A stretch of 63,291 nucleotides of DNA, the filler included, from Octopus bimaculoides (lineage: Eukaryota), in assembly GCF_001194135.2 (NCBI RefSeq). It is 5 parts of 5 records of this genome, joined end to end, with 100 filler letters (N's around TTAATTAATTAA, not from the genome) between each part and the next. Parts side by side here need not be neighbours in the genome. Positions count along the whole stretch, not along the records: positions 18,689 to 49,435 come from NC_068984.1; 4 more parts are not named here. One strand, written 5' to 3'. Every line of letters begins with the position of its first letter. Position 1 is the first letter of the stretch. The notes under the pieces were generated by a model. It searched no databases. It worked only from the letters and a program-made list of their open reading frames with translations, and was not told the origin of the DNA. Position numbers and translations under genes: made by a program. This document shows positions 1 through 63,291 of the stretch, one piece after another.

Positions 1-462
1 TATATATGTTTGTGTTGGTGTGTTTACGTCTCCGTAGCTTAGCAGTTCGTCACAAGAGTTCAATGAAATAAGTACTAGGCTTACAAGGAATAAGTCCTGG
101 GGTCGATTTTTCTTTAGTTGCAACTAAAAAAAAAACCCCTTTAAGGTAGTGCCCCAGCATGGCCATAGTCAAATGACACACAAATATATCTGAAGGCACA
201 TGGCTCAATGGTTAGAGCATCGGTCTCACAGTAATGAGGTAGTGAGTTCAATTCCTGGACTGGGACACCTCCCCACAAAATCCGCGCCTTCTTTTATTTG
301 TTTTACTCATTTGAGTATGGCCATGATGGAGCACCACCTTGAAGGGTTTTTTAATTGAAGAAATCGACCCCAGGACTTATTCTTTGTAAGCTTGGCACTC
401 ATTCCATTGGACTGTGTTGTGTTCTTGAGCAGACAGACAGATTGATAGATTGATAGACACAC

Positions 463-505
<43 letters not shown>

Positions 506-1102
506 CATGCAGACAAATAGATAGAAAGATAGATATAGATAGATAGATAGATAGATAGATAGATCGATAGACAGACATAGATGTAAAAAGTGCATACAAA
601 TGCATAAAAACCTTTGCTGCAGGAATTGTTTCAGGAGAGAAATTCTCATTATAGTCAATATGTGTAGGAAATATGGTTAGAAGCACTTGATGTTGCTAAC
701 CCTTCCTGTTTCCAAGCCAAGTAATAACCACCCTGTCAATCGAACACCAAACTGCTCAGACATGTCTACATGGAGAGGGGGAAACAGATATGTTCATAAG
801 TATGCATTGTTTGTAGTTTGTATGCAAAGAACATGTAGCATGTCAAGACATGTGGCAAAACTTGGACATCTGTTCATGGTGGACTGCATGCAAACAATAC
901 CACCCCAGAAGCTCATTGTTTACAATCAGTAAACAAACATGAAGATGAAAAAAATATGGATTTACTCACATAAACTCATACCCAGATAGACACACACACG
1001 CACACACATACATACACACACACTCTCACACACTCACATACATTCTTGCATGCATGCAAGCACACACAGACACAGAGGCATATATACATTCTCACACGTG
1101 TG

Positions 1103-1138
<36 letters not shown>

Positions 1139-1181
1139 TAAAGAGAGATATATATATATAGAGAGAGAGATAAAGAGAGAT

Positions 1182-1253
<72 letters not shown>

Positions 1254-1258
1254 CCAGT

Positions 1259-1800
1259 ATGCTCCGATGGATGTGTAATGTCAGTGTGCATACTCGAGAG
1301 AGTGTAAGCGCTCTGAGAGAAAAGTTGAATTTAAGAAGCATCAGTTGTGGTGTGCAAGAGAGACGATTGCTCTGGTATGGTCATGTGGCAAGAATGGATG
1401 AGGATAGCTGTGTGAAAAAGAGCCACACCCTAGCGGTTGAGGGAACCTGTGGAAGAGGTAGACCCAGGAAGACCTGGGATGAGGTGGTGAAGCACGACCT
1501 TTGAACATTAGGCCTCACCGAGGCAATGACTAGTGACCAAGACCTTTGGAAATATGCAGTGCTGGAGAAGACCCAGCAAGCCAAGTGAGACCATAATCCG
1601 TGGCCTTTGCCAGGGGTGTAGCCAGCCCACTTATGCATACCTTTCCTTCATTGGACACTAAACTCTGTTTGCAAAGACAAGTTGGGGCAAGTGAAATCGA
1701 AATCGTAATCGAACCAAATTTGATGACTGGCACCTGTGCCAGTGGAGCGCTAACAGCACCGTCTGAGCACGATCATTGTCAGAGCAGCTGTATATATATA
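1259..1800 (+). mobile_element. RTE-clade LINE, 5'-truncated 3' end with 3' UTR
   Basis: Translates as RRLLWYGHVARMDEDSCVKK...VEGTCGRGRPRKTWDEVVKHDL, the characteristic RTE ORF C-terminus. It has an in-frame stop at 1502-1504. Confidence 0.85.
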
Positions 1801-2034
1801 TATATTGGTGATTTTCTTCCTCTGTCTTCCGTTTCTTTGGACTTTCCTCTATTTCTGACGAAGAGCTTGGCTTCAAACGTTAACTCCTCTTTCCTTCCTT
1901 TCCTGAGCATATCATCATGTAATGTCCGTTGTCCATGCTGGCATGGGTTTGATAGTTTGACCAGGGCTATATAAAACAAAACCAGTTGCACAGTCAGAGA
2001 CTAACGTGAACAGTCATGAATTTAAACTGGTGGT

Positions 2035-2088
2035 CCACACTGATGAAGCTCAAGGTTGAATAACCAAAAGCAGAAACCTGGTTTGTGG
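2035..2088 (+). ncRNA. Hammerhead-like motif of a different Penelope-like family
   Basis: CCACA-CTGATGA-AGCT...ggtt(gaat)aacc...AGCA-GAA-ACCTGGT-T-TGTGG. Stem I is perfect and stem III is quasi-palindromic, but the base of stem II is non-canonical. Confidence 0.4.
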
Positions 2089-3212
2089 ATATCCGTAATT
2101 GCATAAAATTTTTATTTGTGTTGTTAAATGTTTTAATTCGGTCTGTTTTCCTCGCATACTATTTTTCTCTGTTATATTGGTGCGCTACGGTGGATTATTT
2201 AAGACTTGGCTCTTATTTCTAGCAGGTTGATGCTCATTAAGCATCATTACGATATTTCATAGGTCGATAAAGCTATCATAACTGCGTTCCCACCAATGCT
2301 ACTACTGGTGATATCATCAAATTTTGAATTTATCCACAGATGATATGAACAGTAGTGACATCTAACTTCAAATCTCAGTGTTTGAATATTTCATTTAAAT
2401 ATATATATATATATATATATATATTTATTTATTCAAATTTTGCCACAAGGCCAGCAGTTTTGAGAGAAGAGTGCGAGTCAGTTACATTAACTCCAAAGTA
2501 CCGTTGTACTTATTTTATCAACCCGGAAAAGATGAGCAGCAACCTCAGTGGAATTTGAACTCAGAACATAAAGAAGGAGGAAAAGCTGCTAAGCATTTTT
2601 CCTGACATGCTAATAATTCCACCCAACTAACAACCTTCAATANNNNNNNNNNNNNNNNNNNNNNNNNNNNNNNNNNNNNNNNNNNNNNNNNNNNNNNNNN
2701 NNNNNNNNNNNNNNNNNNNNNNNNNNNNNNNNNNNNNNNNNNNNNNNNNNNNNNNNNNNNNNNNNNNNNNNNNNNNNNNNNNNNNNNNNNNNNNNNNNNN
2801 NNNNNNNNNNNNNNNNNNNNNNNNNNNNNNNNNNNNNNNNNNNNNNNNNNNNNNNNNNNNNNNNNNNNNNNNNNNNNNNNNNNNNNNNNNNNNNNNNNNN
2901 NNNNNNNNNNNNNNNNNNNNNNNNNNNNNNNNNNNNNNNNNNNNNNNNNNNNNNNNNNNNNNNNNNNNNNNNNNNNNNNNNNNNNNNNNNNNNNNNNNNN
3001 NNNNNNNNNNNNNNNNNNNNNNNNNNNNNNNNNNNNNNNNNNNNNTACAGGTAAAAACTCAATTAAATTCTATTTATTAAAAATTAAAATTAAATTAAGT
3101 TTCACAGTATAAAATATAAATGTATGTGACAGTGGATTTTCATCGATCAGTTCATGAACCTTGGTTCTTTTCCCTATATATATATAATTACATAGATAGA
3201 TAAATAAATAGT

Positions 3213-3263
<51 letters not shown>

Positions 3264-5364
3264 CTGGACAGAGATATAGATAAAGAAATGCAGCTATGGT
3301 CGTCACAGGGGAGAAACGAGACATTTTTTTCCAACAAAGCAGACTAAAACCCATGAAATTTCTTCTTTCCAAAGCTTAGCAATTTATATTGTACAAATAG
3401 CATTCATTTCAGTATTCCTAGCAGACTGTTGTCTGCAGAACTTTCTAGAACAGCAGCAGTTTTGACAGAAATCGGCAAGTGAAGACCATAATAAAATAAT
3501 ACTAAACTGTTTAGCACTTCCAAACCTTGCATTACTAATTCTGCTGGCAATAACAAGAACAATAATTACAACAACAAAGTCATGAACATTTTCAAGTGAA
3601 GGAATTTAAAGTACACAAAAAGCCCTGCCAGACGTAGAATTAAAAAATCGCAATTCAAGGAAGAGGCAAAGCAGTCTTTATAAAATGGTTTATATGGAAA
3701 TTCTTCTTTTAGTTAGACATATACATAAATGTACATACGTATATACATAGATAGTGTAATAGAGATGGTAAGAAAATTTAAGAACTTCCTTTTAAGATAT
3801 TATAATCCATGGTATCCCATCCTGAAGCAAGTAAATACACTACATTGCGTTATTTTTGTTCTTATTTTTACCTGTTTTATTCTATCTTACCTTATTTTAC
3901 CCTACTCTATTATTCTAACAGAATTTCCCACGTGTTAGTTTCCTAATATTTGTACTCTCTGAAGAAGCCTTGAGACTCAACCATTATCCAATCTCTGTCC
4001 AATGTTTGTTCATCCCTGAATATCACTGACGTGATGAGAATGACTTGGAAGATTTTAAGGCTTCATGGTAGAAACGGCTGTAAGGAATTTGTATCTGTAC
4101 ACTCATCTATTATTATTCATTCATTTCTATATATATATATCTGTTTACGTATTTATTGGCTGATCTCATTCGTTTACTTGTACCACTTAACATATGTTTG
4201 TTACTATCTAATAAATAGATATAATGGAATGTTTACTGGCTGATGTTTGTCGATTTTATATCCTCTCCATTTTCTTATTTGCCATATATCATCATCATCA
4301 TCATCATCATCGTTTAACGTCCGCTTTCCATGCTAGCATGGGTTGGACGATTTGACTGAGGACTGGTGAAACCGGATGGCAACACCAGGCTCCAGTCTGA
4401 TTTGGCAGAGTTTCTACAGCTGGATGCCCTTCCTAACGCCAACCACTCAGAGAGTGTAGTGGGTGCTTTTACGTGTCACCCGCACGAAAACGGCCACGCT
4501 CGNNNNNNNNNNNNNNNNNNNNNNNNNNNNNNNNNNNNNNNNNNNNNNNNNNNNNNNNNNNNNNNNNNNNNNNNNNNNNNNNNNNNNNNNNNNNNNNNNN
4601 NNNNNNNNNNNNNNNNNNNNNNNNNNNNNNNNNNNNNNNNNNNNNNNNNNNNNNNNNNNNNNNNNNNNNNNNNNNNNNNNNNNNNNNNNNNNNNNNNNNN
4701 NNNNNNNNNNNNNNNNNNNNNNNNNNNNNNNNNNNNNNNNNNNNNNNNNNNNNNNNNNNNNNNNNNNNNNNNNNNNNNNNNNNNNNNNNNNNNNNNNNNN
4801 NNNNNNNNNNNNNNNNNNNNNNNNNNNNNNNNNNNNNNNNNNNNNNNNNNNNNNNNNNNNNNNNNNNNNNNNNNNNNNNNNNNNNNNNNNNNNNNNNNNN
4901 NNNNNNNNNNNNNNNNNNNNNNNNNNNNNNNNNNNNNNNNNNNNNNNNNNNNNNNNNNNNNNNNNNNNNNNNNNNNNNNNNNNNNNNNNNNNNNNNNNNN
5001 NNNNNNNNNNNNNNNNNNNNNNNNNNNNNNNNNNNNNNNNNNNNNNNNNNNNNNNNNNNNNNNNNNNNNNNNNNNNNNNNNNNNNNNNNNNNNNNNNNNN
5101 NNNNNNNNNNNNNNNNNNNNNNNNNNNNNNNNNNNNNNNNNGATTCGTAAAGTGAAAAATTCATATAGTGGTTTATTATCGTCCATAAAAAACAATGAAT
5201 ATACCTTTAATTGGTTCCTTCTAAAGAAATTGATTCTTAAACTTTTTAAAATTGAAAAAAATGTTAAGATAAAAATAGCAATATTCAAGAATATAATTTT
5301 TAATTAAATAACAAACTACAAAATGAAAAAATAGAAAAACATATAAAATAAAAAAAAAATTCAA

Positions 5365-6554
5365 TTAATGAAATTTATCCATCAGGTCTGCCATCACTGG
5401 CGCCTCTTGAGCGCATGTTAATTCCATTTGTTGAGTCTCTTCAAATAGAGTTTCTGTCATCCAAGCTTTTTTGTTATGCTTCCAGATTATAGGAAGTTTT
5501 GTCTTATCAATTCCTTTTAAAGCACGGGGGTTTTCAGATCGATAAATAAGCAGGGGCTTAAGTTTGCTGTTCCCTTCACAATTTCGTCCCAGAAGCAATG
5601 TCATCCTATCTTTTGCAGCTTCGAATCCTGGCTTTGGAGATTCTTCTCTCACAATAAAAGCCCTTGAAGGCATTCATTTCCAAAATAGGACTGTCTCATC
5701 CACATTAAATATTTGAGACGGTATAAAGCCTTCTTTTTCAACCAAATCTTCTAAATTGGCGAGGAAAAGTTTCTGTAGCTTTTTGATCAATGCCAGACAA
5801 TTCTCCTCAGATCTTCACATTGTGTAGATTTGCTCATTTTTTGAAATGGTTGAACCAACATTGCTTGCTACAAACGTTTCACTTGATCCATTTGATTTAT
5901 CCTTAAATGAGTTAGAAAAGGAAATTGCTTTGCTGCAAATTATAGCCTGACTAAGTGGCATATGAAGTCTGTGAATTTAATCGTTAATCCAAGCTGTCAA
6001 AAGGTTTTCTGTGCATGAAATTAAACTTTCATTATCTTTTCTTCGTAACCAAGTTGAATTTGGAGAGTGACTTCCTTAAACTTTATTTAAATAATCTTCC
6101 TTTTGCTTCAAGATGGTACAAACAGATGAAGGAACCATATCAAATTTCTTTGATTAATCTTTAACAGTTGCACCTTTTTCGTGTTGTAAAACCAATTCGT
6201 ATTTTATTTCTAAAGTAATTGCTTTGTGTTTCTTCTTATTCTTGCTTGGCATCTCAGAATTCTTCCTTTTGAAGCCATCACAAGGGTATTCAAGAACAAT
6301 AAGCATGCATAAAAATTAAAAAAAAAGATGAATGGAATGAAAGAAGATAAAATGCAGACTAGCGTGAAAGAAGTTGGGTAGGCACTGACACACGTCAACT
6401 CCAAAAAGCAGATGCAGGTGATCGTTTAAGGTAACAAGTGCTGCCAGACCGAAAGTAAGCTTGCTGCCATGGTAACCAATTTTTACGTTTTTCATCTACA
6501 ATTTATAAAGATGAGGTTTCATAAACCGGGGTTTTGTAAAACGAGGTATGCCTG
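5365..6554 (-). mobile_element. Tigger/pogo DNA transposon, decayed, one terminus retained
   Basis: The minus strand encodes an HTH-psq segment (KAITLEIKYELVLQHEKG), a CENP-B HTH segment (LLTAWIND...SQAIICSKA...WFNHFKK) and DDE segments (IFNVDETVLFWK*MPSR, KDRMTLLLG, KLKPLLIYRSENPRALK, KKAWMT). The terminus reads CAGGCATACCTCGTTTT from 6554, with TA at 6555-6556. Confidence 0.9.
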
Positions 6555-6575
6555 TATTCTTTTATTCTTCTATAC

Positions 6576-6960
6576 TTTTACTTGTTTCAGCCATCTGACT
6601 GTAGCCATGCTGGAGCACTGCCTTTAGTCAAACAAATCGACCCCCAGGACTTATCCTTTGTAAGCCTAGTACTTATTCTATTGATCTGTTTTGCTGAACT
6701 GCTAAGTTATGGGGATGTACACACACGAACATTGGTTGTCAAGCAATGATGGTGGAGGGGGGACAAGCACAGATACACAAATACATACATACATACATGA
6801 CGGGTTTCTTCCAGTTTCCATCTACCAAATCCACTCACAAGGCTTTGGTCTGCCTGAGGCTGTATTAGAAGACACTTGCCCAAGGTGTCATGCAGTGGGA
6901 CTGAACCTGGAACCACATGGTTGGGAAGCAAACTTCTTACCATACGGCCCCTCCTGCGCC
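6576..6960 (-). mobile_element. SINE family A, full-length copy abutting the Tigger end
   Basis: Same blocks as 60465-60912. Confidence 0.85.
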
Positions 6961-9629
6961 TATATAAAACTTTCTATCCAAGGTTTCTTGAAAACTTGTT
7001 TGTTAGTCTACTGTGCTATTATTTAGACCCTGGTGGACCCTAATCCTGCAGATCTATGAAACAGTAAGTTATTATGTGGTATGGCATATTATCAAGTGCT
7101 AAATTAAGTTATAATATTTCTGTATGAAATTAAGATGAGTTCTACTTAATTTATGCATTGCTGCTTAAATTTATTACTCGCTGTAATATTTCATATCTTG
7201 CTGTCATAATTTACGACTTTCTGTTTTAAGTCTTGTCTTGCTATGTTCATTTATAACTTGTTCACTTGTCCTCTCAAGTGAAGGTTATGTATTGATGGTA
7301 TTTTTATACAGACAAAACTACAGCTGAGTCAGCTTTATGAAAACCTCATAATTCAATATTGAAATATTTACAATATGACATATATATATGAAAAGAAGCG
7401 AGATGAGATGCTTTATGGTCACTTGTATGACTGACCATGTTTCCTGTGTCACAAACACCAGCTCACTTTGTGGCTAGCTTTCTTGCTTGTAGACAATTAT
7501 TGTCAAGTTTCTGAAATATTCTGATATTACAGCTACATCTAAACATTTCGAAAAACATTTTTTCTTTCTAGTTCTGTTTCATCGTTTGATTAAAAAGATT
7601 TTGAAAAGTTATAAATAGCAATGGCTATGTGGTAAGAAGCTTGCTTCCCAACTGTATGGTTCTGAGTTCAGTCCCGCTGTGTGGTGCCTTGGGCGAATAT
7701 CTTCTGTAGCCTCTCGCTGACCAAATCTTTGTGACTGTATTTGGTAGATGGAAACTGAAAGAAGCATGCTGTACATGTGTGTGTGTGTATGTGTGTGTCT
7801 GTGTTTGTCCTTCACCACATTTTGACAAGTGTTGGCTTATTTATGTCCCCTTAACACAGCAGCTTGGGAAGGGAGACCAACAGAATAAGTATCAGGCTCA
7901 AACAAAAATAGATAAAAATTAAAAATAAAGTACTGGCATCAAAAAAATTATTCAAAGCGATGCTCCAGCATGGCTGGAACCTAATGACTGAAAAATTTAA
8001 AAAGAAAATAAGTAAAAAAAAAAAAAAAAAATTTAAGAAAATTTAAAAAATAAATAATAGAATCAAAGTAAATGATTAGAATTTATTTCCTGTATGGAGT
8101 GGCTGTGTGGTAAGTAGCTTGCTTACCAATCACATGGTTCTGGGTTCATTCCCACTGTGTGGCACCTTGGGCAAGTGTCTTCTACNNNNNNNNNNNNNNN
8201 NNNNNNNNNNNNNNNNNNNNNNNNNNNNNNNNNNNNNNNNNNNNNNNNNNNNNNNNNNNNNNNNNNNNNNNNNNNNNNNNNNNNNNNNNNNNNNNNNNNN
8301 NNNNNNNNNNNNNNNNNNNNNNNNNNNNNNNNNNNNNNNNNNNNNNNNNNNNNNNNNNNNNNNNNNNNNNNNNNNNNNNNNNNNNNNNNNNNNNNNNNNN
8401 NNNNNNNNNNNNNNNNNNNNNNNNNNNNNNNNNNNNNNNNNNNNNNNNNNNNNNNNNNNNNNNNNNNNNNNNNNNNNNNNNNNNNNNNNNNNNNNNNNNN
8501 NNNNNNNNNNNNNNNNNNNNNNNNNNNNNNNNNNNNNNNNNNNNNNNNNNNNNNNNNNNNNNNNNNNNNNNNNNNNNNNNNNNNNNNNNNNNNNNNNNNN
8601 NNNNNNNNNNNNNNNNNNNNNNNNNNNNNNNNNNNNNNNNNNNNNNNNNNNNNNNNNNNNNNNNNNNNNNNNNNNNNNNNNNNNNNNNNNNNNNNNNNNN
8701 NNNNNNNNNNNNNNNNNNNNNNNNNNNNNNNNNNNNNNNNNNNNNNNNNNNNNNNNNNNNNNNNNNNNNNNNNNNNNNNNNNNNNNNNNNNNNNNNNNNN
8801 NNNNNNNNNNNNNNNNNNNNNNNNNNNNNNNNGTGTTCGTGTGTCTGCGTTTGTTTCCCCAACATTGCTTGACAACCGATGCGGGTATGTTCATGTCCCC
8901 CATAACTTAGCGGTTCGGCAAGAGACCGTTAGAATAAGTACTAGGTTTACAAAGAATAAGTCCTGGGGTCGATTTGCTCGACAAAAGGCAGTGCTCCAGA
9001 ATGGTCGCAGTCAAATGACTGAAACAAGTAAAAGAGTAAAAAGAGTAACTGTCCTGATCAAAATGTATTGATCTCTGAAAACTGAATAATTGATCTGATC
9101 TGAGGGAGTCACTGTTGACTCATGTCGTAATAATAGTGTTATCAAGATATGATCAGCCTGGTTGACCCGGAGGCTATATCACAGCCAGTTCATCAGTGAA
9201 AGCTATCTCTAGATTCGATCAGATTCTTTATTAGCAGAGGAATGGGACAATTCCGATAGCAGTGGATTTTTGTTGTTTTTAGAAGGACATTTTGTCATGT
9301 TTGTTGATGTGTCTAAAGAGTGAGGGGGGTGGGCAGGTGGAAATGGGGATGGAAGCGGAAGAGGGGAAGCGAGGAAGGAGGGAGGGAAGTAGTTATGACA
9401 CGCCTTGCCCCCTTCTCTCGTTAATTTCATTCCTGCCTCTTTAGCAAAGATAACCTCTTGTGATAATATTTGTGTAATGAATATTTGCTCTGGAGGCTTC
9501 TGCTGTCCACCCACCAAACCCATCCGCAATAACAACAACAACAACAACAACAATAATCCACCTCCTCCTCCTCCTCCTCATCATCATCATCATCATCACC
9601 ACCACCACCATCACCACCACCACCATCAC

Positions 9630-9662
<33 letters not shown>

Positions 9663-9806
9663 TTTATATTTGTTTTCCTTGCTAATTTGGAATAATAATT
9701 ACGACGAAGAAAATGATGACAACAACAATGATGATGATGATGATAATGATAATGATAATGATAATGATAATGATGATGGTGGTAGTGGTGGTGGTGGTGG
9801 TGGTGG

Positions 9807-9842
<36 letters not shown>

Positions 9843-10151
9843 GGATGATGATGATTTCTTAATTAACCACAAAATGTTTACAAAAGTGCAAGGATGGTTA
9901 GATGATGATACAATACAGCATGAGATTACATGACGGGGGATGCAGACAAGAAATTATAACGATAATAATAATAATGGTTTCAAATTTTAGCACTAGGCCT
10001 GCAATTATAAGAGGGTTGAAGGTGGGGTTAATCGATTCCATTGATCTTAGTGTACAATTGGCACTTTATGCTATTGACCCTGAAAATATCAAAGACAATA
10101 CAGTTCTATATTTAAGAGATGAGGAATTCTGTACATTATTTACGTTATTTA

Positions 10152-10286
10152 CATTATTTACATTCGACGGATATTTGTCCTCATCTTGTTTGTTGTTAAC
10201 ACAACGTTTCGGCTGATATACTCTCCAGCCTTCATCAGGTGTCTTGGGGGCAATTTCGAACTTGGGTTCTCATTCCTAAGGTATTT
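10152..10286 (-). mobile_element. Penelope-like terminal repeat, left arm of an inverted pair
   Basis: It is the reverse complement of 10672-10805, contains a hammerhead motif and ends in short (TAAATAATG)-type repeats. Confidence 0.65.
10198..10243 (-). ncRNA. Identical minimal hammerhead motif on the opposite strand
   Basis: Exact reverse complement of 10714-10759. Confidence 0.6.
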
Positions 10287-10671
10287 TTTGATGTTGTTAA
10301 TATTCATCGTCATCATCATCATCATCGTTTAACATCCGCTTTCCATGCTAGCATGGGTTGGATGATTTGACTGAGGACTGATGAACCAGATGGCTACACC
10401 AGGCTCCAATCTGATTTGGCAGAGTTTCTACAGCTGGATGCCCTTCCTAACGTCAACCACTCTGAGAGTGCAGTGGGTGCTTTTACGTGCCACCGGCATG
10501 AAGGCCAGTCAGGCGGTACTGGCAACAGCCACGCTCAAAATGATGTATTTTAGGTGCCACCTGCACAGGAGCCAGTCCAGCGGCACTGGCAACGATCTCA
10601 CTCGAATGTCTTTACACATGCCACCGGCACAAGTGCCAGGAAGCTGGGCTAGTGTTCAGGTCACTGCTTGG

Positions 10672-10805
10672 AATACCTTAGGAATGAGATCCCAGGTCTG
10701 AAATTTCCCCGAAGACACCTGATGAAGGCTGGAGAGTATATCAGCCGAAACGTTGTGTTAACAACAAACAAGATGAGGACAAATATCCGTCGAATGTAAA
10801 TAATG
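10672..10805 (+). mobile_element. Penelope-like terminal repeat, right arm of the inverted pair
   Basis: Inverted copy of 10152-10286 with only a few substitutions. Confidence 0.65.
10714..10759 (+). ncRNA. Minimal type I hammerhead ribozyme motif
   Basis: GACAC-CTGATGA-A-GGCTG(gagagtatat)CAGCC-GAA-ACGT-T-GTGTT. Stem I is GACAC/GTGTT, stem II is GGCTG/CAGCC, a palindromic ACGT replaces stem III, and the cleavage triplet is GUU. Confidence 0.6.
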
Positions 10806-11669
10806 AAGTTGACCTCAGTGGAATTTGAACTCAGAATTGTGAAGATGAACAAAATGCCACTAAGCATTTTGTATGGCCGGGCTAACGACTCTTCCAGCTC
10901 ACTGCCTAAATAATATTAATAATTAATTTTCTGTGTGTAATTCTGCAGCTTGCATGTGTATGTGTGAGTGTGTGTATGAGCATGTGTGTGTGTATGTATG
11001 TGTGTGTGTGTGTGTGTGTGCATGAGCATGTGTGGGTGTGTGTGTATATTAATGCACAGTGCACCAGAGGCAATCTTCCCGCCATCTGTCGTTTCCTTTT
11101 CCACAAAAAACCTAAAGCAGTGAACAAGGAACCGTACACTCTGGCACCTCGTTTGCCAAACCCCCACCCCCCGCACCTATCTATAAATAAAACTGATGAC
11201 ATGTGACCAATCTGCGAGTGCTCACTGGGCTTGCTTCCACCTAGAATGAGAAAACAGAAAGGTAATTATTTAGAATTGTTGCAAAAACACTGATTGAAAT
11301 TGTCTTAATTACTTTGACTAATACCGTCACCTCAGTTAGTCTGTAAGGTGAAGTAGTTTGTTTATTGGTAGGAAACAGATTTGGCTGGAGGGATAGTAGG
11401 AGTAGAATAAAGAGAGAGGAGATGACAACGCTTCACTTGGCTAAAAGAAGGTCTCTGTCGTAGGTTTGGTTATGTGGTGAGAAGCTTGCTTCTCAACCAC
11501 ATGGCTCTGGAATCAGTCCCACTGTGTGGCGCCGTGGGCAAGTGTCTTCTACTATAACCTTCAGCGCCCTTTATTATAATTACTAGCTGTCCTGTGCCAT
11601 AAAAAATGACAGCTAATTGTTGTATTTTATATATTTAAAAGGGTACAAAAAAGTGGGAAAAAATAGCAC

Positions 11670-12032
11670 TATTTGAGCGTGATCATTACCAGCGTCGCCT
11701 TACTGGCACTTGTGCTGGTGGCACGTTAGAAAACATTCGACCGAGGTCATTGTCAGTGCCACTGGACTGGCTACTGTGCAGGTGGCACATAAAAAACATC
11801 ATTTTGAGCGTGGCCGTTACCAGTACCGCCTGACTGGCCCTCATGCCGGTGGCACGTAAAAGCACCCACTACACTCTCGGAGTGGTTGGCGTTAAGAAGG
11901 GCATTCAGCTGTAGAAACTCTGCCAGATCAGATTGGAGCCTGGTGTAGCCATCCGGTTGCACCAGTCCTCAGTCAAATCGTCCAACCCATGCTAGCATGG
12001 AAGGCGAACGTTAAACGATGATGATGATGATA
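11670..12032 (+). mobile_element. Repeat family B (RTE 3'-UTR-like or SINE tail ending in (GAT)n)
   Basis: It has internal ggcacgtaaaagcacc-type repeats and ends ...ccaacccatgctagcatggaaggcgaacgttaaacgatgatgatg. Reverse copies lie at about 4288-4502, 10309-10640, 13130-13400, 14130-14250, 54657-54720 and 56550-56595. Confidence 0.8.
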
Positions 12033-12059
12033 CAATATATGCACATATATATACAATGG

Positions 12060-12384
12060 GCTGGTGGTGATGGTGATGATAGTGGTGGCACTAGCAGCCA
12101 CGACGATGATTATAAGGCAGCTGCTGCTAATGATGATGGTGATGATAGTGAAAGTTGTGATGACTATGATGGTTGTGAGAGTTGAAATACTGATGATGAT
12201 GATGATGGTTTACATGGTGATAGTGATTAGTTAAAGTGATGATGATGATGATGATTATAATGACGATGATGATGATTATAATGACGATGATGATGATGGT
12301 GATGGATGAGGGATGATAGCGGTGGTGGCGGTTAAAGCAAAACGATGATGATGATGATGATGATGATGATGAAGATGGTGATGG

Positions 12385-12436
<52 letters not shown>

Positions 12437-12474
12437 GATGAGGATGATGATGATGATGATGGTGATGATGATGC

Positions 12475-12509
<35 letters not shown>

Positions 12510-12751
12510 GTGACAACAATGATGATGGTAGATGATGGATAATAGCGGTGGTGGTGGGGGTGGTTAAAGCAAAATGATGATGATGATGATGATGATGAAG
12601 AAGTGGCAGATGAGGGAGAGGAAATTGAGGAACAGGAGGAGGAAGAGAGAGAATAGGAGAAAGAGAAAGAGGGAGGGTGGAGGGTGCTGTGGTTAGTGGT
12701 GGTTTTTGTGGAATTGATAGTGCTGCTGCTGCTGCTGCTGCTGATGCTGCT

Positions 12752-12800
<49 letters not shown>

Positions 12801-13090
12801 GTGATGACACATCGTTCTTATTCTATTTCTGTATATTCACATCAAGAAATAAAGAACAAGAATACTCTTAGCATTTCTATTGTCTTAAATAAACAGAAAT
12901 TAATGTGTGTGTGTGTGTGTGTGTGAGTGTGTGTGTGTGCGTGTGAGTGTGTGTGTGTGTGCGTGTGAGTGTGTGTGTGTATAAAGCATATAGAGTCACA
13001 CATAAATATGCATGCATGTGGGTATGTTTGTAAATATACTCAGATACCTGTGTGTGTGTGTGTGTGTGTGAGTATATATACATCATCATT

Positions 13091-13123
<33 letters not shown>

Positions 13124-13150
13124 GTCGTCGTCGTCGTCGTCATCGTCATT
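12060..13150. repeat. Compound microsatellite field: (GAT)n, (GGT)n, (GCT)n, (TG)n, (CAT)n
   Basis: Directly visible. Similar fields lie at 9530-9860, 14260-15310, 16300-16480, 35725-35905, 47200-47470 and 62455-63100. Confidence 0.95.
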
Positions 13151-13439
13151 TAACATCCTTTTTTCCATGCTGGCATGGGTCAGATGGTTTGACAGGGACT
13201 GAAAAGCTGGAGAGCCGCCCTGGGCTCTACTCTGTTTCGGCTTGAATGCCCTTCCTAATGCCAATCGCTCCACAGAGTGTAACAGGTGTTTTTTATGTGT
13301 CACCATCACAAGTGCCTTTTACATGTCACTGACATGGCTGCCTTACATGTGTCACTGTGCCACGGATGCCTTTTATGTGCCACCAGCACTGGCCATGACT
13401 ATGATTTCTCTTGACATGTCTTCTCAACCATGACATAAT

Positions 13440-13610
13440 GCCAAAGGTCTCAATTACTTGGCATCCCCTCCATGAAACTTAGCATCCAAACATCATCCTT
13501 CATCACCATGTTCCATATCTTCCTGGATCTACTTCTTCCACAGATTCCCTCCACAGAGATTGGCACTTCTTTATACAGCTGTCTTCATCCATATTTTCTG
13601 CTATTCACGT
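13440..13610 (-). mobile_element. Degenerate RTE LINE 3' fragment
   Basis: The minus strand gives MDEDSCIKKCQSL/VEGICGRSRSRKIWNMVMKDD with a frameshift, matching the 1259 copy. Confidence 0.7.
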
Positions 13611-14413
13611 TCTTGGATCTTGAGAATATCTCCTGATACCTCATCACCAATATCTTCATATCTCTTTCTCTGCTTCCAACCCACTTCATGTACTATGATG
13701 TAGCAATATATGTCATCTTCTCAAGAAACCTATTCCTGTCTCTTCTTTCATACCCTCAACCTCTCAATACATAGTTTAAAGCTACTTCCCTCTCTACCAT
13801 ATTCACACTCTCAGTCAAAAAAAAATAAATTTTTAGCATACAGATTGCATAGCAACCTAACTAGTGCTAGTGCAATGCAAAAAGCATCTAAGACACACTG
13901 TGAAGTGATTGACATTAGATAAGACATCAAGCTATTGAATCTATGCCAAAACAGACAGTGGAGCAGGACTCTGTCCTCCAATTTGCTGTATCTTGTTGAA
14001 CCATCCAACTCATGGAAGACAACTGGGAAATGATGATGATGACAATGGTGATATACAAACATAAAATACACATACACATATATAGATATACACAAACACA
14101 CACATATATATACATATGCATATATTTCCAAGGTGGTTGGCATTAGGAAGGGCATCCCACCATAAAGACCATGCCAAAACAGACAGGGAAGCTTAGTGCA
14201 GTCTTCTGGCTAGTCATCTCCTGTTAAGCCATCCAAACTACACCAGCAGAGAAAACAGACTTTCAATGATAATGACGACGACGATGATGATGACAATGCT
14301 GATGACGATGACAACAACAACGATGACGACATAGATGTGTATGTATATATGTATATATGTATATGTATATATGTATGTGTGTATATATTATATATATATG
14401 TGTATATATATGC

Positions 14414-14450
<37 letters not shown>

Positions 14451-15224
14451 CACACACTGTTATAATAAAGAAACTTACGCATGAAAATGTGCATATATAG
14501 ATATTATACGTGTAATATATGGTTTGAGATAGAAATATATTTATAGATATTATCTATATAATGACATCNNNNNNNNNNNNNNNNNNNNNNNNNNNNNNNN
14601 NNNNNNNNNNNNNNNNNNNNNNNNNNNNNNNNNNNNNNNNNNNNNNNNNNNNNNNNNNNNNNNNNNNNNNNNNNNNNNNNNNNNNNNNNNNNNNNNNNNN
14701 NNNNNNNNNNNNNNNNNNNNNNNNNNNNNNNNNNNNNNNNNNNNNNNNNNNNNNNNNNNNNNNNNNNNNNNNNNNNNNNNNNNNNNNNNNNNNNNNNNNN
14801 NNNNNNNNNNNNNNNNNNNNNNNNNNNNNNTATATATATATATATATATATATATGCATATATATGCATATATGTGCAGAAATATATATCCATAAATTTA
14901 TAAATATGCATATATGTGTGTGTGTATTTATCTTTGTGTACATGTTTATGCGCATATATACTAGTGTACACACGCACAAACACACACACACACACATATT
15001 CATATTCACATATAATCATATGTATATAGGTACAAAAATATCGAAACTTACTCATAAACTGTGAAATATATGTGTATGTGTGTGTATGTGTATGTATATG
15101 TGTATGTCTGTATACATATATACATACATACTTGTATATATACATAAATACATGTGAGTGTGTGTAAAAATATGTATGTATGTTATATATGTATATGTAT
15201 CTATATATATTTGTTTATATATAC

Positions 15225-15255
<31 letters not shown>

Positions 15256-15257
15256 TG

Positions 15258-15309
<52 letters not shown>

Positions 15310-16302
15310 TTAATATTTCTAAGTCTCTCTAAAGGAGACTACGGCAGCGGTACTGGCGATAACTATTAATTTATATATATATATATATATACATACATAC
15401 ATTCTGTCTTTTGTCTGTGCTTATGTCTAATATACACACAACACATATATATACACACGCACAGAACCACACACTGAAACACACATACACGCATGCAGAC
15501 ATTCAATGTTTGTGTGTGTGTGTGTGTACCAGTCATTGAGAAGTTATAGAAGTGCAAGGTTAGAGAAGATATCTGAGACTTAAGAAAAGAAAAGAAGCAA
15601 AATAATAATAATAACAATAATAACAACAATAATAACAACAACAATAAAAATATGCAAACAAGTGCTCTGAGAAGTAAAACAATAATAATAATAATAATAT
15701 CAATAATAATAATAATAAAAACAAAGACCCAAATAAAGAGAAAGAATGAAAGAAAGAAGGAAAGAAAGAAGGTGAAATGAAAAAGCATACAAAAGAGTCA
15801 TTTATTCACATACAGTTGCATGATGGGATATTTTAAATGAAGTGATTGAAGTAGAAATGTCTTGTTTTGAAAGAATGGAACTGGTAGATATAGTGGGGTG
15901 GGGGGTTGGGAGAGGTTGAATGAGAAGTGTGGTGGTGGAAGGGGTGGCTGGNNNNNNNNNNNNNNNNNNNNNNNNNNNNNNNNNNNNNNNNNNNNNNNNN
16001 NNNNNNNNNNNNNNNNNNNNNNNNNNNNNNNNNNNNNNNNNNNNNNNNNNNNNNNNNNNNNNNNNNNNNNNNNNNNNNNNNNNNNNNNNNNNNNNNNNNN
16101 NNNNNNNNNNNNNNNNNNNNNNNNNNNNNNNNNNNNNNNNNNNNNNNNNNNNNNNNNNNNNNNNNNNNNNNNNNNNNNNNNNNNNNNNNNNNNNNNNNNN
16201 NNNNNNNNNNNNNNNNNNNNNNNNNNNNNNNNNNNNNNNNNNNNNNNNNNNNNNNNNNNNNNNNNNNNNNNNNNNNNNNNNNNNNNNNNNNNNNNNNNNN
16301 NG

Positions 16303-16393
<91 letters not shown>

Positions 16394-16422
16394 TGACAAT
16401 GACAGTAATAATAATGATGATG

Positions 16423-16456
<34 letters not shown>

Positions 16457-16873
16457 TAATAATAATGATAATAATAATAACAAAAGCAATTAAATGTTAT
16501 ACATGAGAGTTACCAAATATGTACAGAGTAATGGGGTTGGGTGGGGACAAGACAGTTATGTAACAGCGAGGAATGGATAAAGATGCTATACAATGAATCT
16601 AGGAAAGATTTGAAATGAAAACTCAGAATATATAATTATGTAACACATAACAATACAATCTCTTTGTAATTTAATAAAAAAAAAAATACCATTAGAAATA
16701 TTTAGAAATATTTGGGGCAGCTTACCCACACAAGAGGACAGAATCCACCTGCTGGTTTGGGCCACAGCATTCTGTCTGACAATAATGACCTCTTGGCACT
16801 TGTGAAAATTGTTATACGAGACAGTATCAAAAGGTTCCCAGAGTCGTTATGTTTAATAAAAGAATTCACTTAT

Positions 16874-17518
16874 CTACCTAAGTTTTAGCATCGTCTCCCT
16901 TGAAATAGTCATCTTGTACTGGTCCCAGTGTTCCTGCTGCTTTTGGAATCTGGCCTGGAAGTTGATTTCTGTAAGCATGTCGAGGATCTTCTGTGATTCA
17001 TTCTGGATCTTGACAATGGGGTTAAAAAGGTGACCTTTGAGCTGTATTTTCATCTTGGAGGAAGAGATGGAAGTCTGCAGGTGGTAAATCTGGGGAATAG
17101 GACAGGTGTGGAAGCAATACTCTCTTGTTTTTGGTGGGAAACTCACAAGTGACAAGAGCTTAGTGACAGAATGCATTGCCATCGTGAAGAATCCACTTCT
17201 TCACACTTCTTTCATTGAATGTCCTTCCTGAAATGCTTCAGAACAACACAGTAAAACTCTCGATTAACAGTCTGGCCCTAGGGGATGAATTCTCAAAGTA
17301 CAATACTATATTTCCGGGGTTGACACCCATGGCAGGTCTTCCAGTTCACTTATCATCTTCCAAGGAAGTTCTGCTTTTGAAGTGCACGTGCCACACGAAA
17401 CATTACATACTAATTATTGCCTCATCCCTGTAAGCTTGCTGAAGCATGCTCAATGTTTCTGTTGCAGACTCACCAAATTTAATGCAAAATTTTACATTGG
17501 CTCTTTGTTCCTGTCCAT
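16874..17518 (-). mobile_element. Internally deleted mariner transposase relic
   Basis: The N-terminal part reads (LG)ESATETLSMLQQAYRDEA. The catalytic region reads WILHDGNAFCH...LPHLSYSPDLPPADFHLF...KMKIQLKG...QGDYFKGD-like. Stops and frameshifts are present. Confidence 0.85.
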
Positions 17519-17769
17519 GACAAAATTGCAGATTACAGCACAAAAACACAAATTCCACAACTTGCAAAATAAGCACAGCAATGTCAGGTAAGTGATTCTA
17601 CAAGACCTAGGGCTCATAGAACCAGTTACCTGATTCCTATTGTGTATAAAAAATCGAATCAACCAGCTGAAGGAGATGTCTTCCTGAGGTTAAATTGCAA
17701 TATTGTCATCTCCTAGAGAACACCCATGGGGATAAACACTAAACACAACCATTTATTTTTTACTTCTCA

Positions 17770-18010
17770 AAAACTCAAACCAATCTTTGTAAGATTTAAA
17801 TCCTTCGGGCACCTCATCACTGTCAGCAGAATTACGAGAAGCATCTCATTCACGTTGATTCTAAAAGAGACTTAGCTTTTTTCACAAATAAATGCTTCAC
17901 TCTCTAAATCACCAGCTAATTGTTTCTCTTTCATCCACACTAATAAGAGATTTTTTTCCATCTCATCAGTATGCGAGGCACGAGTATTGTTAAGCCGTTG
18001 GTTCTGTCTC
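17770..18010 (-). mobile_element. Second Tigger/pogo transposase fragment (CENP-B HTH)
   Basis: DEMEKNLLLVWMKEKQLAGDLESEAFICEKAKSLL, followed by EGFKSYKDWFE. Confidence 0.75.
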
Positions 18011-18292
18011 AGATAAAATAATAATCTTGAATGATGCTACAGATTCACAAAAACATCTGTGGTTGGCTTAGAGGCTAATTTGTTTTGATGTGAAAAGGCT
18101 ATGGGTTTGTTTTCTTTAATGGCAGCCAATTTGCATGGGTGCACCCAAGTGATCTTTCGTTATCTTAATTTTCATTCATTAAACTTGTGTGGAAGTCTTT
18201 TGTTGTTGACACAATTTTATTTGTTGCTGAACTAAAGAAAAGAACATTTGATACCATGGTTTCCAAAAACATGAATGTTATCGCAGAGAGAA

Positions 18293-18359
<67 letters not shown>

Positions 18360-18517
18360 CACACACACATACACGCACACACACATCAGTAAGGAACACA
18401 AATCTTGCTCATGATGATGATGTTATGTACTGTATGATAACAAACATTTGTTTTACATACATACATACATGCATACATATATACATACATAGAGATATAT
18501 ATACATATAATAATATG

Positions 18518-18588
<71 letters not shown>

Positions 18589-18632
18589 NNNNNNNNNNNN
18601 NNNNNNNNNNNNNNNNNNNNNNNNNNNNNNNN

Positions 18633-18644
18633 TTAATTAATTAA
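18633..18644. other. Assembly linker TTAATTAATTAA inside a 100-bp gap (also 49480, 54601, 59941)
   Basis: The identical 12-mer, with stops in all six frames, is flanked by 44 Ns on each side at four places. It is not biological. Confidence 0.9.
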
Positions 18645-21611
18645 NNNNNNNNNNNNNNNNNNNNNNNNNNNNNNNNNNNNNNNNNNNNAGAAACTTTGAA
18701 TGATTACATTTTACTTTGAATTTTATTTTAAAATTGGATGTCTGAATCAACTAAAGAAGCCATTGTGCTATTTCTTTTATGCAACAGGCGTGTATTTGTC
18801 CACATGAGAGGATATTATCCAACGTGTCCATTCGTTTTTAAGACGAAAGAGTGCGTTTTGAGGGAGATTTGGATGCCTTTTCTAGTAGGTTGAGTGAACG
18901 TGCAGAGGCTCTTTCGTGACTGGCGATTACTTGACTTTTAGTAATCAGGAATTTGTCTTTCAAATGAGAAGAATGAATTGATGTGATGTCCATATAGTTC
19001 CTAAAAGTATAAACAACGTGAGTAAATTATGATGGCTACGATGCGAATTCAAAGCCTGTTTGTGATCTCGATGTGTTGGCTATCTTGTTTCTTTGTCTAT
19101 TCTAGGACATTCATCAATGTTGCATAAAGGTAATGTTAACACTTCGATGCACTTTGTTTTCTCTCGTTCAATTTGAATTGTTAGTAACAGAAGAATATGA
19201 AATCTCAGTAATAGACTGGGATAGCTTGTTGTTTAACCCCAGGTCAAATTTGATTAAGTAGGCCTATGACCCAACTCAGTGACATCTTAACACATGGTAG
19301 GCTTGACAGTTGCCCGGGACCCCACTGTAAATATATGTTGTGATCGCGTTTGTAGGGCCCCCTGTGCGCTGCTTTGCTCGGTGTGCGTGTGGGGGTGTGG
19401 GGGGATGGACTATAATACTGTTATTGGCTCTGTTCCAACATTTTGTATATCTAGGACTAAATTGTTCAATGTGTCCTTCCTTTTAAAGAAGATGTGATTT
19501 GAATGCAATTTGGCCGATAGTTCAAACACTTCGAAATCAGTAATCATTGAGATTGTTTGAATTCTAAAATTGACCAATTTTTCCACATTAATGATCTCAA
19601 ATTAATGGCAGAAACATATCGTCTGATCTTAGAAGACCTGAAAAACAACCATCTTGCCCCGTTGATGATGAGAAACGATGGTTTCACACACCTCTCTGCA
19701 CATATTATACCAGTCATTTACCGTACTAGAAACACACAATTAGATTAGGTCACTATTTGCTTCCATTCCGAACCCTCCTCACACAAGCTCAAACAATCTA
19801 CTTGGAACGTTGATATCACCCGCAAGATTTCAAATAAACCCACAAAATAATGCATCCAATGTATCCTTCTTTTTTCAAGGCAAGCGGGTTTAATTTTAAA
19901 CCGATTCGTCAAGAATTTCTAACAGATCGGTCGAGTGACTGTGCAGAGGTTCCTTTGTTATCTTATTGTAGAGACATTTTTTGAACGTGTATTGTATTTC
20001 CTCAACTACAATCCCAGAACGATGAGCAATTTGAGCCTTTAGCATTGTGTATGTGTTTCGTGGTGGGAACGATGTGCTAAGAGTGACTATGATTGTGGGC
20101 AAGTATTTGCTTGGCCACCAACAAAGCGATAATGCCACTTTGTCTCTCTTCCCCACTCAGAGGAAAGATAAGAGCAGGAAACGTTAAAATTCTCATACCC
20201 GACCACAGTAGTAATCAAACGGTTCCATAAAATTCTTATCGAGTAATTGGTACCGATACAAACGACCACCAGTTTATTTGGGGACTAGATTTTACCCTAT
20301 GTGTCAGGAGTGATTGAGGTAATTTCGGCTGGATGACTGGATAAGAGGAAAATAAGATAGTTAGCGACAAGTAAATTTTTCTAAGTAAGCCAGTGTAGTT
20401 TTTGATCTGATGATAAATTTCATTTTATTTCCAGAAGCTATCTTACTCTCTACCCTGCCAACCTGAGCGCAGTTTAGAAGTAAAATCAATAGCAAGGACT
20501 TAAGATAGTGGATCGTTTGACGAATTTTGCTAAAATTCTTACTACGATCCATTAATATATGCCTCTTTTTATTGCGATCAGCTTGAGCATTTACTAGTTT
20601 TCGTATTAACCGTATTGTGGTTATTTGGAGATACGTACAATACTCTTCTGTGTTTGTTTAGATATAAATATTGTGCTTCCGCGTGTTAGGTGTATTTAAC
20701 GAGGGTTTTAGAATTTACTGGGACCTTAAAAGTGACACTTTGCATTATTTATGGCGGAGGACAATGGAAAGTAGTGATGATGCATATCAAATAGCAAGTG
20801 TTTAGAACTTAGAATATCGTGTACACATGTACTAAAAATCTTGATTTCCAAATCGAGAGACTGTCTTTTCGTTCTTTGTGCTGATAAAGCTGGAAATAGA
20901 TAAAATAATTTGGGGCATTACAACTCTGTGTGTATGTGTATGTGTGTGTGTGTGTGTGTGTGCGAGTGCGCGTGTGTGCGTGTGTATATATGTATGTATG
21001 TATTATGTATGCTTTTTTAATTGGCCATCTGCTTGATAACAATGGTTATGAAGAAAAGCATCTTGTTTTGTTCAACATCATATTAAATCTTAAGAAGGTC
21101 TTGCTGACTTACATTTTTCTAGATACCGTGATCATTTGTTGCACTCTCAGTCTGCCGGTCAGTCTGCCTGCATATATATACGTATGTATGGATAGATAGA
21201 TGGATGTGTGTGTATGTATATATGCACACACATACATACATACTCACACACAGAGTAATAATTTAAGAAGTCCATACGATGCGGTTTTGTATTAAACAAT
21301 CTATTTCCCTTCTATGTCTTAATATATTATCACTGCAGCTGATATTTCGGTTTAAAACACTCTAGAACAAAATTCTGATGAAATCACTGGACTTCAGATA
21401 ATGTTCCGATTTAACAGCGTCGTTTAGAGGTTGTTGACTTACCAGTTCAATATTTTCCGGCAGATGTTCTTGAGAATGAACTACCTAAGCAAGTTTTACG
21501 GCCGAAAAAGGAATTCGTATTCTTTTAACTCCATATTTGCAAGAAAAATCCATATGGAAAGAGAAAGGGAGAGTGAGGGAGAAAGAGTGAGTGAAAGGGG
21601 AGAGAGAGAGA

Positions 21612-21655
<44 letters not shown>

Positions 21656-22199
21656 TGGAAGTTCTTTTTTGTGGAACTGTTGCTGGCAGTTTTGTCTTGG
21701 TTTAGGAGTGGTAAAATGGAGGATTCCGCAAAGTTGGTTGAAATTCCCCTGGCAAATGACCAGAACGATAAGGGAGTTAACAATCTAGGGAGGAAGAACA
21801 GAAAAAAGTAGTTCTTTTGATGTTCTCCACACAAACATGCGTTGGCTGTCGATGAATACAATCTGATTTTTATCAGCAAACGCTGTAGTTTGCAATAGTT
21901 AAGGGAGTTTTCCTTTTAATGGATTTCAAACCAGGCTTTTTGCAGCTTACTTCGGAAGCAACAATTTCATTTCTGTGTAACGATGAAATATCCGTTAAAC
22001 ATTTCTAATTCCGTTATATAAACATTCATGGATTCCATTCCTATCAAAAAACATACCTTCTATCAACTCGTTAACTGCACACTCGATTCCCCTCTAAGAA
22101 AATGTATTCAATCCTTCAAACCAAACTACACTCACAAAAGTTTCGTCGAGAGTTGATGTGAGTATATAAAACACACTTTTCCAATCACTCTGAAGTTAT

Positions 22200-22350
22200 T
22201 ATAAATACTAGACCTTACATGCTGATCAATCTTGTCAATCTCACACACAAAACGTAGCTACAATCTTTTCAAGATTAGAAAACACTTCAGTTATGACCAG
22301 CTACTAACTCTCTATAAAGCTCCATGTAAGACCTACAACAAATCTTACTT
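22200..22350 (+). mobile_element. CR1/Jockey-group LINE RT C-terminal fragment
   Basis: RSYNLFKIRKHFSYDQLLTLYKA followed by VRPT after a frameshift. Confidence 0.55.
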
Positions 22351-22355
22351 GAACA

Positions 22356-22563
22356 TACGAGAGCGTGCTGAAAAGCTGCTGGCTTTAAGGCCTGGTTGGA
22401 GGCTCAAACTTCCGAGTTCTTTTACTGGGCTTAGAAAAACTGAAAGACCGCTGCAATAAGTGCGTGAATCTGAGAGGAGAATATGTTGAATAAAATCATA
22501 ATTAACTGATCCTCCTGTATTTTCTTTTACTCAAAGCCAGAAACTTTTCAGTACTCTGTCGCA
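22356..22563 (+). mobile_element. Non-autonomous mariner MITE (~210 bp)
   Basis: It has TIR-like ends (cgagagcgtgctgaaaag ... cttttcagtactctgtcg) and retains the transposase C-terminus DRCNKCVNLRGEYVE*. It is homologous to 40509-40728. Confidence 0.8.
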
Positions 22564-22879
22564 AAGTTCGGGCCACAAATTTTGAAGGGTTTCATTGCTA
22601 CACACAACAAGAATACCGAACTGCATCGAAAATGTCATGTAAGCGATTATCAAAATATCACACTTCAACTCACTACACTGGCTTCACTGATGCTCTACTT
22701 CCTATCTTTCTGCATATTCTCTTAAGACTCCAGTGTCCACGGTTTCTTTGAACTCTCTTGTAACACATTATCTCTATCCAGGATCACTTGACAAATATGT
22801 CTATCTCTCATTTTATTCCCGTCCCTGCTGTGATATTGTGAGAGGAAGGAGCTGTACTTGCGGCTTTCGTAGTCTTTGA

Positions 22880-23190
22880 AAGGCTTGTGCAACTGAAGCG
22901 GCTGTCGTTAAGTTTGAAGTCAACTAGTGCAAGTCAATCTCTGCAAGAAAAACACGGGAATGGAATTTCAAAGGATTGGCATCTAGGGAGGACGGATTGG
23001 CTGTAGTGTCGAGTATAGTGTGATAGAGACGAGAGAAGAAGAGTGACGAGTATGCCGAAAGGGCTTGGATGGGAGTGATATACGATTAGCTAATCCTGAG
23101 GAACAGTGGCCATTGAGCTTGAGGGAGAAGAGGGAATGAGATGGCACGTCTGTAGGCTACAGATATTGGAGTGTGTTGGCGAGTGATATA
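22880..23190 (-). mobile_element. CR1/Jockey-group LINE 3' fragment
   Basis: HRRAIS/SLF...NGHCSSGLAN...RHTR...HYSQSVLPR..NSIP resembles HRR.VASLSLFY..NG.CSSEL...NSFFPRT..LWNSLP. Confidence 0.55.
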
Positions 23191-23397
23191 CGTATGAGTG
23201 TATATACACATACACTCGCATATTTATGTATGTATGTATGTATGTATGTATGTATGTATGTATGTCTATTGCTTTATTTAATTTAAATGTATTTTAGTTA
23301 TTTAGGCATTATCTATTAACTTCTGCCATTTGGTTTTTCTGTGCTACCACCATGTATGTGTGTACGAGTATATATATATATATATGAATATATATAT

Positions 23398-23444
<47 letters not shown>

Positions 23445-23931
23445 NNNNNNNNNNNNNNNNNNNNNNNNNNNNNNNNNNNNNNNNNNNNNNNNNNNNNNNN
23501 NNNNNNNNNNNNNNNNNNNNNNNNNNNNNNNNNNNNNNNNNNNNNNNNNNNNNNNNNNNNNNNNNNNNNNNNNNNNNNNNNNNNNNNNNNNNNNNNNNNN
23601 NNNNNNNNNNNNNNNNNNNNNNNNNNNNNNNNNNNNNNNNNNNNNNNNNNNNNNNNNNNNNNNNNNNNNNNNNNNNNNNNNNNNNNNNNNNNNNNNNNNN
23701 NNNNNNNNNNNNNNNNNNNNNNNNNNNNNNNNNNNNNNNNNNNNNNNNNNNNNNNNNNNNNNNNNNNNNNNNNNNNNNNNNNNNNNNNNNNNNNNNNNNN
23801 NNNNNNNNNNNNNNNNNNNNNNNNNNNNNNNNNNNNNNNNNNNNNNNNNNNNNNNNNNNNNNNNNNNNNNNNNNNNNNNNNNNNNNNNNNNNNNNNNNNN
23901 NNNNNNNNNNNNNNNNNNNNNNNNNNNNNNN

Positions 23932-23965
<34 letters not shown>

Positions 23966-24629
23966 TCATACATATATATACACATACACACACACATACA
24001 CACACACATATATACTCGTACGCAAATACATGTTCATATACATGTTGGTAGTACATAAAAAAACAACTGGCAGAATTTAAATAATTGCTAAATAACTAGA
24101 AACATTGAAATTAAAGCAAAAGAAGTTTTTAAAATTCAACAGGCCAAATCGATAGTTTTCCTAATTTTGAGGATAAGAGAAATCATTTTGCTAATAGATT
24201 TTAGTCTCCATTGAAATAAAACTAGGTAGTGTTTTATACAAGATATGATTCATGAAGAATATATTCATAGTATAGGAAATAATAAAAATCCAACAAGCTT
24301 TAAAAATATAAAAAAATCTAACAGAAATTCCAACCAGGAAGTAGAAATATATTCAGCCTTTAGGGAGAGTAAAGTTTTGCTTAATAAACTTGTTTTAGTG
24401 ACGACATTTTGAAATTAGTTCATTCTTAGAATTCAGCAGGATGAGCGGTCGTTATATTTACATAAGGAAGATCCAAATTTTCAAGAATATGCTTTGGAAA
24501 ATCCTACCACTCACCGACAACAATATCTTAATGTTTGTGATGCCTTCATTTTTCTATTAAAAGAAAAGTAGTACCTCTTTTCTCTGGATGTCTAAAAGAA
24601 TATTTTCGGTGTGAATCTGGAGAAAAACT

Positions 24630-24960
24630 GAACTCTAGCCTTCATGAGTCGTACTAGTAAGATCGTGTTGAATGTGATCCAAGAAATACTCGTCACTATT
24701 GTCAAAGTTGAGGTACTGGACACTTTGCGTCTGCATACATGAAATGTCGACGCTGGATGCAGTATATTTGTCAGAATAATCTTGCAGTTGAACTACCATT
24801 GCTCCCGGTGTTTGTGGACTATACGAAAGCCTTTGATACCAATAATCTATGAGATCTGGATACTCTAGAAGACATGGTAAGATTGACTGAAGATCTCTAC
24901 ATTGAATCTCATAGTACCACGTTCTGGGAAGAAATCAAGATGCTTCACAGTTCAGTACTT
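24630..24960 (+). mobile_element. Degenerate RTE-type reverse transcriptase fragment
   Basis: LAFMSRTSKIVLNVIQEIL and ELPLLPVFVDYTKAFDT resemble the RT motifs I-L-SH-SK and F-D--KAFD. Confidence 0.6.
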
Positions 24961-25249
24961 TTAAGCTGCAATGATGTCCACTCTTACCAGTATTGCGTTT
25001 AACCTCAGGAATAACTCATGCGTGAACGGACTACATGAACAGCGCATTTAACAACATCTGATATGTAAAGAATGCACTGTACAGAGTAAAAATTTGTGAA
25101 CAAACAAGTATTGTTGGTATTCAAGGAAGTTGACGAACAGGAAATGCTGTCACCTTCAGAAGTATTGCTGTATGAATGTTGCGGGCAACACACACATCCT
25201 GGAATAACAAAATAAGAGAAGAGCATCGCTTAGGTAAAGAAGGCATAGC

Positions 25250-25580
25250 AATGATGTTTTTTAACTGGCACTCCGTTGGTTTCAACGGCAAGTGTTGCAG
25301 TTTATTCAATCAACGGAACAGCCTGCTCGTGAAAGTAGCGTGCAAGTGGCTGAGAACTCCCGACACAAGTAACCTTAATGTAGTTATCAGAAAGAATTAG
25401 CATGACACAAAATGTGACAAGGCTGGCCATTTGAAATACAGGTACTACTCATTTTTGCCAGCTAATTACACTGGAGTAACGTGAAATAAAGTGTTTTGCT
25501 CAAGGACACAATGTGCCACCGGGAATCGAAACTTACGATCATGAACCGAATACCCTTACCACTAAGCCACGCGCCTTCAC
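25250..25580 (-). mobile_element. tRNA-derived SINE of a further family
   Basis: The minus-strand head gtgaaggcgcgtggcttagtggtaaggg...ttcgattccc is followed by gtgtccttgagcaaaacactt. A related head lies at 192-270 (+). Confidence 0.7.
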
Positions 25581-25639
25581 GATGCCTTTTAACATGTTGA
25601 GTCTCTCTTTCTCTTTCTCTCTCCGCAGTGACCACTAGG

Positions 25640-25790
25640 ACGTTTTTCTTAGATCCAAATCCACTCCCTCATGTCACTTCTCACTCACACTATAGAGAAG
25701 TTCGGTGAAAGCTATGTTGTCTTAGATACCGGAAAAGTTTTTGACAGTGTCTGATATGCATATCTCTTATCAAAATTTTTCCGCCTTCAT
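25640..25790 (+). mobile_element. LINE RT fragment of the same group
   Basis: FGESYVVLDTGKVFDSV*YAYLLSK resembles FGES..VALDISKAFDRVWH..LLSK. Confidence 0.55.
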
Positions 25791-26024
25791 TCTCAGAAAG
25801 GCATGTGTTGACAGAGCTGTGTCTGTTTCACTTCCAGTCAATCCTGGTGCGCTATTTTTATGTCACCCACTCCTTTACTTCTATACATCAATGACCAACT
25901 TGTCGCCACGTCCAACAACGCTCACACTGCCACTTCTTATGTAACCATGAAAAGTTCTTAATGTCTCCTTTCAACTTGTTGAATTCTGTAAGTGAGCTAA
26001 TTTCGAAATGTCACCGAAACAAGT

Positions 26025-26047
26025 TCATTTGATGAATCTTTTTCTAC
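26025..26047 (-). CDS. Possible terminal coding exon (G)RKRFIK* of the knottin gene
   Basis: atattcaccctttAG|GT AGA AAA AGA TTC ATC AAA TGA in phase 1 would give ES-G-RKR, an amidation plus cleavage signal. A competing acceptor exists near 30797-30808. Confidence 0.25.
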
Positions 26048-26679
26048 CTAAAGGGTGAATATATTTCAACTTGCTGGTTGAAATTTCATTGAAATTCTCC
26101 GATACTTTTGGATGCTTCCTGAAATTCTATAAATATTCTATCAACTGAATATTTAAGATTCTCTTTTTTAACCCACATTTGTTTCAAACAATTTCTTATA
26201 GCTAGTTGTCGTTGAAAGAAATCTCGTAGTAGACTCAAAACTGTTAACGAACTGGTTCTTTTTTCTTCTCAAAACTGGGAAAAAATATATATAGAATTTA
26301 ACAATTAAATCCCACATTAAATAATTGCTAAATATTTTATTGTATTATATTTGCTTATCTAAGCACCTTTTAGCTGTTTTTCCTGTGCTGTCAATATAAA
26401 TGCCTGTTCTCCCTTAACCAATTCTTTTCTTTCTCTTTATATATCTGACGTTCTTCCTCTTTATATGACTAACGTTCGTTCTCTTCCTTCCTTCACAAAC
26501 TTGAATACATTCACCTCTTCCTTGCTTTTTTCGTTCCATTCAATCTGTTACTTAAATAATAACGAACCTTACACTTTTCTTATTTACTTTCAAACTTATT
26601 CCTTTAAATAACTTTTCTCCATAAAGCTATTGCTGATAATTGCGCCTGTAGTTTAGCAAACAATACATCTCATACTACC

Positions 26680-26720
<41 letters not shown>

Positions 26721-27212
26721 GTCTCTTTCTTTCTTTCTTTCTTTGTATATTTTTTATTGCTACTTTGTTCACCTTTTCTCTCTTATTTCTTTCTTACTCT
26801 CTGTCTTTTTCTTTCTATGCTCTGTTGCTTCACAGTGTGTTTCAGCTATCAATATTTTTTTCTGGACTTATATCTAAATACAATGTCCATCAACTACTAC
26901 TTTATACTTCCAAAAGTCTCATTAAGAAAAAAATCTCGTTTTGCCCAAATAAAGACCACCTACATAAGCATGCAACTTTAGAAGTGTGACCAAATTATAA
27001 AAGATAAAACAAGAAACAATATTTGGTAGGAGCAATTTATTAAGATTAAGCAGATAATAGTGAAATTATACTATAGTGGAATTTATTGGTGTATATTATT
27101 TTTTCAAGTACAATTGTATCATCATATCCGTAGAATTTGTAATACATATTTTCTGTGCTGCTCTCGCAACCAAACATGCATGTATTTGTATTATAATGTA
27201 TTATAATGTATA

Positions 27213-27274
<62 letters not shown>

Positions 27275-27694
27275 GTGTGTGTGTATGTGTATGTAATATA
27301 TATATATGTGTATGTGTGTATGATATATACATATGTGTGTGTGTGTATATATACTATACTTATATATTATATTATATTATATATTATATATANNNNNNNN
27401 NNNNNNNNNNNNNNNNNNNNNNNNNNNNNNNNNNNNNNNNNNNNNNNNNNNNNNNNNNNNNNNNNNNNNNNNNNNNNNNNNNNNNNNNNNNNNNNNNNNN
27501 NNNNNNNNNNNNNNNNNNNTGTGTGTGTGTGTGTGTGTGCGTGTGTGTGTGTGTGTACTTTTGCAAAAAAAAAAATCAAATTCAATAAATTATATTAAAA
27601 TGGAGAAATATTTAAGTGTATTATTGCATTGATCGAAATAATGAGGAGGATTGAAATAATGGTGTCGATGCGAAGAATGACGTTGGTGATGATG

Positions 27695-27731
<37 letters not shown>

Positions 27732-29029
27732 NNNNNNNNNNTAATAATAATAATAATAATAATAATATTAATGGTTTCTGATTTAGGCACAAAGCCACCA
27801 ATTTGTTGGGGAATGGCTTAATCGATATTATCGACTCCAGTACTTTATTAACTGGTACTTTATTTTAGCGACCTCGAGAGGATGAAAGGCAAAGTTGACC
27901 TTGGCGGGATTTGAACTCAGAATGTAAAGAGCCGGAAGGAGTACCGTACAGAAGTTCCGACGCTCTGACAATCCTGCCAGTTCGCCATCTTAGTAATAAC
28001 AATAATAAAGGTTTCATATTTTGGCACATGGCCAGCAATTTTAATGCAGGAATTCAGTCAATTACATCGACCCCCAGTACTCAACTGGTACTCATTTTAT
28101 CGACCCCAAAAGGATGAAAGGCAAAGTCAACCTCGCGGGAACTGGAACACCGAACGTAAACGTGAAGTCAGAAGAAATACTGTTAAGCATTTTGCCTGAC
28201 TAGTTAACGTTTCTGTCAACTCGCCGCTCTAGTAATAACAATAATTATTATAACAAGTTTGAAAGAATATTAACAGTAACAACTATAGACGTTTTGGACA
28301 TTCGACTAACAGATAAAATTTTGAAGTAAAATTATTGCCATTGTTTCGTTTAAAAACCACCTTCACTTCCTTCAGTTNNNNNNNNNNNNNNNNNNNNNNN
28401 NNNNNNNNNNNNNNNNNNNNNNNNNNNNNNNNNNNNNNNNNNNNNNNNNNNNNNNNNNNNNNNNNNNNNNNNNNNNNNNNNNNNNNNNNNNNNNNNNNNN
28501 NNNNNNNNNNNNNNNNNNNNNNNNNNNNNNNNNNNNNNNNNNNNNNNNNNNNNNNNNNNNNNNNNNNNNNNNNNNNNNNNNNNNNNNNNNNNNNNNNNNN
28601 NNNNNNNNNNNNNNNNNNNNNNNNNNNNNNNNNNNNNNNNNNNNNNNATATATATATATATATATATATATTAGACAAAAGTGATAACAAAGCCAAGGAC
28701 ATTTATAAGGAAAGAGATATAGATATAGTCTTACACCTATTTCTGGGATATTATGGATATCCCGTCATCAGAGACGATGTGAGATGGTTAAATAGAGGTG
28801 AATGTTTGAGTTCGAAATAAGGAATTATTATCGAAGAGGAGAAGAAAGGGAATATAGAGGGAAATAAGAGAATGAAAGTAGGAATAAAATATAAAACATT
28901 GTAGTTGCAGTTCCATTATTCAAGTAAAGTGGTGTCTAGAAGTGGTAAAAAAGTATTCTGTGCATTTCCTTATAAATGTCTTGAAAACTCCTCACAGGCC
29001 TGGCTTTGTTATCTCTTTTGTCAAATATA

Positions 29030-30300
29030 TGTATTTGTGATTCTTGATTGGTCCGTACAGGAAATCCACTCCATAGATATCAAAACCCGCAAAATCCTGA
29101 CAACAACTGGGAACTTCCCCAGAAACAGTGATGTTGACAGACTCTACCTGAGAAAAAATGGAGGTGGTAAAGGCCTGAGGTCAGTGCAGACGGCCTTCGA
29201 ATGTGGTATCACTCAGGCAGCACCTGCTAAACATCAACAGCAGAGATAAATATATAAATGCAGTGCTAAAAGGTGAAGTGAGCAACCTGTTGGCAGTGAG
29301 CTCTTCAAGAAGAACTCTCTTCCTGATGATCTCCTATAAGGCCTCAAAGCAGCTGGGCTCTCTTACCTCAGAGAAGACCTGGGTGGAAAGCACTCAGCGT
29401 ACAAAAAAAGACTATGCGTGGGTATGTTGCCCGGAAGCTTGAAGAAGACAGTAGAATTGATATGAAGCGCAGCCTCTCTTGGACACAAGACCACTACTCG
29501 CATCACACTTTGAGGGCTATGCGTTTGCAATCCAGGAACAGGAGATTACCACAAAGTACCTGGTGAACAAGAGAGACAGTGGCGCTCTTGTAATCCCAAG
29601 GTGCAACCGCATGTGTAGACTATGTCATGTTTCTGTGGAAGATAACGCATGTGATTAGCAACTGTCCTAAATGCCGTCACAGTACTACCTCTCTATGCGG
29701 CATGATGTTGTTGCTAAAACAATTTACAATGCCATCCGCAAAAAAGGACTGTCATGAAATAAACTTAGAAAATCCATCTGTTATGGAATACATTCATAAA
29801 CACCAACATAAGGGATACTGGTGGAATATTCCATCAAAACTTCTGTCACATGTAAACATAACAGGCCAGATATTGCTGTTTGGGACAGAAGGGCAAAGGT
29901 ATGTACCATCATAGAGGTCAGCTGTCATGCGGATATAAATATCTCATTGAGAATCAAAGAAAAAGAGGATATCTATGGACAGCTGCTTCGAAAGCTCCAG
30001 CTTCTATATCCAGACTATGAATTCATATTCATACCAATAATAATTGGAGCATAAGGTTTTGTTAGTAAATGCTTAAAGGAAGATGTAGATAAACTGGGAT
30101 TTTCAGAAAGAGAAATCGACCGGGTAATTCGTACATTACAAGTGCAATCTATGTGTGGAACAGTAAAAATATGCAAGATTTTTCTCAGGTTCCAAATGTG
30201 AATTTGTCTGCGTTAACTACATCCCAAAGATGGAGCCTTGTATCTTTGTTGGAAACCGGCTCCCTCCTCAGTGAAAGATTTATAATAATTAAAAAATAAA
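29030..30300 (+). mobile_element. R4/Dong-type non-LTR retrotransposon 3' part (RLE endonuclease), decayed
   Basis: It shows IDIKTRKIL...SDVDRLYL..GGGKGL, FAIQEQEITTKY, a CCHC knuckle (CRLCH..VED.THVISNCPK), RHDVVAKTIY, HNRPDI..D and IIEVSC...KEKEDIY...IPIIIGA. Frameshifts are present. Confidence 0.9.
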
Positions 30301-30359
30301 AGAGATATACATACACACATACACACACATATACATACATACACACATATATATACATG

Positions 30360-30405
<46 letters not shown>

Positions 30406-30929
30406 TATATCTTTTATCTTTTACTTGTTTAAATCATTAGAGTGTGGCCATACTGGGGCACCGCATTGAAGGATTTTAGTCGAACGAATCGACTCTAGTG
30501 CTTCTCTTTTTTTTCTTTAAACCTGGTACTTATTCTATCCGTCCCTTTGCCGAACCGCTAGATTGCAGGAACGTAAACACACCAACACCAGTTGTCAAGC
30601 AGTGATAGGGAACAAACACAGAAACAAAGACATGCGCATACACACGCACGCGGGCATGCACACGCACACATACACACACGTATACACATATACACACACA
30701 CACATACAACAGGCTTCTTTCGGTTTCCGTCTACCAAATCCACCCAGAAGACAGAGACAGGTGAAGGAACAACAAACAAAGTGTACTAGTTTGATGCTGA
30801 GGAAAACTGGAAAAGAAACATGGAGAGAAGAAAAAAATAACGGAGAGAGAAAATAAAAACGTGTCTGAATTAACGGTTTCACATGTTGATTTGACCGGCT
30901 TTAATGATTTTATTATAAAACTAACTTAC

Positions 30930-31001
30930 CGCTCTCTCCCAAAGGATATTGGTCGATAGCAGGACGCGCCAACTTTTTGCAACTACCAATCATTGTGTTA
31001 C
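30930..31001 (-). CDS. Next coding exon of the same candidate gene: (G)NTMIGSCKKLARPAIDQYPLGES+G (phase 1 in, phase 1 out)
   Basis: The minus strand reads cgtctttctttgatAG|GT AAC ACA ATG ATT GGT AGT TGC ... GAG AGC G|GTAAGT. The 72-nt exon is phase-compatible with the 34865 donor and supplies the sixth Cys. Confidence 0.7.
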
Positions 31002-31563
31002 CTATCAAAGAAAGACGATATTTAACAATGAATAAAGAACTGAAGCTAAAAAGAGAATTATAATATGATAAATAGGTGTTAGTGGAACGGTGTGGTTAAG
31101 AATTGGTCGTTACTTCTTCAAAATTAAGAGAAGGAAGGATGACATTGGATAAACTGATTCCAAGTGCAATGCGTCTAGTAAGAGACAGGCTGGTCACGAT
31201 TAGGATGCCTTTGATCTTTGTCCTACTTAACTGGAACTGACTTATGGCCCAAAAAACAACAGATGCTACTACAACAACTTTTCTGGGTACCTATATGGTG
31301 CTATATAAGCTGGGTTGTTCAGAGTTTGGCTTCTTGCCCAAGACAACGATACTACTTACACTCACATACCAATAGAGAGAAATGGTGTTAATTTTAGCCA
31401 CTTTCCGATTTAAAGCCTGGTATTCTAGCCAATTGCTCGAGTTGATCGAATTTTGTTTTTGTTGCTTAGAACCAGCTTTGAGCAGGTCTATGGATCAAAG
31501 AAATACTCTTCATTAAAACATTCCGCATCCGCGTTTGTCTTCAAATATCGGCGCTTCTCCGTA

Positions 31564-31615
<52 letters not shown>

Positions 31616-32461
31616 NNNNNNNNNNNNNNNNNNNNNNNNNNNNNNNNNNNNNNNNNNNNNNNNNNNNNNNNNNNNNNNNNNNNNNNNNNNNNNNNNNNNN
31701 NNNNNNNNNNNNNNNNNNNNNNNNNNNNNNNNNNNNNNNNNNNNNNNNNNNNNNNNNNNNNNNNNNNNNNNNNNNNNNNNNNNNNNNNNNNNNNNNNNNN
31801 NNNNNNNNNNNNNNNNNNNNNNNNNNNNNNNNNNNNNNNNNNNNNNNNNNNNNNNNNNNNNNNNNNNNNNNNNNNNNNNNNNNNNNNNNNNNNNNNNNNN
31901 NNNNNNNNNNNNNNNNNNNNNNNNNNNNNNNNNNNNNNNNNNNNNNNNNNNNNNNNNNNNNNNNNNNNNNNNNNNNNNNNNNNNNNNNNNNNNNNNNNNN
32001 NNNNNNNNNNNNNNNNNNNNNNNNNNNNNNNNNNNNNNNNNNNNNNNNNNNNNNNNNNNNNNNNNNNNNNNNNNNNNNNNNNNNNNNNNNNNNNNNNNNN
32101 NNNNNNNNNNNNNNNNNNNNNNNNNNNNNNNNNNNNNNNNNNNNNNNNNNNNNNNNNNNNNNNNNNNNNNNNNNNNNNNNNNNNNNNNNNNNNNNNNNNN
32201 NNNNNNNNNNNNNNNNNNNNNNNNTATATATATAAACAACGTGCAACACGAGACGGAACTCAGAGTGGACTGTCAAGTATTGATATAATAAACATAATTA
32301 TCCACTCTACCCAACATACTAAGTTCTAAATGAGATAATGTTTGTCCTATGTGAAAGCTTCATCTATTTTAGTTCGCTGGTAATTCGCTGCTTCCTCTCA
32401 ACCTCCCGGTACCCTTCATATCCGGTTAAATTAATTTACTTCTGTAAATTACCAGAGAGAA

Positions 32462-32583
32462 TGACGTAAAATCCTGAGCGTGATTCATAAGAAGACACCC
32501 TAGTTATAAATAGAGATGTGACTTAACTGAAGGAAAATCAACTAACTGGACATTACGTCAGCTTTAGGAAAACTGACGTAATG
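32462..32583. promoter_or_regulatory. Three TGACGTAA (CRE/PAR-bZIP-like) sites, two forming an 11-bp inverted repeat
   Basis: CATTACGTCAG-11 nt-CTGACGTAATG at 32551-32583, TGACGTAA at 32462 and TATAAATA near 32506. Confidence 0.3.
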
Positions 32584-32978
32584 TTTGTATTCATATGTTT
32601 ATGACCTTTTTTTCGGCTTGGCTTGATTAATAGTAAATATAAATTCAGATATTCTATTACATAATCTTGAGTCTTCCCTTAAATTTTGTCTTTTTCTCAT
32701 ACGTCAACACTTGCATATCTGTATATTCTCGTATATTCTTGGTGTTACTATAGCGTGCGATGTGCCGGTACATTATTTTACTATAACGTGCGTCTGCTAG
32801 TACATTTTAAAAACTATAATGTTAGGTTCACAAGGCCATCTAGCTTATAGTATGCAGTCTAGCGGCAGTGGAGTAGCTAGAGAGTGTACCGAACGGGCAG
32901 TCCTTGAGTTTGCTCCACCTCCCAGCTTATACAGTGAGTGCCGCTTGTAGTGTAAGTTGTGATCTTCCCATATCTATC

Positions 32979-33069
<91 letters not shown>

Positions 33070-33792
33070 CTATAGCAGAAGTACTAAGACTAATAACACA
33101 CATACTTGTCTTCCATTTTATCAGTACCGTTTCAACGTGGGCTCAATAGCGGCTTCACTTTTTGGCACAAGGCCAGAAATTTCGGGGAAGTGGGTAAATC
33201 GATTACATCGACCCCAGTTCACAACTGGTACTTATTCTATCAAACCCGAAAAGACGAACGGCAAAGCTGACCTCGGCGGAATGTGAACTGAGGATGTAAA
33301 GACGGACAAAATATCGCTAAGCATTTTGCTCGGAATGCTTACGATTCTTCCACCTCACCGCTTTTGCGAGCTCATTATCGAAACTCTTTTCTTTCTTTTT
33401 CTTTACCTCACTGCCTCCTGGGACATAGTTGATTACATCAACCCCAGTATTTATTTTGTTGACCACAGAAAGGTGAAAGCAATGTCAAAGTGGGATTCGA
33501 ACTTTGAACGTTACTGACTCCCACCATGTATTTATTCTGATATCCTACCGTTACTACTCTCCGCCTTGTCATGAATAATATTATTCTTTTTGTCAGATAA
33601 AATATGAAATAGTAAAAAAGAAATCGGGAGAGTTTAGCGACCTTTGTTGTTATCGTCACTGTCTACAGTTTTGTTGTTTTGTTCCAATTGCTTTCAAATT
33701 TGGTATATGGATTAAGCTCTGTATACTAATTATGAAAATGAAATTCATTAAAAAGTTATTAGCCTTTAAACTTTGCAAAATTTGGGCATTTT

Positions 33793-33925
33793 AGCCAATC
33801 AGAAGCGAGTATTTTACATATCACCGTGAAGTTCTGTTAGCAGAGTAAGCAAAGAAGCACCACGTGTTTCATAGCTGATTGTGAAGAACTCTGTTTCCAT
33901 AGTGACCAAAGATGCTGCGCATGCA
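33793..33925. promoter_or_regulatory. Cluster of promoter-type motifs
   Basis: AGCCAATCAG (33793), CACGTG (33861), GTTTCCATAGTGAC (33893, X-box-like) and TGCGCATGCA (33916, NRF1-like) fall within 135 bp. Confidence 0.3.
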
Positions 33926-33962
33926 CACAAGGAGTGTAAACAAGACCTGCATGCTACACTCA

Positions 33963-34250
33963 GTTCTTCCAGGAACCACTATCTTCAGTGATCTGTGATG
34001 AGCTTATAATCATATCCCAGAAATCGTGGGCTTTGATTTCAAACATAGAACTGTGAACCATAGCATTGAATTTATAAACTCAAAAGATGGGACTCACACT
34101 CAACAAATTGAGAGTACCAGGGCATTTTTAAGGCGTGGAAACAAACGTCGGTGTTGGACATACCTTCCCATGGTTGACTCTTATTTTTGTGAATTTATGT
34201 GGAGAAGGAGATATGAGAATGATAATTTATTTTATAAAATCCTAAGTGTA
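33963..34250 (+). mobile_element. Merlin (IS1595/ISXO2-like DDE) transposase fragment
   Basis: VLPGTTIFSDL**AYNH...HRTVNHSIEFINSKDGTHTQQIES...DSYFCEFMWRRRY matches the conserved Merlin/ISXO2 C-terminal motifs and carries two stops. Confidence 0.85.
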
Positions 34251-34302
34251 TTGCAAACTTTCGCTCTTGAATTTTTAAAACTAATAAATGTCTGTTTTAA
34301 GC

Positions 34303-34518
34303 AATGTTTTGACAGTTATTTCTAGCATCTCCTGTTGGTTTGATCATAGCTTTAAATATTTAATTTGCTCGCGAATGTTTTAATGTTTTTCACTGTTTAC
34401 TTTGCTCGTGTATATTTTAATGTTTAGACTGTTATTTCTAGCAACTCCTGCTGGTTTGCTCGTAGCTTTTAAATATTTGATTTGCTCGCGAATCTTTTAA
34501 TGTTTTCCACTGTTTACT
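34303..34518. repeat. Direct tandem duplication, ~117-bp period
   Basis: gttatttctagca..cctg.tggtttg...aaatattt.atttgctcgcgaat...cactgtttact occurs twice. Confidence 0.85.
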
Positions 34519-34864
34519 GGAACTAGGTGAACGTTTTGATATGCCGGTGCCCATCCCCGCTTTCTCCCTACTGTGACAGATGATGGAAGAGGCCGCAAAC
34601 GCGCTGTTTTCTGTTTGGCTGAAAATTCTAACAATTATCAAACTTTGAACACCAGTAACGTTTTCACATTTTTTTTTTTGGAATATATGAATAACAAATT
34701 CGGATTCAGCGTCAAAAATTACATTTATATGATTCATTAAAATTTTATTTCTAAATTTTGACATGCAGTGACGATAACCACAGAGATCCGAATTTAGTAA
34801 ATTTTGTTTTAAAAAAGAATAAGGTAAAAGAAATCACAACAAAATTTGCAAAACTATGGCTTAC

Positions 34865-34955
34865 CTTTGTTGAAGGAATCATAATCGAGAGCACAGACTT
34901 CGGACATTTCACAACATTGACTAGTGGTCAAACATTGTCCACCGGACGGTACACA
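34865..34955 (-). CDS. Internal coding exon of a candidate knottin/ICK-type cysteine-rich peptide precursor: CVPSGGQCLTTSQCCEMSEVCALDYDSFNK+G (phase 0 in, phase 1 out)
   Basis: The minus strand reads ttttgtttatacgattattttctAG|TGT GTA CCG ... AAC AAA G|GTAAG. The exon is 91 nt and open, with Cys spacing C-x6-C-x5-CC-x5-C. It is too short for the ORF track. Confidence 0.75.
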
Positions 34956-35729
34956 CTAGAAAATAATCGTATAAACAAAATTTATCCTTGATTTATATAT
35001 TTTGTGACTGTATACGCCATTGTAATTTTGTACATCAATGATGGTTTCAAATTTTGGCACAAGTCCACATACATCAATAATAAAAATGAAATAGGGAACG
35101 TTTATCATTTAATCATTTGAAAGTTAAAGTGATAGAACAATGGATCACGTGATCAAGATGGGAAGAATGACTTCCCTTTGCAAATACAGACAGGACACAG
35201 ATGTGTGTCAATAGCCAGCTGGAGGAGATGTTCTCCTGGGGCTAAAAGCAACAGTAACATTCACCCTAAGGGTTTAGCTGCATTTAAGTGGCAAATATAC
35301 TTCAAATGGACTAAATGTCTTATAGCAAATAATTCCGACCTTCTATCTTTTTAGTTTACTTTCTTCTCGAGCTGACTTTATCCCTCCCATGCTTTCCACA
35401 CTCCCAGAATTAATAAATTAAATCCTCTACAAATTTGTAGTTTTCTAACAAAATAGAATATATTAACTATAACTCTCTGATCGAATCCTGGTGGAAATAA
35501 CAACAGAGCTTGTGTATATAGATGCCTTACAGTATTTCAAATCTCTCCGAGATTAGCGTTACTTACCCCTCTCCTACCCTTCAGAGTAAGTAAAACAAAT
35601 CCCATTCATATACTGGGACCGATTCCACTGATCGATCGTATCTTCTCCTTGGTCCAAACTTGTGCAGTCAGGAAAATCCATATTTATATCTTCGTGTGTG
35701 TGTAACTGTACATTTATTTGTCTATATGA

Positions 35730-35760
<31 letters not shown>

Positions 35761-35875
35761 TGTATGTATGTATGTATGTATGTATGTATGTATGTATGAA
35801 TGTATGTATGTGTGTGTATGTATGTATGCATGTGTGTGCATGTGTGTGTGTGAGAGAGAGAAAGAGTGTGTGCGA

Positions 35876-35908
<33 letters not shown>

Positions 35909-36148
35909 TTTGTGGGATAAATATGGATTGTAAATAAATACCAGTGTATTAGGAATATTATCACACTCAGTATCATACAATATTTATTGAATATATTTCG
36001 GACTGCTGGAATAGTAAACAGGAAAAGAGGAAGGAGAGAGAGATATAAAGAGAGAGAGAGGGAGAGAGAGAGAGAAAGGGAGAGAGAGAGTGTGTGTGTT
36101 TGCGCGCGCGCATGAAGTACATTTCATTTGGATTAAGACATATATATG

Positions 36149-36206
<58 letters not shown>

Positions 36207-38376
36207 GTATGAATGGTATTAAGTTGTGGAGAAATAAAGCCAAAACACGATTTACACATTGCGATCAAGAGTGATTGACCTATAACACGCATTATACAAT
36301 CATTATTTCTATATTATATACAGGATAGTTTCATTTAGTTTCATTCAGTAGTTTCCATTTATTGACGTGGCGTGTCGAAATTTTATTGGAGAGCAAAATG
36401 TTTCATTGGCAGATTAGTGTTTATATTTAAAGCAAGATGTGTATATTTTCGGCCATGAAAATAAGAAACCAGGGTGGAAATAATGAAGCGTTAAACTGAA
36501 TACTTTTTACGAGATTTCTTCAAACCAAGCGTCCATAAAACTTACATTCCACAAAGTTTCCCAATACTTCGTGCAACCTTCCATTCTTGTAGTATAATTC
36601 CGCTCACAAGACGGATACAGTAAAGAAAGACCCAGAACTAGACTAGTACTTTCATTTATTTGCGCCGGTAAGATGTAAATTCAAAGTTGAACTCGGCGGG
36701 ATTTGAACTCAGAGTGTTTGTGATAGTCTCACAAACTTAGAATGTGTTTGTCCCACAAACTAAATAGCGTCTCACTAACGATTCTATCAAACTAGCATAG
36801 AAAATAAACTTGAATCGTTTAGAAATGTTGTTATTTTAATCATGGTCCATTTCCTTAATGTGCTTATTCTGTGAATTAAAAAAAAATGCAGGTAGGAGGG
36901 TTTGATAGAGGATATCATGTTGCTTGGCAGCAGTTACAGTTCGTACCAGTTTAAAACCTCTTTCGCAGTGAGACATCTTAAAGTAGACATTACAGTTCTT
37001 AACTATCTCGATATTTCAACCGATCACTTTCGTAAAGTATAATAAAAGTATATTAGACTGTTTTCCTCGGTCTCTTTATCACTGATCGTCAGTCAGTCAG
37101 CCTGTCTGTTTCTAGCACGCGCGCGCGCGCACACACACACGGTGGAACACAGAATTTAGTTAATATATACCACTTCGAATTATCGTGGCGTTTCTGTGAT
37201 TTATGTAGTTTCTGCTCTCGGTCTCAAATAACCCCACTTCTCAATTTCGTCTTTGTATTGGACGATAAATACCTCTCAATACTCTCAATACTCCTAATGT
37301 CTCCCCCCCCCCACTTTTTAAAAAATACTAAGTAGCTTAATTGCAGTTGTATAACGGTTAAGTGAGGGCGGAAATAGCAGATGTTAGAAATGGTGGTATA
37401 TGCGAATTCAACAACGTAAGTCAGTGAGCGACTGTACCTGTATCAATAATAACAATTTCTCAGGCTATTTCAGTCAATCTAATAAATCTCTGCGCTCAGG
37501 TATATTATTTTATCGTTCCACAAAGAGTTGGATGACAATGGTAATCCTGATGAGATTTGAATTCAGAAAATAAAGTGATGCATCTAACTGATATTTTTTT
37601 TGTCGACGTTTTATAGGGTTTATCACCAACTTTTCCGTTAATAATCCTTTCTCCTAAAAGCACAAAGCCTGACATTTTTGGGGAGGGGTCTAGTCGGTTA
37701 CATCGACCTCAGTGTTTCACTGGTACTTAATTCATCGACCCCGAAAGGATGAAAGGCAAAGTCGACCTCGGCGGAATTTGAACTCAGGATGTAAAGACAG
37801 ACGAAATACCGCTAAGCATTTCGCCCGGCATGCTAACGTTTCTGCCAGCTCACCGCTTTTACTTTTCTGTTAATAATTCTTTCTGCTAAAGGCACAAGGC
37901 CTGAAATTTTGGGGGAGGGGACTAGGCGATTTCATCGACCCTAGTGTTTCACTAGTCCTTAATTTATCGACCAAGAAAGGATGAAGGGCAAAATCGACCT
38001 TGGCAGAAGTTGAACTCAGAACATAAAGACGGACGAAATGCCGCTAAGCATTTTGTCCGGTATACTAACGATTCTACCAGCTCGCCGCCTTTACTTTTCT
38101 GTTAATGATAGCATTAATTTTATCTAGTACAAGTACAAGGCAACGAATTTTGAAAGACAAATTTTACTGATTAAATCCAAATTTAGACTGCGGCTAATTT
38201 TATTGGTTCCGCCAATATATATAAGACTAAGTTCCTCGTTGAGTGGTCGGTGGTATGAGGAACGTTAGCTTGTTAGGATAAGGCTTCTAATTTAGACGGT
38301 TGAAGCTGTGATGCTGTCTCGGTGTTGTGGCTTGTACGGCAATACGATTTGCTGCGGATGCGAGTTGCGAATCCGG

Positions 38377-38386
38377 TTGATGATGT

Positions 38387-38432
<46 letters not shown>

Positions 38433-38645
38433 GCTACTACTACTACTATTTCATGTGTATGTATATATATTCATCCATCCACACACACACACACACACTG
38501 ACTGGATAAGAGAAGTAGAATAACAAAACAAATGTTTAATTCATTAACTGACAGCTGTTTCGTCAAACATATATAAATGAATATTCTCTTATCCAGTCAG
38601 TGTGTGTGTGTGTGGATGGATGAATATATATACATACACATGAAA

Positions 38646-38698
<53 letters not shown>

Positions 38699-38708
38699 AC
38701 ATCATCAA
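38377..38708. repeat. Near-perfect inverted repeat, ~130-bp arms and 69-bp spacer
   Basis: 38377-38514 is the reverse complement of 38584-38708 apart from microsatellite length and one substitution within the (CTA)n. Confidence 0.9.
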
Positions 38709-40059
38709 ATGTTGGAGAAAGTACTCAAGAACTAAGCAGTATTTGTTTGTAGTTTCCAGAGAAAAGAGAAGATAATTTCAAGGAATTAAAAATTAATCCC
38801 ACAAAATTAATTTCCATGATTTGTGGAAAGTTTGATCTAATAAGCTGAAACATATCCAGTGGTTATTTGTCCACAAATAAAGCTTATATGCGCGCGCGCA
38901 CATAACTCTTGCATTTTCAATCATTAAACTAGAGTACTTCAGCAAAGATCGGTAAACACTTTTGCACTCTCTCTCTTTCTCTCTCTATCTTTATATGTCT
39001 CTCTTTCTCTTTCTCTTTCTCTTTCTTTCTCACACTTTCTTTCTCACACTTTCTTTCTCACACTTTCTTTCTCACACTCTCTCACACACACATGAGGTTA
39101 AAGATGTGTTTCTCACAAACTCGAGGAAGATGTTAACGTTGGCAGGATGTACAGACTCCGTTGGTTCATAACCGTTAGGAAATAGCTTCAAAATACCTGT
39201 ATTGTACCATACTCGTATAAATAAGCAAGTCATTGCATCGCTATTTGCACGCGATGCTGTCATTATTTGCACGCTATAGTGTCACGCTACGTTGTAACAA
39301 AATTGCAGGCACAGAACTTCAGACAGTAAACATAGGCTAAATGATTACCTTAAATGTCATGCTCCTTTGTAAATGTATCTTAAAAACCAACGTAGTCAAC
39401 GGCACAGTAGAACAGTTATATGATAAGAGCATGAGGATCAATTGGTTTAAACTGGTGTTTTAAATTTACCAATCAAATGTTAAAAATAGAACTCGTTTGA
39501 GCTAATTTTGAAGGCAGTCAAAGTATAAAAGCTTCAGAAATTTAGATACCAAAGAGGACTCCTGCCTTCGATAAACGAATCGCTACTAGTCTGTCCCCCA
39601 TTCAGCATGAAGACATGTCGTTAATTGTTATAAAAGCTAATAAGCTTCACATACTTTAACCATCACAATGTGCTTGTAGAGTAAAAAATTTAAATATATT
39701 TCTTCGTTTCTACTTGTTCTAATATAACATGAATTATGAAGTTGCACTGTAAGGTATTACCTCGTTTGATTTCTCAATGCTTTTCGCGTCCATTGAACTT
39801 TGAACTTTGAATGCTATTTTAAATACTTATCAATTATTGATATTAGATGTACGGAACGAAGTTCTGTTTTGTTAACGAAATTAATAGATCCGGAGAAATG
39901 AAAACGTAGCTTTTTCTTCATGTGTTTACAATTATTGTGACAACACATTTCTCTAGCCAACGTTTTTATTGAAGTTATTAATAATATCGCCCATGATTTT
40001 ACCAAAATACAAAAGAAACACTGAAACCCTTAACCGAAAATGTCGATGATGTCACATTT

Positions 40060-40880
40060 CTGAAGATATTACGCGTATCATCAGTATCTGCCCTAAAATG
40101 TCATTTTGGTACTACTTTCCAATGCACCATTTTGTTGAAGTTAAAACAACATACAAGGCTGTCCTGAAACAAATATATAGAAACACCTCTGTAGTTGAGT
40201 ATATACATTCCTTGTGTCTCAACACAAGGAATATTAGTGAAATATTCCCAATACATGTAGTGTACCCTTGGTGGTCAGCTACCATAGGGGTGACAATCAC
40301 TTCTAGATTAAGTTAAGTTGAGGTGGATATGGAAGTTTGAAATTTAAATCAACGAATAAAGAATTAGGTGTTCAGAATATACAGATTTATTATTTCTTTT
40401 TTTCTTTCCCCGCCTCTCCGCGTTATAAAGATCTTAAGATTACCAAATTCTATCAAATTCAAAGATATCTGATATTGTTCTTTTGGTAAGAAAACAGAAA
40501 TTATGTACACGAGGGAGTGCTGAAAAGTTCTTGGTTTTAAGGGTCTCGCGAAAGGCCTGGTTGGAGGTCCTATCGTCCGAGTTCTTTTGCAGGGCTGAGA
40601 AAAACGGAAGGACCGCTGCAATAAGTGTGTGAATCTGAGAGAGGAATATGTTGAATAAAATCATGATTAACTTATCCTTCTGTATTTTCCTTTACACAAA
40701 GCCAGAAACTTTTCAGTACTTCCTTGTAGTTATCGAGGACAGCTGCTTCACATATGTGAATGTTTGTTTGAAAGCCAAGGAGAAAGAAAATATTTATGGG
40801 CATTTAAAACTCTTGGCTTCTATACCTAGCTTATAAATTCACATTTACACTGATGCCTTTGGTTATGTTAGTAGATCTCT
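40060..40880 (+). mobile_element. Older copy related to the 29030 R4 element, interrupted by the mariner MITE
   Basis: EDITRIISICPKMSFWYYFPMHH..KTTYKAV lies before the MITE and IEDSC..NVCLKAKEKENIYGHLKLL after it, collinear with 29630-30000. Confidence 0.7.
40509..40728 (+). mobile_element. Non-autonomous mariner MITE, second copy
   Basis: acgagggagtgctgaaaagtt ... aacttttcagtacttccttgta, with the same internal sequence as the 22356 copy. Confidence 0.8.
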
Positions 40881-41442
40881 TAATGGCAATCCCAAAATGC
40901 TGACACGAACTTTGCAAACACAATTACTAAGAGAAATAATAAAAACAAGTAAAACTTTTTCTAAGTTCAACATGTAACTTCTGCTCGTTGTTGTTGCCAA
41001 CTTCAACCAATGATTTTCTTTTCCTTGTCAGAAACCAGCTCTTTCCTTATAGGAAGAATTCAAATATATAAAAAAAAAAAAAANNNNNNNNNNNNNNNNN
41101 NNNNNNNNNNNNNNNNNNNNNNNNNNNNNNNNNNNNNNNNNNNNNNNNNNNNNNNNNNNNNNNNNNNNNNNNNNNNNNNNNNNNNNNNNNNNNNNNNNNN
41201 NNNNNNNNNNNNNNNNNNNNNNNNNNNNNNNNNNNNNNNNNNNNNNNNNNNNNNNNNNNNNNNNNNNNNNNNNNNNNNNNNNNNNNNNNNNNNNNNNNNN
41301 NNNNNNNNNNNNNNNNNNNNNNNNNNNNNNNNNNNNNNNNNNNNNNNNNNNNNNNNNNNNNNNNNNNNNNNNNNNNNNNNNNNNNNNNNNNNNNNNNNNN
41401 NNNNNNNNNNNNNNNNNNNNNNNNNNNNNNNNNNNNNNNNNN

Positions 41443-41487
<45 letters not shown>

Positions 41488-42082
41488 ATACTTGTCGCTC
41501 CACCATCGCTTGACAACCGATGTTGGTGTGTTTACGTTTCCGTAATCTAGCGGTTCGGCAAAATCGATCGACAAAATAAGTACTAGATTTACAAAGAATA
41601 AGTCCTAGCGTCGATTTCCTCGACTAAAGGCGGTGCTCCAGCATGGGTGCAGTCAAATGACTGAAACAAACAAAAGAAAGTATATATATAGACATACGCA
41701 AGCGTGCATATGCACATACATACATACATACATACATACATACATACATACATAATGCATGCGTACATGCATTTATTTATTTTATTTTATTTTATTTTAT
41801 TTTATTCTAAGTCAGCCTCTGCGGTGACTTGACAGAATCTTTAGAGTAGCGGGCAAAAATACTTGCGGAATTTTATTACGCTTACATGTTCAAATTCCGC
41901 CGAGCAACTTCGCATTTCATCTTTATATACAGTACCGGTTAGATATTAGTTTGATTTAATATTCTTGTAAGACATCCTAGATACTACTGAAATTTTAATG
42001 AACGAAGATTTTTTATTTATTTTCGTTTACATATTCAAAGATAGATAGATAAATAGATAGATAGATAGATACACATATTCAA

Positions 42083-42158
<76 letters not shown>

Positions 42159-42264
42159 NNNNNNNNNNNNNNNNNNNNNNNNNNNNNNNNNNNNNNNNNN
42201 NNNNNNNNNNNNNNNNNNNNNNNNNNNNNNNNNNNNNNNNNNNNNNNNNNNNNNNNNNNNNNNN

Positions 42265-42329
<65 letters not shown>

Positions 42330-44063
42330 GAGAGGAAATTTGTCGGTTATACCTATTATTATCAATCGTAATAGGCATGTAGCGATTAATAGCGTTTAAT
42401 CAGTGTTATTACGAGTGATGCATTCTTAAACAGTATTTATTCGAAAATTTGCTAAGATCCCAAGAATTATTATTATATGATAGTAAAATCATTTCAGAAT
42501 TGGCGTCTTTCGGACGCGTCATTAATTTATATCCGAGAAAGGAATTAATTTTATTGGGAGATAATAAGAGGCTTTCGACGATTACGACATTTGATGTGAA
42601 TATTAATTTACGATTGCAGTGAGCGCTGCAGAATAAGATGTAGAATAATAGTCGGTACAGTCCACTACATGATTTCGATTTTCATTTGAATGTCATTTCA
42701 TTATATTTACGACATAGATGTTCTTGGGAAAAGCATGAAAGTTGCAATACTTCATTTTAATTTCATTAACCCTATAACGTCTGTTATTAACGATTCTTGA
42801 CATTTTAAATACTACTGTCTTATTGTAACAACCCCACCTGAAAGCTAAAGACTTTGACGAGTTCTTCCGATTCTTAACATTTGAACAACTTTATATGTAT
42901 GTGTCTGTGTGCATGGTTTTGCGTTCAGTCCCACTGTATATCGTTTTGGGCAAGCGGTCGACCAGTAAATAAGTTATAGAAATATAGAATTTGGTAGATG
43001 AAAAAAATTTAGTAGAAGCTCGTCGTATGTATGTATGTATGTATGCATGCATGCATGTATGTTGCATTTACCGCTCACAGCTTGGCAATCGGTAGAGGTT
43101 TGTTTATGTTCCCATAACGTACGTCACTTAGCGGTCCAATCAGAAAAACAGAAACCGAAAGAATAAGTACCAGATGAAAAGTCAATACTGGGATCGCTTT
43201 CATCGATTAAAAAAGAAAAAAAAAACAAGTTTCAAGGCGGTGCCCCTGTATGATCGCAGTTCAATGATTCAATGACTGAAACTAGCTATAGAATATATAT
43301 ATANNNNNNNNNNNNNNNNNNNNNNNNNNNNNNNNNNNNNNNNNNNNNNNNNNNNNNNNNNNNNNNNNNNNNNNNNNNNNNNNNNNNNNNNNNNNNNNNN
43401 NNNNNNNNNNNNNNNNNNNNNNNNNNNNNNNNNNNNNNNNNNNNNNNNNNNNNNNNNNNNNNNNNNNNNNNNNNNNNNNNNNNNNNNNNNNNNNNNNNNN
43501 NNNNNNNNNNNNNNNNNNNNNNNNNNNNNNNNNNNNNNNNNNNNNNNNNNNNNNNNNNNNNNNNNNNNNNNNNNNNNNNNNNNNNNNNNNNNNNNNNNNN
43601 NNNNNNNNNNNNNNNNNNNNNNNNNNNNNNNNNNNNNNNNNNNNNNNNNNNNNNNNNNNNNNNNNNNNNNNNNNNNNNNNNNNNNNNNNNNNNNNNNNNN
43701 NNNNNNNNNNNNNNNNNNNNNNNNNNNNNNNNNNNNNNNNNNNNNNNNNNNNNNNNNNNNNNNNNNNNNNNNNNNNNNNNNNNNNNNNNNNNNNNNNNNN
43801 NNNNNNNNNNNNNNNNNNNNNNNNNNNNNNNNNNNNNNNNNNNNNNNNNNNNNNNNNNNNNNNNNNNNNNNNNNNNNNNNNNNNNNNNNNNNNNNNNNNN
43901 NNNNNNNNNNNNNNNNNNNNNNNNNNNNNNNNNNNNNNNNNNNNNNNNNNNNNNNNNNNNNNNNNNNNNNNNNNNNNNNNNNNNNNNNNNNNNNNNNNNN
44001 NNNNNNNNNNNNNNNNNNNNNNNNNNNNNNNNNNNNNNNNNNNNNNNNNNNNNNNNNNNNNNN

Positions 44064-44101
<38 letters not shown>

Positions 44102-44764
44102 CTTATAATTTAGAACAAACAATAAGCTGTCATTATAGTATTCGGAGTTTCTGCCCTTTTACCTATCGTATAAAGGATTATTTGTTTTATTTTAATTGTT
44201 ATTGTTTAACCCATGCCATCTTTGATCAAGTAAACCCATGCTCGTAGGGTTCAAGGCGTGTCCATCTCGTATTTTTCCAGCCCTATTATATTTATAATCA
44301 TATTAACTAATGATTAACTAATCTCAGATGATAGCGTGTTGTTTGAAGGAGATTTATGTGATAGTTGCACTGGGTTGCTGATTTGGTATCCTGACATGTA
44401 TATAGAACTCTCAAAGGAAGTCTCGTGCAGCCTCGTGGAAATCACGTGAGGAGAACGCTACTAGGAACGGTATAGCGTGGTTCTCGAAAAGTGAACCGTG
44501 AAACTTGCAACATTTGTCCTATAAGAGTGAAGCACAATTTAGTTGCTAGTTCCAGAACGTCGAACAACCATGTTTGAAGCTTCCTCTTTCGTTCGTCTCC
44601 AATTCAATAGTTAAGTCATTTTTCGACATATGATGGGTAAGTTTGGAAGAATACTTTTGCCACCATGGGTAATTTGATAAAAGATAAATCATAATTGTTG
44701 TACGTACGTCATATTGCCTGATATTTCCACGCTAACAAAAATGTCTTAATATTATTGTAGCAAT

Positions 44765-45148
44765 TAAGGTAGCGAGCTGGTAGAATCGTTTTGTATGCCG
44801 GACAAAATGCCTAGCGAAAATTCCCCAAAGGTCGACTTTATCTTCCATCATTTCGGGGTTGATAAAATAAGTACCAGTCGAATACTGGGGTCGATGTAAT
44901 CGATTTACCCCCTCCCCGAAATTGCTTGCCTTGTGCTAAAATTTGAAACCAATATGGATGCTGGGCCAAATGCTTAGCGGTATTTCGTCCATCTTCATGT
45001 TTTGAGTTCAAAATTCCGCCGAGATTGACTTTGCCTTTCATCCTTTCGGAGTCGATAAAATAAGTCCCAATTGAACATTGAGGTCGATGTAATCGACTTA
45101 CCCCTTCCCCGAAATTGCTGGCCTTGTGCCAAAATTTGAAACCAGTAT
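44765..45148 (+). mobile_element. SINE family C, two tandem copies
   Basis: The head is ggtagcgagctggtagaatcg...gagttcaaattccgccgag, the central block is cctttcatcctttcggggtcgataaaataagtaccag, and the tail is ggccttgtgccaaaatttgaaacc. Other copies lie at about 2440-2630, 10805-10905, 27780-28230, 33160-33360, 37655-38090 and 61830-62000 (all minus) and 41810-41935 (+). Confidence 0.85.
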
Positions 45149-46202
45149 TATTGCAGCAATTATGGCGATATATTCATTTGAAACAATTTGCTGTAAGTGG
45201 ATTTTAAAAATAGGCACAATATAAGAAATGCTTGTCGATTAAGTATTTGACTAGTACTTATTATACTTATTTAATCAATGAAGTTTCGATTAAACTACCT
45301 TCGACCTAGGAACTCATTCATAGCTAAAAATTTTATGAACTGGTTTTTGACGGCGCCGATCATCACTGTATAGTCTCCCTGCACTGTTAGCGTTTGTTTC
45401 ATGTACTTGCATACTTGCATAGTAAATAGCCAAATTTATGAAAGATAAGAGTGATTGCTTCGTATACCACGTAGTAGATATAAAATTCGAAAAGATCAAT
45501 ATGCACAGGCAGTGATAGTTGCTGATACATTTATGTGTTGAACTAAATATGTTTAATTAGATTTTTAATGTTCACTTCATTAGATATATTAACATTGACT
45601 TAGCTTTTGTTTTTTCATGCGAATGGCATCTCTGAGCAATGAAACCCAGTGAGTTATAATTTTTTTTAACTAGTCAAGCATTAAACCGTTGCTTTAAAAA
45701 AAGTACCAATACAAATAGATTATTTCTATGTGTTCTTTAGATCGAGGTCAAATCTGACATCCAACAAACCTATCTAAAGAATTCCAGCAGTAATCATCCT
45801 ATGTTTTATTGGTGGAGGAAGGGATATTTAAGACTATGTTATCGAATATGTTACTCCAAGATTTTTACAAGGCTGCTATTTCTCACAGGAACAGCAACTA
45901 AGTATAGGTTCCCTCGTTGGTTCGATTATTTTCTATGCTCAGTTCACTAGTTCGACAACCAATCCGCAATATCCCGTCACTTGCATACAAAAAAGTTTGC
46001 GATATTTCTATAGCTTTTTACAATTGTTGCATCTAAAACTAAAACAGTGAACAGAATAAATGAGATTTTCCAGTCCGTATTGATTCTTTTCGGCAGGAAT
46101 TATATTATATTATGGTTCAAGTGGAACAAAAGAAATTTTACCATATTTTAATACATATTCAGTAGTGATTGTTAGCCACTCAGTCAAATACAATTTATCA
46201 AA

Positions 46203-46236
<34 letters not shown>

Positions 46237-46407
46237 CATATGTAGGAGTGTGCATGTGTATGTGTATCTGTGTGTGCGCGCGCGCGCGTATTATTCTACT
46301 GTTAATTATATTCTGATTCATATACTACTGATAAAATTATGACATGAAAACCTATCAAACTTTGAATTTAAATCAATTACACACACTCACACGTACACGT
46401 GTGTGTT

Positions 46408-46468
<61 letters not shown>

Positions 46469-46551
46469 AAATATACATGTGTATGTAAATACATGTGTGT
46501 GTAAATATGTATGTATCTATATGTATGTATGCATGTATGTATGTATGCATG

Positions 46552-46583
<32 letters not shown>

Positions 46584-46745
46584 GAGGATATGAGGTGTTT
46601 TCGTCAGGATGACTCAAACTAATAGGTATGCGTTCTGAGTGCTCAAATAGTTGTGTCACCAAACTCCCAGTGAGAACAGCGGTTGAAGTTGTGGTTGTGT
46701 GATTGTCTTGTTCAAAAACGGCTAGAGGTGGCATCCCTTTGAGTC

Positions 46746-47192
46746 TAAAGTAGTGAGGAAAGGCTAACAATTAGGCAATGTAGAACAAAGACATCTAATT
46801 ACATTTAATTCAATCTAAAATTTATCTATATAGCGAATGGTAAAAATAATACAAAATAGAAAAGATAGTCTCTGACATCTGTTTCTGGGGTTTCCCAGTT
46901 ATTGGAGCATCGTATCGAGTGATGACTCTGTAAGTTGGGTATACCGTCATCAGAGAAATATAGGTTAGACAGTGGAAAAATGTTCTTCATTAATGATATT
47001 TGTTGTGGTTCATTTTCTCCAGGAGGCTGCTCCAATAGCTGGAATATTCCAGAAACAGCTGCCAGAGACTATCGTTACTATTTTATACTATTTTTACCAT
47101 TCGTTATGGAACTAAATTTTAGATTGAATTAAATGAAATTAAATGTCCTTTGTTCTGGATTGTCCAATTGCTTGCCTTTCTTCACTACTTTA
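46746..47192. repeat. Imperfect inverted repeat, ~165-bp non-microsatellite arms and 118-bp spacer
   Basis: 46746-46909 aligns by eye along its whole length to the reverse complement of 47028-47192, at roughly 80% identity. Confidence 0.85.
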
Positions 47193-47227
47193 ACTTATGT
47201 ATGTATGTATGTATGTATGTATGTATG

Positions 47228-47258
<31 letters not shown>

Positions 47259-47337
47259 TTACATAGATTTATGTAAGTACTGAAGATAATAAGGTTCCAA
47301 AGCACACATACTGGTATAAGAGAGAGAGAGAGAGACA

Positions 47338-47369
<32 letters not shown>

Positions 47370-47380
47370 ATATATGTATG

Positions 47381-47414
<34 letters not shown>

Positions 47415-47420
47415 TGTATG

Positions 47421-47468
<48 letters not shown>

Positions 47469-47922
47469 AATTATGAATGTATGCATATACATAAAACCTA
47501 TGACAAATATGCCATGTAACCATGTACATGCTACACTTCTTGTCCATCCTCTCATTGGCTGAATTCATATACACAAAGCACCGACTACATGTGAAGTCAT
47601 TGACCTCTTTTATGGATTTAAATATCTTGCTTAAGTGAACAATGATTAAACCAATCTAAACTCATGAGTCTTCAGTCATCTATCAAGTCACAACAAGGAC
47701 CTCAGACAGATAATACTTTCCTTAAGATGTGCGCTGTTTGACTTTTGTTTTGCATTTGTACAAGTTGGATCCAAGTCTCACCCAGAGACCTCAAGAGACA
47801 ACAAGTTAGAAGTTCATGTAGGTGTTATGCCTAGGGTACCATATATTTGGATTTGTACAGTTTTGTTCAAGTGAATATTTAAGAAACCATAAGAAAATTA
47901 TGTGTTTGCTTTAAAATTTGAG

Positions 47923-47925
<3 letters not shown>

Positions 47926-47990
<65 letters not shown>

Positions 47991-49436
47991 GAAAACTCAC
48001 AGCTTATTTTGCTGGGTATGATGGAAAGTATCGGCTGTCCTCAGCCAGCAGACTAAGGTGACACTTGTTTACTGGTCATGCTTCAAGAACCCTGCGAAGA
48101 ATTCTTGCAGTTCCAAGCAATGCTGACTTTTGTAGGTGTTCTACCTTCACACTTGCACCAATCTTTTTGAACCATGTAGGTAAGTTGAGTGCTGATAATT
48201 CCAAGTGACCCAATTACTATTGTTATCACGTCTACTCTCCTCATTGACCACAACATTTGTATTTCCCACTTCAAATCGTCATAGTTGTTTATTTTTTTCT
48301 TCTTTCACATTGATCCTGTTGTCACCAGGGCATATCGATTATCAAGCATCTTCTTTGTTTATTCACTACAACAATGTCCGGTTTCCGATGTCTGGTCAGG
48401 TGATCGCACTGGATTATTGTACCCCACAGGATTTTGCAATTCTCATTCTTGGTGACTCCCTCTGGGGTTTACTCATACCACGTCTTTGCTCTTTGTAGGC
48501 CGTGATTTCCACAGAGCTCCCAGTGGCTCATTCTTGCCACATTGTCATGTCGTCTTTTATATTCGCGTTGTGCCAATTTCGGGCACTCGCTAACGATGTG
48601 CCATGCAGTTTCACCACTCTCACCTCACATTCTGCATTTGTCGCTGCCGGTAGTGTTGTCTATTCTGTACTTCACATAGTTGGTCCTTAACGCTTGTTCT
48701 TGAGCTGCGCATTTGAGTGCTTCTATCGCTATCTCCAGGTCACTCCTCCTCATCCATAGCCGCCGGTCATCTGTATCTGTCTTCGCGTTCACATCTCTTG
48801 CAAACTGATCGTACATTTATTTCCTTCCATACTTTTTCTTCTTTTGTGTTCATTTCTTGTTTAAATTTTTCTTTCATTGCACAATTTTCAGTTTTGATGA
48901 CGCTGGCCTTCTTCGTATGTTTTAATAATGACTCCACAGCATTTTTTATACATCACTCTGAGCTGTTTTCCTCTGCTTTAATACAGTCCTGCCAACTGAT
49001 CAAACCTCTCCCACCCTTTCTTCTGGACAAGGACAACCTATCGGTGTCACTCTTAGGGTGGAAGGCTCTGTGTACTGTCAACATTTTTCTGGTCTTGGTG
49101 TGCATTTTAATCACTTGTCTCTTTTGCCATTTTACAATTCCCGCTCCATACCGAAGTGATGCTATCGCCCATGTATTAATTGCTTGGATTTTATTCGATC
49201 CAGTCAATTTTGAGTGCAAAATACTCAATCCTCAGTTGCTCATTCATTTCCTTTTTCTTTATCTGGTTGAACTCTAGTACACCAAGGTACTTGTAGTCTT
49301 CCGTTTCAATTTGTTTAATCAAGTCTCTATTCGGTAATTCTATCTCTTCTAGGGACTTGCCTCTTTTTAGGTAGATTATTCCACACTTCTTGAGTCCAAA
49401 TTACATTCTAACATCAGTACTAAAACAGTGGATCGN
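47926..49436 (-). mobile_element. Second, divergent R4/Dong-type LINE with (TAA)n tail
   Basis: It shows NKIQAINTWA..LRYGAG, KTRKMLT.H.AFHPKSDTDRL..SRRKGGRGL, CAAQEQALRTN, CRM...HIVSECPKLA, RHDNVA, HRKPDIVV, LQKSALLGTARILRRVLEA* and ends in (TAA)n at 47926-47988. Confidence 0.9.
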
Positions 49437-51469
49437 NNNNNNNNNNNNNNNNNNNNNNNNNNNNNNNNNNNNNNNNNNNTTAATTAATTAANNNNNNNNN
49501 NNNNNNNNNNNNNNNNNNNNNNNNNNNNNNNNNNNATATATATATATATATATATATATGTTTGTGTGTCTGTGTTTGTCCCCCACCATCGCTTGACAAC
49601 CGATGCTGGAGTGTTTACGTCCCCGTAATCTAGCGGTTCGGTAAAAGAGTCTGATAGAATAAGTACTAGGCTTACAAAGAATAAGTCTTGGAATCGATTT
49701 GCTCGATTAAAGGTGGTGTGCTCCAGCATGACCACACTCAAATTATTGAACAATTAAAAACGGTAAAAAAAAAAAAGCCAGTATATATATATGTGCATAG
49801 ACTGTATTTATTCATGTGAAAGTCGCATTATTTCAATATTACACTCGATAATAACTGAAAAGTCTGAAGTGTGTATATATATATGTATAAATGTATGTGT
49901 GTAGGTATGTATATACCTACAAATATACGTATTTGTAGGTATATAATTGTATATCTCTATGTATTTGTATACGTATATACACATGTATCCTCATTTGTGT
50001 GAGTGTAGGTATATATATCATATATCATATATATATATAAATATATATATATAAATATATATATATAAATATATANNNNNNNNNNATAGACACACACACG
50101 TCAAAAAATAATTTCATATCTTTTCAACTTTACGTTAGGTTGCTAATTAGTATTATACAAGTTACAGTCATAAATCCGTACCTTTTGTCTTGATAGATAT
50201 TACCAGTTATAATCAGAATTTCCGAAGTTTTAGTTTTCGGCTATTATAATACAAATTGAAAGTAATGCTAATCAATGCTTTCGATACAATTCATAAATAC
50301 GGACTTATTTCCTTTCTGAAAACGAAATTTGCTCCTGAATCACATGGTTATGTGTTCGATCTCCCTGCGTGACACTGTGAGCAAGTGTCTTCTATTATAG
50401 CCCTATGCCGACCAATACCTTGTGATTGGGTCTTTGGACGGATACAGTGTGGAAGTCCGTCGTGTGTGTTTATCGTTTTCACTCCTACACAACCGGTGCT
50501 GGTCTGTTTACGTTTCTACGACTTAGTTTTTCGGCAGAAGACACTGGCAGAATAAGTACCAGTTTAAAAAAAAAACATAAGGAGTGGGTCGGGTGGCGGG
50601 GAGGCGATTTATTAGATTGAAACCCAAGACGTACTCCAGCATGATCGCTGTCTGATGACTGAAACAGGTAAAAAAAAATAATGATAGAAATGTAACTTAG
50701 TTGTTATTCAATATCTTCGATCTGCTATGAAAGAAATTTCATTAAAAATTCGTTTTATAAAGAAAATTCTGATGAAAAAGACTCCACGGCCTTTGGGGCG
50801 TTAAAATGTAGTTATGCCATTCGAATATAACATAACGTTAGATGGGGTATGTCATGGCAGGATTGTCTCCGATCAACTAGATTTTGTTTTGATCGAGAGA
50901 TTAAGCACCCATGCAGCGGCGGCGCGGATTGGCTGAACACGAACAACGACGAATTAAAATGAACGTTTTATGACTGTTGTTCTTTCTTGTTAATCGTTTT
51001 AATTCCGCTTTGTGTGTGTGTTTGTGTTTGTGTTGGGAGAAGCGGTGAGGACGATTGTGTAAAAAGTTCTTTATCAACGTTTTATAATCTTGCGATTGGT
51101 TTATTTTCGTGTGACCGTACATGTAGAAAAATAAATCTTTTAAGAAGACGATAATAGTATTATTATTATTTGGTAAGTAACGTTTTCTTTTTAGATTATT
51201 TGTCTTATTTTGATTTGCTTTTCTTTTCGCCAAATATACGTATGTATGTATATTTATGTATGTATATTTGTGTTTGTGTGTGTGTATGTATATATTTACT
51301 CTCAGACATTTTGCTGAAAACAAAATATAAACAAATTAAGAAAACAAACATAACATGGCGAGAAAGTAATGTCTCACTTAACGTTTATATTTTAATGTTA
51401 CTTTTGATATACATATATATATATATATATACATATATATATACATATATATACATATATATACATTTA

Positions 51470-51820
51470 TAGGCGCAGGAGTGGCTGTGTGGTAAGTAGC
51501 TTGCTTACCAACCACATGGTTCCGAGTTCAGTCCCACTGCGTGGCATCTTGGGCAAGTGTCTTCTACTATAGCCTCGGGCCGACGGAAACTGAAAGAAGC
51601 CCGTCGTATATATATGTGTATGTATATATATGTGCATGTGTGTTTGTGTTTGTCCCCCTAGCATTGCTTGACAACCGATGTTGGTGTGTTTATGTCCCCG
51701 TTCGGCAAAAAGAGACCAATAGAATAAGTACTAGGCTTCCAAAGAATAAGTCCTGGGGTCGATTTGCTCGACTAAAGGCGGTGCTCCAGCATGGCCGCAC
51801 TCAAAAGAGTAAAAGAGTAT
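51470..51820 (+). mobile_element. SINE family A (tRNA-like head, internal microsatellite), near full-length copy
   Basis: The head is ggcgcaggagtggctgtgtggtaag...gagttcagtcccactg, followed by a ccttgggcaagtgtctt block, an internal (TA/TG)n and a tail gtgctccagcatggccgc. Further copies lie at about 1-178, 293-400(-), 7619-8000, 8095-9050, 11465-11560, 30415-30745(-), 41465-41680, 42915-43285, 49560-49760, 50340-50670 and 54390-54540. Confidence 0.85.

Positions 51821-63291: not shown

What the first reader, a model, noticed from the sequence alone, without database searches (positions are those of the whole stretch)
30930..34955. Hidden spliced gene encoding a knottin (ICK)-framework peptide
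Seen in sequence: two minus-strand exons with pyrimidine-rich AG acceptors and GTAAG donors join in phase to give CVPSGGQCLTTSQCCEMSEVCALDYDSFNKGNTMIGSCKKLARPAIDQYPLGES, with Cys spacing C-6-C-5-CC-5-C-16-C. Established: C-C-CC-C-C is the inhibitor cystine knot framework of framework VI/VII conotoxins, spider toxins and agatoxin-like neuropeptides, and it loosely resembles the first Cys module of prohormone-3/ITG-like precursors. Inference: this is a secreted cephalopod neuropeptide or venom-like peptide with an unusually long fourth loop, easily missed because both exons are under 100 nt.
Basis: partly seen in the sequence, partly recalled or inferred. Interest (0 to 1): 0.85.

Follow-up and report, generated by a model that had tools for sequence, protein, structure and literature searches.

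The report
Octopus prohormone-3 (ITG-like) gene exons

Summary
Minus-strand exons 34955..34865 and 31001..30930 join in frame to give the 54-residue peptide. An Octopus mRNA contig and cuttlefish mRNA contigs use exactly this junction.

The gene is not hidden. It is O. bimaculoides A0A0L8IHB5 (a truncated model), O. sinensis XP_029635144.1 and O. vulgaris CAI9720809.1, all labelled 'uncharacterized'.

Exon 1 lies beyond the piece. The coding part of exon 4 falls in assembly gap 28378..28647. The gap inside the finding (31616..32224) is purely intronic.

The protein is homologous to protostome prohormone-3/ITG-like precursors:
- Platynereis: BLASTP E=3e-8, and z=6.1 under Cys-preserving shuffles.
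- Wasp ITG-like: hhalign probability 95.5%, E=1.4e-8.

It has the 12-Cys form reported for bivalves. Purifying selection is strong (omega about 0.05-0.15) between octopus and cuttlefish, which argues against a fast-evolving venom toxin.

The inhibitor cystine knot (ICK) fold could not be tested, because the AlphaFold model had pLDDT 44.6. Knottin and Dickkopf profile hits are below threshold.

Verdict: a new member of a known kind, of modest interest.

The parts
34865..34955 (-). Coding exon 2 (91 nt, phase 0 start, phase 1 end). It encodes C39-K68 plus the first base of G69, which gives the first five cysteines of module 1.
   Evidence: sequence and translation; donor PWM score 11.0, in the top 0.5%; tblastn of P0001; mRNA contig L014 nt 776-870 matches 34955..34861 at 96.8%.
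30930..31001 (-). Coding exon 3 (72 nt, phase 1 to phase 1). It encodes the rest of G69 to S92 plus the first base of G93: the sixth cysteine of module 1, the conserved dibasic KK, and the linker RPAIDQYPLGES.
   Evidence: donor score 10.4; 100% identity to P0001 residues 69-93. L014 nt 865-939 matches 31003..30929 at 98.7%.
30973..30978 (-). Codons AAA AAG (K77 K78) directly after Cys6. The site is KK in Octopus and KR in both decapodiform orthologues, so it is a candidate prohormone-convertase site.
   Evidence: alignments. Cleavage itself is inference.
31002..34864 (-). Intron 2, including assembly gap 31616..32224. An (AGT)n microsatellite sits at the gap edge and SINE-like repeats lie within the intron.
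   Evidence: flanks are collinear with L011 50560-49598 and 48128-47333, and the gap corresponds to ~1.47 kb in O. sinensis; the transcript skips the whole intron.
28648..30929 (-). Visible part of intron 3. It contains retrotransposon-like ORF remnants on the + strand and microsatellites.
   Evidence: collinear with L011 53747-50575. ORF list.
28378..28647 (-). Assembly gap that must contain the rest of intron 3 and the coding part of exon 4. In O. sinensis that coding part is 158 nt including the stop and encodes the second 6-Cys module, GDECTDSSECGPGLCCRK...CIERSRANNEIYRK. The real missing length is ~1.1 kb, not 270.
   Evidence: window 28377 corresponds to L011 54839 and window 28648 to L011 53747. 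L011 exon 4 is 54669-54826; the window sequence from 28377 downward begins 12 nt after the O. sinensis stop codon.
28323..28377 (-). First visible part of the 3' UTR of the last exon. It probably continues to lower coordinates. Candidate poly(A) signals ATTAAA at 28045..28040 and AATAAA at 27864..27859 were not verified.
   Evidence: L014 nt 1109-1163 are 100% identical to 28377..28323..
34956..49435 (-). Part of intron 1. Exon 1 (114 nt; signal peptide plus N-terminal peptide MKLIASGFLFCLCCYMASAWIPRLHANSFWPLSRASSR) is not in the piece. By synteny it lies ~10.8 kb beyond 49435.
   Evidence: no tblastn hit for residues 1-38; in L011 exon 1 is at 10001-10114, whereas window 48900 aligns to L011 20842. 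Intron 1 is ~35 kb in O. sinensis.

Best explanation
The two exons are coding exons 2 and 3 of a four-exon, ~42-45 kb, single-copy coleoid cephalopod gene. Its 144-aa product is the cephalopod member of the protostome prohormone-3 / ITG-like family of cysteine-rich, neuropeptide-like secreted precursors.

Shown:
- The splice junction is used in mRNA.
- The full protein has this order: signal peptide (cleavage predicted after ..MASA); a conserved N-terminal peptide (WIPRLHANSFWP..SSR); 6-Cys module 1 (this finding); a KK/KR site; the linker RPAIDQYPL; 6-Cys module 2; and a short tail.
- All 12 cysteines and long stretches of sequence are conserved between octopus and cuttlefish under strong purifying selection.
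- The protein is collinearly similar to annelid and insect prohormone-3.
- It lacks the middle 4-Cys module, as reported for bivalve prohormone-3.

Inferred:
- The protein enters the secretory pathway and folds with six disulfides.
- It may be cut at the conserved basic sites (R38|C39, and K77-K78 or K-R after Cys6). That would release an N-terminal linear peptide and one or two disulfide-rich modules.
- The products would act as extracellular, probably neuroendocrine, signals.

The receptor and the physiological role are unknown for the whole family.
For: Exhaustive HMMER search:
- P0001 (144 aa) is 98% identical over all 54 residues.
- Cluster look-up names it XP_029635144.1 / CAI9720809.1. 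It also finds A0A0L8IHB5_OCTBM, which is identical to the window, including D61 and the read-through tail GKLVL*.

Transcripts:
- Octopus mRNA contig L014 maps to four exons in L011/L012 and to window exons 2 and 3 and the 3'UTR.
- A 64%-identical orthologue, P0006, is present as ~1 kb mRNA contigs in 16 runs. At least three of these runs are Sepia esculenta larval RNA-seq.
- A third lineage is represented by L013.

Selection:
- O. bimaculoides versus O. sinensis, exons 2+3: 6 substitutions, 5 synonymous at third positions and 1 non-synonymous, omega 0.05.
- Sepia versus species X: omega 0.08.
- Octopus versus Sepia, finding region: omega ~0.15 with dS near saturation.

Family:
- Platynereis prohormone-3 (sequence from PMC3890597 supplement): BLASTP E=3e-8, 38% identity over 66 aa spanning the signal peptide, N-terminal peptide and module 1.
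- Window 54-mer against Platynereis prohormone-3 under Cys-preserving shuffles: z=6.1, with 0 of 2000 shuffles reaching the observed score.
- Wasp ITG-like (PMC5831470 supplement): BLASTP E=1e-5 on the C-terminal module, with identical loop lengths CC-x13-C-x8-CI.
- hhalign, cephalopod profile against ITG-like/prohormone-3 profile: probability 95.5%, E=1.4e-8.
- PMC8398477 states that oyster and scallop prohormone-3 have a signal peptide, short N-terminal peptides detected by mass spectrometry, and a Cys-rich peptide keeping 12 of the 16 cysteines. The cephalopod protein has the same layout.
Against: - No bivalve or gastropod prohormone-3 sequence could be obtained, so the comparison with the molluscan form rests on a published description.
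- Module 1 alone is not significantly similar to insect ITG-like module 1 (z=1.8 and 0.2). The link to insects rests on the C-terminal module, which is not readable in this window because it lies in a gap, and on the Platynereis bridge.
- The ITGQGNRIF-type C-terminal peptide that named the family is absent.
- No tissue-resolved expression or peptidomic data were available, so 'neuropeptide' is by family analogy only.
- Orthology as opposed to paralogy was not tested by phylogeny.
- The first word-index protein search found nothing. That was a tool false negative, as later calls showed.
Confidence: 0.85

Rival explanations
1. It is a stand-alone knottin (ICK) toxin or venom-like peptide of the posterior salivary gland, as in conotoxin framework VI/VII or spider toxins.
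For: - The C-C-CC-C-C framework is present.
- There are weak sub-threshold Pfam hits to Toxin_30 (E=0.064), Omega-toxin (0.49) and Toxin_12.
- A few ICK toxins appear among the non-significant fold-search hits.
- A conserved KK/KR after Cys6 could release the module.
- ITG-like peptides are abundant in wasp-spider venom (PMC7407881).
Against: - All knottin profile hits are below the gathering thresholds.
- The module is part of a 12-Cys precursor.
- The gene is single-copy in the locus, with no paralogous exon in 30 kb. No other relative was found in 1.84e9 representative proteins.
- It is strongly conserved between octopus and cuttlefish with omega 0.05-0.15, unlike fast-evolving, multi-copy toxin genes.
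- It is expressed in whole Sepia larvae.
- The AlphaFold model is too poor to show a knot.
Confidence: 0.05
2. It is a divergent Dickkopf/prokineticin/colipase-fold protein, such as a Wnt-pathway modulator or an astakine-like cytokine, rather than a prohormone-3 member.
For: - The second module (GESGDECTDSSECGPGLCCRKAF) resembles DKK1/2 C-terminal subdomain 1.
- Pfam PF21481 gives E=0.003-0.025.
- PDB DKK1 chains give E=0.02-0.05.
Against: - The scores (15-18 bits) are below the Pfam cutoff of 27.
- The match covers only ~25 residues and 3 cysteines.
- A family profile of the module makes the DKK match weaker, not stronger (E=0.55).
- The 10-Cys colipase pattern and the Dkk CRD1 are absent.
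- Similarity to prohormone-3 is far stronger and collinear over the whole protein.
Confidence: 0.05
3. The exons are chance open frames or a dead pseudogene fragment in repeat-rich intergenic DNA.
For: - The piece is full of microsatellites, SINE-like repeats and retroelement remnants.
- Exons 1 and 4 cannot be seen in the piece.
- The first protein search returned nothing.
Against: - Spliced transcripts exist in Octopus and in two decapodiform lineages.
- Five of the six substitutions against O. sinensis are synonymous.
- The splice sites are conserved.
- The missing exons are explained by the piece's edge and by gap 28378..28647.
Confidence: 0.02

Closest known systems
Prohormone-3 / ITG-like precursor (Apis mellifera ITGQGNRIF-containing prohormone; Platynereis dumerilii prohormone-3; Crassostrea gigas Cragi-prohormone 3)
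   Same: - A signal peptide is followed by a Trp-initiated N-terminal peptide.
- The first module is C-C-CC-C-C with the motif CV.SGG.C.T.S.CC...VCA..D.F, shared with Platynereis.
- The linker QPPIT is matched by RPAID.
- The last module is EC..SSEC..GLCC....RH..(x13)C(x8)CI, shared with insects.
- It has 12 cysteines, as reported for oyster and scallop.
- The C5-C6 loop of module 1 is variable. In Platynereis it carries an alternatively spliced 10-residue insert, and in octopus it carries the intron.
   Different: - There is no middle 4-Cys module, which is present in annelids and arthropods.
- There is no C-terminal KR-ITGQGNRIF-KR peptide; the tail is ..R(A/V)(N/E)NEI(Y/F)...
- The C5-C6 loop is much longer, 16-17 residues against 7-9.
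- A dibasic KK/KR after Cys6 is conserved in cephalopods and absent in the annelid and wasp sequences I could read.
- The precursor is shorter overall, 144 aa against 169-231.
Inhibitor cystine knot peptides (conotoxin framework VI/VII, spider toxins, agatoxin-like peptides)
   Same: Six cysteines in C-C-CC-C-C order with comparable loop 1-3 lengths, in a secreted protein.
   Different: - There is no significant sequence-profile match.
- The disulfide connectivity is unknown.
- The module is encoded as part of a two-module precursor.
- It is slowly evolving and single-copy.
- The last loop is very long.
Dickkopf 1/2/4 C-terminal (colipase-fold) subdomain 1 and prokineticin/astakine
   Same: The second module shares the motif G..G..C..SS(D/E)C..GLCC.(R/K).F with DKK1/2 CRD2.
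   Different: - The match is sub-threshold.
- There are only 6 cysteines per module, not 10.
- There is no Dkk CRD1.
- The resemblance lies in exon 4, outside the readable window.

Membership tests
Prohormone-3 / ITG-like | N-terminal signal peptide followed by a conserved N-terminal peptide starting with Trp | tested here: met
   The same species' annotated protein P0004 and orthologues P0001/P0006 read ...YMASA|WIPRLHANSFWP. Platynereis has ...ALG|WSKYYEDSFDELP and the wasps have ...AEA|WGGLFNRFSP. Exon 1 is outside the piece, and the cleavage site is inferred by the -3/-1 rule with no predictor run.
Prohormone-3 / ITG-like | First 6-Cys module homologous in sequence, not only in Cys spacing | tested here: met
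   BLASTP against Platynereis prohormone-3 gives E=3e-8. The Cys-preserving shuffle gives z=6.1, with 0 of 2000 shuffles reaching the observed score. The match to wasp module 1 alone is not significant (z=1.8 and 0.2).
Prohormone-3 / ITG-like | Middle 4-Cys module (the 16-Cys form of annelids and arthropods) | tested here: not met
   It is absent in all three cephalopod lineages; only a 19-residue linker separates the two modules. PMC8398477 reports that oyster and scallop members also keep only 12 of 16 cysteines, so this is the molluscan form rather than an exclusion.
Prohormone-3 / ITG-like | C-terminal 6-Cys module C-x5-C-x(4-10)-CC-x13-C-x8-C-I | tested here: met
   hhalign gives probability 95.5%, E=1.4e-8, and BLASTP gives E=1e-5. 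This was tested on orthologues; in this window the coding sequence lies in gap 28378..28647.
Prohormone-3 / ITG-like | C-terminal ITGQGNRIF-like peptide flanked by dibasic sites | tested here: not met
   The cephalopod tails are IERSRANNEIYRK and IEHARVENEIYSN. PMC8398477 notes that many family members lack this peptide.
Prohormone-3 / ITG-like | Expression in nervous or neuroendocrine tissue and peptides detectable by mass spectrometry | not testable with these tools
   The only evidence is transcript contigs from whole Sepia esculenta larvae and one Octopus run of unknown tissue.
Inhibitor cystine knot (knottin) | Six cysteines in C-C-CC-C-C order | tested here: met
   C-6-C-5-CC-5-C-16-C. 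The pattern is conserved in Sepia and species X.
Inhibitor cystine knot (knottin) | Disulfides C1-C4, C2-C5 and C3-C6, with the third threading the ring | tested here: inconclusive
   The AlphaFold2 model had mean pLDDT 44.6, and below 50 across residues 16-91. Foldseek against the PDB gave no hit with E<=0.001; the ICK toxins listed have probabilities <=0.28.
Inhibitor cystine knot (knottin) | Match to a curated knottin or toxin sequence family | tested here: not met
   Pfam Toxin_30 scores 14.0 bits against a cutoff of 24.5. Omega-toxin scores 10.7 against 22. Toxin_12 scores 8.1 against 21. phmmer of the 54-mer against the PDB gave no hits.
Dickkopf / colipase fold | 10-Cys colipase-fold domain reaching the curated threshold | tested here: not met
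   PF21481 scores 15-18 bits against a cutoff of 27. DKK1 chains in the PDB give E=0.02, weakening to 0.55 with the family profile. There are only 6 Cys per module.

The most novel reading that the evidence does not exclude
In coleoid cephalopods the prohormone-3 precursor lost the middle module and gained a conserved dibasic site (KK/KR) directly after Cys6. The exon 2+3 module would then be released as a free 38-residue knottin-like peptide hormone, together with a conserved linear N-terminal peptide (WIPRLHANSFWP...). That would make it a neuropeptide-lineage ICK peptide of the kind from which venom knottins are thought to be recruited.
Probability: 0.2. Interest if true: 0.5.

Novelty: new member of a known kind. 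Interest (0 to 1): 0.3.

Why it matters
- It gives a family name to a gene annotated only as 'uncharacterized' in three Octopus genomes.
- It explains why the O. bimaculoides model is truncated: the last coding exon sits in an assembly gap.
- It indicates that the orphan prohormone-3/ITG-like family is present in coleoid cephalopods, in the 12-Cys form reported for bivalves.
- Prohormone-3 has no known receptor or function in any animal. A short, highly conserved cephalopod version with candidate processing sites is a convenient entry point for peptidomics and receptor deorphanisation.

It is not a new kind of molecule.

Tried and rejected
1. The word-index protein search with the 54-mer returned nothing. 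This was a false negative, because the exhaustive HMMER search found the gene.
2. A scan for a signal-peptide exon upstream in the piece found none. Synteny explains this: exon 1 lies ~10.8 kb beyond the edge.
3. tblastn of the peptide against the piece found no paralogous exons.
4. P0003, a 492-aa leucine-rich-repeat protein hit at E=8e-4, was rejected as spurious. It has no shared cysteine pattern and its repeats are low in complexity.
5. phmmer of the 54-mer against the PDB gave no hits.
6. AlphaFold2 with a 3-sequence alignment gave pLDDT 44.6, and Foldseek on that model gave nothing significant. The disulfide topology is therefore not resolved.
7. The Dickkopf lead was followed with a family profile and became weaker.
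8. The supplements of PMC6425005 and PMC8398477 were searched for molluscan or cephalopod prohormone-3 sequences. Only images or truncated files were held.
9. Pfam scans of the larger ORFs around the exons gave no domain.
10. ARAGORN found no tRNA genes.
11. Papers naming run SRR16213286 (Octopus transcript), SRR27666069 (species X), or four further runs carrying the P0006 contig were not found.


Full report
**Observation.**
Reading the minus strand shows exon A at 34955..34865. It is preceded by a pyrimidine-rich tract and AG, with an in-frame TAG as the codon just before the first Cys codon, and it is followed by AAAG|GTAAGC. Exon B is at 31001..30930, preceded by ...tctttctttgatAG and followed by GCG|GTAAGT. 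Joined at 34865/31001 (91 + 72 nt), they translate without a stop to CVPSGGQCLTTSQCCEMSEVCALDYDSFNKGNTMIGSCKKLARPAIDQYPLGES plus one base of the next codon.

With a generic metazoan splice PWM, both donors fall in the top ~0.5% of the 1581 GT sites on that strand of the piece. The acceptors are moderate, at roughly the 85-96th percentile. At comparable thresholds only 13 stop-free AG..GT exon-frames of 60-200 nt exist on both strands, and only this one has four or more cysteines.

**The gap inside the finding.**
The piece is collinear, in reverse orientation, with gap-free loci from O. sinensis (L011, GCA_006345805.1) and O. vulgaris (L012, GCA_951406725.2).
- Window 30637-31607 aligns to L011 50560-49598.
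- Window 32230-33022 aligns to L011 48128-47333.

Gap 31616..32224 therefore corresponds to ~1.47 kb of intron in O. sinensis. An Octopus mRNA contig (L014, Logan SRR16213286) joins the two exons directly, as do the cuttlefish transcripts. The two sides are continuous and in frame, and no exon is hidden in that gap.

**What the gene is.**
The word-index protein search found nothing, but that was a false negative. The exhaustive HMMER search of 1.84 billion representatives found P0001 (144 aa), 98% identical over all 54 residues, and P0002. The cluster look-up identified them as follows:
- P0001 is XP_029635144.1 'uncharacterized protein LOC115210635' (O. sinensis) and CAI9720809.1 (O. vulgaris).
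- P0004 is UniProt A0A0L8IHB5 (O. bimaculoides, 97 aa). It is identical to the window translation, including Asp61. It ends GESGKLVL*, which is a read-through of the exon 3 donor into the intron (GGT AAG TTA GTT TTA TAA).

The window is therefore O. bimaculoides, and the same exons and junction are already in a public, truncated gene model. The gene is not hidden, only unnamed.

**Gene structure.**
In O. sinensis the coding exons are 114, 91, 72 and 158 nt (435 nt including the stop). Intron 1 is ~35 kb and the gene spans ~45 kb. The splice-site sequences at exons 2 and 3 are the same as in the window.
- Exon 1 (signal peptide and N-terminal peptide) is not in the piece. By synteny it lies ~10.8 kb beyond 49435.
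- Exon 4 falls in assembly gap 28378..28647. Window 28377 aligns to L011 54839, and window 28648 aligns to L011 53747.
- The L011 exon 4 coding part is 54669-54826.
- The window sequence from 28377 downward begins 12 nt after the O. sinensis stop codon.
- That sequence is 100% identical to the 3' UTR of mRNA L014.

This explains the truncated UniProt model. No other gene is annotated within 10 kb of the gene in either Octopus genome.

**Conservation and selection.**
A profile search added P0006 (145 aa, 64% identity). It is present as ~1 kb mRNA contigs in 16 sequencing runs. At least three of those runs (SRR20545814, SRR23936181, SRR25097171) are Sepia esculenta larval RNA-seq according to the papers that cite them. 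L013 carries a full-length orthologue from another decapodiform sample.

All 12 cysteines are invariant across octopus and cuttlefish, together with these blocks:
- AWIPR.H.NS.W
- SSRCVPS.GQCLTT.QCCEMSEVC
- YPL
- SSEC..GLCCR...RH
- CGEPEGPV.CIE

Between O. bimaculoides and O. sinensis, exons 2+3 differ at 6 of 163 positions. Five are synonymous third-position changes and one is non-synonymous (D61G). The Nei-Gojobori omega values are:

| Comparison | omega |
|---|---|
| O. bimaculoides vs O. sinensis, exons 2+3 | 0.05 |
| Sepia vs species X | 0.08 |
| Octopus vs Sepia, finding region (synonymous sites near saturation) | ~0.15 |

This is the signature of a constrained endogenous protein, not of a rapidly diversifying toxin.

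**Family.**
Pfam gave only sub-threshold hits:
- Toxin_30 (E=0.064) and Omega-toxin for module 1.
- Dickkopf C-terminal subdomain 1 (E=0.003-0.025, 15-18 bits against a cutoff of 27) for module 2.

DKK1 chains were the best PDB sequence hits at E=0.02.

PMC8398477 describes oyster prohormone-3 as a signal peptide, short N-terminal peptides seen by mass spectrometry, and a Cys-rich peptide keeping 12 of the 16 cysteines of arthropod and annelid members. I retrieved the Platynereis prohormone-3 sequence from the supplement of PMC3890597 and three wasp ITG-like sequences from the supplement of PMC5831470. The comparisons gave:
- BLASTP of the octopus protein against Platynereis: E=3e-8, 38% identity over 66 residues. 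The match covers the signal peptide, the N-terminal peptide and module 1 (CVPSGGQCLTTSQCCEMSEVCA against CVNSGGKCFTSSECCKGYVCA).
- The window's 54-mer against Platynereis: z=6.1 above Cys-preserving shuffles, with 0 of 2000 shuffles reaching the observed score. The similarity therefore goes beyond the cysteine framework.
- Against wasp ITG-like, the C-terminal module: E=1e-5, with identical loop lengths (CC-x13-C-x8-CI) and shared SSEC, GLCC and RH.
- Module 1 against wasp ITG-like: aligns collinearly, but not significantly on its own.
- Profile-profile comparison of cephalopod against annelid+wasp alignments: probability 95.5%, E=1.4e-8.

The middle 4-Cys module of annelids and insects is absent, matching the published description of bivalve members. 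The eponymous ITGQGNRIF peptide is also absent, as in many members. A family profile of the C-terminal module matched DKK1 more weakly (E=0.55), so the Dickkopf resemblance remains only a lead. I conclude that this is the coleoid cephalopod member of the prohormone-3/ITG-like family.

**How it probably works.**
Shown: the encoded precursor has a hydrophobic N-terminus ending ..MASA, and 12 conserved cysteines in two C-C-CC-C-C modules.

Inferred:
- It is co-translationally secreted and forms six disulfides.
- It may be processed at the conserved Arg38 before Cys39 (RRSSR in decapodiforms) and at the KK/KR that follows Cys6 in all three cephalopod lineages (window 30978..30973).
- It then acts as an extracellular, probably neuroendocrine, signal. 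This fits the family's detection in bee brain, oyster visceral ganglia and lobster eyestalk and brain.

No receptor or function is known for any family member.

The ICK fold could not be tested. AlphaFold2 with the three available sequences gave mean pLDDT 44.6. Foldseek gave no significant match, although a few ICK toxins appear among the noise.

**Verdict.**
'Hidden', 'stand-alone knottin' and 'venom-like' are not supported. Novelty is limited to naming an unnamed gene and adding cephalopods to the lineages with a prohormone-3/ITG-like gene. The most interesting open point is whether the conserved dibasic site releases module 1 as a free knottin-like hormone.

Noticed in passing
window 28378..28647 (gap) and 28323..28377: The last coding exon of the gene (the second 6-Cys module and the stop codon) lies inside this assembly gap, whose real size is ~1.1 kb rather than 270. 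This explains why UniProt A0A0L8IHB5 (O. bimaculoides) is truncated and ends in intron read-through, GKLVL*.
   Followed up: yes
window 34864..34753 (intron 2 start, minus strand); L012 43741-43853: O. vulgaris has a second annotated product (CAI9720810.1, P0002, 106 aa) that is simply retention of intron 2. In O. bimaculoides the same read-through stops after three codons (GKP*), so this 'isoform' is not conserved and is probably an annotation artefact or unspliced RNA.
   Followed up: partly
window 30973..30978 (minus strand): A dibasic KK directly follows Cys6 and is KR in both decapodiform orthologues. It is absent from the Platynereis and wasp prohormone-3 sequences. It is a possible cephalopod-specific convertase site separating the two Cys modules.
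   Followed up: partly
Platynereis prohormone-3 variants (PMC3890597 supplement) vs window intron 31002..34864: Platynereis has two transcript variants that differ by a 10-residue insert (DDLF[GRHVAKRIEP]GYC versus DDLFAGYC). The insert sits in the same C5-C6 loop that carries the octopus phase-1 intron, which suggests an old shared intron position. No annelid genome was available to check.
   Followed up: no
window 27769-28278, 33160-33365, 37639-38129, 44818-45165 (and others): A ~170-230 bp interspersed repeat occurs many times in both orientations within the gene's introns and 3' flank. Each copy matches 10-20 sites in the O. sinensis and O. vulgaris loci at 68-92% identity, so it is SINE-like. 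ARAGORN found no intact tRNA gene.
   Followed up: partly
window 28905..30054 (+) and 48083..49277 (both strands): These are runs of ORF fragments with related motifs (DVDRLYLRKNGGGKGL and DTDRLSLSRRKGGRGL; ...IIEVSC...IIGA and ...VIGSLG). From memory they look like decayed non-LTR retrotransposon C-terminal regions. No Pfam domain was detected.
   Followed up: partly
window 31575..31615 and edges of the other N runs (23445, 27393, 28378, 41084, 42159, 43304): Every assembly gap in the piece is flanked by microsatellite sequence, such as (AGT)n, (TA)n, (TG)n, (GA)n or (TATG)n-like. The gaps therefore mark unassembled simple repeats. The gap lengths are underestimated where they could be checked: 609 against ~1469 bp, and 270 against ~1091 bp.
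   Followed up: partly
octopus and cuttlefish protein C-termini (exon 4, not readable in the window): The tail after the last Cys, ..R(A/V)(N/E)NEI(Y/F).., is conserved, and in Octopus it ends in RK. MAFFT aligns NEIYRK with the insect NRLFKR of the ITG peptide. This could be a remnant of the ITG-like C-terminal peptide or a coincidence.
   Followed up: no
tool behaviour: The word-index homology search reported no candidate for the 54-mer, although identical or 98%-identical proteins (P0004, P0001) are in the same collection. A negative from that tool on short spliced peptides should not be trusted.
   Followed up: yes
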